From an uncultured delta proteobacterium (GTDB lineage: Bacteria; Myxococcota_A; Polyangia; Polyangiales; Polyangiaceae), in the NCBI GenBank assembly GCA_963841435.1, contig CAWJCS010000003.1, forward strand, positions 544,001 through 608,000: 64,000 nt of DNA, written 5' to 3'. Made by a program: the position numbers and the translations under genes. Within the stretch, counting starts at the first letter, position 1, and every line of letters begins with the position of its first letter. Positions 1 to 64,000 of the stretch are shown here, piece by piece. The notes beneath the pieces were generated by a model. That model saw only the letters and a list, made by a program, of their open reading frames with translations. It was not told where the DNA came from and did not search any database.

Positions 1-13
1 GGCACGAACGCCC

Positions 14-904
14 ATGAGCCACCGGAACGTCTCGGGCATCGCGCTCGCGTTTGCCACCCTAGTTCAATCTTTTCCACTGTTTGCAGCCACCGAACCGGGG
101 CCGCTCGCCGAGGCGGTCACCGAGACCCGAGCCCCCGCGAGCCTACCGCCCGACGAGCCACGCGGCGACGCGAGCGCCCAAGCGGCGCCCCAGGCCGAGC
201 CCGCACCGAGCGTGCCCGCCGAGCCCTCGAGCGTCGCGGAGCCACCCGCATCGGGCCTTGAATATAGCTCGCGTCCGGCGCTGCCGACGCCCGTGAGTGT
301 CGAGCCGGCGCCCGTGACAGGGCCGGCATACGACGGACCACAGCTGCTCATCTCCAAGCACAAAACGACGGTCGGTGCGTATGCCGGCATCGGCACCGCA
401 TACACGCACATGCTGCATCGCGACGGCGTCGTCGCGAACCTCGAGGCGGCCCTGCTCATCGAGCATCGCTTGAGCATCGGGCTCGGTGGCTACGTCTTCT
501 CGCGCACGCCGCGCGGTCCCGCCGGGCCCGACGGCGAGCCGCGTGAGTTCGGGGCCACCTACGGCGGGCTTTCGCTGCGCTACGCGCTCTACGCGAGAAA
601 CTTCCCGGTCTACGCCTCGCTCGGCGTGCTGCTCGGCGGCGGGGCCGTAGCGCTCGTCGACGAACGCTACACCCACGGAGGCTACGACGACACTCAGCAC
701 GACGACCACTGGGACAACGGCAGCGTCGAACCGTTTCTGGTTCTGCAGCCCGAGCTCTTCCTGCACGCCAACGTGACGCGCTGGATGCGGTTCGGCGTCG
801 GCGGTGGCTATCGATTCGCGAGCGCCATCGAGCGATATGATCTTGCGTCCAAGCATCTCGGCGGCGCGGTCGCAGGCGCGAACGTTCAGTTCGGCTGGCT
901 CTGA
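14..904 (+). CDS. Secreted hypothetical protein, probable outer-membrane beta-barrel with Pro/Ala-rich N-terminal linker
   Basis: Signal-peptide-like N-terminus, PEA-rich linker, alternating Gly/aromatic beta-strands, C-terminal QFGWL. Confidence 0.6.
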   Translation: MSHRNVSGIALAFATLVQSFPLFAATEPGPLAEAVTETRAPASLPPDEPRGDASAQAAPQAEPAPSVPAEPSSVAEPPASGLEYSSRPALPTPVSVEPAPVTGPAYDGPQLLISKHKTTVGAYAGIGTAYTHMLHRDGVVANLEAALLIEHRLSIGLGGYVFSRTPRGPAGPDGEPREFGATYGGLSLRYALYARNFPVYASLGVLLGGGAVALVDERYTHGGYDDTQHDDHWDNGSVEPFLVLQPELFLHANVTRWMRFGVGGGYRFASAIERYDLASKHLGGAVAGANVQFGWL

Positions 905-3115
905 CGCCGAGCCCGAACGGCCCGAACCAGGCGCTCGAAGCTCGGTCCGCCCCACAGCGCGACGGCGGCGACACCGAGAGCACCGAGCACGAGGTAGAGC
1001 GCGTATCCCGGCAGCAAGCTCGCCGTCGCCGTCACGCGGTGTCGGCCGGCGGGGATCCGCAGCGCGGGATAGCCCGGGGACACCCGCGTGAGCGTCGCGA
1101 CGGGAGCCCCGTTCAACCTCGACCCGCCAAGTCGGAAACCAGGTGACGCGCAGCACGACATCGACGGGCGTGCTCGTAACGACTGTCGCCTCGAGCAAGC
1201 CGGGCTCGAGCGCCCGGCTCGTGATGCGCGCCGAGCGGGCGTCGCAGTTGCCCGCCCGAACAGCGGTCGCGCGAATCGCTCCGGCGCCGTGCTCGAGGGC
1301 AACGAGGCGCGCCGGATCGAGGAGCCGGTCGGCGCCTTCGGGCGTTCGAAGCGCTTCGGCGAGGCGCGCGCGAAGCTCGGCTTCGCCGGCCTGCCAGCGC
1401 TCGGTCACGCAGCCCGCGCCCACGAGATCGGTCGGCGCCCGGCTCGAAAGGAGCGCGACGGCGCCGTTCTGTTCTCGAACCATGAAGCCGTCGGGGACCG
1501 TGTCGCGGCCGCCCACGAGCAGGTAGCGAACCCCCAGCGCCTCGGCACGGTCGACCGAGCGGGCGCGCGCCGGCTCCAGCCGCTGCGCGGCGAGCCACAG
1601 AATGCCGAGGTGCGAGCCGACGGCCGTCGTCGTGCCAATCGGCACGCCGCTCGCGAGCGTCAACCCGTCGCGCTCGACGCACACGCCGAGGGGTGAGGCC
1701 TCGCTCTCGTCGAACCACAGGCGCCCACCGCGCAGCGTTCCGAGCCAGCGGCGCAGGCGCTCGGGGTCGTAGCCGGGCGGTGGATCGGCGCAGGCCGAGC
1801 CGCTTCGGTCGAGCATCGCGGCCGGGTCCTCGAGGTAACGAAGGCGGCCGGGCAGCGCGAAGCACGAAAGCGCGCCGAGCAGCAGCGCCACCACGAGCGG
1901 CGCGCGCGGGGCGAGCCACTTCGGCCCGGCGCGCGAGAGGAGCGCCCCGACGAGCGGCGCCGCCTCCTCGGCGGCAACGGCGACGACGGCGGCCGCGAGC
2001 GGCGGCAGCAACGCGAGCGCTCGCAGGGGCTGAAAGACCGAAAGCAACGCGTGGCCGAGCGCGCCCGAAGCGGAAAGCAGCGGCCCGCTCGCGCCGAGCA
2101 GCACGGCGGCCGCGCTCGCACCGACGAGCGCGCGCGAAGGCGGCGACCGATACCCGAGCGCGAGCACGACGAGCGAGGCGCCCGCGAGTGCCGTGAGCAC
2201 TGGAACGTCCGAGCGATAGTCGAAGAGGTCGCCGTCCAAGAACCACCAGCCGAGACGCGAGGTGCCGAAGCCCAGCTGCCGCCAGCCGAACCCCGGAGGC
2301 CAACCGAACGGGACGTCGAGCGCGACGATGCCTTGGCCGTAGAGGGCGAGCGCCGTGGCGACGGCGCTGAGGCCGGCTCGAGCGAAACGTTTCAGAGCCG
2401 AGGCTCGGCCGCTCGCGAGCGCTCCCGTCCCCGTGACGGCGAGCGCGCACGCCGCGAGCTCGGGGTGCGCGGCCACGCTCAGCGCGGCGAGCACGGCCGA
2501 GGCCACGTTGCCGCCCGTGGCCACGGCACCGGCAAGCGCAATGACGAGGGGAAGCGCCACGACCTGCGAGACGAGACCCGAGGTGAAGAACGCGTCGTAC
2601 CCGCCGACGAAGGGGTTGTACGGATTGACCCACGAGAGCACCAGACCCCCGAGCGCGGCGAGCTCCGGCCGCCCCCCGGCTCGCACGAGCACGGCGTAGA
2701 GCGTGAGCGGAGCCGCGAGCGTCGCCACGAGCCCGAGCAGCAGCGTAGCGAGAGCGGGCTCGACGCCGAGGCGCATCGGTGCCGCCAGCAGCAGCCAGCC
2801 GAGCGGCGGGTACTGATGGGCGAAGGGAAAGCCGCCGAGATAGGTGTCGAGCCAGCCGTGCGGCAAACCGCGCCGTGCCATGTCGAGCGCCACGCGGGCG
2901 TGCGAGGTCGCATCGCCGAAAAACACGCGCGACGCTCCCCGCGAGAACGGCGAGACCCGGACGAGGGGAAACGCCGCGACCAGCACCGTCGCTGCACCGA
3001 GGCCGATCGCGCGCGCACTGCGTCGTCCGAGCCAGGCAGGGGGCGCCTCGCCACCCACCCGCCGGACGAGGAGCGCCCCGCTCAAGATCGCGACGAGCAA
3101 GAGCCCGAAGAGCAA
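886..3115 (-). CDS. Polytopic membrane protein, PTPS-related/YfhO-like (GT-C fold glycosyltransferase candidate); +1 frameshift near 1115
   Basis: GDATSH...GWLDTYLGGFPFAHQYPPL N-terminal motif and many TM helices in ORF 143..3250; C-terminus VLRVTWFPTWRVEV continues as NGAPV...RIPAGRHRV plus a last TM in ORF 886..1302. Start uncertain (TTG 3115 or ATG 3226). Confidence 0.65.
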
Positions 3116-3232
3116 GCGACGAAGGTAGCAAAGCGGCGGGGGCCCCCGGGCGGGTCCCCACTCAAATTCGGGCGAAACCGAGGGCCGGAACGGCGGTTGA
3201 GCCTTTCGCGCCGGGTCGGGGTTCATCCATCC

Positions 3233-5152
3233 GTGGCAGGCAGGTTCCACTCGCTATCGGTGGTTCTGGGCATTTGTGCCCTCGGCTGCACGGCGCAGGT
3301 GTCCCGTGAGGGCGAACAGCCTACGGGCGCGGGGGCGGCGAGCGGCTCGGGGGCCACCACCGGCAGCGGCGGGTCCGCCATGGGCAGCGGGGGCTCGGGC
3401 GCGTCCTCGGGAAGCTCCGGCAGCGCGGGAACGAGCGGGCAAAGCTCGAGCGGCGGCTCGAGCTCGGGGTCCGGGGGCTCGAGCGCCGGCAACCCTCCCG
3501 TCGGGCCGACTTCGTTCGCGTGCGATGCCGCCGCCGTGCCGGACAGCCCGGCGATGCGACGCCTCACGCACGCGCAGTACGAAAACACCCTGACGGATCT
3601 GCTCGCGTTCGCGCTCGGTAGCCGGAGCGACGCGCTCGCCGTGACGAGCGCCGTCGCGTCCGACCTCGAGACGCTGCCCAACGAAGAGCGCCCGAAGATT
3701 GCGGAGGACCTGCGCGGCACCTACCGGCGTCTCGATCAGGGCCTCGCGCAGGGCCACATCGACAGCTGGTACGCCATCGGAGTGCGCGTCGGCGCCGAGC
3801 TCACGACGCCCGCGCGGCTCGAGACGGTCGTCGGCAGCTGCGCGACGGACGGCTCACCGGCGGCGGCGTGCGTCGACGCCTTCATCGACCGCTTCGCGGC
3901 GCGTGCGTTCCGCCGGCCGCTCGACGACGCCGATCGCGCGCTGTTGCGCGGCTTTTACGGCGATACGAACAGCATCGATCCGCTCGGCTTCGCCGATCTG
4001 ATCGGCGGCATCCTCAACGCCCCCGACACGCTCTACCTCATCGAGAGCGGCGCTAACGCGGTCCCGGGTGCGGCCGGCGTGGTCGAGCTCGACCCCTTCG
4101 AAACGGCCTCGCGACTCTCGTACCACTTCTGGGACACCCTTCCCGACGACGAGCTCTGGCAAACGGCCGAGGACCAAAGCCTGCTCGACGACGCCGTCTA
4201 CTCGCGCGAGGTCGATCGACTGATCGCGGACCCGCGCGCCAAGAGCTCGCTCCGCAACTTCTACCGCGAGTGGCTCAAGCTCGAGGATCTGCCCCCGCTC
4301 GACCAGGCCAACGGCGTGCCGAACTACGACGCGTTCACGGGAGACGACCAGCCGAGCAGCATGCTCACGACGAACGTCACGGGCGAGGTGCTCGACCTGC
4401 TCGACTACTTCAGCTGGAGCGAGCCCTCGGGCCTCGACACCGTGCTCACGACCGAGCTCCTGCTCCCCAAGACCGACGATCTTGCGAAGCTCTACGGCGT
4501 GTCGCGGAGCAGCAACCCCGTCGCGGCCCCGAACGACGACCGGCCCGGCCTCTTCACGCGCGTGGCCTTCCTCGCCACGGGCAGCTCGAAGACCAGGCCC
4601 ATCAAGAAGGGCGTCTTTTTACGGGAAAATATCCTGTGCGACGAGATCCCACCGCCGCCCGCAGGCGCGTCCTCGAACCTGCCGGAGCTGCCGCCGACGC
4701 TTTCGACGCGCGAGGTCGTCGAAACGCTCACCGCGTCGGGCACGTGCGCCGGCTGCCACGCGCAAGCGATCAACCCGCTCGGCTTCCCCACCGAGTCGTA
4801 CGACGCGCTCGGACGCTTCCGCACCGAGGAGATGCTGTTCGACGCCGACGGCAACCTGATCGGCACCGCGCCCGTCGACACGACGAGCGTCCCCCAGATC
4901 GTCGAAGGTGACCCCACCGAGGTCGCGAACGCGGCGGAGCTCATGAGCCTCGTGGTGGCGAGCGGCAAGGCGAGTGCCTGTCTCGCACGTCACTACTTCC
5001 GCTACTCGTTCGGACGCTGGGAGAACGTCGCGAAGGACGGCTGCGCGCTCGAAGCGCTGCGCTCGGCGCTCGTCGATTCGGACTCGCTCACGGCGATGGT
5101 GCGCGCCGTTGCGTTCGCGCCCGATTTCCGGCATCGCACGATCGTGGAGTAA
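3233..5152 (+). CDS. DUF1592-family lipoprotein (DUF1587/1595/1592/1588 architecture) with CxxCH heme-c motif
   Basis: Lipobox ALGC, Gly/Ser linker, MRRLTHAQYENTL, FAARAFRRPL, ASRLSYHFWDTLPDDEL, RPIKKG, CAGCH...INPLGF. Confidence 0.85.
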   Translation: MAGRFHSLSVVLGICALGCTAQVSREGEQPTGAGAASGSGATTGSGGSAMGSGGSGASSGSSGSAGTSGQSSSGGSSSGSGGSSAGNPPVGPTSFACDAAAVPDSPAMRRLTHAQYENTLTDLLAFALGSRSDALAVTSAVASDLETLPNEERPKIAEDLRGTYRRLDQGLAQGHIDSWYAIGVRVGAELTTPARLETVVGSCATDGSPAAACVDAFIDRFAARAFRRPLDDADRALLRGFYGDTNSIDPLGFADLIGGILNAPDTLYLIESGANAVPGAAGVVELDPFETASRLSYHFWDTLPDDELWQTAEDQSLLDDAVYSREVDRLIADPRAKSSLRNFYREWLKLEDLPPLDQANGVPNYDAFTGDDQPSSMLTTNVTGEVLDLLDYFSWSEPSGLDTVLTTELLLPKTDDLAKLYGVSRSSNPVAAPNDDRPGLFTRVAFLATGSSKTRPIKKGVFLRENILCDEIPPPPAGASSNLPELPPTLSTREVVETLTASGTCAGCHAQAINPLGFPTESYDALGRFRTEEMLFDADGNLIGTAPVDTTSVPQIVEGDPTEVANAAELMSLVVASGKASACLARHYFRYSFGRWENVAKDGCALEALRSALVDSDSLTAMVRAVAFAPDFRHRTIVE

Positions 5153-5154
5153 AG

Positions 5155-6706
5155 ATGAAGCGGCGGCTCGTCACCCGAAGGCAAGTTTTGATCGGCACCG
5201 GTGGCTTCACGCTCGGGCTGCCGTTTTTGCCGTCGCTCCTAGCGGGCCCGGCCTACGCGCAGCAGGCGACGTTCATCCGCCAGCCGCGCTTCTTCACCCT
5301 GGCAACGCAACACGGCGGCGTGAAGGAAAGCGCGATGTTCCCCGACGACGCCGTGCTCACGGCGTCGGAGGACATCTACGCCGGCCACACCATCCGCCAC
5401 GGCGCGCTCGTGCGCACGGCCTCGGGCGGTCGCGCGTCCGTCGCGGGCATCCTGAGCGGCGCCGACGACGTGCTCACCGACGCGCTCGTCGCGAAGATGA
5501 ACGTGCTCCGCGGCATCGACATCCCCTTTTACATTGCGCACCACACGGGCGGCTACCTCGGCAACGAGTCGCGCAACGACGCCAACGCGGGCGACCTCGG
5601 CATGCCACCCATGCCGACCATCGATCAGCTCATGGCGTGGTCGCCGAGCTTTTACCAGAATCTCGACAGCGTGAAGATGCGCTCCGTCATCACGGGCTCG
5701 CGCGGGCGCATCTCGTACATGTGGTCGAACGCCTCGGAGCGCACGGGCTCGATCGACGAGGTCCGGCGCAGCGACAATGCCAAGGATCTCTTCAACGCGG
5801 TGTTCGTGCCCGACGACCCGACGGAGCCGACGGCGCCGCCCAGGCCGCTGATCGTCGACCGCGTGATCGAGAGCTACCGGAGCCTGCGCCAGTCGAACCG
5901 CCGTCTCGGCGCCGCGGATCGGCAGCGCCTCGACGATCACCTCGACCGCCTCGCCGAGCTCCAGCGCCGGCTCAACGCCAAGCCCGTGCAGAGCGCGTCG
6001 TGCGGCGCGCTCAGCGAGCCCACGAGCGGCAGCGACTACCGGTCGCAGATGGTCGCACTCGTCGATGTCGTCGTCGCGGCGTTCCTCTGTGGCACGAGCC
6101 GCATCAGCGTCATGGGCCTCGACGAGTCGCGCTTCGTCGCGGACAACGCCGACTGGCACCAGAGCGTCGCGCACCAGTACTTCACCGACGCCGCGCAGGC
6201 GAAGCTCCAGGAAGCGAACCAGAAATCCTTCGAGTATCTGTTCCTGGACCTCGCGAAGAAGCTCGAACGTCGAGGAGGCGCCCGGCGTGACCGTGCTCGA
6301 CGATTCGCTCCTGATGTGGAGCCAGGAGAGCGGCTCCGAGACGCACCAGTCGCGCTGCATTCCGATCGTCACGTTCGGCGCCGCCGCGGGCAAGCTCAAG
6401 ACCGGCAACTACATCGACTACCGGAACCAGAGCAGCCGCGCCATCGTCAACTTCTGGGGCGACGACCTCGGCCCCACGGGGCTACTCTACGCGCAGTGGC
6501 TCGCGACGATCCTGCGGGCGATGGGCGTTCCCCAGAGCGAATGGCAAGACGTGCCGGGCAACGCGACGACGGGCTACGGTTTCAGCACGAAGTGGGTCAC
6601 CGGCGTCGAGCCGAGCCCAGGCGATGCGCTCGGCACGTACGATCGCACGTACGTCGCCGGCGTCACCGAGAACGCGAGCGAGTACCTGCCGCTGCTCGAG
6701 GCGTGA
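5155..6706 (+). CDS. DUF1552-family Tat-exported protein; +1 frameshift near 6266
   Basis: TRRQVL..LGLPFLPSL Tat-like signal, DRQRLDDHLDRL, WHQSVAH, then other frame TVLDDSLLMWSQESG..H...P; starts 2 nt after the DUF1592 gene. Confidence 0.8.
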
Positions 6707-7599
6707 CGCGGCGCGCGCGCGCGTGCTTCGCGGCTCTATTCGCCCTCGTCGGTTGCGGGTCGGAACGTGCCGCGCCACTCGAGCCGTGCGGAGGCGCGTG
6801 CCTGTCGCGCGAGGAGGCGACCTGGCCCATGCCGAACCCGGGGACCTTGCCGCTGCCGAACCCCGCGCGTGTCGAGGTTTCGAGTGCCACGGCGCGCGAC
6901 GCAGTGACGGGCCTGGTGTGGGCACGCGAAAATGGCGAGCTCGTCACGGCGAGCGATGCCGACGCCGCGTGCGAGACGCTCACCCTCGAGGGTGAAGACG
7001 ACTATCGGCTACCCACGCGTATCGAGCTCGTCTCGCTGCTCGATCGCACGGTGCGCCCGACGCTCGACGGCGTGGCGTTTCCGGGCACGCCTCTCGACTA
7101 CTTCTGGACGAGCTCGAGCGTGCCCGGCATCCCGGGGGCGCGCTACAGCGTGTACTTCGGCGCGGGCGAAACGTCATCGGGCAGCGAGGACGCTCCGAGC
7201 GCCTACGCGCGCTGCGTGCGCGGTGGCTCGCGACGCGGAGCGCCACGCTTTCGCAACGACGCGACGAGCGTCCTGGATCTCGGTACGGGTCTCGAGTGGC
7301 AGCGGGCCGCTTCCGAAAGCGCGCTCTCGCTCGCGGCGGCTCGGGCGCTCTGCACCGGGCTCGAGCCCGGCGAAAATCCGTTCCGCTTGCCGAGCGACAA
7401 GGAGCTCGAAACGCTCGTCGACACGACGACCGGCGGAGGGCCCCCGCTCATCGATGCGGCGGCGTTTCCCGAGACACCACCGACGACGTTCTGGACGCTC
7501 GTCGTCGACCCCATCCCGCCGCTCGTCGTTGATTTTGCCACGGGGTTCGCCAGCGTGGCCGACGCGAGCGGCACGCACCGCGTGCGCTGCGTGCGCTAG
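6703..7599 (+). CDS. Lipoprotein with two DUF1566 (Lcl C-terminal) domains
   Basis: GTGA overlap with upstream stop; LVGC lipobox; two copies of D..TGL.W...C..L.....RLP...EL.SL/TL...FP.TP...FWT...RCVR. Confidence 0.8.
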   Translation: MTRRARACFAALFALVGCGSERAAPLEPCGGACLSREEATWPMPNPGTLPLPNPARVEVSSATARDAVTGLVWARENGELVTASDADAACETLTLEGEDDYRLPTRIELVSLLDRTVRPTLDGVAFPGTPLDYFWTSSSVPGIPGARYSVYFGAGETSSGSEDAPSAYARCVRGGSRRGAPRFRNDATSVLDLGTGLEWQRAASESALSLAAARALCTGLEPGENPFRLPSDKELETLVDTTTGGGPPLIDAAAFPETPPTTFWTLVVDPIPPLVVDFATGFASVADASGTHRVRCVR

Positions 7600-7618
7600 G
7601 CGCCGTGGCTCAGGCGCG

Positions 7619-8842
7619 TCACGGCGCGCAGTCCACGAAGTCGACCGTGTACGCGATCTCGGTGCTGATGCCGGACAGTGTGACGCTGTAGCTCTGCCCC
7701 GCCGCGGGGTTCCAGCCGTTCGGCACCATACGGATGCCGTTCGTCGAACCGTAGTTGCCCGTGAGCGCCGAGACGTTGACGGCGACGCTCGAGCCGCCCG
7801 AGGTCACGCTCACCGTCGCCTGTGCGAGCTGGATGCGCTCGCTCTGCACCGACCAGCCCGTGCTGCCGAGGCCACCGCCGCGACCGCCACCGTAAGCCTG
7901 GAGCGGAAACGCGCCGGGCGGCGGCCAGGCGACCCACTCCTTGCCCGCCTTGCCCGTGCCACCGATGTTCTGCATGCACGAGGCGCCGTTCGGCCCCGTC
8001 GAGCCGAGCCCGATCGGGCCGAGCCAGTTCGAGAGAACGATGCGTCGGTGCCCGAAGGTGGTTTCGTTGCCAGTGTCCGTCAGGTAGGCGTTGACGCTCG
8101 AGACGCCCGGCCCACCCGAGATGTTGCTCGTCGACGAGCCCTGCGCACCGAGATCGGTGTAACAGTCCCAGCTCATCGGCGGCTCGTGGGAGAGCCCCGA
8201 CGCGCGCCAGTTCGCGGCCTGCATGAGCGCGCAGGCCTGCGCCATCTCGTTGCGATCCGGCGACGTCTCGACGGCGGGCAGATCGGCGAGCCAGCGGTAG
8301 AGATTGAAGAGACGAAGCGCGTTGTCGCGCCCCTCGGCAGAGATGTCGCCCGGGTCGCACGTGTTGACGCTGCCGGTCCAGGCTCCTTCGCTCATGTTCG
8401 CGCGGTCGGCATTCCAGCGCGCGCACGTCCCCTCGGCGCTGCGATCGGTCGTGACGGGCGCGCCGGCCGAGCCGCTCGCGCCGGCCGCGCCCGAGCCGGA
8501 CGAGGAGCCGGCGAGCCCACCCGTGCCCGCGATCCCGGCCGAACCGCCGGAGCCCGCGCCCGCACCGGCCGCATCGGTCCCGGCTCCGCCGCCGAGTCCG
8601 GCGCTCGGCATGCCGCCGGCACCGGGCGCCGTGCCGCCCGTACCACCAACGTTCAGCGAGCCGGCGGCGGAGCCCGCAGAGCCGGCAGACCCGCCAGAGC
8701 CGCTCGCCATGGTCCCACCGCTCCCCGCGCCGCCGACGCCCCCAGTCGGCGCTGGCAGCTCGCCGGTCGTTTCCGACGAGCACGCCGCCAAAAAGACCAG
8801 GACGAGGGTGGTCCACCCCTTCGAAAGCTGTGGCATGGCCAT
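7619..8842 (-). CDS. CAP/SCP-domain lipoprotein
   Basis: LAAC lipobox, Gly-rich linker, NLYRWLADLPAV, AQACALM, LSHEPP, GHRRIVL. Confidence 0.75.
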   Translation of the reverse strand: MAMPQLSKGWTTLVLVFLAACSSETTGELPAPTGGVGGAGSGGTMASGSGGSAGSAGSAAGSLNVGGTGGTAPGAGGMPSAGLGGGAGTDAAGAGAGSGGSAGIAGTGGLAGSSSGSGAAGASGSAGAPVTTDRSAEGTCARWNADRANMSEGAWTGSVNTCDPGDISAEGRDNALRLFNLYRWLADLPAVETSPDRNEMAQACALMQAANWRASGLSHEPPMSWDCYTDLGAQGSSTSNISGGPGVSSVNAYLTDTGNETTFGHRRIVLSNWLGPIGLGSTGPNGASCMQNIGGTGKAGKEWVAWPPPGAFPLQAYGGGRGGGLGSTGWSVQSERIQLAQATVSVTSGGSSVAVNVSALTGNYGSTNGIRMVPNGWNPAAGQSYSVTLSGISTEIAYTVDFVDCAP

Positions 8843-8862
8843 GGGCTCTTCTTCGGAGTGGC

Positions 8863-10875
8863 ATGCCGCGGCGCGCATCGATCACCTTAGTGTTGCTCGG
8901 CCTCGGCCGGCAGGCGTACGCGGAGCCAGCGGGGGCACGACCCGCGGAGCCCGTCGAGGTCGAAGTTCGGGGTACACCGTCGTCACCTGCCGTCGCCCGC
9001 AAGGACGAGAGCGTCGCCTCGAGTACGCTCGAGCGCGATTGGCTCGAGCCACCGGGGCTCAGCGCGCCCGACGTGCTGCGCACCGCCGTGGGGGTCACGG
9101 TCACGGAGACGGGAGGCCTCGGTGCCGCGTCCACGGCGTCGGTGCGTGGCGCGACCGCGTCGCAGACGCCCGTCTATCTCGCGGGCGTGCGCCTCAACGA
9201 CGACGTCGGCGGAGCGGCGGACCTCGCGATGGTCCCACTATTTTTGATCGACCGCATCGAGGTGTACCGCGGCAACGCGCCGCTCGAGGCCGACCGATTC
9301 GGCATCGGAGGGGCGATCTTCTTCGAGCCGATTCGCCCGCGAGCGCCCCGCGTACGGATCGGCGGGATGGCCGGGAGCTTTGGCAGCCGCGCGGCGTGGG
9401 CCGCAGCCGGGACCCAAAGCAGAGGGACGAGCCTCCTAATCGGCGCGCGCTTCGAGGGGGCCGACAACGATTATCCATTTTACGACGACCGCGGCACGCT
9501 CGAAACCACGGCCGACGATCGCCGCGAGCACCTCCAGAACGCCGACGCCGCGCTCGTCAACCTCTGGCTCGTCGGTCGGCAAACCGTCTCCGAGGGTCGC
9601 ATCGACGTCGTCCTCAATCGGTTCGAGCGCGAAAAGGGCGCCCCGGGGCTCGCCAACGTCGCGACGACCGAGGCCCGAACGAGCGCGAGCCGCACGCTCG
9701 CGGCCGTCTCCGGCTTTGCCCCCTTCGCGGGCGAAGCGTCCCTCGAGGCGCGCACGACCTTCCTCGAGGCGAGCAGCACGCTCACCGATCCACTCTATCG
9801 TCCGTCCATGAATCCCGGCGAGCTCGGCCTCGGCACCGATCGCGTCGAGTCCCGAGGTGACCGGCTCGACGAGGAGCTCGCGCTCACGGTCCCGCTCGGA
9901 GCGGCGAGCTCGCTCCGCGCGCGCGCCGAAGCGAGCCACGAGCGACTGAGGCGCTCCGAGGGTGAGGCGGCGGAGCCGGTGCTCGCCGAGCGGCGTGTCT
10001 CGGCACGCCTGTCCGCGGCGGCGGCGCTCGGCGTGGCCCCGCACCTCTCCGTACGACCGCTCGCGGCGCTCGAATGCCACGCCACGGGCGCCCACGCCGA
10101 CGCGACGTGCGACGTTCTCGAGCCGACTGCACGGCTCGGTGCGCTCGCGACGCTCGGCGAGCTTTCGCTGTTCGGCGGTGTGGGTCGGTACGTGCGCGTG
10201 CCGACGCTCGGCGAGCTCTTTGGCACGTCCGCCGTCGTGCGCGGCCAGCCGAGCTTGCGGAGCGAGGCGGGCGTCACCATCGACCTCGGCGCGCGGTACG
10301 CGACACGGCTGCCCGGGGAAACGCGACCGCTCTACGCGGCGCTCTCGGGCTACCTCAGGAACGCGCGCGATCTCATCACCTTCGTTCGCACCGCGCAGAG
10401 CACGATCGTGCCCATCAACCTCGGACGAGCGAGCGTGCGCGGGCTCGAGCTCGAGGCTGGGACGGGCTTTCTGCGCCATTTCCAGGGCGACCTAGCGCTC
10501 ACGCTCTTCGATGGCCGCGACGAGACCCCCGGGCGCACGCTCTTGAACGCGCGCTTGCCCTACCAGCCGCGCCTCGTCGTCGCCCCCGGCGTACGGGCCG
10601 AAACGCCGTCGCTCGGCACGTTTCCCGTCGAGCGCGCCTCGCTCGGTGGTCGGCTCGTCCACGAATCGAGCCGCTACGCCGACCCCGCCGGCCAGTCGGT
10701 GATCCCGGCTCAAACGACGGTCGACGTCGACGTTGGTGTCGAAGGGCTCGGGCGCTCAGCCATCCTGCGCGCGCGCGTCGGCGATCTCTTCGACGCGCGA
10801 CGCTACGACGTTGTCGGCTTCCCGCTGCCGGGCCGGACCTTCTTCGTGTCGCTCGAGCTCGGCAACGGTCAGTAG
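8863..10875 (+). CDS. TonB-dependent receptor, BtuB-like (probable cobalamin uptake)
   Basis: Signal peptide, plug motifs SVRGA..QTPVYLAGVRLN and IDRIEVYRG, RVPTLGELF, GLELE, C-terminal PLPGRTFF; next to cobalamin-riboswitch operon. Confidence 0.8.
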   Translation: MPRRASITLVLLGLGRQAYAEPAGARPAEPVEVEVRGTPSSPAVARKDESVASSTLERDWLEPPGLSAPDVLRTAVGVTVTETGGLGAASTASVRGATASQTPVYLAGVRLNDDVGGAADLAMVPLFLIDRIEVYRGNAPLEADRFGIGGAIFFEPIRPRAPRVRIGGMAGSFGSRAAWAAAGTQSRGTSLLIGARFEGADNDYPFYDDRGTLETTADDRREHLQNADAALVNLWLVGRQTVSEGRIDVVLNRFEREKGAPGLANVATTEARTSASRTLAAVSGFAPFAGEASLEARTTFLEASSTLTDPLYRPSMNPGELGLGTDRVESRGDRLDEELALTVPLGAASSLRARAEASHERLRRSEGEAAEPVLAERRVSARLSAAAALGVAPHLSVRPLAALECHATGAHADATCDVLEPTARLGALATLGELSLFGGVGRYVRVPTLGELFGTSAVVRGQPSLRSEAGVTIDLGARYATRLPGETRPLYAALSGYLRNARDLITFVRTAQSTIVPINLGRASVRGLELEAGTGFLRHFQGDLALTLFDGRDETPGRTLLNARLPYQPRLVVAPGVRAETPSLGTFPVERASLGGRLVHESSRYADPAGQSVIPAQTTVDVDVGVEGLGRSAILRARVGDLFDARRYDVVGFPLPGRTFFVSLELGNGQ

Positions 10876-12134
10876 GCGCCGAGATCGCGAGGCGGCAGAC
10901 CCACCGTGCCCGCCACGCCGAGCGTGGGCAGCGGCGAGAGCCCGTCCGGCGTGATCGAGAAGCGCATCAGCCCGCCACGATCGGCGTCAGCGACGAGGCA
11001 GGTTTGGGCGCAGCCTGGAGTGCAGAGCAGCCCCCCGAAGGCCACGCCAAGCCCACCCTCGTCGCCGGCGCGGGCCTCGGCAAGCATTTCGGCCGCACCG
11101 GACGCGAGATCGAGCGAAAAAAGGCGATTGTTCGCGCCTCCCGCGAGCGCCGTCTGAGTCTTCACGAGCAGGCCGTCCTCGGCGAAGAACGCCACGTTCG
11201 ACTGCAGCGGCGCGCCAGCGATGTCGATGGCGGCGTAGCGCGCGATCTCGCGCGGCGGCGCCTCGGTGACGTCGAAGAGCACGACGGCGCTCTCGCTCAC
11301 GTCGGCGGGCACACCCTCGCGGTCGATGTACCCCGTGCAGGAGAGCGCGGCGCGTCGAGCGCTCGGCGCGAGCGTGACGGGTCCGCAGTTCTTGAGCCCC
11401 GCGACGGGAAGCGTGAACGTCACCGACTCGCGGTCAACGTCGACACCGACGACCCGCGCTTCTCCCATCGACTTTACGTCGAGGCTCGCGCGTTGCAACG
11501 TGACGAGCACGAGGTCGCCGACGAGAGCGAGGCCTGCCGGGCGCGGGGGGAAATTGCCCTCGTCGGGCAGCGGGATGCGAGAAAGCAAGCTGGGGCTCAG
11601 CGTGTCGATGACGAGCAGATCGCCGCCGCCGTCGAACGGCTCCGAGCCCGGCGTCGGGTCCTCGCCCCAGCGCGAAACGACCGCGCGATCGCCAGAAATC
11701 TCCAAATAATCCTGGGGGTTGGACTCGAAGCCCGTGCCGACGGCAAGCTGCCCGAGCGCGCGCCCCGAGGGTGCTTCGAAGAAGCTCACGACGTTCGTGC
11801 CGTATCGATCGACGAGCACGACGCGCCCGGAGCGCGGGGGTGTCGTGGGCACGACAACGTCACCGGAGAGCGGCAACGCGAGCGCCGACGCTCCCGTCCG
11901 CGCGCTCGAAGCGAACGAGCCGCAGAGCGTGTCGCCGTCGAGCTTCGTCAGCGCGACCTGCGTCGAGACGTAATCGCTCATCACGACGACGGCCGCTGCC
12001 GGGCATCCCGGCGGCGCGTCGATCGTCGCCTCGCAGTGGTCCTCGGCGGTGGGAGAGACGTCACAGCCGCCGAGCAGTGCCGCCGCGAGCAAGAAGCCCG
12101 AGGCACTGGCATGGCGCGAGCCCGCACGCGTCAC
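10869..12134 (-). CDS. Lipoprotein, probable beta-propeller (YncE-like), third gene of B12-riboswitch operon
   Basis: LGGC lipobox; repeated short beta-strand blades (VVLVDR, NPQD, LLVIDT, VVGVD, VVLFD, LFSLD); GTGA overlap with upstream gene. Confidence 0.55.
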   Translation of the reverse strand: MTRAGSRHASASGFLLAAALLGGCDVSPTAEDHCEATIDAPPGCPAAAVVVMSDYVSTQVALTKLDGDTLCGSFASSARTGASALALPLSGDVVVPTTPPRSGRVVLVDRYGTNVVSFFEAPSGRALGQLAVGTGFESNPQDYLEISGDRAVVSRWGEDPTPGSEPFDGGGDLLVIDTLSPSLLSRIPLPDEGNFPPRPAGLALVGDLVLVTLQRASLDVKSMGEARVVGVDVDRESVTFTLPVAGLKNCGPVTLAPSARRAALSCTGYIDREGVPADVSESAVVLFDVTEAPPREIARYAAIDIAGAPLQSNVAFFAEDGLLVKTQTALAGGANNRLFSLDLASGAAEMLAEARAGDEGGLGVAFGGLLCTPGCAQTCLVADADRGGLMRFSITPDGLSPLPTLGVAGTVGLPPRDLGAY

Positions 12135-12805
12135 GGCGCCTCGTCCGAGCCGACGTGGATGACGCCCACGGCGTCCAAATCGAAGCCCGCTGTCGGCTCG
12201 GCGCCCGCGTACGACACATCCGTGATCCGCACGAAGCGGGCGCGCGCCACGCCGATTTCGGCGAGATCGAACGCGTCGCCGCCCGTGATGGCCGGGTCGA
12301 GCGGCACGAGCGCGGACGCATCGTAGACGAGTGTCGGCGTCCAGCCCGCGCAGCCGGGGAAATGGCCCTCGCCGTCACCCGCGGAGACGCAGGCGAAGCC
12401 CGTCCAGCTGTCGCCGTCGTCGCTCACCTCGACGGCCCCGGGCTCGGCGAAGACCTGGCTCGCGCTACCCCCTGGCCAGAACGCATTTTCGAACACGACG
12501 AAGTCCGGCCCGTCACCGTCGACGATGGCGCGCGTGCCGAAGCCGACCTCGATGCTGCCGCCCTTGCCGAGCGACAGCACGTCGAGCGAGCCGACCTCCT
12601 GCCCCCCGCCGCGAGGCGGCCCGAGCACGATGTCCGGCAAGCGATCTTCGCCGAAACCGGCGCTGTCGCCCGGCTCGAAGCTCACGACGGCGCTCGCGTA
12701 GGGCGCCGTCGGTTCGGTGTCCGACGAATCCGAGCCTGCGCCACAACCCATGACGAGCGCCGTCACGCTCGTCGCAAACACAATCCCGCCACGCGGCGTT
12801 TTCAT
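12131..12805 (-). CDS. Cell-surface lipoprotein, BtuH-like candidate cobalamin-binding domain
   Basis: VMGC lipobox; SLGKGGSIEVGF...IVDGDGPDFVVFENAF...EPGAVEVSDDG...FDLDAV motifs; ATGA overlap with upstream gene. Confidence 0.6.
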   Translation of the reverse strand: MKTPRGGIVFATSVTALVMGCGAGSDSSDTEPTAPYASAVVSFEPGDSAGFGEDRLPDIVLGPPRGGGQEVGSLDVLSLGKGGSIEVGFGTRAIVDGDGPDFVVFENAFWPGGSASQVFAEPGAVEVSDDGDSWTGFACVSAGDGEGHFPGCAGWTPTLVYDASALVPLDPAITGGDAFDLAEIGVARARFVRITDVSYAGAEPTAGFDLDAVGVIHVGSDEAP

Positions 12806-13368
12806 CGTCGCGTGAGCTTCGTCCAGGCGAAGCCGCCGCAGCCCATCTCCCCGGGGTGACTGTCGTCGGCGGCCGTGTCGGCGGCGCGGGCCTGCTCGAG
12901 CGTGTCGAGGCCGAAGTCCGTCGTGCAGTAGTAAAACGCGTCGCCGTCGATCTCGGTCCACACGATGCGATTGAAGAGCGACGGGCCGAACTCCGCGTCG
13001 TCGGGATTCTGGGTGATCGCGACGTTGTCGTCGTTCGAGAACGAGGCAATCGTCGCGACGCTTTCGCCCACGCCGGAGTTGACCGACCAGGAAACGTCGT
13101 CGATCACCTCGATGCTGCCGAAGTCGCCGTCCCAGGTCCCGTCAATCTCGAGCGAAGCGGTCTCGCCCCCGCTCTCGCCTCCCTCGCCGCTCGCGCCCGG
13201 TCCGGCGCTACCGCCGGAGCCGCCCGTACCCCCCGAGCCACCGCCAGACCCGCCACGGCCGGCGCTCCCCCCCCGTTCGATGGGTTGCGCGTCGTCGTCA
13301 CCCCCGCATGCCGGGAGGGCGAGAGCCAGCGAAAGTACACCTGCGATTGGGATCCATCTCGTCTTCAT
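12802..13368 (-). CDS. Hypothetical lipoprotein, first gene under cobalamin riboswitch
   Basis: GAGGAG RBS, LPAC lipobox, Gly linker, compact acidic domain with FYYC and GCGGFAWTKL. Confidence 0.75.
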   Translation of the reverse strand: MKTRWIPIAGVLSLALALPACGGDDDAQPIERGGSAGRGGSGGGSGGTGGSGGSAGPGASGEGGESGGETASLEIDGTWDGDFGSIEVIDDVSWSVNSGVGESVATIASFSNDDNVAITQNPDDAEFGPSLFNRIVWTEIDGDAFYYCTTDFGLDTLEQARAADTAADDSHPGEMGCGGFAWTKLTRR

Positions 13369-13486
13369 CGAGCGTCACTCCTCGCCGGTCTGCCGCCGGC
13401 TCGGTGGCGCCACGATTGAAGGACGCGGATCGCACGAACCCTTCGTGCTTCCACGCCTCCATCAACCGTGGGGCTGTCGTGGTCGC

Positions 13487-13651
13487 GGACGAAGGAGGTA
13501 TCCTGGCTCTCGGATGGTGGACTCTGCTCGGCCTTCCCCGGTTTCCCGAGTGGCCCGGCCGCGACGGTCAGTCGCGCCCGATGGCTTCGTCGTCTCCGAT
13601 GACAGTGGCGGGACCGCGCCGGATTCGCACCGGCTTCCCTGACCTCCGTCC
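13487..13651 (-). promoter_or_regulatory. Cobalamin (B12) riboswitch
   Basis: Minus strand reads AGGGAAGCCGGTGCGAATCCGGCGCGGTCCCGCCACTGT...GCCACTCGGGAAACCGGGGAAGGC...GAGCCAGGATACCT (B12 box); terminal GGACGGAGGT pairs with ACCTCCTTCGTCC. Confidence 0.95.
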
Positions 13652-13773
13652 GACTATCGCGTCATTGATTTCCGCCCGTCCCATACACGCGCCGCAGACC
13701 GCGCGTCAAGGGCCCACGGGGGCAAGCGCCGCGCGGCAAGGCCCGCGGAGCCCTGGAACGAGGCAGCCCGCGG

Positions 13774-14505
13774 TCAGCCGAGACCGAGCGTTTCGAGCTC
13801 GTCTTCTTCGAGCCCGAAGTAGTGCCCGATTTCGTGCAGCACCGTGATCTCGACCTCGTGCGCGAGATCCTCCTCGTCGTCGGGATCGACGAACGCGAGC
13901 AGGTTTGCCGCGTAGAGCACGATGCGAGTCGGCATTCCGGCCGAGTCGCCGAGCTGTCGCTCCTCGTTGACCGGCCCTTCGAAGAGCCCCAAACTTCGGG
14001 GGTCGAAGCGGTCGCGCACCAGATCCTCGCTGGGGCGAGCCTCGATGACGATCGGCACGCCGATGAGCCGCCGTCGAAACTTGGCGGGCAGCTCGTTGAG
14101 CACGCGCTCGGCGGTGTCACGAATGCGCGCCTCCACTGCGTCCAAGTCGAAGCCGTCCGCAGCGTCCGCGGCGGCGTCGAGCCGGCGCACGGCCAGTAGC
14201 TCGCGCGCGCACGCGTCCAGGTCCCCGAGCTCCTCGCATAGAAGGGCCAGCGCGTGCCTGGCCTCCGCGAACTCGGGCTCCCGTCCCACGAGCTCCTCGA
14301 GCGCCGTTCGCCCGGCCTTCGGCCCCTTAGCGAGGGCAATGGCGCGCGCCCGCGCGAGCCGCACCTCCGGGTGCGCGGCCGATTCGGGGTTCGCGCGCTC
14401 CGCGATATCGAGCGCTGCATTTGCGTCGCTCTGCAGACGCTCCTCCACGTCCAGGACAAGGTCCAGTACCTCCTTGTTCAACTGGCCCGACGTCGCGTGG
14501 GGCAT
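13774..14505 (-). CDS. Zincin-like metallopeptidase (Zincin_1/DUF1025 type) with TPR-like N-terminus
   Basis: LGLFEG, PTRIVLY, TVLHEIGHYFGLEEDEL (HExxH); helical repeat N-terminal half. Confidence 0.8.
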   Translation of the reverse strand: MPHATSGQLNKEVLDLVLDVEERLQSDANAALDIAERANPESAAHPEVRLARARAIALAKGPKAGRTALEELVGREPEFAEARHALALLCEELGDLDACARELLAVRRLDAAADAADGFDLDAVEARIRDTAERVLNELPAKFRRRLIGVPIVIEARPSEDLVRDRFDPRSLGLFEGPVNEERQLGDSAGMPTRIVLYAANLLAFVDPDDEEDLAHEVEITVLHEIGHYFGLEEDELETLGLG

Positions 14506-14652
14506 TTTTGTCGCCACCCTTAACTGTCGCTACTGTCCAGCAATATTGCAAGCACACAAGGCGAACTGAAACGCCACGGACATCACTTTTTATGGTGCCC
14601 GCTGTAGGAATGCTCCTTACGGCTTCTTACTATCTCGTACCTCGTCCCACAC

Positions 14653-16032
14653 TCAGCCAGTCGGCTGTTTTTCGATCAGCGAGCGAAACCGCGCGATCGA
14701 CTCGGGATCGGCGCGCAGCGAGACGTGCACGCCGTCCTCCTCGTAGCTCTGGCTCTCGACGCGACCTGCGTCGTGCATCATTGCCACGACCGACTGTCGG
14801 GAATACGGGACGACGAGCTCCGCTCCGACGTAACGGGTTTCGAAGAACCGCACGATTCCCTCGCGAACGAAGCTCACGCCCGCCGGATCGCGCGCGCTCA
14901 CGAACCAGGCGTCCGGGCGCGCCTCGCGCAGGGCCGCGAGCTCCGCCGGCGAAACGCGATCGATCTTGTTCATGACGAGCAAGCTGGGGACCCCGTCGGC
15001 GCCGATCTCGGCCAGGACCTCGCGCGTCACGCGCTCCTGACCCTCCCAGCTCGGATCGGCCGCATCCACGACGTGCAAGAGTAGCGACGCTTCGAGCGCC
15101 TCGTCGAGCGTCGACTTGAAGCTCGCGACCAGATCGTGCGGAAGATTCCGGATGAAGCCGACGGTGTCGCTCACGAGGATTCGCGGCCGCGTTTCGGGTT
15201 GCAGGGCACGCACCGTCGTGTCGAGCGTCGCGAACAGGCGATCTTCGACGGTGACGGGGCTCGCCGTGAGCGCGCGCATCAACGACGACTTTCCGGCATT
15301 GGTGTAGCCCACCAGCACCACGCGCCGCGTCGAGCGCCGCTGCGCGCGGCGCGTCCCCTGCTCGCGACCGAGCGCGTCGAGCTTTTGGCGTAGCTCCGCG
15401 ATGCGATCGCGAATGCGCCGGCGATCGAGCTCGATGGCAGCTTCACCCGCGCCCCTGCCGGCCTGGCGTTCCTTGCCCGATGGCGATTCCCGCACGCGCG
15501 GCGCCAGGTATTTGAGTCGTGCCATCTCCACCTCGAGGCGCGCCTCGCGGGTGCGCGCGTGTCGGTGGAAAATCTCGATGATCACGCCCGTGCGATCGAG
15601 CACGGGAACGCCGGCCGCGTGCTCGAGGTTGCGGGCCTGGCTCGGCGTGAGCTCGTGGTTGACGGCGACGAGCGCAATGGCCGAAGGCTTGGGCGAGACG
15701 TTGCCGGCGGGCTCCGTCTGGTCGTCGTCGGCTGTCGCGGGTCCTTCGCGATCGGCGCTGTCGCGCGCCTGGCGCGACTTGCCCGTCTTGCGCCCGCGCG
15801 ACGGATGCGGGCGGCCGGTGCCCCCCGTGAGCTCGGCGAGCTCTTTGAGCTTGCCCTCGCCGAGCACGGCGGCAGGCGAAAGGCTGATGCGCGGTTGGGT
15901 GACGCGCGCCACGGGTTGGTAGCCGAGCGTCGTCACGAGACGCTCGAGCTCGGCGAGGCTCGCCGCCTGCTCCTCGTCGTCCATCGACGGCAGCGCCACA
16001 CCCACGATCACGGCGCGCGGCGCTTCTTGCAT
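14653..16032 (-). CDS. hflX: GTPase HflX
   Basis: ELTPSQARNLE, DRTGVIIEIF, GYTNAGKSSL, LFATLDTT, DTVGFI, NKID. Confidence 0.93.
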   Translation of the reverse strand: MQEAPRAVIVGVALPSMDDEEQAASLAELERLVTTLGYQPVARVTQPRISLSPAAVLGEGKLKELAELTGGTGRPHPSRGRKTGKSRQARDSADREGPATADDDQTEPAGNVSPKPSAIALVAVNHELTPSQARNLEHAAGVPVLDRTGVIIEIFHRHARTREARLEVEMARLKYLAPRVRESPSGKERQAGRGAGEAAIELDRRRIRDRIAELRQKLDALGREQGTRRAQRRSTRRVVLVGYTNAGKSSLMRALTASPVTVEDRLFATLDTTVRALQPETRPRILVSDTVGFIRNLPHDLVASFKSTLDEALEASLLLHVVDAADPSWEGQERVTREVLAEIGADGVPSLLVMNKIDRVSPAELAALREARPDAWFVSARDPAGVSFVREGIVRFFETRYVGAELVVPYSRQSVVAMMHDAGRVESQSYEEDGVHVSLRADPESIARFRSLIEKQPTG

Positions 16033-16091
16033 GGCTCGCCCGTGCGTAGCACGCACCCGCAGGGGGCGGAACTCGCCTGGAAGGCCGGCGC

Positions 16092-17096
16092 TCAGCGCGT
16101 GAGCGTGAGCTCGTCCACTTTCTTGCCGTCGCTCGTCACGAAACGGAGCGAAAGCTTTTCGGCACTGACCTCCAAGAACAGGGCACCGTGATGCTCGTTG
16201 AAGCGCAGGCGGCTGCCCTCGACGGGGGCCTCGAAGGCGTAGGGCGAGTTACCGCCGAGGCCGTTGACGACGTAGGTGACGCCTCCGACCTCGAGCCGCT
16301 CGTAGTCGTGGTCATGACCGGCGAGCACGAGGTCGATGCCCCAGGCGCGGTAGGGCCACTGCATCACGGGCGTGGAGCCGTGAGGGCCGGACGAGTACGG
16401 CGGGTGGTGCATGTAGGCGATGCGGAACGCCGCACGCGACGCCACGGCGCGCTCCTTCAACCAGCGTCCCTGCGCGCTGTCGGCGGTGATGCCGTCCGGC
16501 TCGTGCGGATCGCTGTCGATGGCGAAGAGCTCGACGTTGCCCTCTCGGACGGAGTAGTAGCGCTCGTTGCCGGGAAGGGTGAAGTAGTCGAAGTAGGGGC
16601 GCGCGCCCGGTGCGAGCCAGTCGTGGTTGCCGAGCGCGGGAAAGAAACGATTCTTCGTCCCGCCGGGGCCAAAGCGCCCTCGGTACGGCGAGATCAGCGA
16701 GGCGTAGAAGCGCCCGACGTTTTCGTCGATGGTGTTGGCGCCACCGGAAGGGTAGTTGTTGTCGCCGAGCGTGATCACGAAGTCCGGCTTGTCGGCGAGC
16801 ACGAGGGCAGCGACGCGGCGCTCGTCGTCGCCGCTCGCGCCGAAGTCGCCGATCGCGGCGAAGCGCACGCTGCCGGGCCGCGACTCCACGAAAGGGCGCG
16901 GGAGCACGCTCGCCGTCGCTTTTGGAGCCGGCTTCGGCGCCGACGCCTGGGCGGCGAGCTCGGGGCGCGCCTCGCTGACGCGCTCGGCGGGCGGCGCGCG
17001 GCGGCACCCACCCGCAACGCCGAGGGTCCCGACGACGAGCGAAGCGAGAACGGCGCACGACACGGCGGCTCGACGAGCGCGAGATGAGTGCGTCAT
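16092..17096 (-). CDS. Secreted metallophosphoesterase (purple acid phosphatase-like)
   Basis: IGDFG, LGDNNY, GNHD, HHPPY, GHDHDYER; lipoprotein-like N-terminus. Confidence 0.88.
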   Translation of the reverse strand: MTHSSRARRAAVSCAVLASLVVGTLGVAGGCRRAPPAERVSEARPELAAQASAPKPAPKATASVLPRPFVESRPGSVRFAAIGDFGASGDDERRVAALVLADKPDFVITLGDNNYPSGGANTIDENVGRFYASLISPYRGRFGPGGTKNRFFPALGNHDWLAPGARPYFDYFTLPGNERYYSVREGNVELFAIDSDPHEPDGITADSAQGRWLKERAVASRAAFRIAYMHHPPYSSGPHGSTPVMQWPYRAWGIDLVLAGHDHDYERLEVGGVTYVVNGLGGNSPYAFEAPVEGSRLRFNEHHGALFLEVSAEKLSLRFVTSDGKKVDELTLTR

Positions 17097-17149
17097 GGCG
17101 CGGGAAGCCGCCAGAAGCGGCAGGCGTCGAGTACCCGCCTCCGACCACC

Positions 17150-17179
17150 TTGACAAGGGGTCACACGCCTTCCTAGCTT
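17150..17179 (+). promoter_or_regulatory. Sigma70-type promoter for porin gene
   Basis: TTGACA (17150-17155), 18 nt spacer, TAGCTT (17174-17179), 30 nt before ATG 17210. Confidence 0.55.
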
Positions 17180-17209
17180 GAAAAGCCTGGGGTTGGTGCG
17201 AAAAAAACG

Positions 17210-18476
17210 ATGACCATCACGGTGCGTACCTGGCTCGTGCTCGCGGCGATGCTCCTCACGACCGAGGGTGCTTTCGCGAAGGGGAAGAAGAAGCAGCGAA
17301 ACGCCGAGCCCGCGCCGCCGAGCTCGTCCGCGGCACCCGCGCCGGCAGCCGACGCGTCGAAGCCGGCGCCGCGGCCACCCGACGACGACGACGACGACGA
17401 GGACGCCAACCCCGCCGTTCGGTCGCCGTTCGGCTCGATCGAGCCGGGCGGCCGCGTGCTCGGTCATGCGGCGTTCACGCGCCGCTACGCCGTCTATCGC
17501 GACGCCGCCGACGTCGAGCGCGAGCGCGTCGTGCGCTCGCTCGATCTGACCGTGCCGAGCGCGCGTCTCGACGCGCGCTATCGCGCACCCGTGCGCTACC
17601 TTTCTGCCGAGGTCGAGGTCGAGCTCGCCGGCAAGCCGGAGCTCAAGGACGCGTGGGTCCGCGCGAAGAGCAAGCGCTTCCGCCTCCAGCTCGGTCAATT
17701 CAAGGTGCCGATCTCGAACATCGAGTCGACCTCGCGCTGGGAGCTGCCGCTCGCCGACCGGGGGCTCTTGCACGACATCCTCGTGAACGAGCTCGAGGTG
17801 GCGGGCCGCCGGCCCGGCGTGACCGTCGGGGCGCGTGCCGGTGGCCCGTGGAAGCCGAGCCTGACGCTCGGCGCGTTCCAGGGCTCGGTCGTTACGGAAC
17901 AGGTGGGCGCGAACCGCAAGGTGAGCCTGCTCTCGGAGCAGTCGATGAAGAGCCAGAGCTTCGTCGTGCGCGCCGAGGTGCGGCGCGGCGATCTCCACGC
18001 TCGGCGCGTCGTACGAGCACCGCGTCGGAACGCCCGCCGTGATGACCATCGAGCGCTACGCAACCGGCGGCGTCGATCTCACGCTCGACACGCACGTCGG
18101 ATTGCGCGGGCTGCGCGTCTGGGCCGAGGGCCTCGTCGGGGGCAGCTGGCTCGAGCACTCGCGAAAGCCCACCGATGACCGGGCCGCGACGTTCGCCGCC
18201 GGGCGGGTCGTCGCGGCGGTCCGCACGGGCGGACGAAAGAAACGCGACTTTTACGTCGAGCCCTACGGGATGGTCGGCGTGTTCGACCCAGATACCGAAG
18301 TCGCCTTCGACCTCGCGTGGGAAGAAACCGTCGGGGTCAACGTGGGCGGGTGGAAGGTCTTCCGTGTCGGTGTGGAGGGCCACCACGCGGGCGCCGAGCG
18401 AAACCTTCCCCGCGTCTACGGTCTCGGCGATCCGGACCGCATCGAGATCCTGCTCCAAGCGGGCGCCGCCTTCTGA
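17210..18476 (+). CDS. Outer-membrane porin, OprO/OprP-like; +1 frameshift near 17995
   Basis: Signal peptide, ELKDAWV...LQLGQFKVPIS..LPLADRG..RRPGV motifs; second frame ends QAGAAF (terminal Phe). Confidence 0.65.
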
Positions 18477-18745
18477 GCACACCGAAGCTGCAATTGGGCA
18501 CCTCGAGTGGAACTGGTGCCAGAGACCCAACACATCCGGCCTCGAAGTCACCTTGTGTGCGCTTGTGTGTTCGCCGCACAACGGGCAAAAACGAGAAGCG
18601 AGCAAGAGCGAGATGCGAGCGGGCAAAAAAAGTTGCGACGCCCAGAAAACATGAGCCGCCACGCCTGCGAAGGACCTCCCTGTCTGGTATGCTCCCAAGG
18701 CCGGTCGGGCGGGACGCCGCCGACGACTGTCCAGAGGTAATAAGC

Positions 18746-21236
18746 ATGCGCCGTTGGATTCCTTCTTTGCTCGTCATCTGGTTGGGAGCGGTTCCACTCG
18801 CCATTTGGGGCTGTAGTAACGCTGCCGGCAACAACACCAGCTTCGATGCCGGGGGGAGCGGCAACTCCGGCGGCACCGCGGCGGGCGGCTCCGGCAACGG
18901 CAGCTCGAGCGGCGGTGCGGGCGGCATCGTCATTCCCGTCATGGACGGCGGCATGGTCGAAAACCAGTGCGACAAGCCGGACGCACCGCCCGACTGCATG
19001 CTCGTGTCGCCTCCCGGCTGCGGCGACGGCGAGGTCAATCAGGACACCGAGCAGTGCGACGACGGCAACACCGTGCCGGGCGATTGTTGCTCGGGCGCCT
19101 GCCAGGTCGAGCAGTACTGCGAGTGCGATGCGAGTGGCGCCAATTGCCATTCGACCATCATCTGCGGCGACGGCATGCGCGGGCCCGGAGAAGCCTGTGA
19201 CGACGGCAACCAGACGGGCGGTGACGGCTGCTCGGCGGATTGTCACGTGGTCGAGCTCGGCCATCGCTGCATGAATCCGGGGGAGCCGTGCATCCGAGTG
19301 TACGTCTGCAGCGACGGCATCGTGGACCCGAACGAAGGTTGCGACGACGGCAACCTCATGCCGGGTGACGGCTGCAGCGAGCGCTGCCGCATCGAGCAGG
19401 GCTTCAAGTGCGACGGCTCGCCGAGCACCTGCACCGCCACCACCTGCGGCGACGGCAAGCAGGAAGGCGCGGAGAGCTGCGACGACGGCAACAGGGTCGC
19501 CTTCGACGGCTGCTCACCCGACTGCCGCGCCGAGCCCAAATGCGAAACGGGCAAGGCGTGCACCTCCGGCTGCGGTGACGGCATCGTCTTCGGCGACGAA
19601 GAGTGCGACGACGGCAACCTGCGCCCCGGCGACGGCTGCTCGGCGACGTGCAAGGTCGAAGAAGGCTACATGTGCAACAACGACGCGCCGTGCACGCGTC
19701 GCATGGGGGTGGACGCGGCGACCGGCGAGATGGCGGACATCTGCTACCTCGAGGTCCCGGCGAACTTCCGCGACTTCAACGCCCACTCGGCAACCGGCGG
19801 CCACCCGGACTTCTCCCCTGGCCGCAACTCACCCGGAGCGGTGCAAGGTATGGTGAAGGCCGACCTCGACATGGAGGGCAAGCCCGTCCTCGCCAAGGTC
19901 AACGATACCGATGCCTACACCCACACGGCCGCTGACTTCGCCCAGTGGTATCGCAACGACCCTCCGGCCTCGGCTCCCATTCCGAGCACGCTTGGGCTGT
20001 GGGACAAGGCGGGCGCCACCGGCGACGGCACCGCCGGCTACGTGAACCGGTGGGGCGCGAACGGCGAGCAGTGGACCGCCCCGCAGATGTACACGGGTCT
20101 CGTCTATGGGGGCCCGGGTACGGCGGGCGGTGATCCCGGCTGTTCGGACCCCGCGTGCGCCGGCCTCACCTGCTACGACCCGTGCACGCCGTGGGGAGCC
20201 GGCCAGACGCAAGCCTGCTGCGGCACCGCCACGCAGACGGCGTACGACGGCAATCCGCTCTTTTTCCCAATCGACAAGTCGCCCGGCATCCTGACCGAGA
20301 CGCGAGGGCCCGCCAAGGTTCCGGAGCAATACGGCTGGAACGGCTGGCCCTGGGAGACGGACGTTGCCACGTCGCTCGGCGTCACGACTCCGATCCCGAC
20401 GGCGACCTCACCCTTCCCGACCGCCACCCACAACTTCAGTTTCACGACCGAGGTGAAGTACTGGTTCCGGTACGAAGCCAACACCATGGCGACGCTCGAC
20501 TTCACGGGCGACGACGACGTTCTGGGTGTTCTTGAACGGCCATCTGGCGATCGATCTCGGCGCGTGGCACGTGCCGCTGCCAGGCTCGCTCGCCATCAAC
20601 GGCGCCACCATCAACGCTAGCTCGACCACACAGGTCCCCCCGAACTCGCCCATGGACGTGGTCGTTGCAAAGCCGGGCACCGCAACCAGCTACGGGATGC
20701 AAGCCGGCAACGTCTATCAGATCGCGATCTTCCATGCCGAGCGCCAGCAGGAGGGCTCTTCCTTCAAGCTCACCCTCGCCGGCTTCAACATGACGCCGAG
20801 CGATTGCCGCACTGATTGCGGCGACGGCGAGGTCGGGCCCGGCGAAGAGTGCGACGACGGCACGAACGCGGGGGGCTACAACATGTGCGCCCCGGGCTGC
20901 TTGTTCGGCCCGCGCTGCGGCGACGGCATCACCGCGGCCGAGTACGGTGAAACCTGCGACGACGGTGATGCCGGCAACCTCGGCACGTGGGGCGGCTGCG
21001 GCCCCGACTGCCAGCCCGGTCCGCGCTGCGGCGACGGCATCGTGCAAACGGATCACGAAGAGTGCGACGACGGCATGAACGAAGGCGCGTACGGCGGCTG
21101 CTCGCCCGGCTGCGTGATCGGCCCGCACTGCGGCGACGGTCTCATCCAGATCGGCTTCGAGGAGTGCGACGACGCGAACAACGTCGGCAAGGACGGCTGC
21201 TCGAACTGCAAGTTCGACGTCCCTGTCACGAAGTGA
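18746..21236 (+). CDS. Fibro-slime (PA14-like) lipoprotein with myxococcal Cys-rich (DUF4215) repeats; +1 frameshift near 20520
   Basis: GAGGT RBS, WGC lipobox, many CGDG....E.CDDGN...GDGCS repeats, FRDF..HPDF, HNFSFTTE, F.GDDDVWVF.NG, FHAER...SSFKLTL. Confidence 0.88.
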
Positions 21237-21513
21237 CCCGAGGGGCGCCAGCCACTCCTGATCTCGCTCGCTGCGAGTCCCAATACCCCGCTTGGATCGG
21301 GTTTGGTAACCGTGCGCCTCGACCCGCAGGCAACTTTCGCCAGAAGTGCAAAGTTTGGCCCCAAAGGCCTTTAAATCGGCTGGAAGTTCGTTCCGACCGC
21401 TAGCGGCGCTCGGACCCAAATGACAACATCCGAGGCCTGGGCGCGGGGCTCTCTCGCTGCCCCTGGCTGTTACCAATTCCCGCTCATCGAGAAGAGCGGA
21501 GGATGGCAAAATC

Positions 21514-23844
21514 ATGATGTCGACGCGCTTTGGAGGACTCGCAGCGCTCGCCGCTCTGCTGCTTGGCTGTACCGGTTCCATCTCTACGTCCGGTACGGAC
21601 CCTCAAGGTTCTGGCGCGACGGGCTCGGGTGCGACCGGCTCGGGAGCCACGGGCTCCGGTGGCACGGCCTTTGGCACGGGCGGCTCGGACACCGGCACGG
21701 GCGGCACCGAGATGGGTACTGGCGGCTCCGCAGGCACCGTGACGGCCCCGCCGGACGACCCCATCGTCAACATGGAGCCGGTCGGCGTGCGCGCTTACCT
21801 CCGCAAGGTGAAGGGGCTGCTCACGGGTCTCGCTCCCACGGAGGCCGAGGTACAGCAGGTGCTCACCGCCCCCGACGCGAAGGAGGCGCTCAAGGGCCTC
21901 ATCGACGTGTGGACGAGCCCGGATCACCCCGAGTTCTACCCGCTCTTTTACGACAAGATGCTCGTGTTCTTCACGAACACGTTCCAGCAGACGGGCTTCA
22001 CGCCCACCGAGGATTTCAAGCCGCAGCTTCTCGAGAACGGCGGGTTCGATCTCGGCCCGATCGGCGTCTACGGTGACACGGGTTTCTCCCAGCTCGTGCA
22101 GAACCTCCAGCAGAGCTTCGCGCGGACGGCCCTCCACATCATGGAGCAAAATCGGCCGTTTACCGAGGTGCTCAGCACGCGTGAGCTCATGATGACGACG
22201 GCGCTCATGAGCCTGTACATCCAGGTCGAGATGCCGAACGACCAGCCCTTCAATTTCGGGGGCGGCCAGAACCAGCAGAAGCTCGCGTGGAACATCGACA
22301 TGACGGGCGTGGGCGCGAACGGCACCCCCACGGACGCCGATCGCGTCTCGGTCGAGCACCCGATCGAAGAGGCCGTCACGACGATGGTGTTCGACGATCG
22401 CCCGCCTGCGACGGCGAGCGCCAGCTTCGGCAACTTCGGTGGCACCTGCACCCCCGAGATCAAGGCCGAGGCGGGCTACTCGCTCTTGTTCCAGCGCCTG
22501 TTCGGCTACACGCAGCGCACCCCGTTTTCCGCCACCATCGAGTGCATCGAGCACGGGTCGCTCCCCTACTACACGGCGAGCGACCTCAGCGACTGGCGTC
22601 CCGTCACGATCACGCCGGGCGCGGATCACCCGGAGATGTACGATCTGCCGTCTCTTCGCGCGGCAAATGCGATCGGGCTCGCCATGCCGCGCGTCGGCTT
22701 CTTCACGACACCGGCGTATCTCGCGATCTGGCAGACGAACGACAGCAACAAGCACCGCGTGACGGCCAACCAGACCCTGCTCGTCGCGCTCGGCGAGGCG
22801 CTCACGAGCGAGAACGAGTTCACGCCCGTGAGCACGGTGGGCCTGGATGCCGAGCATTCGCCGGACTCGAATCCCGAGTGCTACGGCTGCCACAAGATCC
22901 TCGACCCGATGAAGCAGTTCTGGGAGAGCTACTTCGACTTCAACGACCGCAACGATTTCACGGTGCTGAGCTTCGGCCAGCAGAGCGTCAAGCCGAACCG
23001 CACGGACGGCGGCGCCCTCGCCATCGCCAACGTGAACGCTCCGGGCGCCACGATGGAGGACCTCGGTGGGCTGCTCGCCCAGGTCACGGACACGAACACC
23101 TCGGTGTCGGACGCGGCTCTGCAAACCGTCAACCGCTTCGCCCTCTCGATGGCGCAAAAGCTCTGCTACTACGCCGATTCGGCGGGCTGCGCCGAGGACG
23201 ACCCGGAGTTCCGACGCGTCGTTTTGGCCTTCCAGAACGACAACTTCAGCTTCAAAACGCTGATCCGCGAGCTCCTTTCCTCACCGCTCGTGACGGGTGC
23301 CGCGCCGACGCGCACCTTCGAAGTCCGCAACGTCGTCGTCAGCATCGCCCGCAAGGACCAGCTCTGCCAGGAGCTGTCGAACCGCCTGAACATGCCGGAC
23401 GTGTGCGCGCTCGGCGTGGCCTTCCCGTACTCGACCGGGTTCGGCACGGCGAACGACCCGACGGCGGCGCAGCGCGCGATCTTCCGGCTCGCGGGCAGCA
23501 TGCCGGCCGACGGCTTCAGTCGCGGCTCGGAGATGCCGGTGGCGCTCGCCGATCCGACGCTGTTCTACCGCGCGGCGAGCGAGCTCATCTGCGAGACGGT
23601 GGCGCTCAAGGCCGTGGACGTCGACGGCGCCCCGTACCAGAGCAGCGCCCTCGACGCCTCGCTCGATAGCTTGGTGCAAAACATCATCGGCTACACGTCC
23701 GGCGACGAGAAGTACGCGACGGCCGTGCAGCTCCTGCACGACCACTACAACGAGGCGCTTTCCGGCCACAATGCCACGGCCGCCCTCCAATCGACGTTCT
23801 CCCTGGCGTGCCAATCGCCGACCTCCCTGTCGTTCGGCCTCTGA
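21514..23844 (+). CDS. Large lipoprotein with CxxCH heme-c motif (distant DUF1588/DUF1585-like)
   Basis: LLGC lipobox, Gly/Ser/Thr linker, YLRKVKGLLTGL, GFFTTPAY, CYGCHKILDP, FQNDNFSFKTLIRELLSS. Confidence 0.65.
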   Translation: MMSTRFGGLAALAALLLGCTGSISTSGTDPQGSGATGSGATGSGATGSGGTAFGTGGSDTGTGGTEMGTGGSAGTVTAPPDDPIVNMEPVGVRAYLRKVKGLLTGLAPTEAEVQQVLTAPDAKEALKGLIDVWTSPDHPEFYPLFYDKMLVFFTNTFQQTGFTPTEDFKPQLLENGGFDLGPIGVYGDTGFSQLVQNLQQSFARTALHIMEQNRPFTEVLSTRELMMTTALMSLYIQVEMPNDQPFNFGGGQNQQKLAWNIDMTGVGANGTPTDADRVSVEHPIEEAVTTMVFDDRPPATASASFGNFGGTCTPEIKAEAGYSLLFQRLFGYTQRTPFSATIECIEHGSLPYYTASDLSDWRPVTITPGADHPEMYDLPSLRAANAIGLAMPRVGFFTTPAYLAIWQTNDSNKHRVTANQTLLVALGEALTSENEFTPVSTVGLDAEHSPDSNPECYGCHKILDPMKQFWESYFDFNDRNDFTVLSFGQQSVKPNRTDGGALAIANVNAPGATMEDLGGLLAQVTDTNTSVSDAALQTVNRFALSMAQKLCYYADSAGCAEDDPEFRRVVLAFQNDNFSFKTLIRELLSSPLVTGAAPTRTFEVRNVVVSIARKDQLCQELSNRLNMPDVCALGVAFPYSTGFGTANDPTAAQRAIFRLAGSMPADGFSRGSEMPVALADPTLFYRAASELICETVALKAVDVDGAPYQSSALDASLDSLVQNIIGYTSGDEKYATAVQLLHDHYNEALSGHNATAALQSTFSLACQSPTSLSFGL

Positions 23845-23855
23845 GAGAGTTAGCC

Positions 23856-25316
23856 ATGACGAATCCGCTTTTTACCCGCCGCAACGCGCTCCTCACCGGG
23901 CTTTTCGGAACCGGTTACGTCGGTATCCGCGCCATGGCCACCGGGCTCCCGGCCTGGTTCGTCGCCAATCCCCAAAAGGCGACCGCGCAGGAGCTCGCCT
24001 GCGCCATCGATGCCAAGGAAAACCTCCAGTACCTCGTCGTCAGCGTCTCGAGCATGGGTGACCCCATCAGCTGCAACTGCCCCGGCACGTACGACGGCGA
24101 GGCAGCCGCGGCCATCCACCCGATGGACGCCACCATGGCGGCGACGCCCGTCGCGTTCGGCTCGCAAACGTACACGGCGGCGCTCCCCTGGTCGACGCTC
24201 TCGGACGCCGTCCGCGCCCGCACGGCGTTCTTCCACCACGTCACGCTCGCCAACAACCACGGCGACCAGCCCAAGGTGATGCGCCTCATGGGCAACACCA
24301 CGAAGGGCGAGATGCTGGTGTCCGCGTATGCGTCGCACCTCTCGGGCTGCTTCGGCACCGTGCAGGCCGAGCCGGTCGCGATCGGCGCGCGCGGCAACGC
24401 GAGCGAGCTCGTGAGCTACAAGGGCCGCTCGCTACCTTCCATTTCGCCGACGCAGCTCCGGCAGCTCCTCACGGGCTCGTCCGGCAGCGGCTTCGGCGGT
24501 GGTGGCGTCCCGGGCGGTGGCAAGAGCCAGACTGGCCCGAGCGTGCTCGTCAACCTACGCACGATCCGCGACAAATACCTCGATCAGCTCAATGAGCTCG
24601 CCAAGACCGACGCCACGGGCGTCCAGAAGAAGTTTCTGGACGCGCTCTCGCAGAGCCAGCAGCAGATCCGCCTGCTCTCCGAGAACCTCGCCGAAACGCT
24701 GGGGTCGATCGGCAACGACGACGTGGAAGGGCAGGCACTCGCGGCGGCGGCGCTCATCTCCGCCAACGTGAGCCCGGTCATCACGATTCGCATCCCGTTC
24801 GGCGGCGACAACCACAGCGACGGCAACCTCGCGACCGAGGTCGCCGACCACACCGACGCGAACACCCGCTTCGCCGGGGTCGCCGGGATCCAGAAGGTGA
24901 TCGACTCGCTCACCGCCATGGGCTTACAAGACAAGGTCACGTTCGCGACGCTGAACGTCTTCGGGCGCAACCTGAACGGCATCTCGAAGACCGAGTCGCG
25001 CTCGGGCCGCGACCACTACGGCAATCACTCCGTTTGCGTCATGATCGGCAAGAACGTGAACCCCGGTGTCTACGGCGGCGTCACCACCGTGAGCGGCGGG
25101 TTCGGCGGCGGCACGGCGCTCGGCGCGGGCGGCCTCGATTCGGCGACGGGCGCGCTCGTGCAAAGCGGAGGCGACGTGCCGCGCGAAGAGACGTTCGTGT
25201 CGATGGCGCGGACGCTCGGCGGTGCCCTCGGCATCCCCCAGGCGACGCTCGATTCGAGCTTCGTCGCGGGATCGGGCGGCAAGGCCGTCGCCGCCGCCGT
25301 GACGAGCCTCACCTGA
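23856..25316 (+). CDS. Tat-exported protein, DUF1501/DUF1552-like
   Basis: TRRNAL Tat motif, GGDNH, NVFGR, GRDH motifs; 11 nt after upstream gene. Confidence 0.7.
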   Translation: MTNPLFTRRNALLTGLFGTGYVGIRAMATGLPAWFVANPQKATAQELACAIDAKENLQYLVVSVSSMGDPISCNCPGTYDGEAAAAIHPMDATMAATPVAFGSQTYTAALPWSTLSDAVRARTAFFHHVTLANNHGDQPKVMRLMGNTTKGEMLVSAYASHLSGCFGTVQAEPVAIGARGNASELVSYKGRSLPSISPTQLRQLLTGSSGSGFGGGGVPGGGKSQTGPSVLVNLRTIRDKYLDQLNELAKTDATGVQKKFLDALSQSQQQIRLLSENLAETLGSIGNDDVEGQALAAAALISANVSPVITIRIPFGGDNHSDGNLATEVADHTDANTRFAGVAGIQKVIDSLTAMGLQDKVTFATLNVFGRNLNGISKTESRSGRDHYGNHSVCVMIGKNVNPGVYGGVTTVSGGFGGGTALGAGGLDSATGALVQSGGDVPREETFVSMARTLGGALGIPQATLDSSFVAGSGGKAVAAAVTSLT

Positions 25317-25352
25317 GCGTGGCCCGGCGCGGCCGCTCACACGGCGCACGCG

Positions 25353-25643
25353 GTGGTCCCGGTCGAGCGGAACGTCCTCCGGCCGGAGCTCCGCCGCATC
25401 ACCGAGACCGACAGCGTGGTGCGTCACCCGAAGGAGCGCTGCCTCCGTCGAGGAGGCCCCTCGGCGGCGATCCGGAGCTCACCTCGAGCACGGACCCCAT
25501 CGGCGAGCTCGAGGACTACTAGCCCGCGCCCTCGCGCGTTCGAGCGCTACGAGGCCGAGCCGTTCGGCTGGCTGCCGAAGCCGGGCGCGACACTCGGCTT
25601 CCGGACGCGCGGGGGCGGCTACCTGTTTCTCTTCGCACGGTAG
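25353..25643 (+). pseudogene. Possible degraded gene remnant or short hypothetical
   Basis: Protein-like patches in different frames with an internal TAG; no recognisable family. Confidence 0.2.
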
Positions 25644-25680
25644 CGCGGCGTAACCCCTCGGGTTGCGCTAGATCCGCTGT

Positions 25681-26712
25681 ATGCAAAAGGCGCTGCTCGA
25701 GACCATGCCGCTCGGCTTCCAGTGGGTCACGCAGGATCCTTTCCTTTTCTGCGTGCACCACGACGACGCGTACCCGGCGGGCAACGAAGCGATGGGCCTG
25801 GACCCTAGCCTTCTCGCGGGTCGATCCCTCGGCCAGGATTTCGAGGTGCGCGACGGCTTTCGCATGTACCACGGCGAGGTGGTGCCGGGGTTTCCTCAGC
25901 ACCCCCACCGCGGCTTCGAGACGGTGACCATCGCGCGCCGCGGCCACATCGATCATTCCGACTCGCTCGGCGCGGCGGCGCGCTTCGGCCAGGGCGACGT
26001 GCAGTGGCTCACGGCCGGAGGCGGCATCGTGCACTCGGAAATGTTCCCGCTCATCTCGCCCGACGAGCCGAACCCCGTCGAGCTCTTTCAGATCTGGCTC
26101 AACTTGCCGGCAGCCGACAAGCTCGTGAAGCCCCACTTCACGATGCTCTGGAACAAGGACATTCCGGACGTCGCACACACGGACGCCGGAGGGCGGAAGA
26201 CCTCCGTGCGCATCATCGCGGGCGAGCTCGAGGGCCACCGCGCCCCGCCGCCCCCGCCGCACTCGTGGGCCGCGCGCCCCGACACGGACGTGGCCATTTT
26301 CGCGATTCGCCTCGCGCCGGGCAGCTCGCTCCGCCTGCCGCGCGCCAAGAGCACCGAGGCGGGGCGGGCGCTCTACTTCTTTCGTGGCGGCTCGCTCGAC
26401 GTCTCGGGAGAGACGGTCCATGAGCGCGCCGCGATCGGCGTTGACAGCCAGGTGGACATCGACCTTCGTGCGGGAGACGGCACGGAGGACATAGAGATTC
26501 TCATGCTCCAGGGGCGTCCCATCGGCGAGCCCGTCGCCAACTACGGCCCCTTCGTCATGAACACGCGCGAGGAGCTCGAGCGCGCCGTGCTCGACTACCG
26601 GAGCACGCGGTTCGGCGGCTGGCCCTGGGAGCGCGACGATCCGGTCCACCCCCGCGACGCCGGTCGTTTCGCACGCCACGCCGACGGCCGAGTCGAGCGC
26701 CTGCCCGCCTGA
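25681..26712 (+). CDS. Pirin-family protein
   Basis: DPFLFCVH, GFPQHPHRGFETVT, GDVQWLTAGGGIVHSE, FQIWLNLP, YGPFVMN. Confidence 0.93.
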   Translation: MQKALLETMPLGFQWVTQDPFLFCVHHDDAYPAGNEAMGLDPSLLAGRSLGQDFEVRDGFRMYHGEVVPGFPQHPHRGFETVTIARRGHIDHSDSLGAAARFGQGDVQWLTAGGGIVHSEMFPLISPDEPNPVELFQIWLNLPAADKLVKPHFTMLWNKDIPDVAHTDAGGRKTSVRIIAGELEGHRAPPPPPHSWAARPDTDVAIFAIRLAPGSSLRLPRAKSTEAGRALYFFRGGSLDVSGETVHERAAIGVDSQVDIDLRAGDGTEDIEILMLQGRPIGEPVANYGPFVMNTREELERAVLDYRSTRFGGWPWERDDPVHPRDAGRFARHADGRVERLPA

Positions 26713-26727
26713 GCGCCGAGCCGCGGG

Positions 26728-28995
26728 TCAGGGGAAGATCGACGCCTTGGCGGCGGTGTTCTGGATGCTCGCGGCGTGGCTCACCATCACCTGCTGTCCC
26801 CACGACGGCGTGAGCCCGCCGCCGAAGTCGTTGACGATGTTGAGCGCCGCCGTGGAGCTGTCGTTCCCGCTCCACGACCAGGCGATGTAGCCCGTGCGGC
26901 GTGACTGGCTCTTCGTGAGGATCTCCTGCCACGCGACGGACTGACCCTGGAGCTCTGGCCCGAACTCGCCCACGATGAACGGCACGCTGGTGCCGATCGC
27001 CGCGTTGTCCAGCACCGTGTCGACGGCGCCGTTCGAGCCGTAGCGATTGTACATGTGGAGGCTGAAAAGCAAGTTGTGCTCCGGGTCGCCACTCGTGAGC
27101 GCGCTCGCGTTGTCGAACAGCGACGCGGCGTTCTGACCGAAGCCGTCGGCGTCGATCACCAGCGTGTGCGCGAGGCCGGCGTTGCGCAGCGTCGTGATGG
27201 CGCTCGCGTAGGCCGACTGGTAGCCGGAGACGTTGTCGGTCGCCCCCCACTCGTTGGCGATGTTGATGAGCACATAGGCGCGGAAATCGAGCAGCACCTG
27301 CTCGATGTCTGCCTGCGTGAAGTAGCTGGCCATGCGCGCGAGATCGGCGGTGACGTTGCTGCCCGTGACGTTGTGGAGCTCCACCATCGGGACCATCTTG
27401 AGCTGCACGATGCGATAGAGAATTTGCCTGAGCAACGCCGCCGAGCCGCCCGTCGTCTCCCAAACGACGCGGATGGTATTGGTCTTGTACGTGGCGATCG
27501 TGTCGAGCGCCTGGTAGGCGCGGTACTGGTTGCCGGTGTCGAACCAGATGTGCGGGTTGTTGACGCCGCGGATCACGAACTCGGCGGCTCTCGCGTCGTA
27601 GAGCTTGCCGCTTTCGGTGTAAAAGCCGTCGTGCGTGGCGCCCGTGACGGCCGGGGGCACGAGCGCCGTGTTGTCGTTCGTCGTGCAGGCGGGCAGGCCC
27701 GTCGACACGCTCGTATCCGGCATCACGCAGGTGGTCTGGAATTCCCAGCTCCATTCCGGATCATCGCCGGGGACGCCGCACTCGCAGACCGCCACGCAGC
27801 CCTCGTCACGCGTGACGCCGGGGCGCTGCACGAGCGCGGGATCGGGTACGGGCTGGCCGGTGATGCAGCCCTGGTTGCACTTGCCCGTCGGCGTGTCGCG
27901 GATGACGCAGCTCGCCTGGTACTCCCAACCCCAATCGGCGGACGCCGTGCTGCTCGGCATGGCTCCCGGCTCGCAGAGCGGAACGCAATCGGACACCATG
28001 TCGCCGTCGCTGTCGACGACGACGCCCTCGAGCCCGCTGCGATCGACGGGCGGCAGCGGTTGCCCCGTGAGGCACGACTGATTGCGCGTCCCGGTCGGGC
28101 TGTCGGGTAGAACGCAGGGCCAGCCTTCGTACGCCCAGTCGTCGGTGAGGTCCGTGTCGTCGGGGTGCTCCGTCAACGTGCAGAGCGGCACGCAGCCGAG
28201 CGTCCCCATGTCGTCGACCGAGACGACGACGCCGACGCTGCCGTCCGGCGCCACCCCGCTGGATCCGCCGCTACCCCCGGAGCCGCCCGTCCCCGCGCCG
28301 CCAGCGGCGCCACCCGTGCCAAGAGCGCTGCACACCCCGCCGACGCAGGGTTGCCCGGTACCGCACGCCATGCCGCAACCGCCACAGTGCGCGGCGTTCG
28401 ACATGGGATCGACGCACTGCCCGGCACAGAACAGCTGCCCCGCCGTGGCGCACGTGCAAGCCCCCCCGACGCAGCTGCTCCCCGTCGGGCACGTGTTGTT
28501 GCACGTGCCGCAGTGGACGACCGACGTCTGCGTATCGACGCAGCTCGAGCCGCAGGTGACGAGGTCCGAAGGGCACGTCATGACACAGCCGCCGCGCGCG
28601 CACAGAAGGCCGAGGCCGCACGCGTTGTCGCAGCTGCCGCAATTCTGGCCGTCGGCCTGGGTGTCGACACAGCCCGTCGCACACGCCGTGAGCTGCCCCG
28701 TGCAGGTGCACGTGGAGCCAGCGCACGCCTGACCCGTGCCGCAAGCGTGCCGGCAAGCCCCGCAGTTCGCCGCATCCGACGTCACGTCGATGCACATGCC
28801 GCCGCAGAGATCGGAGCCAATCGCGCAGGAGCCCGTCGTTCCACCGGCCCCTGCCGTACCGCCGCTGCCGCCGCTGCCCGAGTCAGCGCTCGAATCGGCG
28901 GCAGGCGTACATCCGATGGCGGCAGCGACGGCTGCCACGCCAAGAGTCAGGCGCACGAAGCGAAGGTGGAGGAACGACGAAGGCCGAGCACGCAT
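26728..28995 (-). CDS. GH5 (subfamily 8-like, beta-mannanase) lipoprotein with Cys-rich repeats and three CBM10-like modules
   Basis: RGVNNPH, INIANEW (acid/base), SLHMY, VGEFG (nucleophile), AWSWSGN; CVD...NCG.C repeats; WAYEGWPC, WGWEYQASC, WSWEFQTTC. Confidence 0.85.
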   Translation of the reverse strand: MRARPSSFLHLRFVRLTLGVAAVAAAIGCTPAADSSADSGSGGSGGTAGAGGTTGSCAIGSDLCGGMCIDVTSDAANCGACRHACGTGQACAGSTCTCTGQLTACATGCVDTQADGQNCGSCDNACGLGLLCARGGCVMTCPSDLVTCGSSCVDTQTSVVHCGTCNNTCPTGSSCVGGACTCATAGQLFCAGQCVDPMSNAAHCGGCGMACGTGQPCVGGVCSALGTGGAAGGAGTGGSGGSGGSSGVAPDGSVGVVVSVDDMGTLGCVPLCTLTEHPDDTDLTDDWAYEGWPCVLPDSPTGTRNQSCLTGQPLPPVDRSGLEGVVVDSDGDMVSDCVPLCEPGAMPSSTASADWGWEYQASCVIRDTPTGKCNQGCITGQPVPDPALVQRPGVTRDEGCVAVCECGVPGDDPEWSWEFQTTCVMPDTSVSTGLPACTTNDNTALVPPAVTGATHDGFYTESGKLYDARAAEFVIRGVNNPHIWFDTGNQYRAYQALDTIATYKTNTIRVVWETTGGSAALLRQILYRIVQLKMVPMVELHNVTGSNVTADLARMASYFTQADIEQVLLDFRAYVLINIANEWGATDNVSGYQSAYASAITTLRNAGLAHTLVIDADGFGQNAASLFDNASALTSGDPEHNLLFSLHMYNRYGSNGAVDTVLDNAAIGTSVPFIVGEFGPELQGQSVAWQEILTKSQSRRTGYIAWSWSGNDSSTAALNIVNDFGGGLTPSWGQQVMVSHAASIQNTAAKASIFP

Positions 28996-29147
28996 GAATC
29001 CGACGCCCAGCTTAAGCGGTTTAGCCCACGGGCGCTGCCCAAATCAGGCCACGAACGGCCGCGTGGCAAATCTACGCTCGCGGCGGAGCCCGCACCGCGC
29101 GGCGCGCTCCGCCCGCCCGCTGCGAGGACTTGCCGACGCAAAGGACG

Positions 29148-29744
29148 CTAACGCTGCTTCGCCCGCTTCGCCCGCTTCGCCCGCTTCGCCCGCTTCGCCC
29201 GCACCGGACGCGCCGCACGGGGCGCTGGCCGCCCGGAGGGAACAGCTGGTCGTGGTGCGGCCGTCTTCGGGCCGGCCTGAGCGCTACGCCGGCTCGACGA
29301 CGACACGCGCTTCGGCGTGGCGCGTCCCGACGTCTTCGCTCCCGTGGTCGGCGCCACGCGCGACGTGCCACGCGAGACGCGCGACGCACCTTCCTTCCAT
29401 GCGCACCAAGCGCGAACGATGGTCTCGATGGCGGCGCGATTCGCGTTCACGTCCGCGAGACCCGCGAGCTTGAGCGTGCGCGCCGTGCCGCCCGTGCCCT
29501 CGAGCTTCGGGTGTTTGCCGGGAATGTGCGCCCCCGTGTGAAAGAGCACGCTGACGTGCTTCTTGGACTTGGGGTTGATGCTCGCGAGATTCCCCTGGAA
29601 GATGAACGTCGGGCACTGCCACTTCATGCACTCTTGCATGCGGCGATCGGTGCCGAGCACGATCGCGCGCACCCGGAGGATGGCGTCCTTGAGGGGGTGA
29701 TCCAAGCGCCCGAGCCAGGCGCGGACCTCGGCGTTCTCTCCCAT
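29148..29744 (-). CDS. DUF1801 (YdhG-like) protein with basic C-terminal tail
   Basis: LDHPLK..RVRAIVL..ECMKWQCPTF, FHTGAHIPG. Confidence 0.75.
   Translation of the reverse strand: MGENAEVRAWLGRLDHPLKDAILRVRAIVLGTDRRMQECMKWQCPTFIFQGNLASINPKSKKHVSVLFHTGAHIPGKHPKLEGTGGTARTLKLAGLADVNANRAAIETIVRAWCAWKEGASRVSRGTSRVAPTTGAKTSGRATPKRVSSSSRRSAQAGPKTAAPRPAVPSGRPAPRAARPVRAKRAKRAKRAKRAKQR
29156..29200. repeat. Tandem repeat (GCTTCGCCC)x5 encoding RAK repeats
   Basis: Five perfect 9-bp units. Confidence 0.95.
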
Positions 29745-29898
29745 GACCACAGCGTAAGGCATTGCGCGGCTGGGCTTCCAGCCGTGACGCAATGCGGCGA
29801 TTTTTGCGCGTCGAGGGTCAATCGATGCGCGCCGTCAGGCCAAAATGACCGAAGCCTGACCGGACTAACCGGCACCGGGACGCTAGGGTTTGGCGGCA

Positions 29899-30720
29899 AT
29901 GGCGCTGATTCTGACGTTCTTCATCGGTCACTGGCTCGCTTCGGTGTTCTGCCAGACGTTCTTTTTGCATCGCTATGGCGCGCACCGGCAGTTCGAGCTT
30001 TCGCCCGGCTGGCGGCGCTTCTTCCATCTGTTCACCTACGTCGCCCAAGGCCCGAGCTACCTCGACCCGCGCGCGTACGCGATTCTGCACCGGATGCATC
30101 ACGCCTACAGCGACACCGAGCAGGATCCGCACTCGCCCGTTTACGAGCCGAACGTATTCAAGATGATGTGGGCCACGAAGCTTCGTTACGACGACTTCGC
30201 CTACGACCGGGCCGAGCCCGAGGCGCGTTTCGACGGTGGAGTTCCGGAATGGCCCTTCGTGGACAATCTCGCGCAGTCGTGGCCGATGCGCCTCGTGTGG
30301 TGCGCTGCCTATACGGCGTTCTACATCGCGTTCGCGCCGAGCGCTTGGTGGTTCGTCCTGCTCCCCGCGCACTACCTCATGGGTCCGATTCACGGCGCGA
30401 TCGTCAATTATGCAGGTCACCGCTTCGGTTACCGCAACTATGACTCTCCCGACCGCTCGGTGAACGCCCTGCCGATCGACTTCGTGACGCTCGGCGAGCT
30501 GTTCCAGAACAACCATCACCAGTTCGCGATGAGCCCGAACTTCGCGGTGCGCCGCTTCGAGCTCGACCCCGCGTACCTGGTCATCCGCGTGCTCGCGGCG
30601 CTCGGCATCGTGAAGAACCTGAGCGAGCAGCGCGGCCGCTACCCGCTCCAGCGCCAACCCGACGCGCTCGCCCCCGCTCCCGCCTTCGCCGACGGTCCTG
30701 CCGAAGCACCCGGCGGCTGA
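29899..30720 (+). CDS. Acyl-CoA (delta-9-like) fatty acid desaturase
   Basis: His boxes HRYGAH, HRMHH, NNHH; DPHSP, LGELF. Confidence 0.9.
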   Translation: MALILTFFIGHWLASVFCQTFFLHRYGAHRQFELSPGWRRFFHLFTYVAQGPSYLDPRAYAILHRMHHAYSDTEQDPHSPVYEPNVFKMMWATKLRYDDFAYDRAEPEARFDGGVPEWPFVDNLAQSWPMRLVWCAAYTAFYIAFAPSAWWFVLLPAHYLMGPIHGAIVNYAGHRFGYRNYDSPDRSVNALPIDFVTLGELFQNNHHQFAMSPNFAVRRFELDPAYLVIRVLAALGIVKNLSEQRGRYPLQRQPDALAPAPAFADGPAEAPGG

Positions 30721-30731
30721 TCGCACGACAC

Positions 30732-32543
30732 TCAGCGAGGCTCGGGCTCGCCGGCGTCGGGTACCCAGCCGTGGCCAGAGTGACGCTCGAGCTTGTGTCG
30801 GTCTTCCTCCATCTGCTTCTCGAGCTGCTCGCGCGCGGACTTGGCGAGGTTCGTGCGCTCCGCCTCGTCTTGCCACTTCGGTAGGATGTCCTCGAGCGTG
30901 CGCACGTTGTGCCGGCGAAACACGTCGGCGCGCTCGCGCGCTTCATAAGGTCGAACGCCGAGCGCCTCGAGCGCACGGCGACCGACGAGCACGGCCGACT
31001 CGAACGTTTCGCGCTCCACGATCTCGATGCCGCGCGAGCGAAGCTCTTGCCAATGCGCGATGTTGCGGGCGCGTGCCACGATGCGGAGTGCCGGGAAATG
31101 CTCGCGCACTGCGTCGACGAGGCGGAGGCTCGTCTCGGGATCGTCGATGGCGCACACGAGCAGCTTGGCTCCCTGAGCGCCGGCGGCCGTTAGCAGGTCC
31201 AGCCGGGTCGCGTCCCCGTAGTAGACGCGAAAGTCGAAGCGGCGCAGCGCCTCGACTTGGTCCGGGTCGTGATCGAGCACGGTTGCCCTCACGCCGCTCG
31301 CGAGCAGGAGCCGCCCTACGATCTGCCCGAAGCGCCCGAAGCCCGCGATGATGACGCTCGGGTGCTCGTCTTCGATGGCGTCCGGCTCGCGGGGAGGCTG
31401 CGGAATGCGCGCAGACACGCGCTCGACGAGCATGAGCAGGAGGGGAGTGAGGGCCATCGACAGTGCCACCGTCAACGTGAGCAGGCCGTCCCACTCGCCA
31501 GGCAAGAGGCGAGCCTCGCGCGCCACGCCGAACACGACGAACGCGAATTCGCCGCCCTGCGCGATCAGCGCCCCGAGCAGCCAGCGGTGGCGCGAGCTCA
31601 CGCCGAGTGGGCCGCCGATGGCCCGAATGGCGACGAGCTTCGACAGCTGATAACCGCCGACGAGCATCGCGACGAACAGGGGCTCGCGCGCGATGAGCCC
31701 GAAATCGATGCTCATGCCGACTGCGATGAAAAACAGACCCATGAACAGGCCCCGAAACGGCTGAATGTCCGTCTCGAGCGCGTGCCGGTACTCGGAGCCT
31801 GCGAGCAGGACGCCGGCGAGGAACGCGCCGAGCGCCATCGAAATCCCGACGCTCGACATCAGCTCGGCGATGCCGAGCACGAGCAGGAGCGTGAAGGCGC
31901 TGAACACCTCGCGCAGCCCCGTGCGGGCGAGCAGCCGCAGCACGGGGCGCGTGAGGAAGCGCCCGATCACGATCACTGCGAAAATGGCCGAAAGCGCCAG
32001 CAAGAGCCCGCCCGTGTCGGACCCCGTGTGCTCGCCGTCGCGCGCCGCGAGAAGCGGCACCACCGCGAGTAGAGGGATGGCCGCGATGTCCTGGAACAAC
32101 AGGATGCCGAAGGCCGTGCGCCCGACGGGGGCGCCGAGCAGGTTGCGCTCGGTCATCGTTTGCATCGCCACGGCGGTCGAGGACAGCGCGAGGGTGAGAC
32201 CGACGACGAGCGCCGCCTGCCAGGACAACCCGAGCGCGAGGGCTCCGGCTCCGAGCGGCACCGCCGCGACCGCGAGCTGCAGGACGCCACCGCCGAACAC
32301 CGCGCGCCGCATGGTCCAGAGACGCGAAACGTCGAGCTCGAGCCCGATCACGAAGAGCATGAGCACGACGCCAATCTCGGCAAAATGCATGGTCGCCGTG
32401 GCGTCGGCGACGAGCCTCAGCCCGTAGGGGCCGATGAGGCACCCCGCGGCGAGGTAGCCGAGCACCGAGCCCAGGCGGAGGCGGCTCGCGAGTGGCACGC
32501 AGACGACCGCCGCCGCGAGATACACGATGGCGTTCGCCAGCAT
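30732..32543 (-). CDS. kefC: Glutathione-regulated K+ efflux protein KefC/KefB
   Basis: LGSVLGYLAAG, LLFQDIAAIP, SEYRHALETDI, KTN domain IAGFGRFGQIVGR, YGDATRLDLL. Confidence 0.88.
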   Translation of the reverse strand: MLANAIVYLAAAVVCVPLASRLRLGSVLGYLAAGCLIGPYGLRLVADATATMHFAEIGVVLMLFVIGLELDVSRLWTMRRAVFGGGVLQLAVAAVPLGAGALALGLSWQAALVVGLTLALSSTAVAMQTMTERNLLGAPVGRTAFGILLFQDIAAIPLLAVVPLLAARDGEHTGSDTGGLLLALSAIFAVIVIGRFLTRPVLRLLARTGLREVFSAFTLLLVLGIAELMSSVGISMALGAFLAGVLLAGSEYRHALETDIQPFRGLFMGLFFIAVGMSIDFGLIAREPLFVAMLVGGYQLSKLVAIRAIGGPLGVSSRHRWLLGALIAQGGEFAFVVFGVAREARLLPGEWDGLLTLTVALSMALTPLLLMLVERVSARIPQPPREPDAIEDEHPSVIIAGFGRFGQIVGRLLLASGVRATVLDHDPDQVEALRRFDFRVYYGDATRLDLLTAAGAQGAKLLVCAIDDPETSLRLVDAVREHFPALRIVARARNIAHWQELRSRGIEIVERETFESAVLVGRRALEALGVRPYEARERADVFRRHNVRTLEDILPKWQDEAERTNLAKSAREQLEKQMEEDRHKLERHSGHGWVPDAGEPEPR

Positions 32544-32634
32544 CGAGGGCTCCTTCACGGCATCGTTCCTTCCGCGCCGAGCAGGCGCTGCACCTCGGGC
32601 GCGAGAAGCCGTTTCATGCCGCCGGGCGAGCTTT

Positions 32635-33177
32635 TCACGGCTCGGCCCCTTCCTCGGCGAGCAGCGCTTCGAGCCGTTTTCGATACTCGCGTGCATGCGC
32701 GTCGAGCTCCGCCGCTCCGAGGCGGTGCGCTCCACTGACGACGATGGGCGGCTCCCAGCGCATGCCGCAAAAGAGCGCCGTCTGCTCGACGACCGGCGCG
32801 TATTCGGCAAACGGCCGCCCATGCATGCCGTTCGGTCCGTACGCGGCATCGTCGCCCCCCGCCGTCGTGACCCAGAGGCAACGTTTGCCCCGAAGCGCGA
32901 CGCCACCGTCGCCATAGGCCCAGCCTCGCGCGAGCACCTTGTCGAACCAGTGCTTGAGGAGCCCGGGTACCGTGTACCACTGCACGGGATGCTGCCAGAC
33001 GACGACGCGCGCCGCCGCGAGGGCGGCCTGCTCCGCGTCCACGTCGATGTCGAAGCCGGGGTAGCGATCGTAGAGCGAGCGCAAGTCCAGACCCGGCAGG
33101 TCGCTCACGGCGTCGAGCAGCCGCCGGTTGGCGCGCGAGCGGTCCGGGTAAGGGTGCGCGAAGACGAGGACAATCAA
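32635..33177 (-). CDS. kefF: KefF/KefG ancillary NAD(P)H oxidoreductase
   Basis: AHPYPDRSRAN, LYDRYP.FDIDV..EQ, WQHPVQWY, GWAYG; upstream of kefC. Confidence 0.85.
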   Translation of the reverse strand: MIVLVFAHPYPDRSRANRRLLDAVSDLPGLDLRSLYDRYPGFDIDVDAEQAALAAARVVVWQHPVQWYTVPGLLKHWFDKVLARGWAYGDGGVALRGKRCLWVTTAGGDDAAYGPNGMHGRPFAEYAPVVEQTALFCGMRWEPPIVVSGAHRLGAAELDAHAREYRKRLEALLAEEGAEP

Positions 33178-33236
33178 GCAGCCGTTAATAGCCCCACCCG
33201 GCTCCCGCACATCGGCAGAAATGCTAAGTAACCGGG

Positions 33237-34977
33237 ATGCGTTCGCTTCTGGTCGCTACCTTCGGCTCGCTCTGGCTGCTCGGCGTCGCATGCTCCGCCT
33301 CCTCGGGAGTTCAGGCCGAAAGCGGGAGCATCGAGGCGGGCGGCACGGGCGGTTCGAGCGCCACGAGCGGTGGCAGCGGGACGAGCGGCGGCCGGGGCGG
33401 CGGGGGCGGTACGGTCACGGTGTGCACCGGCTCTGATTGCCCCGACTCGGGCCCTCCCGTCACGGGCGTTTGCGGCGACGGAATCTTGACGGACGACGAA
33501 GCCTGCGACGACGGCAACACCGACGATGGCGACGGTTGCGCCGCGGACTGCCTGTCGGTCGACCCCGGCTACTCGTGCAGCCCGCCGGGGGCCAAGTGCC
33601 ACGTGGTGGCGCTCTGCGGCGACGGCTTCCGATCGTCGAACGAGATGTGCGACGACGGCAACGCCGACGACGGCGACGGCTGCTCGCACCGCTGCCAGCT
33701 CGAGACGGGCTACAAGTGCGAGGGCAGCCCGAGCAGCTGTTCGAGAACCATCTGCGGCGACGGAATTCGCGAAGGGGCCGAAAGCTGCGACGACGGCAAC
33801 GACATCCCGCTCGACGGCTGCTCGGCCACCTGCCAATCCGAGCCCGACTGCAGTGGGGGCCCGTGCACGTCGTACTGCGGCGACGGCCTCATCATCGACG
33901 AGGAGTGCGACGACGGCAACACGCTCGACGGCGACGGCTGCTCGTCTGACTGCAAGCGCGAGCCCGGTTTCGAATGCGTCCAGCGCCCCGCGTGCGAGCC
34001 CGTGGGCGACGGCTGCGGGCTGCGTGTTCCCACGGTGTTCCGCGACTTCACGCAGTCGCACGACGACTTTCACTGCGGCGGCGCGACCGATCCGCCGACG
34101 CTCGATCCGGTGCTCGACGCCGAAGGCAAGCCCGTGCTCGTCCAGGGCAACCCCGGGTGCGTCGCGTCGCCCGAAAGCTTCGCCGAATGGTACCGCGACG
34201 GCGACGACGACCGCACCATCCCGAGCAGCCTCTTGCTCTTCGACAACGGCATGGGCGGCTACGTCAATCGCTTCGGACCGAACGGCGAGCGCTGGGTCGA
34301 TTTCGAACGGCATGGAGCTCGACGGGAATCCGGCGTTTTTGCCGATCGACGACGCACCCAACGCGTTCATGGACACGGTGAGCGTCGCCACGATTCCGCC
34401 CGAATACACCGGCGACAACAACTGGCACCCCGAAAGCGACTTCGTGCCGGGCGCCGGGACGCACAATTTCTTGTTCACGACCGAGGTCGAGTACTGGTTC
34501 CGCTTCGACCCGGGCTTCGACGCCACGCTGGACTTCTTGGGCGACGACGACTTTTGGGTGTTCGTGAACGGCAAGCTCGCGCTCGACCTCGGCGGCCTCC
34601 ACACGCCCGAGAGCGGCAGCGTCGCGGTGAGCGACGCGACGGCGGCGACCTACGGGCTCGAAAGCGGCCGCGTTTACGCCATCAAGGTGTTCCACGCCGA
34701 GCGCAACCCCACGGGTTCCTCGTTCAAGCTCACGCTCTCCGGTTTCCAGAACACTCCGAGCGAGTGCGACCCGATCTGCGGCGACGGCATCGTGAGCCTC
34801 GGCGAGCAGTGCGACGACGGCACGAACGACGGTGGCTACGGTGAGTGCGAGCCCGGCTGCAAGGTTGGCCCACGCTGCGGCGACGGTATCGTCCAGGAGG
34901 ACGAAGACTGCGACGACGGCAACCGCCTCGACGGTGACGGCTGCGGCAGCGCGTGTCGCGACATCGTCGTGAAGTGA
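33237..34977 (+). CDS. Second fibro-slime lipoprotein with Cys-rich (DUF4215) repeats; +1 frameshift near 34302
   Basis: VAC lipobox, CGDG/CDDGN repeats, FRDF..H.DF, HNFLFTTE, GDDDFWVFVNG, FHAERNPTGSSFKLTL. Confidence 0.88.
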
Positions 34978-35001
34978 ACGACCGCCCGCGCGGCGGCCGG
35001 G

Positions 35002-37137
35002 CTACTTGCGGGCGGCCGCTTCCTTGGCGATCCTCTCGCGATACGCCTTGATCATCTCTTCCTGTTCTTGCTTGGGGACGGGGGCGTAACGCGCGAATTC
35101 CATCGTGAAGTTGCCCTTGCCCTGGGTCGCGGAGCGCAGATCGGTCGAATAGCCGAACATCGTGTTGAGCGGCACTTCGGCGACGATGGTCACGTTTTCA
35201 TCGCTCTGCGTTTCGAGGATCACGCCGCGGCGCTGGTTCACCTGGCCGACGACCGAGCCCTGGAACTCGACGGGCGCCTCGACCTCCACCTTCATGATGG
35301 GCTCGAGGATGGTCGGCTTCGCGTTGGCGTACGCTTCGCGGAAACCCATGAGCGCCGCGGTCTTGAAGGCCTGCTCGGACGAGTCCACGGCATGGTGCAG
35401 ACCGTCGTTGATGGTGGCGCGCACGCCCACGACGGGGAACCCGATCAGGCTGCCCTTCTTGATGCCCTCTTTGAACCCCTTGTCGCAGGCGGGGATGAAC
35501 TCCTTGGGGATGGAACCGCCCACGATCTCGTCGACGAACTCGTAGGCTTCCACGGCATCCGGCGGGAGCGGCTCGATGAAGCCGTTCACGCGCGCAAACT
35601 GCCCCGAGCCGCCCGTCTGCTTCTTGTGCGTGTAGGCGATCTCGCTTCGTTGCGTGATCGTCTCGCGGTAGGCGACCTGGGGCTTGCCGGCGATAACGTC
35701 GCAGTTGTACTCGCGGCGCATGCGCTCCATGTAGATGTCGAGGTGGAGCTCGCCCATGCCGCTGATGATGGTCTGCTGGCTCTCCTCGTCCTGGTGGACG
35801 CGAAAGGTCGGGTCTTCCTTGGTGAAGCGGTTCAGCGCCTTGGAGAAGTTCGTCTCGGCGGCGCGATCCTTGGGCGCAACGGCGAGTGAGATGACCGCCG
35901 CCGGCACGTGCATCGACGTGAGCGTGACGTTCACCTTGCCGTCGGTGAAGGTTTCGCCGGAGCTCGCCTCGACGCCGTAGAAGGCCACGATGTCACCGGA
36001 CTCCGCCGTCTGAACCTCTTCCCGGTCGTCGGAGTGCATGCGGAACATGCGGGGGACGCGCACCTTTCGCATCTCGTTCGAGGTGTTGTAGATGGTGTCG
36101 CCGCTCGTCACTTGCCCCTGGTAGATGCGGAAGTAGGTGAGCTGCCCGTATTTGTCCTGCTGCAGCTTGAAGGCGAGCCCGATGAACGGCTTGCTCGAGT
36201 CCGACTCGATGACGATCTTCTCTTCGTTCTTGGTCTGGTCGTGACCCTCGTTCACGACCTCGGTCGGGTTCGGCAGGTAGTAGATGACGCCGTCGAGCAA
36301 GAGCTGAACGCCCTTGTTGCGAAAGGCAGAGCCGCACATGACCGGCGTCATTTTCAGTGCCAGCGTGGCGCGGCGAATGGCCGCACGGAGCTCGTCGTCG
36401 GAGACGACCTCCTCGTTCAAGAACTTCTCGGCAAGCGCGTCGTCGACCTCCGCCACTTCCTGGTAGATGTGCTGCCGCGCCTCCTTGGTTTTCTCGGCAA
36501 ATTCGGCGGGCACCGCTTCCTCGCGGATGATCTCACCGTCTTCGCCGTCGAAGTAGAAGGCCTTGCCGATGATGGGGTCGATGATCCCCTCGAATTTGTC
36601 CTCGGCGCCGATCGGCACCTGCAGCCGGACGGGGTGATGGCCGAGCTTCTCCTTCAGCATGTCGGCCACGCGCTCGTAGTTGGCCCCCGGGTTGTCCATC
36701 TTGTTGACGAACGCGATGCGAGGGACGCGGTAGCGCTTCATCTGCCGGTCGACCGTGATCGACTGGCTCTGGACGCCCTTGCCGGAGTCGAGCACGAGGA
36801 TCGCGCCGTCGAGCACGCGCAGCGCGCGCTCGACCTCGATGGTGAAGTCGACGTGCCCGGGCGTGTCGATGATGTTGACGTTGTAGTCCGGCGTGTCTCC
36901 CTTGGAGCCCTTCCACACGCAGTACGTGGCCGCCGACTGGATGGTGATGCCCTTTTCGCGCTCGAGATCCATCGAGTCCATCTTGGCGCCGACGCCGTCC
37001 TTGCCGCGCACCTCGTGGATGGCGTGGATGCGTCCGGTGTAAAAGAGGATGCGCTCGGTGAGCGTCGTCTTACCCGAGTCGATGTGGGCGGAGATGCCGA
37101 TGTTGCGAATGCGTTCGAGAGGGATGCGCGTAGCCAC
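35002..37137 (-). CDS. fusA: Elongation factor G, stand-alone copy
   Basis: [67 protein letters not shown]. Confidence 0.96.
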
Positions 37138-37376
37138 GTGATTTGGTCTTTCGCTGGTTTTGGTAGGCGGCGACGTAGCAAACCTCCGCAAAAAGGGAAG
37201 GCTCTCGTGGGTGTCGCAGCGTTTTTAGCCAGGAAGCGACCCCTTGCGGGCGGGGGGATCAACCCTCACGCGGGGGGACGCCGGGTGCCTTCGGGAAGCC
37301 GTCCGGGGAGCGTCCGCCAAGGACGCCGGCCCCTCGAGCGCCGCCGGGCGGGCTCCCGGCGACTCGCTTGGCGCGA

Positions 37377-38102
37377 CTAGGGCTCGCCGCGTTCACCGAC
37401 TAGCGAGCGCACGCGGCGGGCGTAGGGGCCGTCGGCGTGCTTGTCGAGGAACCGCCGGCCGAGCCGCTCGGCCGACGCACGCTCGCCGGCCGCCGAGAGC
37501 GTCTCGATGCGCAACACCATGGCCTCCGTGTCGAGGCGGCGATGGGTGAAGCGGCGCCGATAGGCGTCCAGCAGATCGAGCGCCTCGGCATAGTTGCCTC
37601 GCGCGAACGCCTCGCGCGCCTGCTCGACGGCGTCGAGCTCCAGCGACAACGCATCGGGCGCACGCACGCCGCTCTTCGCAGCTGGCGTCGCGGTCGGGGG
37701 CTCCTCTGCCAGGGCGGCGATGCCTCGTGGAGCAGGAGACTCGGGCGCGCGCGCTCTGTCTCGGGCTCGCTCCTCGGGAGCAGAACGAAGCGTGGTCGCT
37801 TCCTTCGGCGCGCTCGGCGCGGGGGTCGCTGCCACGCTACTGCCAACCCAAAGCGCTGCGGCACCCACGAAGACCGCGCCGCCCGCGATGGCGGTCGCGT
37901 AGCTTGCCTGGGCAGCGGCCGCCTTGGCGGCAGCAGCGAGCGCCGCGAGCGACCAGATGCCGCCCATGCCGAGCCTCGAAAGGATGTGGTGACGGCTGCG
38001 CAGGGAGACGGCGTCGCGACGCGCCGAGCGCAGCAGCCGCCGCTCGAACGCGCTATCAGCGGTTCGTGCGAGCCGATCGGTCTCGCTTGCGTCGTCGCCC
38101 AC
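37377..38102 (-). CDS. Single-TM, Pro-linker, C-terminal TPR protein (myxobacterial anti-sigma-like)
   Basis: ERRLLRSARRD N-terminus, TM, APSAP linker, EALDLLDAYRRRF...RFLDKHADGPYA; start uncertain. Confidence 0.55.
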   Translation of the reverse strand: MGDDASETDRLARTADSAFERRLLRSARRDAVSLRSRHHILSRLGMGGIWSLAALAAAAKAAAAQASYATAIAGGAVFVGAAALWVGSSVAATPAPSAPKEATTLRSAPEERARDRARAPESPAPRGIAALAEEPPTATPAAKSGVRAPDALSLELDAVEQAREAFARGNYAEALDLLDAYRRRFTHRRLDTEAMVLRIETLSAAGERASAERLGRRFLDKHADGPYARRVRSLVGERGEP

Positions 38103-38305
38103 GGAGCCTTGCCTCAGTGGGGAATGCCCGCTTCCGGGTCGTCCGTATCTCGACGACGAGTAAATGCGGGAGAAAGACGCGTGTCGCGTACGACTGGATT
38201 TCGCAGGGCCAAGCTGGCGACAAAAGCCGCTGGCTCTCACTTCCGCGTACCCGACCCCACATCCGGCCCGTCGTCGCTGGGGCGAGGGCACCCAAAGCGG
38301 AAAGC

Positions 38306-39957
38306 TCAGCCTGGTGGAGCCCACCCGCCGAGCACCGTGGCCTTGTCGCGCATCATCTGCGCCTGCGAGGAGCTGATCTGAGTCGAGCCCGCCGCCCGGC
38401 CGCTCGTGTTGATCGCGGCGCCCCCCGGCGCGTGGCTCTGATATTCCCAGAAGCGCAGGGCGGAAGTGGGGGTGCCGCCGGTGACGGTCCAGCCGGCGGC
38501 GGAGATGTGGCTGCCGAGCTCGCAGTTGATGTAGGCGACGTGGCTGCTCGGGTACGCGCTCACGTCGATACGCGCGAGAACGTTGCCGGTGATACCGGCG
38601 TCGCTCGTGATGCGCGAGTCCACGAAGACGTAGCCATAGCCACTACTCGTGTTGCGCGCTTGCACGTTGTACCCCGAGCGGCCCACGGTGCGGATCTCGC
38701 ACGTGTCGAAGTACGCCGCCCCCGTGCCCCAGACGAAGTTAACGTTGCCCGCGATCAAGCAGTTCTTCGCGTACACGGTCCCACTCCAGAGGAGCGTATC
38801 CTGAAGGCTCAGGATGTCGGCATCTCGCACGATGCAGTGAGTGCAGCTCTGCAGGCGCAGTGCCTCCGCCTGTGAGCCGCCCTGCGGCGTCAGATTTTCG
38901 ATCGTGAGATTTTCGATGACGAGCCCCGTGAGGCTGTCGCCGCCGAACAGCGCCCGCCCGCGCGTGCTCGGGTTGAGGTTGTTGTTGTTGGTCGCGGCGA
39001 TGATCGTGCCGGAACGACTTTCGCCGTGGAGCGTGACGTTGTTCTTGCCGCTCACGTAGATGACCTCGTGGTACGTGCCCGCGGCGACGTTGATCGTCGT
39101 GGGCGGCGCTGTTGCCGTTCGGCAGGGCGTCGAACGCGCCCTGAACGGAGCAGAACTGACCGCCCCCGTGCGAATCGACGCCGAGCGCCGACAGAGAGCT
39201 CGGCGCCGCGGACCTCGTGGTGAAACGCCAGGTGGTGCTGTCGGCGATGCCGAAGCTCCCCCCGCCGGGTGGGACGATCGCGCCACTCGCGATGTTCACG
39301 TAATAGCTCTGGCCGTAGGAAAGCGCGCCGTGCGGGAGGTAGATGACGGCCTCGTTGCCATCCACGTACGCCGCGCGCGGCAGGGAAAACGATTGCCCGC
39401 CGATCGTCTGCGTGACGGTCATCGTCGCCATGTTCACGGTGGCGGCGACGGCGCCACCCGTGCGAAACACCTGGAGGGTGCCGCTCGAGCCGAGCGTGGG
39501 CGGCGAGGGGAAGGTGATGCGGAGCGCAGGATCGGGACAGACGCTGGTCGCATCGGGACCCGGAAAGAGCGCGCTGACGCCCGTCGGGAGACCGGCCGCT
39601 CATGCCAGCCGAACCGCTCGCGCCAGCGGCCCCAGCGCCACCGCTGCCCCCGCCAGCCCCCGCGCTTCCACTCCTTCCCCCGACTCCTGCGCCTCCCGGA
39701 CCCGTACCTGCGCCGGCAACACCCCCGGACGCCGTCGCGCCACCGGCGCCAGGGGCGCCCGCCGCACCAGCGCCGCCCGCTCCTCGGGCGCCCCCTCCCG
39801 CCGTGCCGCCCCCAGTCGTGCCGGCCGCGCTCGCGCCGGCCCCCGGAGCCGAGCCCCCCCCGCCGCCAGCGTCGTCCGGCGCGGCAGCCGTACAGCCGAA
39901 ACCCACAGCCAAGGAGAGGAGCAGGAAGAACGCGCTGGATCGTGCGGATCGAATCAT
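38306..39957 (-). CDS. Pectinesterase (CE8) family lipoprotein with Ig-like domain; two +1 frameshifts (~39594, ~39102)
   Basis: FGC lipobox, Gly linker, Ig-like ITF...YYV.I..GA...WRFTT, FCSVQGA, GTYHE, QAEAL, QDTL, GNVNFVWG. Confidence 0.8.
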
Positions 39958-40119
39958 GATGCCAGCCTCGAAAACACCCGATTGGTTGCACGCCTACATC
40001 GGCCCCGGTCATCAAGGCGCTCCTAGCCGCTAGGCTCGGTCGATTTCCTGGCTGGCGGAGGCCCCGACCGGCAACTTTCCTGGAAGACACCTCGAGCTCC
40101 GCTCGCATCCATACCGACC

Positions 40120-40770
40120 ATGGCCAACGTTCCGAGCCCCCTGCCGCGACCCGGCGCCTCCGAGCGCTCGGTGACCCGCTTTCCGCTCGGGCGCCTGGGT
40201 GACGCGGAGCTCGTCGAGGCGGCCGCGCGTGGAGACCGCGAAGCCGTGGGCGTCGTGTGGGAGCGCTACGCGCCGCTCGTGAGGGGCGTGGTGCGCGGCG
40301 CGCTCGGACCCGATTCTTCGCTCGAAGACCTCGTGCAGGAGGTGTTCGTCGCGTTCCTCAAGGGCGCGCGCAACGTGAAGGAGGGCGCCGCCCTGCGCGG
40401 TTATTTGATGGGGGTCGCCGTGCGGCTCGCCGCGCTCGAGCTCCGGCGCCGCAAGGTGCGGCGCTGGGTCACGCTCACGCCGACCGGCGTGTTGCCCGAG
40501 CCGCCTTCGGCTCCGCTCGACCCCGAAGCCCGCGCCGCGCTGCGCGCGCTATACCGTGTGCTCGATGGCTTCTCGTCGCGCCGCCGGCTCGCCTTCGTTC
40601 TGAGGCACGTGCAGGCCCTCGAGGTCGTGGAAGTCACCCGACTGCTCGGCATCTCCGAGTCCACGCTGCGCCGCGAGCTCACGCGCGCTCGCGCCCAAAT
40701 CGTGCGCGCGAGCGACCGCGAGCCGGAGCTCCGTCGCTACCTCGCGCGTTGGGCGGAGGCATCGCCATGA
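40120..40770 (+). CDS. ECF RNA polymerase sigma factor
   Basis: DAELV...GDREA, EDLVQEVF, RRLAFVLRHV, LGISESTLRREL.RAR. Confidence 0.9.
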   Translation: MANVPSPLPRPGASERSVTRFPLGRLGDAELVEAAARGDREAVGVVWERYAPLVRGVVRGALGPDSSLEDLVQEVFVAFLKGARNVKEGAALRGYLMGVAVRLAALELRRRKVRRWVTLTPTGVLPEPPSAPLDPEARAALRALYRVLDGFSSRRRLAFVLRHVQALEVVEVTRLLGISESTLRRELTRARAQIVRASDREPELRRYLARWAEASP

Positions 40771-42068
40771 CGCGCGACGTCGGCCACGAAGCGACGCTCG
40801 AGCAGCTCGCCACGCTGATGCGCGAGGCGGCCCGAGCGCCGGTGGACCCCGGCCTGGACCGGTCGGGTGCGGCCGTCGTCGCATCACGCCTCGAGGGCGC
40901 GAAGCCACGCGTTGCAACGCGAACGCGCGTCGTCTTGCTCGCAGCGGGGTTCGCCGCGCTTTCGGCGGCCGTCGCGCTCGTCGAGCTCCGTCCGAGGCCG
41001 CTCGCGTACGAGGTGCACGGCGGGTCGAGCAGCGGCTCGTACGTGAGCGTTCCGACGCCGGGGGCCGCGGAGCTTTCGTTCACCGATGGCAGTCGGCTGT
41101 CCTTGACCGCGGGCTCGCGCCTGCGTGTCGAGGAAGAGCAGGAAACGGGCGCGCGCATCCTGCTCGAGCGCGGCCGTGCCAACGTGAGCATCGTTCATCG
41201 GCCGGACTCGAGCTGGACGTTCGCGGCGGGGCCCTTCGACGTGCGCGTCACCGGAACGCGCTTCGAGCTCGAGTGGGATCCGGCAAGCGAAAAGCTCACG
41301 CTCGCGCTCCTGGCGGGCGCCGTCGAGGTGCGAGCGCCGTTTTCCGGTGCGCCGATCCCGGTACGCGCCGGGCAGCGCTTCCACGCCGACATGGCGACGC
41401 GCAGCATGACCGTCATCGACGGCACCCCGACCGCCGAGCAAGGCGCAGCGCCGGGCGCCGCGAGCACCGCGGCGCCTGGGACGAGCAGCGCGGACGATCA
41501 CGAGCCAGCCACGCTCGCGCCCGGCGCAACCGCGGCATCGTCGGCGACGACGGCCAGAAGGGCGGCGCCAGTGCCCGCTGCGTCCACGGAGTCGACCGCC
41601 GCGCACGAGCCCTGGGCGAAGCTGGTCGCCGACGGCAAGTTCGAGACGGTCGTACGCCTGGCGGTCGAGCGCGGGCCGGCGAGCTGCATCTCGAGCTGTA
41701 CGGCGACGGATCTGCGTGCGCTCGCGGACGCCGCCCGCTACTCCGGTCACCGCGAGCTCGCCATGGAGGCGCTGCTCGCGCTGCGCCAGCGCTTCGCGGG
41801 AAGCGTCGAGGAGCGTCCGGCCGCGTTCTTGCTGGGCCGCATCGAGGAAGGCCGCGGTGCCCTCGCCCGCGCCGAGACCTGGTACGAGACCTACCTCAGG
41901 GAACGGCCACGGGGTGAGCTCGCAGCCGAGGCCCTGGCGGGGCGAATGCGGGCGCTCGGAGGGACGAGCGGAAGCAGCGCTGCACGAACGGTTGCACGGG
42001 AGTACCTTTCCCGATACCCGGACGGGGTGCATGCCAAGGCGGCCCGCGCGATTCTCGAAGCGCCCTGA
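40767..42068 (+). CDS. FecR-domain anti-sigma factor with C-terminal TPR
   Basis: ATGA overlap with sigma; TM; LSFTDGS, LERG, VRVTGTRF, GAVEV; YL.ERPRG, YLSRYPDG. Confidence 0.85.
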   Translation: MTRDVGHEATLEQLATLMREAARAPVDPGLDRSGAAVVASRLEGAKPRVATRTRVVLLAAGFAALSAAVALVELRPRPLAYEVHGGSSSGSYVSVPTPGAAELSFTDGSRLSLTAGSRLRVEEEQETGARILLERGRANVSIVHRPDSSWTFAAGPFDVRVTGTRFELEWDPASEKLTLALLAGAVEVRAPFSGAPIPVRAGQRFHADMATRSMTVIDGTPTAEQGAAPGAASTAAPGTSSADDHEPATLAPGATAASSATTARRAAPVPAASTESTAAHEPWAKLVADGKFETVVRLAVERGPASCISSCTATDLRALADAARYSGHRELAMEALLALRQRFAGSVEERPAAFLLGRIEEGRGALARAETWYETYLRERPRGELAAEALAGRMRALGGTSGSSAARTVAREYLSRYPDGVHAKAARAILEAP

Positions 42069-43098
42069 GCGCATCCGAAGCTTCGGACCTCGCGTTCTCG
42101 GGCTGCTTCTGACGCTCGTCACGTTGCTCGTCGCGGGCAACGCGTGGGCTCAGCGAGTGCTGCTCGTGCGACCCAAGGCTCCCGACAGCCTGCTGCGCGA
42201 GGCGTTCAACCGCCTGCGCGCGGAGCTCTTGTTGCAAGATTTCGATGTCGTCGTGAAGGACGCGGGAGAAGACACCGGCTCGCCGCAGACGATCGCGCTC
42301 GCAGCCGAGCGAGCGGGCGCCTTCGCCGGCATCTCGCTCACGCTCGAAGCCGGAACGCGTTCGGCCAACGTGTGGCTCGCCGATCGCGTGACCGGGAAGA
42401 CGACGATGCGGTCCTTCGCGCTCTCGCGAACGGAGGACGCCCCCTCGGTGCTGGCCGTGCGCGCCGTCGATCTACTGCGCTCGAGCCTCAGGGAGTTCGG
42501 GCCGGACGGCGCGCCACCCGCCGATGTCACGGGCGTCGATCGCCAGCCCGTGCCGGTCGAGGTGCGGGCCTTCTCGGCGCCGGCGCCGGCGGCTTTCGGA
42601 CTTTCGATCGGGGCGGCCGCGCTTGCCGAGGTCTCCGACCTCGGCGCCGCCTACGGTCCCACGGCCGCGTTCGAGCATCGCGTCACACCGCGGGTCGGGC
42701 TCGCGCTCGTGATCGCGGGCCCGCTGCTCGGCGCGTCGTTCGGAGCTCGCGGCGGGCAGGCGTTCCTGCGGCAGGAGCTCGCGGCCGTCGAAGGCCGGCT
42801 CACGGCTTGGCACGTTCCACCGCTCGATCTCGGCTTCACGCTCGGGCTCGGAGTCTACCATCTGAACGCTCGTTCCGAGGTCGATCCGCCGCTCGTTGCG
42901 CAGAGCGACCAGGTCACGAGCGCGCTCGGCAGCGCGGGTCTCGAGCTCGAGGCCCGCGTCACCGACAGCGTGGGGGCCACGGCGTCCGCTTCGGCCATCG
43001 GGCTCCTACCCCGCCCGGGCGTCGCCGTGGAAGACGACCGATTGCTCTTCAAGCTGCCGCTCGTCAGGGCGACCCTCGCCCTTCTCGTGGATTTCTGA
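42031..43098 (+). CDS. Secreted hypothetical, probable outer-membrane protein (periplasmic alpha/beta domain plus small beta-barrel)
   Basis: Signal AWA, RLRAEL, ADRVTGKT, LAVRAVDLLR, amphipathic strands, terminal Phe; start uncertain. Confidence 0.6.
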   Translation: MPRRPARFSKRPERIRSFGPRVLGLLLTLVTLLVAGNAWAQRVLLVRPKAPDSLLREAFNRLRAELLLQDFDVVVKDAGEDTGSPQTIALAAERAGAFAGISLTLEAGTRSANVWLADRVTGKTTMRSFALSRTEDAPSVLAVRAVDLLRSSLREFGPDGAPPADVTGVDRQPVPVEVRAFSAPAPAAFGLSIGAAALAEVSDLGAAYGPTAAFEHRVTPRVGLALVIAGPLLGASFGARGGQAFLRQELAAVEGRLTAWHVPPLDLGFTLGLGVYHLNARSEVDPPLVAQSDQVTSALGSAGLELEARVTDSVGATASASAIGLLPRPGVAVEDDRLLFKLPLVRATLALLVDF

Positions 43099-43109
43099 GA
43101 TCGGACGCG

Positions 43110-44792
43110 ATGCTTCTCGTGCGTCTCCTCCTCGCCTGTCTCGCGCTCTCGGCGATCGCGTGCAGCAACGTCGCGCAGACCGCGTACCGTATGCGCGAGA
43201 GCGGGCTCGACTGCGGCAGCGACGAGCAGACGACGCTCCCGTCGGACCCGGCGCTCGGCGGCGGCGCCACCATCGCCGATTGGGTGCTCGCGCGGGGCAG
43301 CTATGGCATCGGGCAGGGGCCGGGCATCGCGCTCGTGGCGCGCGACGCCTTTCGGCTCTTCGTCAACGGGCGCCTGCTCGCCGAAAACGAGGAGCCCCTG
43401 CGGCCGGTGTTCGTGCCGCTCACGCTCCTGCCGGGCGACAATGCCGTCACCGTCGTCGTGAGCGCCGCGGGGGGCGAGCCCGCCGTGCTCTTCGAGGTCG
43501 ACGAGCTCGAGCGCGAGATCGTCTCGGACGGCGCCGTGCGCGTCAGCGACGCGCCGAGCGGCGACTACACGGCGGCTGACTACGACGACAGCGCGTGGAA
43601 CCGCGCCGTGGATCGCGGCAGCGTCGCAGACAATCCCCGCTGTCGGCCGGCGGCGGGATTCCCGGCCGCCTCGACCGCGCACTGGCTCACCGCACCCGCC
43701 CCCGCCCAGAGCGTTGCGTTCCGCCTGGCCGTGCGCATCGCGCCGGTTGGCTTCGGAGCACCGACGACCGGCGGCGACACGGCCGAGCCCGTGCTCGTGT
43801 CGGACGCAGCGACGCTGACGGACGCTCTCGCTGGCGACGAGCCCGCGGTGATCCTCGTCCCCGAGGGGCGCCTCAACGTCCGGCGGGCCCCCATGGAGGC
43901 TGCCAACTTCGACACGTGCCCCACAGCTTGCCCCAGCGGCACCGGGACGACGTACAACGTCCTTTCGGCGGGCCAGACCTGCGACGTTCCCACGATCAGC
44001 ATGCCGCGCAACGAGCGACGCATGCGCATCGGGTCGAACAAGACGCTCGTGGGGCTCGGCCGCGGAGCGCAGCTCCGCGGTGCCTGGTTCGACGTGGGCG
44101 TGAGCAGCAACGTCATCTTGCGCAACCTGGCGATCTACGACGTGAACCGCGACCTCATCGAGGCGGGCGACGGCATCAGCGTCGGGGGCGTCGATCGCCT
44201 TTGGGTTGACCACGTGACCTTCAAGTGGATCAGCGACGGATTCATCGACGTGAGCGCGGACTCGACCAACGTCACGTTCTCGTGGCTCCGCTACGACGGC
44301 GAGAACCCCGCGGCTTGCCTGGGCCGGCACCCGCGGGCCAACGAGCTCGTGAACGCGATGGTCACCTTTCACCACACGATCTGGACCCACGTGAACGGGC
44401 GCGCTCCCCTCGTCACGCACTCGCTCACGCAAGCGCACTTGTACAACGACCTGTTCAGCGATGACGTCGACTATGCGGTGGGAGCGGGCTGCGACGCACA
44501 GATCCTGCTCGAAGGCAGCTACTTCGAAAAGGTCGTGACACCTTCGTCCAAGCGCGAGTGTACCGACGGGACGGTGGGGCTCGGCGCGATCCAGGCGCCC
44601 GCGGGCTCGAACGCCTACGGTGTCGACGTGGGGTCGCACGACGACGGGGGCACGCCGAGCGGCGAGCCTCACGACGCCGTGTTCACACCGCCGTATTCCT
44701 ACACACTCGACCCCACCGACGACGTGCGCTTCCGTGTCGGCGAACGTGCCGGCGCGGGCGCGCGCTGGGCGTTGCCACTCACACTCGACTGA
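43110..44792 (+). CDS. Pectate lyase (PL1) lipoprotein with N-terminal beta-sandwich domain
   Basis: IAC lipobox; LFVNG..LLPGDN..YDDSAW domain; TTGG, SNKTLVG, NVILRNL, GDGI, WVDH, DGFID, RAP, PPYSY. Confidence 0.82.
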   Translation: MLLVRLLLACLALSAIACSNVAQTAYRMRESGLDCGSDEQTTLPSDPALGGGATIADWVLARGSYGIGQGPGIALVARDAFRLFVNGRLLAENEEPLRPVFVPLTLLPGDNAVTVVVSAAGGEPAVLFEVDELEREIVSDGAVRVSDAPSGDYTAADYDDSAWNRAVDRGSVADNPRCRPAAGFPAASTAHWLTAPAPAQSVAFRLAVRIAPVGFGAPTTGGDTAEPVLVSDAATLTDALAGDEPAVILVPEGRLNVRRAPMEAANFDTCPTACPSGTGTTYNVLSAGQTCDVPTISMPRNERRMRIGSNKTLVGLGRGAQLRGAWFDVGVSSNVILRNLAIYDVNRDLIEAGDGISVGGVDRLWVDHVTFKWISDGFIDVSADSTNVTFSWLRYDGENPAACLGRHPRANELVNAMVTFHHTIWTHVNGRAPLVTHSLTQAHLYNDLFSDDVDYAVGAGCDAQILLEGSYFEKVVTPSSKRECTDGTVGLGAIQAPAGSNAYGVDVGSHDDGGTPSGEPHDAVFTPPYSYTLDPTDDVRFRVGERAGAGARWALPLTLD

Positions 44793-44842
44793 ATCACCCA
44801 CCGCGCGCCGCGAGCTCGCGAGGCGCGCCGACGAGATGTCGC

Positions 44843-47800
44843 TCAGATCGCCGCCGCGAACTCGCGACCGAGCTCGAGCGGCGAGGGGCGGTCCTTCGGA
44901 TCGGGAAGCGTCGCCGCCCTGAGCACCTTGGCCACGGCGGCGGGGAAGGGCTTCAGGCGCTCGGCGTCCTCGAACGGGTCACGACGCATGTGGGCGATGA
45001 TGCGATCGCGCTGATTGTCGATCTCGTCGAAGAACGACCGCCCCGTCGTCACGTTGTACACCGTGGCCGCGAGCGCGTAGACATCGGAGCGTGGATCGAG
45101 CTCCACGGGATCGAGCACCTGCTCGGGAGCGATGTAGCCCGCCGTGCCGGCGACGAAGCGCCCGCTTGCGTCCTCGCTGACGCGGATGGCTCGCACCATG
45201 CCAAAATCGATGACCACGGCCGAGAGCGGTTGCGTGCGTGCCGGGTCGCGATGCTTGTGCGGATCGAATTTCTCGCCGTGCGCGAGCGGTAGGCGGAGCC
45301 AGATGTTCGCCGGCTTGATGTCACGGTGGACGAGCCCCGCGGCATGCAGTGCGGCGAGCCCCGCGCACGATTCGATGACCACTTGACGCACCTCGAACAT
45401 CGACATGAGCCGCGCGGCGGCGTACTGCTTGAGGTCGGCGCCGATCAGGTACTCGAGCACGAGGAAGGGCACGCTGTCGGCCACGCCGCGGTCGATGATG
45501 TTCGCGACGTTCGGGTGGTAAAGCCCCGCGAGCGCTCGCGCCTCCTCGACGAAGGACGCGAGAATGCCCTCCCGCTCGACGTCCGTCGCGTTCTGCAGCG
45601 CCTCGGCCTTGGGGATCTTGAGCACGAACAGGCGATCGGCGCCCGGCTTGCGCACGAGCCACACGGAGCCGATGCCGCCCTCACCGAGCGGCTGCACGAG
45701 CTCGTAGCCCTCGATCGTCTTCGGTTCCTGCTTCTTGGCGCGAGGCGGCGGCGGCGGCGTGCGCTGGATGGCCCCGCGAATCGCACCTTCGAGCAGCGCC
45801 GACGCCACGGGGCCGAGTGACGCGAACCAGACGTCGAGCAGGGAAATCTCGCGAGCGCGAATCGCTCGGGCCACGAGCCCCGCGACGCGCGGTGCGTTTT
45901 CCTGCGCGCGCCGCGCGGCCTCGGCGGCGACCTCGTCCTCGTCGGAGGTCGGGAAGAGCGCCTTGACCGGGTCGGCGAGCGCCGCCTGCAGCCTCTCGCC
46001 TGCAATCACGAGCTCCTGACAGAGTGCCTCGAGGTGCGCCTTCGGGCCCGCCGCGGCGCGGAACGCTTCGAGCGCCCCCGAGAGACCGGAGAGAGCGCGC
46101 GCGAGCTCGGTGTCGTCGGCGTGCAGCGACTCGAGCGCGTCGGCCGCCGCCGGGCCCCACTGCGCATCGACGGTGCCCGCCGCGACGGCCGTGCGCAACG
46201 TTTCGGCCCGGTCGCAGCAGCTCGCGAGCGCGCCCTCGGCCATCATCGGCAGCGCCGTCGCGAGCTGCAAAAGCATCGCGGGTCGATCGATGACGAGCGC
46301 CCACCAAGCCGCGAACGGTCCGAGCCAGCGCACGTCGTCGACCTCGCCGAGCGCGGTGCCGCGCGTCGTGTCGACGAGCCGCCAGAAAAGCATGCTGAGC
46401 GAGCCTTTCATGGCCGGCGAGAGCTCGCGCGTACCGTCGGCCAGCCCCTCGACCTTGCGCAGCCAGAGGCAGGTCGCGTGGGCCGTCGGTCCGCGCCCCG
46501 GCCCGAGCGCGGCGTCGGCCCCGCACGCGTCGAGGGCATAGCCGCCGAGGCGAATCGCTAGCACCTCGAGCGGCTCGGCGACCTCGGGTGTTGCGCCCTC
46601 CTGTCGCCGCTCCTTGACGAGGTCGAGGATCTCGGCAGGCGCCCGCGCGATCGCCTTCCAGGTTTCCTCGAGGTCGGGCTCGTCGGGGCGCTCGCGCCCG
46701 GCGTGGGTCGCCAGGAGCGGGTTCCAGAGCCGCAGCGCGAACACGCGTGCGCCGCCCTCGAGGGCATTGATGGCCGCCGCTCGTTGCCGCAGGCGGCCGT
46801 CGCCGAACACGATGCGCCGTGCTTCCGCGAAGGTACGCCCCACGGAGAGCGCGAAGCGGGCTGCACGCGCGTCGGCTTCCTCGTCGTCGTACTGCGCGGC
46901 GATGCGCACGAGGTTCTCCAGGCCGAGCTCGAGGTCGAGCGGGTCGCGTTCGGCGGCGTCGATGAGGTCCGTCGCCGCCGTCACTTCGATCCAGCGCCGC
47001 ATTTCGTCGAGCGACGTTGGCCGCGCTCGGCGCGCGAGCTCCCTGAGCGCACGCAGCGGTGTCTCGATCTCGGGCTGCCGTAGACCCCGCCGGTGCAGCG
47101 ATGCGAGCCCGCGCGCGAGGGCACGCGCGGCGATCGCTCCGCCGTCGCCCGCGAGGATGCGCTTGGCCAGCCGATCCCACAGTGATTTCCGCTCGAAGAA
47201 CAGGTACGGCGTCGCCACGGCGACGGACGCGAGGACCCAGTCCTCGTCGTCGCGCGACTCGAGCAGCGCGACGAGCTGGCTCGCCAGGAAATTCAGGCGC
47301 TCGGCAGGCAGCGACGCGAAGGCCGTCACCGCGCGCTGGCGCAGGATTTTCGACTCTCCGAGCACCCAGTCGAGCAGCGTGCCCTCGAGCTGCTCGAGAC
47401 GGCCGGTGAGCCGTCCGAGCGCGCGGGCGGCGTGCACCCAGACGAGCGGCTCGGGGTGCAGGAGCAGCGGCTGCAGCACTTGCAGCGTACGCCCCAGAAG
47501 CTCCTGATCGGCGCTCTCGGGCATACCGCACACGCTGACCTCGAGGCAGCGTGCCGAAAGCACGCGCCCGCGCAGCATGGCGTGCGCGGGCCGCCCGATG
47601 AGCTCTTCGTAAGTCGACCTCGCCGACCAGATCCAGCGCCCGAGGGCGGGCACCTCGAGAGCACTGGCCCCCGCCTCCCAGAGCAGGATCTCGAGACGCG
47701 CCCGGGCCTGTGCGTTTTCGGGGGCGGCGAGCGCCACGCCGTCGCCGAGCAGGGGCGCGCACTCGAGAGCGTCGAACAGCGGCCCCTCGACCACGCGAGC

Positions 47801-48166
47801 GCGCACCCCGCGCAGCGCCGAGGGCGCAAGCTCCGGGACGTCGAGCGCGGCGGCAAAGAGCGGCGCGAGCCGCGCGTCGCGCCGGAAGGCGCTCGCCTCG
47901 CAAAATGCGGCGAGCACGCGGCCCGAAGAGCCCTGGAAGCACTCGACGATGCTCGCCGTGTCGGTGAGCGTCACGGCGGGGAGCACGGCGGCGAGCTGGT
48001 CGGCGGCTTTGAGCTCGTCGGCGCTCAGCTCGAGCGCCGGAGGCTCCGTGATGCGCTCGGAGGCCCTGCGACGAAAGCGCCGACGCAGCGAGTCCCCAAT
48101 CTCCGGTCGCGCGTCGAGCGCCGCCGAGAGGGTCGCGAGCGCTTGCTTTGCATCCTCCGGGAGCAT
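44843..48166 (-). CDS. Hanks-type Ser/Thr kinase with ~830-aa helical N-terminal region
   Basis: LGEGGIGSV, VLKI, HPNV, HRDIKPAN, DFG, GTAGYIAPEQ, DVYAL. Confidence 0.88.
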   Translation of the reverse strand: MLPEDAKQALATLSAALDARPEIGDSLRRRFRRRASERITEPPALELSADELKAADQLAAVLPAVTLTDTASIVECFQGSSGRVLAAFCEASAFRRDARLAPLFAAALDVPELAPSALRGVRARVVEGPLFDALECAPLLGDGVALAAPENAQARARLEILLWEAGASALEVPALGRWIWSARSTYEELIGRPAHAMLRGRVLSARCLEVSVCGMPESADQELLGRTLQVLQPLLLHPEPLVWVHAARALGRLTGRLEQLEGTLLDWVLGESKILRQRAVTAFASLPAERLNFLASQLVALLESRDDEDWVLASVAVATPYLFFERKSLWDRLAKRILAGDGGAIAARALARGLASLHRRGLRQPEIETPLRALRELARRARPTSLDEMRRWIEVTAATDLIDAAERDPLDLELGLENLVRIAAQYDDEEADARAARFALSVGRTFAEARRIVFGDGRLRQRAAAINALEGGARVFALRLWNPLLATHAGRERPDEPDLEETWKAIARAPAEILDLVKERRQEGATPEVAEPLEVLAIRLGGYALDACGADAALGPGRGPTAHATCLWLRKVEGLADGTRELSPAMKGSLSMLFWRLVDTTRGTALGEVDDVRWLGPFAAWWALVIDRPAMLLQLATALPMMAEGALASCCDRAETLRTAVAAGTVDAQWGPAAADALESLHADDTELARALSGLSGALEAFRAAAGPKAHLEALCQELVIAGERLQAALADPVKALFPTSDEDEVAAEAARRAQENAPRVAGLVARAIRAREISLLDVWFASLGPVASALLEGAIRGAIQRTPPPPPRAKKQEPKTIEGYELVQPLGEGGIGSVWLVRKPGADRLFVLKIPKAEALQNATDVEREGILASFVEEARALAGLYHPNVANIIDRGVADSVPFLVLEYLIGADLKQYAAARLMSMFEVRQVVIESCAGLAALHAAGLVHRDIKPANIWLRLPLAHGEKFDPHKHRDPARTQPLSAVVIDFGMVRAIRVSEDASGRFVAGTAGYIAPEQVLDPVELDPRSDVYALAATVYNVTTGRSFFDEIDNQRDRIIAHMRRDPFEDAERLKPFPAAVAKVLRAATLPDPKDRPSPLELGREFAAAI

Positions 48167-48250
48167 GGAGGCTAGAAAGCTTAGCAAAGCTTGGCGCGGG
48201 ACCCCTATAAACACGCCGCGCGGGCGGGAAATCGCCCCAGGGGGCCGAGG

Positions 48251-49144
48251 CTAGTGGCCGAGCGGGCTCGAGATCGTCGTCGAGCGGTGCGCGTCGGCGG
48301 CGGGGCGCGCGGTCGCCGACCCTGCGTGGCTTCCGCTGCCCACGCAAACGCCATCCCGCGCCGTGCAGAGCTTGACCTGAGCACACACCGTCGAAGCGGC
48401 GCAGTCGGCCGAGGACGCCGCGATGCACACGCCGTTCTTCGCCGAGCAGTTGCCTTCGAGCTTGCAGCGCGCGGAGCTTCGACAATCGGCGTTCGAGACG
48501 GCGGCGCAGGCACCGTCGTCTTCGCTGCAGACCCCGTCGCGCTCGCAGGCCTTCGATTTCTTGCAATCCTCCGCCGTGGCCACACAGCGGCCGTCCTTGG
48601 GGGCGCACGCGGCGCCCTCCTTGCAGCGCTTCGAAAGCTTGCAGTCGGCTTCGGTCGCCGCGATGCAACGACCGCCCTCCGGCGTGCAGAGGCCGAGACG
48701 CGCGCAGGGGCTCTCGGGGTCCGGTGTCTCGTCCGCCGTGCCCGCGCAGTGCCGCCTCGAGAGCGCGCTGCACTTGCCGTCCTTCGTCACGCAGAGTCCT
48801 TCGGCGACGCAGCTTTTCAGGCACTCGTCGTGCACGACTTTCGCGGCGTCCTCGCAGACCCCAGCGTGGGCACTGCAAAGCAGCGCCTTTTTGCAATCTT
48901 CGGAGGCCTTGCAGCCGTCGTCGCTCGTCGCGGCACACTTCGCGCCCTCTGCCCCGCAGAGACCGTGCAGCTTGCAGTCCTCCGAGCCGCGACAGTCTTC
49001 GTCGGACTTGACGATGCAGGCGCCGTTTTCGTCCGCCGAGCAACGACCGTGCTTCGCGCAATCCGGCTTGGCCTTACAGGCCTCGGACGCGTCACAGCCC
49101 ATGACGAAAATCCCGAGAGCGAGCAGCCGAAGAAGCGCGTTCAC
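48251..49144 (-). CDS. Cys-rich tandem-repeat lipoprotein
   Basis: VMGC lipobox, about ten ~25-aa repeats C..S..C...G.C....G.C.A. Confidence 0.7.
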   Translation of the reverse strand: MNALLRLLALGIFVMGCDASEACKAKPDCAKHGRCSADENGACIVKSDEDCRGSEDCKLHGLCGAEGAKCAATSDDGCKASEDCKKALLCSAHAGVCEDAAKVVHDECLKSCVAEGLCVTKDGKCSALSRRHCAGTADETPDPESPCARLGLCTPEGGRCIAATEADCKLSKRCKEGAACAPKDGRCVATAEDCKKSKACERDGVCSEDDGACAAVSNADCRSSARCKLEGNCSAKNGVCIAASSADCAASTVCAQVKLCTARDGVCVGSGSHAGSATARPAADAHRSTTISSPLGH

Positions 49145-49445
49145 GGGGACTTCTCTATCACGAGTCTTGCGCGATCCGCGACGCCAGAAGCGCGAAGCGT
49201 GCAGCTCTTGGCCCGAGCCGATTTGCTCGTCACACCGTTCCCGTAAATCTCGATCGAGCCCGGAACGCTCGACGTGCTCGTGCGGGCGGCCGGGTGGTCG
49301 AGAGCCCGGTGCTCGGCATCCAGGCCGGCCCGACCCGCCGTCGCGGCGCGAGGCAGACGAAAGAGGGCTCTTTCGCGGGCGAGACGGCGCGGTGATAGGA
49401 GATGGCCCCGGGCCGTCCGCGCAAGCTCGGGAGGAGAACGTACCC

Positions 49446-50132
49446 ATGTCGAGCGTCGCTGCCCTCGCGAAAATAATCGACCACTCGCTGTTGCGTGCCG
49501 ACCTCACGGCCGACGCGCTCGACGCGGGTTGCCGCCTCGCGCTCGAATGCAACGTCGCGAGCGTCTGCATTCTGCCCTTCGCGCTCTCGCGCGCCGTCGA
49601 GCTCCTCGCGGGGTCGACGGTGGTTCCGACGACGACCGTCGGCTTTCCGCACGGCGCCAACACGACGCGCGTCAAGCTCGGTGAGGCCGAGGAGGCGCTC
49701 GACGCCGGCGCCGGTGAGCTCGACATGGTCGTCAACGTCAGCTGGGTGAAGAGCGGCGCGTTCGCCGCCGTCGCAGAGGAGATCGGCGCGGCCGTCGCGC
49801 TTTGCCACACGCGGGGCGCGAAGCTCAAGGTCATCTTCGAGAACGCCTACCTGACCGACGCGGAGAAGATCCGTCTTTGCGAGATCTCGAGCAACTCGGG
49901 CGTCGATTTCGTGAAGACCTCGACGGGCTTCGGGCCTTCGGGCGCGACGGTCGAAGACGTGGCGTTGATGCGCCGGCACTGTCCACCGTCGGTCGCCGTC
50001 AAGGCGGCGGGCGGCATTCGCGACCTCGACCTCTTGCTCGCCCTGCGTCGGGCGGGCGCCACGCGATGCGGCTCGAGCTCGACGCGAGACATTCTCGGCG
50101 AGGCGAGGCGGCGCGCCGCCGTCTCGCCCTGA
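49446..50132 (+). CDS. deoC: Deoxyribose-phosphate aldolase
   Basis: IDHSLL, VGFPHG, ELDMV, KVIFE, FVKTSTGF, VKAAGGIR. Confidence 0.93.
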   Translation: MSSVAALAKIIDHSLLRADLTADALDAGCRLALECNVASVCILPFALSRAVELLAGSTVVPTTTVGFPHGANTTRVKLGEAEEALDAGAGELDMVVNVSWVKSGAFAAVAEEIGAAVALCHTRGAKLKVIFENAYLTDAEKIRLCEISSNSGVDFVKTSTGFGPSGATVEDVALMRRHCPPSVAVKAAGGIRDLDLLLALRRAGATRCGSSSTRDILGEARRRAAVSP

Positions 50133-50165
50133 AACGCAAACCCCAAGCTCCGACCCTCGACGCGG

Positions 50166-50930
50166 TCAGCCCTCGGGTCGACCGAGCGCGATCGCCGTCG
50201 CGAAGGCGCGCCAGCGCAGCGCCACCCACCCGAACGCCGTGGGCGCGCCGCTCTCCGGATCAGCGACGAGCAGGATCGTGCCGAAGCCGAAGCCCGTGCG
50301 ACCGACGCGCGTGTCCTCGTCGTGCAGGAGGCGCGTCGAGTCCGCAATGCGCACGAGGTAGGCGTTGTCGTAGCCGGGCGCGAGCACGGGGGGCACGAGC
50401 ACGAACGCGACGTGACCCGTGTTCGGCGACTCGATCTCGACGGGCTTGAGCCACGCCACGACATCGCCGGGCGCAAGGTCGGCGACCCGAGCGACTCGCC
50501 GCCATCCGCCGCGCGCGCGGTCGAGCGGCGCGCGCGCGATGCGACGCTGGAAGTCGCGCGCCAGCGGACGCTTCTCCGAGCCGTACGCCATCGTGGCCGC
50601 GGCGCGCGGAGCGGCTCGCCCGAGCACCCATTGTACCATGCCGGAGCAGTCGAACCGATAGATGCCCCGCTTCTCGTCAACGAAAAAACCGTAGGTGTAG
50701 GAGGCATCTTCGAGCGTCGCGGAGACCTTGCCGAGGCGTCGCATCACGGCGTTTCGGTCCCAGTCGATGGCGGCGTCGTCGAAGAACGGGCGCGGTTCGG
50801 GCGGCGCCGGCGCGCTCGCGAACGTGAGCGCCGGCCGCCGATCGATGGGACGGGGCGCGCGCGAGCGCTCGCAACCGCCCAGGGCACCGAGCACGGCGAG
50901 CCCGGCGGCGACCGGAGCCGTCACCCGCAT
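50166..50930 (-). CDS. Lipoprotein with NlpC/P60- or CHAP-like Cys-His motifs
   Basis: LGGC, FDCSGMV, PGDVVAW, GHVAFV. Confidence 0.55.
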   Translation of the reverse strand: MRVTAPVAAGLAVLGALGGCERSRAPRPIDRRPALTFASAPAPPEPRPFFDDAAIDWDRNAVMRRLGKVSATLEDASYTYGFFVDEKRGIYRFDCSGMVQWVLGRAAPRAAATMAYGSEKRPLARDFQRRIARAPLDRARGGWRRVARVADLAPGDVVAWLKPVEIESPNTGHVAFVLVPPVLAPGYDNAYLVRIADSTRLLHDEDTRVGRTGFGFGTILLVADPESGAPTAFGWVALRWRAFATAIALGRPEG

Positions 50931-50994
50931 TGAACCGGCGTCACGCATCCTCGTTCGACACGCCCCGCCGACGGGGCTTGGGACCCGCCGCCGC

Positions 50995-51855
50995 TCAGCC
51001 GCCGGTCTCGAAACCGGGGTAGAGCGTCATGCCGCCATCGACGTAGATGGTGGCGCCCGTGATGTAGTCCGAGTCGTCCGAAGCGAGCCACACGGCGGCC
51101 CGGCCGATCTCGGTCGGCTCCCCGATGCGCTTGTAGGGGATGAGGGTCATCAGGGAGTTGTACGCCTCGCGAGTGCCCCAGGCGTCCATGTTGATCGGGG
51201 TGCGTACGGCTCCCGGCGAGAGCGCGTTCACGCGGATCCGCTGCGGAGCAACCTCCTGGGCGATGCTCTTCATCATCATCGAGACGCCACCCTTGGAGGT
51301 CGCGTAGTTGACGTGCCCCGCCCAGGGGATCACGTCGTGAACGGAGCTCACGCACAGGATCTTGCCGGCCGAGCACGACACGTCGCGCACCACGCCGCGG
51401 CGCTTGAACTCGCGCACGGCGGCGCGCGAGCAAAGAAACTGGCCTTTTAGGTTCACGTTCATGACGAGATCCCAGTCGGCCACCGTGAGCTCCTCGAAGG
51501 GCGCGTCCTTCTGTAGGCCCGCGTTGTTCACGAGGATGTCGATCGTGCCAAACTCCGAGACCATCGTGCCGAACATGCGCTCGACCTCCGCCTCCGAGCT
51601 CACGTCGGCACGGTGTGCGTAGGCTCTAGCGCCGCAGCGCTGGATTTCCGCAACCACCTTCTGCGCCTCTTCCTCGCGCGAGACGTAGTTCACGACAACG
51701 TCGGCGCCGGCGTGACCGAGCGCCTCGGCAATGGCGCGGCCAATGCCCGAATTGGCGCCCGTCACGAGGGCCTTCTGGCCCGACAGGTTCTTGATGATGG
51801 GACACACCGGCAGCACTGCTTCCGGCAAGCCTTGTTCACTGTAGTAGTCGCGCAT
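50995..51855 (-). CDS. SDR oxidoreductase, glucose 1-dehydrogenase-like
   Basis: TGANSGIG, NNAG, SSVH, YATSK, PGAVRTPIN, DGGMTLYP. Confidence 0.88.
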   Translation of the reverse strand: MRDYYSEQGLPEAVLPVCPIIKNLSGQKALVTGANSGIGRAIAEALGHAGADVVVNYVSREEEAQKVVAEIQRCGARAYAHRADVSSEAEVERMFGTMVSEFGTIDILVNNAGLQKDAPFEELTVADWDLVMNVNLKGQFLCSRAAVREFKRRGVVRDVSCSAGKILCVSSVHDVIPWAGHVNYATSKGGVSMMMKSIAQEVAPQRIRVNALSPGAVRTPINMDAWGTREAYNSLMTLIPYKRIGEPTEIGRAAVWLASDDSDYITGATIYVDGGMTLYPGFETGG

Positions 51856-52048
51856 CGTTCTGGTCTCCGGTTGGCTCTACGGCTCCAGGGCGCCGCGGTT
51901 ACCCGCGCGTCGCGCGCTCCCTCATGGGGCGGCGAAGCACGGCTTCACGAACGATGGATCCAGAGCGCGCCGCTCGCCATGAAACCGCGGAGGCGAGCGC
52001 TCGTAGACGGCCCGGCAAGAGCGGGATTCTCTTTTCACGGAGACGGCC

Positions 52049-53630
52049 ATGGACCAAGCGGAACGCTACGACATCGTCATCATCGGTACGGGAGCGGGCG
52101 GCGGCACGCTGCTCCGGGCGCTGGCACCCACGGGCAAGCGCATTCTCGTGCTCGAGCGGGGTGGCTACTTGCCCCGTGAGCGCGAGAACCAGAGCTCGGA
52201 GGCCGTGATGGTCAACGCCCGGTACAAGGCCAAGGAAACCTGGCTCGATGCCGCGGGCAACCCGTTCCACCCGAGCATTCACTACTGGGTCGGCGGCAAC
52301 ACCAAGATGTACGGCGCCGCGCTGATCCGCTTTCGCGAGCGCGACTTCGGGCAGGTCCGCCACTATGGCGGGGTCTCGCCGGCCTGGCCCATCGGCTACG
52401 CCGAGCTCGAGCCGTACTACGCGGCCGCCGAGCGGCTCTACCACGTGCACGGCGCGCGTGGCTCGGACCCGACGGAGCCCTGGGCGTCGGAGCCATACCC
52501 GAACGCGCCGGTGAGCCACGAGCCGGCCATCGCGGAGATCGTGCATGGGCTTGAAGCGCTGGGAAGAAAGCCGTTCCCGATGCCGGTCGGCATCGATCTC
52601 GACGAGAGCAACCGCGAGAAGAGCCGCTGCATTCGCTGCAACGCCTGCGACGGTTACCCCTGCCTCGTCAACGGCAAGGCGGACGCTCACGTCGTCGGCG
52701 TGCGACCCGCGCTCGCGCACGAGAACGTGACGCTACTCACGCACGCGCTCGTCGAGCGCCTGGAAACCGACGCGAGCGGGGCGCGGGTGTCACGCGTCGT
52801 CGTCGCGCACGAAGGCAAGCGGCTCGAGGTGCGCGCCGACGTCGTCGTCGTGGCGTGCGGCGCGGTGAACTCGGCGGCGCTGTTGCTCCGCTCGGCGAAC
52901 GAGCGCCACCCCCATGGCCTTGCCAACGGCTCGGGCCAGGTCGGCAGAAACTACATGGCCCACACGAACTCGGGCCTGGTGTGCGTGTCCAAGCGTCCCA
53001 ATCCGACGGTCTTCCAGAAGACCATGGGGCTCAACGACTTTTACTTCGGCGCGGAGGACTCGGAGCTGCCGCTCGGGCACCTCTCGATGCTCGGCAAGCT
53101 CGACGGCATCGCGCTCAAAGCCGGCGCTCCGCCGCTCGTGCCACTTGCCGTGCTCGACTCGGTGGCACGCCACTCCTTCGATTTCCTGGCTCACGAGCGA
53201 GGACCTACCCATGGCCGACAATCGCGTCACCCTCGAGCAGGACGGTCAGGTGAGGCTCAGCTACGAGCCGAACAACCTCGAGGCGCACGCACGCCTCTTG
53301 CGCAAGGTAAAGGGCATCGTGCGCGAGCTCTTGCCGTACGGCATTCGCCTCGCGCGGCGCATCCCGCTCTCGGGTACGGCGCACCAGTGCGGCACCCTGC
53401 GCTTCGGTGACGACCCGGAAACGTCGGTGCTCGACCGCGACTGCCGAGCCCACGAGCTCGAGAACCTGTTCGTCGCCGACGCGAGCGTGTTCCCGTCCGC
53501 GGCCGCCGTGAATCCCGGCCTCACCATCATGGCCAACGCGCTCCGCGTTGCGGACGCGATTGGCGCGCGCCTGGGCGCCTCCGTGGGCGCGAGCGAGCTC
53601 GGGCGCCCGCTTGCCATGGCCGCCGAGTGA
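52049..53630 (+). CDS. GMC-family oxidoreductase; +1 frameshift near 53185
   Basis: GTGAGG, VGGNTKMYG, C..C..CDGYPC, GAVNSA, second frame WLTSEDLP, HQCGT, NPGLTIMANALR. Confidence 0.88.
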
Positions 53631-53671
53631 GTACCGGTAACCGCAGAGCTTCAGGAAACGTTGAGGATCAC

Positions 53672-56416
53672 ATGTCACACGAGCACGGCCGAGTACTTTC
53701 GGAGATCAAGAACCTGACGAAGGGGGCGAGCGACCCGGAAACCCAGCGCCTGGGCGAGGACGGTCGCCGCGAGAAGAATTGGAAGCGCTTCGGCCCGTAC
53801 TTGAGCGAGCGCCAGTGGGGCACCGTGCGCGAGGACTACTCGGAGCACGGCAACTGCTGGGACTACTTCCCGCACGAGCACGCCCGCAGCCGCGCCTACC
53901 GCTGGGGCGAGGATGGCCTGTTCGGTTTCTCGGATCGCCAGGCGCGGCTCTGCTTTTCGCTCGCGCTTTGGAACGAGCGCGACCCGATCCTCAAGGAGCG
54001 CCTGTTCGGCCTCACGGGGCCCGAAGGCAACCACGGCGAGGACGTGAAGGAGCTCTACTATTACCTCGACGCCACGCCGACCGCCTCCTACCTCAGGGGC
54101 CTGTACAAGTACCCGCAGGCCGAGTACCCGTACCGCCGGCTCGTGGAAGAGAATCGCTCGCGTGGCAAGCACGAGCACGAGCTCGAGCTCATCGACACGG
54201 GCGCGCTCGACGCCGATCGCTACTACGACGTGTTCGTCACCTACGCGAAGGCGGAGCCCGAGGACGTGCTCGTCGAGATCACGATCGCCTCTCGCTCCGA
54301 CGAGGCGGCCCGCCTGCACGTCCTACCGACGCTGTGGTTCCGCAACACGTGGAGCTTCGGCAGCGACGCCGCGGGCACGGACGACGCGTCGGGCGCGCGC
54401 CCCACGCTTCGCGCCAACGCGGCAACGAGCCTCGACGTCTCGCACCCCGAGCTCGGCGAGTACGAGCTCTTCTTCGAGCCCCGCGCGGAGCTCCGCGAGC
54501 TCGTCTTCACCGAGAACGAGACGAACAACGAGAAGCTCTTCGGCGTGCCATCGGCCACGCCGTACACCAAAGACGCTTTCCACCGCCGCGTCGTGAACGG
54601 CGAGGTCGAGGCCACGAACCCGGCGCGAACGGGCACGAAGGCCGCCGCCTGGTACGTGCTCGAGCTCGGCCCGAAGGAGACCGTGACGCTCCGAGCGCGC
54701 CTCAGGCGCCGGGGCTCGAGCCCGCTCGTCGAGGCCTTCGGCCCGGGCTTCGATCGCGTCGTCGAGGCGCGACGCGAGGAGGCCGACCGATTCTACGAGG
54801 GGGTCCACCCCGAGGCGCAGTCCGCCGAGGAGCGCCGCGTCGCGCGTCAGGCGTACGCCGGGCTCGTGTGGTCCAAGCAATTTTACCACTACGCCGTCAA
54901 GACGTGGCTCGAGGGCGACCCCGGGCAGCCCACACCGCCCGGCTCGCGACACTACGGCCGCAACGACGATTTTCGGCACGTGTACTGCCGGGACGTCATC
55001 TCGATGCCCGACAAGTGGGAGTACCCGTGGTTTGCCGCCTGGGACCTCGCCTTTCACATGATCCCCTTCGCGAAGATCGATCCCGAGTTCGCCAAGCAGC
55101 AGCTCATCCTCTTCTTGCGCGAGTGGTACATGCACCCGAACGGTCAGATCCCGGCGTACGAGTTCGCGCTCTCGGACGTGAACCCACCGGTCCACGCCTG
55201 GGCGGTGTGGCGCGTGTACAAGATGACGGGGCGCCGCGGCGAGCGCGACAGGGTCTTTTTGGCGCGCGCCTTCCAGAAGCTGCTCCTGAACTTCACGTGG
55301 TGGGTGAACAGGAAGGACGTCGAGGGCAACAACCTGTTTTCAGGCGGCTTTTTGGGCCTCGACAACATCGGCGTGTTCGACCGCTCGCAGCCCCTGCCGA
55401 CGGGCGGGCACCTCAAGCAAGCCGACGGCACGGCGTGGATGGCCTTCTACTCGGCGACGATGCTCTCGATGGCCCTCGAGCTCGCCGACGGCGACCCCGC
55501 CTACGAGGACGTCGCTTCCAAGTTCTTCGAGCACTTCGTGACGATCGTCGATTCGATGAACCGCTTCGGCGGCACGGGCCTGTGGGACGACGGCGACGGC
55601 TTCTATTACGACCAGCTGTCGCTCGACGGGCAGACGATTCCCCTTCGCACGCGCTCGATGGTCGGCGTGCTCCCCATCATCGCCGTCGAGATCCTCGAAG
55701 ACCACGTGATCGACAAGCTTTCGGGATTCAAGAAGCGCATGCAATGGTTCTTGGACAACCGAAAGGATCTCGCGGAGCACATCCCGTACCAGGAGCTCGC
55801 GAGCGGGAGCCACGGCCACCGTTTGCTCGCTGTCCCCTCGCGCGAGCGTCTCGAACGCGTTCTCCGCTACGTGCTCGACGAGAGCGAGTTCTTGTCACCG
55901 CACGGCCTACGCTCGCTGAGCCGCGTTCACAAGGACGACCCCTATCGCTTCTATTCGCACGGGGCGGAGCACCGTGTCGAATATGCCCCAGGCGACTCGA
56001 CCACCGGGCTTTTCGGCGGCAATTCGAACTGGCGAGGCCCGGTCTGGTTCCCGCTGAACTACCTCGTCGTCGAGGCGCTCGAGCGCTATCATCACTATTA
56101 TGGTGATTCGTTCCGGGTCGAATGCCCCACCGGCTCGGGAGTATTCATGAATCTCGGCGAGGTCGCGAACGAGCTTTCGGCGCGTCTGTCCAGCATCTTC
56201 TTGCCGGGCGAGGGCGGGCGCAGGCCATGCCACGGCTCCGAGTCGCGCTACGCCTCCGATCCTCACTTCAAGGAGCTCGTGCTGTTCCACGAGTACTTTC
56301 ATGGCGAGGACGGGCGGGGCGTCGGCGCGAGCCACCAGACGGGTTGGACGGCACTCGTCGCCCGGGCCATCGAGGCGCTCGCGCACGGCCGCAGCGCGAA
56401 GGAGCGTGCAGCGTGA
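53672..56416 (+). CDS. GH63 (MGH1-like) glycoside hydrolase
   Basis: GPYLSERQWGTVREDYS, MPDKWEYPWFAAWDLAFH, NSNWRGP.W, GASHQTGWT. Confidence 0.88.
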   Translation: MSHEHGRVLSEIKNLTKGASDPETQRLGEDGRREKNWKRFGPYLSERQWGTVREDYSEHGNCWDYFPHEHARSRAYRWGEDGLFGFSDRQARLCFSLALWNERDPILKERLFGLTGPEGNHGEDVKELYYYLDATPTASYLRGLYKYPQAEYPYRRLVEENRSRGKHEHELELIDTGALDADRYYDVFVTYAKAEPEDVLVEITIASRSDEAARLHVLPTLWFRNTWSFGSDAAGTDDASGARPTLRANAATSLDVSHPELGEYELFFEPRAELRELVFTENETNNEKLFGVPSATPYTKDAFHRRVVNGEVEATNPARTGTKAAAWYVLELGPKETVTLRARLRRRGSSPLVEAFGPGFDRVVEARREEADRFYEGVHPEAQSAEERRVARQAYAGLVWSKQFYHYAVKTWLEGDPGQPTPPGSRHYGRNDDFRHVYCRDVISMPDKWEYPWFAAWDLAFHMIPFAKIDPEFAKQQLILFLREWYMHPNGQIPAYEFALSDVNPPVHAWAVWRVYKMTGRRGERDRVFLARAFQKLLLNFTWWVNRKDVEGNNLFSGGFLGLDNIGVFDRSQPLPTGGHLKQADGTAWMAFYSATMLSMALELADGDPAYEDVASKFFEHFVTIVDSMNRFGGTGLWDDGDGFYYDQLSLDGQTIPLRTRSMVGVLPIIAVEILEDHVIDKLSGFKKRMQWFLDNRKDLAEHIPYQELASGSHGHRLLAVPSRERLERVLRYVLDESEFLSPHGLRSLSRVHKDDPYRFYSHGAEHRVEYAPGDSTTGLFGGNSNWRGPVWFPLNYLVVEALERYHHYYGDSFRVECPTGSGVFMNLGEVANELSARLSSIFLPGEGGRRPCHGSESRYASDPHFKELVLFHEYFHGEDGRGVGASHQTGWTALVARAIEALAHGRSAKERAA

Positions 56417-58381
56417 GTCATCCGCTTCCGGTTCAACGACGTAACGGAGTGGCTGGAAGCAGACGGCCTCGGTGGCTTCGCGAGCGGCACCACGTCGGGC
56501 GTTCGCACGCGGCGCTACCATGCGCTCCTGCTCGCCGCGGCGAATCCACCTGCTGATCGGCGCGTGCTCGTGCAGAGCTTCGTGGCAAAGCTCGTCACGC
56601 CCCAAGGCACAGCCGAATTCTGGCCCCAGATTTACGCTGGCGGCTGGCTCAGCGGTCGCGACGTGACGCGCGTCGAGTTCACGCGCGACCCTTGGCCCAG
56701 CTGGCGCTTCGAGACCCCGCTCGGCGGCGTCGTGGTCGAGCTCTTCGTCGTGCACGAGAGCCCGACCGTCGTGCTCTCCTTCCGGCTCGAAAAGCCCGTG
56801 CCTGGAGCGCGCCTCGAGGTGCGCCCGCTCATGTCGGGGCGTGATTTCCACTCGGCGCATCACGAGAACAACTCGTTCCGGAGCGGCGCCGAGCGCTTCG
56901 GCGAGGCGCTGCGTTTCGAGCCGTACCCCGGGGTGCCCGCCGTGCTCTGCCTCGCCAACGGCGAATACCGGCACGACCCGGATTGGTACCGCAATTTCTA
57001 CTACACCGAGGAGGCGGCGCGCGGTCTCGATGCGACCGAGGACCTCGCGAGCCCGGGCGTTCTCGACTTCGACATCGGCGCGCGCGAAGCGCTCTGGGTG
57101 CTCGCTGCCGATCTCGCGGGTGCGCCCGAGCTCGGCAATACGAGCGCCGAGAAGCTCGTGGAGCGCCTGCGCCGCGCGGAGCGCACTCGCCGCGCGGCTT
57201 TCCCGAGTGTGCTCGAGCGCGACGCGAACGCTTATCGCGTACGCCGCGGCGACGGCACGACGCTCATCGCCGGCTACCCCTGGTTCGGCGACTGGGGCCG
57301 CGACACCTTCATCGCGCTGCGCGGCCTGTGCCTCGCGACGGGCGACCTTTCGACCGCGCGCTCCATCATCCGCGAATGGGCCGGCGTCGTCTCGGAGGGC
57401 ATGCTCCCGAACCGCTTCCCCGACGACGCGAGCGCCGAGGCCGAGTACAACTCCGTCGACGCCTCGCTGTGGTTCGTGCTCGCGGCCAACGAGCTGCTCG
57501 CGCACCCTCGCGCGCACGAGCACCTGGCGGGCTCGGATCGAAACCGCATCGAAACCGCCATCGATCGCATCGTCGAGGGCTACACCAAGGGCACGCGCTA
57601 CGGCATCCGCGCCGACGCAGACGGGCTGCTTTCGGCCGGCGAGCGCGGCGTGCAGCTCACGTGGATGGACGCGAAAGTCGGCGACTGGGTCGTCACGCCC
57701 CGCATCGGGAAGCCCGTCGAGGTCCAGGCGCTGTGGGTGCACGCGCTGCTCGCTGCGGGCCGGCGCGACAGCCGCCACGTGGCCCTCGCGCAGAGTGCGC
57801 GGGTCGCCCTGCAGCAGCGCTTCTGGAATGCCGAGCGCAGCATGCTCTTCGACGTCGTCGACGACGGGCACGTCCGCGGTCGCGTTGACGCGTCGTGCCG
57901 GCCGAACCAAATCTTCGCGGCGGGCGGCCTCCCCTTCACCCTGCTCGACGCCGAGCAGGCGCGACAGGTCGTGGACGCCGTCGAGCGGGAGCTCCTCACG
58001 CCGCTCGGCCTGCGCTCGCTCGAGCGCGATCACCCCGAGTACGTGCCCCGCTACGAGGGCGGCGTCTTCCAGCGCGACGCGGCCTACCACCAGGGCACAG
58101 TCTGGCCCTGGCTCATGGGTCCGTTCGTCGAAGCCTGGGTGAAGAGCCGCGGCAGCACCCGCGCCGCCAGGGCCGAGGCGCACCGCCGCTTCGTGACGCC
58201 GCTCGTCGAGCACCTCGACCGAGCCGGCCTGGGCCACGTGAGTGAGATTGCCGACGGCGACCCACCGCATGCGCCGAGGGGGTGCCCGTTCCAAGCGTGG
58301 TCGTTGTCCGAGCTGATTCGGCTCGAAACGACGGTCCTCGCGGACCTTTCCGGAAGCCAGACGCTCCGCCGGGCCGTATGA
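56413..58381 (+). CDS. Amylo-alpha-1,6-glucosidase (glycogen debranching family); +1 frameshift near 56430
   Basis: GTGA overlap; EWLEADGLGGFASGT, AGYPWFGDWGRDTFI, TWMDA, RPNQ, YHQGTVWPW, QAWS. Confidence 0.88.
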
Positions 58382-58403
58382 TCGGTCAGCGCTGGCGTCC
58401 GGC

Positions 58404-59102
58404 ATGAGCCCTACCCCCACCTCCCCGCAGTCCGAGGCCGTCTTCGACGAGGTGCCGGACCCTCTCGCGGGCGTGCCGGCGCCGAGGCTTCCCGACGTGC
58501 GGGCGCCCTCGCGGCGCCCCACGCGCGGGGACCTCGCGCGACGCGGCCGCCTGGCGTTCGTGCTGTCGATTGGCTGGATGGGCGCGGAGCTCGCCTGGTT
58601 CGGGCTGCGGGGCGACCTCGCGCACGTCTCCGGGCGATATCTCCTGCTGATGGTCGGCGCGCCGCTCGTCACGGCGATACTCTGCATCGCGGCGGCGCTC
58701 TCCCACGGTCGGCTCGGCCTCGGCGCGCGCATCGGCGTGCTGTTCGCGGTCGCGACGCTGCCACTCGTCGCGATGGTCGGGGCGGTGCTCGTCACGTCGC
58801 CGGCCGTGCCCGACGGCACGCCGGGCACGCTCGGCGAGAGTGCCTACTGCTTCAACACGACGCTCGGTTTCGCATCACTGCCGCTGCTCGCCGCCGCGTT
58901 CGCTCTGCGGCATGCCTTCGTTTCGCGCGCCGTCTGGCGTAGCGCCGCGCTCGGCGTCGGCGCCGGCCTCGCCGCGGTCGGCCTCGTCAACCTCCACTGC
59001 GATCGCGTCGGGGCGCTGCACCTGATGGTCGGGCACGTCGGCGCCCTCTTCGTCATCGCGCTCGCCGGTGCCGCTCTGCTCTCGTATCAGAGCAGGGTCT
59101 GA
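58404..59102 (+). CDS. NrsF/DUF1109-like membrane anti-sigma factor
   Basis: About six TM helices, YCF...LHC....HLMVGH; paralog of 61637..62329. Confidence 0.65.
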   Translation: MSPTPTSPQSEAVFDEVPDPLAGVPAPRLPDVRAPSRRPTRGDLARRGRLAFVLSIGWMGAELAWFGLRGDLAHVSGRYLLLMVGAPLVTAILCIAAALSHGRLGLGARIGVLFAVATLPLVAMVGAVLVTSPAVPDGTPGTLGESAYCFNTTLGFASLPLLAAAFALRHAFVSRAVWRSAALGVGAGLAAVGLVNLHCDRVGALHLMVGHVGALFVIALAGAALLSYQSRV

Positions 59103-59156
59103 GCCACTCGCGGGGGGCGTGTCGTCCCGGGGCGATGGGGCGCTCGGCCAGGCGGG

Positions 59157-60794
59157 CTACGGGTTCTCTGCAAGGCGCAGCGTCGCGCCGTACCCAACGT
59201 TGTAGTTCGCTCCGTTGCCGCTCGTCACCTCGAGCACCGCGCCTTGGCCGACGGCGGCGTAGTGACCGGAGTCGTCGGCGCCCTGCTGGTTCGGAGCCCA
59301 ATTATTGCCGACGGCCGAGATGAACGTGGCGTCCGACGTGAGCACGGCGACCCCCGTGGTCGTGGCGCCGAACGTGTTGTTCCCGGGGTCGGCGAGCGTG
59401 CCAAGGTCGAACGTCGAGCCGTCGGCCGCGGCAAGGCGCAAGCTCTCGGTCGCATTTTCGAACGTCGTGCCGCGCACCGTGAGCACGACGAGGTTCGCGC
59501 CGCCCCCGCCGCCAAAGAACCGCGCGCCGAAGGTGTTCGTGTCGTGGAAATTCGAGTCGATGATGTTGATGACCCCGCCATCGCCACTCGAAAACTCGAG
59601 CCCGTCGAACGACATGTCGTAGATCTCGGTGCCGACGATATCGATCTGCGCGGGCGGTGAGCCGTTGATGCCGGTACTGCAACCGTGCAAGAAGGAATCG
59701 CTGATCGAAATCACCCCCGCGGCGTTGGCGTTCGACTGGATGCAAGCGTAGGCGATGGTCGCCGAGGGATCGATCGAGAGGTCGCTGTCGATGATCGAAA
59801 GCGACGGCGCGCCGTTGATCGTGGCAACGCTGTCGCCGAGCGTGACGACGGTGCAGCCGACCAGGCTGGCGACCGACGCATCGTTGAGCAGCAAGAGCGG
59901 ACGGTTGCCGTCCGCCGCCGTGAGATCCGATAGCGCCAGCGCGGCTTGATCGTCCACCGTGAAGGCGGTGGTCCCGACGGGCGAGGTGAAGTGCATGACG
60001 CCACCGCTCACGTTCAACGCCCCGTCGGCGTAGGCGTGACCGAGACTCGGGCAGGTACCCCAATCGTTCGACGTATCGGTCGAGAGCTCCACCTTCGCCT
60101 GCCCGCCGACCTCGAGCGCGCTCGCGCCCGCGTTCGCGCAATTGTCGAACGAGCTGTCGCTGACTCGGACCGTGCCGCTCTTGCCTTCCGCGAGGACGAC
60201 CGTCGCGTAGCCGTCGAAGCGGAGCCCACCGATGTTGGAGCTACCCTTGGCCTCGAGCAGCGTTTCCCCGCTGCCGGAAAGCTTCGCCTGACCCGCATGC
60301 TCGGCGACGAGGTCGACGCCGTCCGCAAGGGAAACGGGGCCGGCCTCCGCGTAGTTGCCGTCGAGCAGCACGATCGTGTCGCCGCTCGTGGCAACGCTCG
60401 CGGCTTTGGCGAGACTCGCGTAGGGATCGTCGCGCGTCGACTTGCCCTGGTCGCTGCCGTTCGTGCCGACGTAAACGCCGTGGAACGGTGCGCCACCGCC
60501 GGCCTCGCCACCTTGGCCAGCTTCGCCAGCAGCGACTCCCGTGCCGCCCGTGGTGCCGCCCGAGCCGCCTCGCCCGCCCGTGACGCCGCTCCCCGCCTCA
60601 CCCCCCGCCGCGGACTCACCCATCCCTCCTTCTCCCGCCATCGTGCCCCGGGTGCCGCCGCCTTTCCCAGCGGCTCCTCCCGTGGTGCCGCCCAAGCCGC
60701 CCGCCGCCGGCGTCTTCGCCCCCTCGTCGTCCCCGCAACCTAGCGCGACACCGACCGCAACCAGAGACACCCAAAAGCAAGACACAAGCCGCAT
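59157..60794 (-). CDS. Lipoprotein with right-handed beta-helix (DUF1565-like)
   Basis: LGC lipobox, Gly linker, YV...GSD...T.DDPY.SL..A, GDTIVLLDG.Y, DLGT..PGNNTF, SAVGNNW. Confidence 0.7.
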   Translation of the reverse strand: MRLVSCFWVSLVAVGVALGCGDDEGAKTPAAGGLGGTTGGAAGKGGGTRGTMAGEGGMGESAAGGEAGSGVTGGRGGSGGTTGGTGVAAGEAGQGGEAGGGAPFHGVYVGTNGSDQGKSTRDDPYASLAKAASVATSGDTIVLLDGNYAEAGPVSLADGVDLVAEHAGQAKLSGSGETLLEAKGSSNIGGLRFDGYATVVLAEGKSGTVRVSDSSFDNCANAGASALEVGGQAKVELSTDTSNDWGTCPSLGHAYADGALNVSGGVMHFTSPVGTTAFTVDDQAALALSDLTAADGNRPLLLLNDASVASLVGCTVVTLGDSVATINGAPSLSIIDSDLSIDPSATIAYACIQSNANAAGVISISDSFLHGCSTGINGSPPAQIDIVGTEIYDMSFDGLEFSSGDGGVINIIDSNFHDTNTFGARFFGGGGGANLVVLTVRGTTFENATESLRLAAADGSTFDLGTLADPGNNTFGATTTGVAVLTSDATFISAVGNNWAPNQQGADDSGHYAAVGQGAVLEVTSGNGANYNVGYGATLRLAENP

Positions 60795-60890
60795 CGCGCA
60801 TCGGTAGTTCGGGGGTGACCGCCCGGCAATCCCCGTCGTCTCGAGCGCGTGCTCGCCGGGGCGGGCTGCCCCGAAACGCCCCACGGCGCG

Positions 60891-61499
60891 TCAGCCCAGG
60901 CTGGCCTCGCGTTCGACGGCGCGCCTGAGCTCCTTATACGCGCGGTGGGCGCGCACCTTCACGGTGCTGAGACGTTGGTCGAGCGCGCGCGCCACCTCGG
61001 GGAATGGACGCTCCTCGAGCCAGTGCATCTCGACGACGCGGCGTTGCGCAGGCTTCAGGGACGCGAGGGCCTGCCGTGCGAGGGCGACCTGCGCGGCGCG
61101 GTCCAGCTCCTCGTCTTCGGGGGCGGCGGCCAGCTCGACGGGATCCACGTCGGCGTTCGGACGGCGCTGCTGAGCACGACAGTGGTCCACGCACAGGTTC
61201 ACGACGATGCGCGTGATCCAGGGGCGGAACATGCTGCCAAGCTCGAAGCGATCGCGGGCAACGTGTGCGTTCAGAAACGCCTGCTGCACGAGGTCAGCGG
61301 CAACGTCCTCAGTGCCGACCCGTCGCCGCGCAACGGCGACGAGGTACGGAAACAGCCGCTCATAGAGCGCGTGGAATGCGCCCTGATCGTCGTGCACGAC
61401 GTACGCGAGCGCGAGCTCGTCATCGGAAACCAGCGTGAGATCGGGACGGCCGGGCGCACGTCCAGTGCGCGCGCGCGACCAGGGGCCTGCGTGAATCAT
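60891..61499 (-). CDS. ECF RNA polymerase sigma factor
   Basis: SDDEL, DLVQQAF, FRPWITRI, STVKVRAHRAY. Confidence 0.9.
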   Translation of the reverse strand: MIHAGPWSRARTGRAPGRPDLTLVSDDELALAYVVHDDQGAFHALYERLFPYLVAVARRRVGTEDVAADLVQQAFLNAHVARDRFELGSMFRPWITRIVVNLCVDHCRAQQRRPNADVDPVELAAAPEDEELDRAAQVALARQALASLKPAQRRVVEMHWLEERPFPEVARALDQRLSTVKVRAHRAYKELRRAVEREASLG

Positions 61500-61636
61500 G
61501 GAAGATACCCTCGCGTCACCGGGGAGAGGGCCTGAGCCTTCGAATCACCGAGGCTCGGGCACCGGTTCCGGCGCTCACTTCCTCCTACGGCGGCCCCGAG
61601 ACTTGGTGTCGTCGAAAGTGAACGCGCGCGCTTTGC

Positions 61637-62329
61637 TCAGGCCCGCGTCACGCGCGAGAGCACCAACGCGCCGAGCAGCGCGCTCGCAATCACGGCGCCA
61701 CCATGGCTGAGCCCCATGTGTAGCGCTCCGGAGAGCGGGCAGCGCAGCATGCTCGTCGTCGAGACGAGCAGCCCCGCGCCGGCGCCGATGAGCGCGCTCT
61801 TGTAAACGGCCGAGGTCGCGAAGGCGTTCCTCAGCGCAAACCCCGCGACGATGAGCGGCACGATGGTGAACGCGAGGGCCATGTTGAAGCAGAACACCCC
61901 GTGCATGAGCTCGCCGAGCGGCGCACCCGGGTAGGGCGGCGAAAAGGCGTAGGCCGACACGGCGAAGGCCACGGGACCGAGCAGTGCGAGGAGAGCCAGC
62001 ACACCCACCCGGAGCCCGAGCCCGAGGCGCCCGGGACTGAGGGCGACGAAGAAACACAGTGCTCCCGCGAGCGCCGGCGCCACGGCGAATCCCAGCGTGT
62101 AGCCGAGCGGCACCTTGGGCATGTCACCCCGGATGCCGATGATCCCGAGCTGCCCGGCGAGCCAGACCGCGCTCACCAGGAGGCCCAGCCAGCGGGTTCG
62201 CCGCAATGTGCCGCGGGCCGGCCCCGCCCCGATCCCAGGGCCGGGAACGGGAGGCGGGAGCAGCTCGGCCGCCCCGAGCGGATCGGGAATCAGGTCGAAA
62301 TCAGGCAGGGCGGAGGGGGGGACGGGCAT
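61637..62329 (-). CDS. NrsF/DUF1109-like membrane anti-sigma factor
   Basis: About six TMs, FCF...LRCP...HMGLSH; downstream of ECF 62388..63023. Confidence 0.7.
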   Translation of the reverse strand: MPVPPSALPDFDLIPDPLGAAELLPPPVPGPGIGAGPARGTLRRTRWLGLLVSAVWLAGQLGIIGIRGDMPKVPLGYTLGFAVAPALAGALCFFVALSPGRLGLGLRVGVLALLALLGPVAFAVSAYAFSPPYPGAPLGELMHGVFCFNMALAFTIVPLIVAGFALRNAFATSAVYKSALIGAGAGLLVSTTSMLRCPLSGALHMGLSHGGAVIASALLGALVLSRVTRA

Positions 62330-62387
62330 GGCACCAGGCGGGTCACAGGGGACCCCGAAGGCGTTACGGCGCCCGAGCACGTTGGTG

Positions 62388-63023
62388 TCATGAAGATTTT
62401 CGGGCGAGGGGCAGGCGCTCGAGCCTCGTCATTTCCTCACGGATGGCCTCGTAGGCCTGAAACGCCCGGAGCTTCACGGCGTTTTCCGTGGCCCCGAGGA
62501 TTTCCGCCGCGTCGGCGATGCTCATTCCCTCGAACCGGATCAGCACGAACGCCTCACGGCGAGCATCCGACATCTCCGAAAGGGCCCGCTCCACGGCGCG
62601 TGCGGTTTCGCGGGCCAGTACCGTGCTCTCCGCCTCGGCGCCCACGCTCGGCTCGGCAACCACGTCCGTCTCGGCTCCCGCGAGGGGCCGTGGCGCTCGC
62701 CGGCGGGCTCGGGCGCTATCGACGAACACGTTGCGAGCGATGGTGTACGACCACGGCAAGACGGCCGACCCCGGACGAAACGCGCCGCGCCCCTGGTGCA
62801 TGCGGAGCAGGGTGTCCTGGAGCAGGTCCTGCGCAACGTCGTTGGCGCCACAGAGCCGACGTAAAAACCGTTCGAGCCTCGGACCGATCGCCGCGAACAC
62901 CTTGGCGAAGCTGGCGTCGTCGCCGTCGGCATAGCGCGACATCGCAACGTCTACTTCCCCCAACGGTTGGCCGTCGGCGCCTCCGGCCGAGAGCGAAGCG
63001 CTCGTGATCGGCACCGTGCTCAC
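62388..63023 (-). CDS. ECF RNA polymerase sigma factor
   Basis: MSRYADGD, DLLQDT, PWSYTIARN, REAFVL, AVKLRAFQAY. Confidence 0.9.
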   Translation of the reverse strand: MSTVPITSASLSAGGADGQPLGEVDVAMSRYADGDDASFAKVFAAIGPRLERFLRRLCGANDVAQDLLQDTLLRMHQGRGAFRPGSAVLPWSYTIARNVFVDSARARRRAPRPLAGAETDVVAEPSVGAEAESTVLARETARAVERALSEMSDARREAFVLIRFEGMSIADAAEILGATENAVKLRAFQAYEAIREEMTRLERLPLARKSS

Positions 63024-63075
63024 CTGAGGCGGCGTATAGGCGCGCCTCGGGCCGGCGGCAACGACCGCGCTCGTT

Positions 63076-64000
63076 TCAGCTCCGTATCGCCCCCGTCGGC
63101 GTCACGAGCACGAGACCGTGCGCACCCTGTCCGAGCGGCGGCGCGGGCGGCGGAGCCGAGGTTTCCCTCGGTTCGGCAGCGGCGGCGCCGGTCGCGTGGT
63201 CGGCGTGGTCCGCGTGGTCGTGGCTCGCGTCGGCTTCGAGCCGTTCGCGAGTGGCGTGGATTTGCGAGCTCGAGCGCTCGACGAAAAGATCGAGCGTCCA
63301 GTCGAGCACGACGCGCACCTTGTTGCCGAAGCCGACGAGCTTTCCGAGATAGAGGGTGCGCCACACCACCCACGCCAAAAAGCCGCTCAGCCGCACACCG
63401 ACCAGGCGCACCGCCGCGAACTGGTGCCCCACGCTCACGAGCTGACCGAAGTCGAAGTAGCGAAACGGCTCGGTGCCCTCGCCGCGCAGCAACCGCGCGA
63501 TGTTCCGCGCCGTCTGGGAGCCTTGCTGGAACGCCACCTGCCCGAGCGGCGGCAGCGGGCGGCCGTCCTTGCCCTTGTACGTCGCCGCGTCACCGAGCAC
63601 GAACACGTTCGGGTGCGCGGGCACCCGGCAGTCGGCGTCCACCTCGACGCGCCCCGCGCGGTCGAGGGCGAGACCCGTGCGCTCCAGCAACGGCGACGCC
63701 TTGACGCCTGCACACCAGCACGTCGTGCGTGCCTCGAGGCAGGTCCCGTCGGCGAGGCGAACCCAATCGGTCCCGATCTCGCTGACGCGCGCACCGTGCA
63801 GCACGCGCACGCCGAGTCCGCCGAGCTGCGTCTCGGCGCTCGTCGCCACGGCCGCGTGCCAACCACCGAGGACACGCTGCCCCGAGTCGACCAAGATCAC
63901 GTCGATGAGCGACGCGTCGAGCTCCGGGTAGCGCGGCAGGAGCACCTCGTTGACGAGGTCCTTGACCTCGGAGGCGACCTCGACGCCCGTCGGACCAGCG
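63076..64000 (-). CDS. Type II NADH dehydrogenase-like FAD oxidoreductase (5' part outside window)
   Basis: AGPTGVE, WCAGV, NVFVLGD, QVAFQQG, PFRYFDFG, GFLAWVVWR. Confidence 0.85.
   Translation of the reverse strand, partial: AGPTGVEVASEVKDLVNEVLLPRYPELDASLIDVILVDSGQRVLGGWHAAVATSAETQLGGLGVRVLHGARVSEIGTDWVRLADGTCLEARTTCWCAGVKASPLLERTGLALDRAGRVEVDADCRVPAHPNVFVLGDAATYKGKDGRPLPPLGQVAFQQGSQTARNIARLLRGEGTEPFRYFDFGQLVSVGHQFAAVRLVGVRLSGFLAWVVWRTLYLGKLVGFGNKVRVVLDWTLDLFVERSSSQIHATRERLEADASHDHADHADHATGAAAAEPRETSAPPPAPPLGQGAHGLVLVTPTGAIRS

Follow-up and report, generated by a model that had tools for sequence, protein, structure and literature searches.

A candidate BtuB-BtuG-type corrinoid capture locus under a cobalamin riboswitch in a Polyangiaceae-like myxobacterium

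The closest described counterparts of the locus presented here are the BtuB-BtuG complexes of B. thetaiotaomicron (PDB 8bmx, 8blw, 8p97; Wexler 2018, PMC6143338; Abellon-Ruiz 2023, PMC10404256). In both cases a gene for a BtuB-type TonB-dependent receptor lies beside a gene for a lipoprotein of (here predicted) propeller fold, cobalamin riboswitches are in control, and the propeller (lipoprotein 3 in the window, i.e., the whole 64-kb stretch of DNA that was analysed) is predicted to cover the barrel on its extracellular side. The window system differs in coming from Myxococcota and in being known here from sequence and predictions; its propeller is ~80 residues longer (421 aa vs. 321–343 aa) and has no detectable sequence similarity to BtuG, its receptor gene is convergent and without a riboswitch, and the locus is without btuFCD. 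To our knowledge, the design of a propeller lid on a B12 receptor has so far been described only in the phylum of Bacteroides. If the reading given below is true, BtuBG-like corrinoid capture extends to a different phylum, Myxococcota.

E. coli BtuB (PDB 1nqe), which the receptor family profile matches best (E 1e-29), has plug and 22-strand-type barrel domains in common with the window receptor. It functions without a lipoprotein partner, unlike the system proposed here, and the window receptor scores far under the BtuB equivalog cut-offs. XusA-XusB of Bacteroides (PDB 9hqk, 9hqe) is likewise a pair of propeller lipoprotein and TonB-dependent transporter, but its substrate is a siderophore and it has no cobalamin riboswitch, whereas the window receptor family is BtuB-like and the cassette is riboswitch-headed. 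BtuH, a B12-binding lipoprotein (PDB 7biz), is comparable to lipoprotein 2 as a riboswitch-controlled lipoprotein encoded beside a propeller; residues of BtuH2 contacting metal and B12 are described in the part of PMC13616437 drawn on here.

A cobalamin riboswitch, three overlapping lipoprotein genes and a convergent TonB-dependent receptor gene are confirmed in one locus of the window (Table 1). The initial annotation had described lipoprotein genes joined by ATGA and GTGA overlaps, a tail-to-tail end of the operon with a TonB receptor gene (7-bp overlap), and no btuF/C/D or B12 enzyme among the lipoproteins, and all of this holds. The ATGA overlap lies between the genes of lipoproteins 1 and 2 (12805–12802), the GTGA overlap between those of lipoproteins 2 and 3 (12134–12131), and the stops of the receptor and lipoprotein 3 genes share TCAGTAG (10869–10875). 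Lipoproteins 1, 2, and 3 have no Pfam family match at E <= 0.1 and match no BtuF/C/D or B12-enzyme model of NCBIfam; in the 64-kb window, neither btuFCD nor genes for B12 enzymes or the synthesis of cobalamin were found. As read from the sequence, the signal peptide of all three lipoproteins closes with a lipobox cysteine. The GC3 of the four ORFs (0.82–0.85) is in keeping with real genes, and the receptor ORF has an alternative GTG start at 8830. The host is a Polyangiaceae-like soil myxobacterium, and the GC content of the window is 69%.

Table 1. Features of the locus, in window coordinates
Feature	Position	Strand	Basis
Cobalamin riboswitch aptamer	13477..13669	-	Rfam RF00174
Leader/expression platform, aptamer to first start codon	13369..13476	-	Folding, terminator scan
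Lipoprotein 1, 188 aa	12802..13368	-	ORF; lipobox LPAC; signal-peptide stretch MKTRWIPIAGVLSLALALPAC
Lipoprotein 2, 224 aa	12131..12805	-	ORF; ...VTALVMGC, lipobox VMGC; putative beta-sandwich domain
Lipoprotein 3, 421 aa	10869..12134	-	ORF; ...AAALLGGC, lipobox LGGC; predicted beta-propeller, BtuG-like
TonB-dependent receptor, BtuB-like, 670 aa from ATG 8863	8863..10875	+	Plug and barrel domains

The locus is fairly likely to be an outer-membrane module of BtuB-BtuG type for the capture and uptake of corrinoids (vitamin B12). At low cellular B12, the riboswitch would permit expression of the three-gene lipoprotein operon, which B12 would otherwise repress. Lipoprotein 3, a lipid-tethered beta-propeller, would be exposed at the surface and form a lid over the extracellular loops of the BtuB-like receptor, where it would bind corrinoid and pass it to the receptor for import with TonB energy; lipoproteins 1 and 2 may be accessory corrinoid binders feeding the lid, like BtuH or BtuJ in Bacteroides. 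Lipoprotein-assisted corrinoid scavenging in Myxococcota had been proposed in the initial annotation, every computational check suggested there came out in its favor, and it is supported by the riboswitch, the predicted folds, the complex model, the receptor's affinity to BtuB, and the linkage of the genes to one another and to the riboswitch, obtained here together with the gene structure. Vitamin B12 is added to standard media for myxobacteria, according to the part of PMC12919014 drawn on here, which was counted in favor of B12 capture. A role in stripping prey of B12 is purely speculative.

The cobalamin riboswitch claimed earlier was recovered by Infernal as the sole Rfam match in the 64-kb window, with 64.8 bits (E 9.8e-14) against a gathering score of 31.5 bits and along the full model (1–189); the end coordinate of the initial annotation, 13651, falls ~18 nt short of the aptamer's 5' end. 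A nhmmer profile of 12 riboswitch sequences, 11 of them taken from related loci and one from the window itself, also matches 13650–13479 (E 6.9e-29), partly by construction. The leader is stabler than shuffled sequences (-70.1 kcal/mol, z -3.6) and forms a long hairpin; there is no U-tract behind it and no terminator-like site on the minus strand there. GGAG is found ~10 nt before the ATG of lipoprotein 1. No riboswitch was found upstream of the receptor gene, which is convergent with the operon.

The receptor has the Pfam domains Plug (E 1.4e-14) and TonB_dep_Rec_b-barrel (E 8.5e-20). A family profile built from 47 receptors was searched against PDB sequences and matched E. coli BtuB (1.1e-29) and BtuB3 (4.7e-28), BtuB2 (2e-27), and BtuB1 (1.5e-22) of B. 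thetaiotaomicron. BtuB accounts for 10 of the best 11 distinct PDB sequences, nine being named so and the tenth, 8bmx_C, being called a BtuB2 chain from its entry title; the remaining one is 9gbc_A, an unnamed TonB-linked receptor. The next family is the colicin I receptor (3e-14), and haem receptors follow at ~1e-7; the single receptor sequence gives the same ranking. Clustering with iron or heme receptors, which according to the initial annotation would speak against B12 capture, was thus not what emerged: BtuB comes first (E 1e-29 to 1e-22) and, judged by sequence, the family is BtuB-like, grouping with BtuB rather than with iron/haem receptors among solved structures. The receptor is below the BtuB equivalog cut-offs (TIGR01779, 69.9 vs. 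599.7 bits). Among NCBIfam models it scores highest with that of the myxochelin receptor MxcH (85.4 bits, cut-off 925), which is no assignment since every NCBIfam score is far under its cut-off.

The AF2 model of lipoprotein 3 is all-beta (pLDDT 88.3, pTM 0.87). The best four PDB chains in the Foldseek search suggested for the lipoproteins are of the BtuG family (8bmx_D, 8ptd, 8bn0, 8okv), 8bmx_D matching with E 5.8e-10 and TM 0.58/0.71. The xenosiderophore lid XusB is also high in the list, below the BtuG proteins, and generic seven-bladed propellers are close behind BtuG (E 1e-8 to 1e-7), so that the fold match alone discriminates only modestly. In a language-model Atlas search, independent of the fold search, the nearest named clusters are Bacteroidota DUF5074 and XusB (0.90–0.91, 175–180 shared features). 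The family profile found no BtuG among PDB sequences, its best match being an unrelated protein at E 0.06, and 111 family representatives gave no consistent Pfam family, 11 of them weakly matching PQQ_2. Lipoprotein 3 therefore looks like BtuG in its modeled fold, without detectable sequence homology.

In the multimer model of receptor and propeller, another check proposed at the outset, lipoprotein 3 is placed on the outer loops of the receptor with an ipSAE of 0.66 (runs 0.62, 0.66, and 0.66), the best of three controls reaching 0.00; of solved pairs, 116 of 157 attained the mark that the pair passed, and of mismatched pairs 2 of 215. Agreement of the contacts is at least 92%, with a partner pLDDT of 86 or higher. 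The contact segments of the receptor recur about every 50 residues, including 648–654 between the last two strands, and from standard TonB-receptor topology they would be extracellular loops. Invariant residues of lipoprotein 3 are enriched at the interface in one alignment (16/47 vs. 6.8 expected, p 2.4e-4), but the enrichment is not significant in a broader alignment (8/32, p 0.07), nor is it on the receptor side (13/105, p 0.18). Likeness to the solved BtuBG complexes may have contributed to the pass.

Outside Bacteroidota and spirochaetes, lipoproteins are not by default exposed at the surface. The lipoproteins might face the periplasm instead, from the inner leaflet of the outer membrane or from the inner membrane, and act after the receptor as BtuF-like corrinoid carriers or chaperones, not as lids. 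No btuF-like gene was found in the locus, as this would lead one to expect, and the conserved cysteines of the lipoproteins fit either compartment. Such a placement is nevertheless improbable, as the complex model sets lipoprotein 3 on loops that are topologically extracellular, its best fold relatives BtuG and XusB are surface lids, and LIC_13355, a distant relative of lipoprotein 2, is reported in the part of PMC11891782 drawn on here in the outer-membrane fraction and in small amount at the leptospiral surface.

Related loci (n = 59) come from Polyangiaceae MAGs and eight complete Sorangium genomes. The receptor gene adjoins the propeller gene in 54 of the 59, in agreement with the co-occurrence on which the initial annotation had staked its proposal; it is immediately upstream, in the same orientation, in 51 and convergent, like in the window, in 3. 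Of the 47 loci that could be assessed, 36 have a cobalamin riboswitch ahead of the cassette, at 121–379 nt from the first gene (9 confirmed with Rfam, 27 by nhmmer at E <= 1.1e-20); 12 loci with <400 nt of upstream sequence were left out of the count. The riboswitch is missing in 11 assessable loci, ten by Rfam, seven of which are one clade, and one (L022) by nhmmer only. Riboswitch, receptor, propeller is the ancestral layout in the relatives.

In the Sorangium loci, cobalamin riboswitches are also found ahead of nrdAB, genes that do not encode a transporter. Receptor and propeller could accordingly be true partners whose cargo is not a complete corrinoid but a cobalt complex, a corrinoid precursor or another metallophore, the riboswitch linking the system to B12 status as it does with B12-independent isozymes. 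The absence of the riboswitch from those 11 loci, the siderophore receptor MxcH as best NCBIfam score and the high rank of the siderophore lid XusB in the fold and Atlas searches fit such a cargo. It is unlikely, however, given that the receptor profile sets BtuB at least eight orders of magnitude (E) apart from all siderophore and haem receptors, that the MxcH score is as far under its cut-off as all others, that XusB ranks below BtuG, and that no cobalt or siderophore genes were found within the 64-kb window.

Lipoprotein 1 has a Gly-rich linker and a Trp-rich C-terminal domain of ~115 aa with two conserved Cys, which is in tandem in some of the only 27 homologs found. The Atlas search matched nothing informative, and its fold and function are not assignable from the Pfam, NCBIfam, and Atlas searches. 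Lipoprotein 2 has 2123 homologs. The two proteins match the models of Leptospira interrogans LIC13354 (NCBIfam LIC13354_fam, NF047669; lipoprotein 1, 29.3 bits, cut-off 130, E 9.2e-7) and LIC_13355 lipoprotein (NF033170; lipoprotein 2, 51.7 bits, cut-off 120, E 6.7e-14). Membership is ruled out by scores so far under the cut-offs; the LIC_13355 model matches 46 of 46 members of the lipoprotein 2 family, again below cut-off. LIC13354 and LIC13355 (LA_4202 and LA_4203) are adjacent genes, as are those of lipoproteins 1 and 2. In Leptospira the pair is reported to be host-induced and LIC_13355 to be an adhesin, and no B12 link appears in the parts of the two papers drawn on here (PMC3953431, PMC11891782).

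The AF2 model of lipoprotein 2 (pLDDT 77) suggests a beta-sandwich with weak resemblance to the BtuH fold. The BtuG and BtuH comparison envisaged for this protein came out in favor, though weakly for BtuH2: the first Foldseek match is 8blw_B, BtuG1 with a fused BtuH domain (E 2.1e-5), while BtuH2 (7biz_B) is listed with a weak match at rank 33 (E 7.6e-3), with the best query coverage and the highest query-normalized TM (0.47). With TM 0.46–0.47 and rmsd 7–13 A, these BtuH-type matches belong to the twilight zone; CBM32/discoidin jelly rolls are nearly equal (~1e-3), there is no sequence match to PDB chains, and no sequence homology to BtuH was found.

Instead of binding corrinoids, lipoproteins 1 and 2 could also be glycan- or matrix-binding surface proteins that share the operon, only lipoprotein 3 working with the receptor. 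The 32 folds ranking above BtuH2 are, apart from 8blw_B, mostly CBM32/discoidin carbohydrate-binding modules, LIC_13355 is reported (PMC11891782) to bind laminin, plasminogen, and endothelial cells in vitro, and most receptor-propeller cassettes are without the two proteins (lipoprotein 2 homologs in 8 of 59 loci, lipoprotein 1 in 2). This seems rather unlikely, as the top fold by E-value and the highest TM both lead to BtuH-type proteins and as lipoprotein 2 is tied to riboswitches elsewhere. One locus (L034) has no riboswitch on the lipoprotein 2 strand, and another (L057) is cut off. In L053 and L041 a riboswitch is present upstream on the strand of lipoprotein 2, and the lipoprotein 2 operon is riboswitch-headed in L002, L003, L056, and L059, the order in the last two being riboswitch, lipoprotein 2, receptor, lipoprotein 3.

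The cobalamin riboswitch placed by the initial annotation ahead of three lipoprotein genes is almost certainly a real element as judged by Infernal/Rfam. Its RF00174 match spans model positions 1–189 of 189, and RF00174 is the sole Rfam family in the whole 64-kb window. The same annotation had the lipoprotein genes joined by translational overlaps and facing a TonB receptor, and this layout is confirmed: an ATGA and then a GTGA overlap are both read in the sequence, and the last gene, encoding lipoprotein 3 (here also called the propeller), overlaps the receptor gene tail-to-tail by 7 bp (TCAGTAG, 10869–10875). GC3 is high in all four ORFs, as for real genes. The lipoproteins had also been described as distinct from btuF, btuC, btuD and B12 enzymes, which stands, since lipoproteins 1–3 match no such NCBIfam model; they match no Pfam family at E ≤ 0.1 either, and the gene content of the 64 kb includes no further B12 gene.

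Features of the riboswitch-headed lipoprotein operon and of the convergent receptor gene
Feature	Position	Strand	Details
Cobalamin riboswitch aptamer (Rfam RF00174)	13477-13669	minus	64.8 bits vs gathering score 31.5, E 9.8e-14
Lipoprotein 1	13368..12802	minus	188 aa, signal peptide + lipobox cysteine LPAC
Lipoprotein 2	12805..12131	minus	224 aa, signal peptide + lipobox cysteine VMGC
Lipoprotein 3	12134..10869	minus	421 aa, signal peptide + lipobox cysteine LGGC
TonB-dependent receptor gene	ATG 8863 to 10875	plus	Pfam Plug + TonB-dependent barrel

A leader hairpin is located between the aptamer and the first lipoprotein gene, and a terminator-like site was not found there. The promoter scan, uninformative for such a GC-rich organism, predicts no sigma-70-like site in 8500–14000. 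The region upstream of the receptor gene (7500–9000) has no riboswitch at Rfam E ≤ 1, a degenerate copy having been sought too. Approximately 20 bp separate the receptor ATG from the start of a gene in the opposite orientation, which encodes a Gly-rich lipoprotein (7619–8842, likely start 8842 or 8836; GC3 0.88, no Pfam match), so each of the two promoters must sit within the other gene. At 10800–10950, between the convergent propeller and receptor genes, no terminator-like site is predicted on either strand, and antisense transcription into the receptor gene might follow when the lipoprotein operon is derepressed.

The receptor has Plug (PF07715, E 1.4e-14) and barrel (PF00593, E 8.5e-20) domains and resembles BtuB rather than iron or haem receptors, as had been proposed. 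Used as a single sequence against solved structures, it finds BtuB3 of Bacteroides thetaiotaomicron and Escherichia coli BtuB best (E ~1e-12, plug region only), then BtuB2 and BtuB1, and haem receptors only at ~1e-5. A profile of 47 receptors (A4; the window and 46 related loci) searched against PDB sequences likewise sets known BtuB proteins well ahead of other substrates' receptors: E. coli BtuB (1.1e-29) and B. thetaiotaomicron BtuB3 (4.7e-28), BtuB2 (2e-27) and BtuB1 (1.5e-22, aligned across almost its full length) are followed by the colicin I receptor (3e-14) and by PqqU, YncD and haem receptors (1e-9 to 1e-7). The BtuB equivalog cut-offs are far above its scores (69.9 vs 599.7 bits for TIGR01779; 63.2 vs 836 bits for NF007926), and the NCBIfam model of the myxochelin receptor MxcH scores it higher, at 85.4 bits, yet far under the cut-off of 925. 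Given both the BtuB affinity and the missed NCBIfam cut-offs, the protein is termed BtuB-like and not a BtuB family member by curated criteria; cobalamin binding and transport are predicted for it.

Homologues of lipoprotein 3 number 314 in a word-index search, all unnamed or "hypothetical", and the named organisms among them are Polyangiaceae; an exhaustive profile search gives a family of 890 representatives at 50% identity (E ≤ 1e-3), 456 of them at E ≤ 1e-30. The AlphaFold2 model (51 sequences; pLDDT 88.3, pTM 0.87) is all-beta with 26 strands of at least three residues, the blade number being taken from the strand list and the seven-bladed matches and not from coordinates. The best four Foldseek matches in the PDB are BtuG-family chains of B. 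thetaiotaomicron, namely 8bmx_D (E 5.8e-10, TM 0.58/0.71), 8ptd (BtuG1), 8bn0 (BT1954), and 8okv (BT2095). The top 30 also hold other entries for BtuG as well as XusB, a xenosiderophore lid, and unrelated seven-bladed propellers trail BtuG by no more than one to two orders of magnitude.

Sequence identity between lipoprotein 3 and these BtuG-family fold matches is ~13%. In a search of PDB sequences up to E 10, the profile of the lipoprotein 3 alignment (A1) does not hit BtuG, and 111 diverse propeller representatives have no consistent Pfam family, with 11 matching PQQ_2 weakly; DUF5074, of which we take BtuG to be a member, is absent among the best 25 of the 35 Pfam families that they match. 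Limited to clusters with names, a feature search with a language model independently connects lipoprotein 3 to Bacteroidota DUF5074 and XusB at 0.90–0.91 (175–180 shared features), a link to be regarded as a lead only. P0378 (684 aa), the sole long propeller representative, was considered as a BtuG1-like fusion protein carrying a lipoprotein 2 domain, and this was rejected: its N-terminal part resembles by eye an over-extended ORF, and the lipoprotein 2 domain was not seen in that part.

In favor of the partnership envisaged at first, a predicted complex of the receptor (residues 51–670, A4) with lipoprotein 3 (residues 44–421, A1) scores ipSAE 0.62, 0.66, and 0.66 in three runs and 0.00 in all three controls, with contact agreement of at least 92% and partner pLDDT of at least 86. 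Of 157 solved complexes 116 attain this mark, as do 2 of 215 mismatched pairs, a calibration that is only roughly valid for own alignments. The model thereby supports binding between the two proteins, and likeness to solved BtuBG complexes may contribute to the score. Eight receptor segments, ~50 residues apart, make the contacts (206–215, 263–269, 311–325, 457–464, 508–518, 559–562, 606–614, and 648–654), and the last of them sits between the final two strands. In TonB-dependent receptors the loop between the final two barrel strands is extracellular; segment 648–654 would thus be an extracellular loop by topology, from which we infer that lipoprotein 3 forms a lid on the outer face of the receptor. 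Residues invariant in A1, including the C-terminal GLPP motif, are enriched in the lipoprotein 3 interface (16/47 vs 6.8 expected, p 2.4e-4). The enrichment is not significant in the broader alignment A5 (8/32, p 0.07), nor is interface conservation on the receptor side (13/105, p 0.18).

The A1 profile, run against species-representative genomes, picked out 59 loci, in Polyangiaceae, Polyangiales or unclassified myxobacterial MAGs and in eight complete genomes of Sorangium (So ce56 and So0157-2 among them); the two peptide patterns of the scan suit fairly close relatives, and the 59 loci are uninformative on more distant taxa. The initially predicted co-occurrence of the receptor with the lipoprotein genes is borne out for the propeller gene, as a receptor adjoins the propeller gene in 54 of the 59 loci (tblastn with the window proteins). 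It is directly upstream on the same strand in 51 and convergent downstream, as in the window, in three (L001–L003). In So ce56 (L031) the receptor gene occupies 5989–7983 and the propeller gene 8001–9200. The five loci with no adjacent receptor include two cut at a contig end and one with a run of N. One locus (L013) has a riboswitch (7542–7746) directly ahead of the propeller gene (8001–9227) and no receptor within 8 kb, and two others, L029 and L022, are a long-branch pair with neither adjacent receptor nor riboswitch. That receptor and propeller are functional partners is held with high confidence.

A cobalamin riboswitch is found 121–379 nt ahead of the first gene of the receptor-propeller cassette in 36 of 47 assessable loci, the remaining 12 loci having <400 nt of upstream sequence. 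It was confirmed by Rfam in 9/9 loci scanned; for the other 27 the call comes from nhmmer with a 12-riboswitch profile (E ≤ 1.1e-20 in every case). In 33 loci it precedes a receptor-containing cassette on the same strand, and L002 and L003, scanned whole, have a single riboswitch each, before the lipoprotein 1 gene. Ten loci with enough upstream sequence have no riboswitch at the Rfam gathering score, and L022 is negative by nhmmer only. In a quick maximum-likelihood tree (IQ-TREE) of 56 propeller sequences, seven of these ten make up a single clade (SH-aLRT 100) with riboswitch-bearing clades around it, a pattern suggesting that the main riboswitch loss happened once. The window groups with L001–L003 (95), and their sister L004 has the collinear order receptor, then propeller; the layout of the window is therefore a derived rearrangement, in which an inversion has parted the receptor from the riboswitch, while two more lipoprotein genes stand between riboswitch and propeller.

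Lipoprotein 2 belongs to a large and unnamed family of 2123 clusters. Its predicted structure is a beta-sandwich (pLDDT 77), and the top Foldseek match is 8blw_B (E 2.1e-5, TMq 0.46, rmsd 12.8), a BtuG1 chain reported to carry a fused BtuH domain (PMC10404256). CBM32/discoidin modules come next (E ~1e-3), and BtuH2 (7biz_B) is at rank 33 (E 7.6e-3) with the highest query-normalized TM, 0.47. Of the comparison with BtuG and BtuH suggested initially, the BtuG part holds for the fold of lipoprotein 3, and the match of lipoprotein 2 to a BtuH-bearing chain is weak. The lipoprotein 2 profile (A2) finds nothing among PDB sequences at E ≤ 10, BtuH included, and 46 relatives have no Pfam match; the BtuJ family DUF4465 (PF14717) is matched by 0/46 of them and by none of lipoproteins 1–3. 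For lipoprotein 1, no more than 27 homologues could be detected, in some of which the domain is duplicated; Trp and two Cys are conserved, and its Atlas search returns only unnamed clusters, below 0.9.

Both proteins show significant but partial matches to a pair of Leptospira families and are accordingly distant relatives and not members of them: lipoprotein 2 scores 51.7 vs 120 bits with NF033170 (LIC_13355 family), matched below cut-off by 46/46 relatives, and lipoprotein 1 scores 29.3 vs 130 bits (E 9.2e-7) with NF047669 (LIC13354 family). In published work, LIC13354 and LIC13355 adjoin in Leptospira interrogans (LA_4202/LA_4203; PMC5348505), both are ~3.7-fold induced in a host-adaptation model (PMC3953431), and LIC_13355 is described as a lipoprotein that binds laminin and plasminogen (PMC11891782).

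Lipoprotein 2 homologues occur in eight loci. A riboswitch heads their operon in L002, L003, L056, and L059. L053 and L041 have one upstream of the homologue and in the same orientation; L057 is truncated, and L034 has no riboswitch on the strand concerned. In L053 a further riboswitch (16454–16669, minus) is followed by a gene (14549–16357, minus) whose 602-aa product is secreted and has dockerin-type repeats; next comes a lipoprotein 2 homologue (13374–14552, minus) that contains a long Gly-rich linker, and the coordinates of L041 give a similar layout. The L053 set is another riboswitch-linked setting of the lipoprotein 2 family. Corrinoid binding by lipoproteins 1 and 2 is put forward with low to moderate confidence, and their roles are the weakest part of the corrinoid-capture reading.

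Among known systems, BtuB-BtuG(-BtuH/BtuJ) of Bacteroides comes closest. Lipoprotein 3 is BtuG-like in its lipobox and in an all-beta predicted fold with BtuG as top matches, and its gene lies beside a receptor gene, with a riboswitch heading the lipoprotein operon (window) or the cassette (relatives). Its family has no sequence homology to BtuG by PDB profile and Pfam, and unlike the riboswitch-headed relatives, the window has a BtuB-like receptor without a riboswitch of its own. BtuG is exclusive to Bacteroidetes by BlastP according to Wexler et al. (PMC6143338). A 2026 review (PMC13616437), in the sections consulted, deals with homologues of BtuH and BtuJ from beyond Bacteroidota and does not mention BtuG there, and a further paper reports DUF4465 (BtuJ) from eight clades, Myxococcota being one of them (PMC13398666). 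No myxobacterial BtuG-like system was found in the open-access papers and preprints searched.

The locus behaves like BtuBG in every computational test available and is not a family member by sequence, and the initial interpretation, lipoprotein-assisted corrinoid scavenging analogous to BtuBG, is supported at the level of prediction. A corrinoid substrate together with a surface-lid role for the propeller appears somewhat probable, and moderate confidence is placed in it. A wider claim would have lipoprotein-capped TonB-dependent B12 transporters extend beyond Bacteroidota, with a sequence-unrelated (or anciently diverged) Polyangiaceae lid on a BtuB-like receptor, two corrinoid-binding lipoproteins as an extracellular relay, and Leptospira LIC13354/LIC_13355 as corrinoid capture proteins too, the last on the ground that lipoproteins 1 and 2 are distantly related to that neighboring pair; taken jointly, it is tentative and rather doubtful. 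A lid of similar structure on a BtuB-like receptor, under a B12 riboswitch in soil myxobacteria, would mean that a second phylum has evolved or retained this architecture, and that it exists away from the gut; the large unannotated families (890 propeller representatives and 2123 lipoprotein 2 clusters) could then be named and assigned a function open to testing. Such a system would also give a way into corrinoid competition among large-genome soil predators; myxobacteria are routinely grown with added vitamin B12 (PMC12919014).

Other riboswitch-linked genes are located near the cassette in relatives. In the Sorangium locus L031 a second cobalamin riboswitch (13028–13243, minus) heads nrdA/nrdB (10260–12776 and 9244–10302, both minus), and riboswitch-headed class I ribonucleotide reductase genes nrdA/nrdB also occur in L026, L033, L051, L053, and L039; a riboswitch in this position matches the usual arrangement for repression of a B12-independent isozyme. 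Lipoprotein genes follow riboswitches in L034 (riboswitch 10257–10391, gene 10483–11895, both plus) and L039 (riboswitch 10584–10720, gene 9142–10716, both minus). Their products, of 470–524 aa, are 67% identical to each other and have no Pfam family. The 602-aa (L053) and 470-aa (L034) proteins were considered as paralogues of lipoproteins 1–3, and this was rejected for want of significant similarity (BLASTP, HMM). Having neither a Pfam family nor similarity to lipoproteins 1–3, the L034 and L039 proteins may represent a further B12-linked lipoprotein family.

Elsewhere in the window, two pairs of large genes (2051–7599 and 21514–25316) each combine one gene having DUF1585/1587/1588/1592/1595-type domains with a DUF1552 or DUF1501 partner, the second gene of the first pair also having an Lcl C-terminal domain. 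ECF-type sigma factor and NrsF-like anti-sigma genes are present at 58404–59102, 61637–63023, and 40120–40770. Several glycoside hydrolases (GH5 cellulase, GH63-like, glycogen debranching enzyme, pectinesterase) make up an enzyme set that fits a polymer-degrading soil myxobacterium. ORFs 143–3250 (minus) and 2051–5152 (plus) overlap on opposite strands, both with gene-like GC3, and the minus-strand one, which has no Pfam match, may be spurious.
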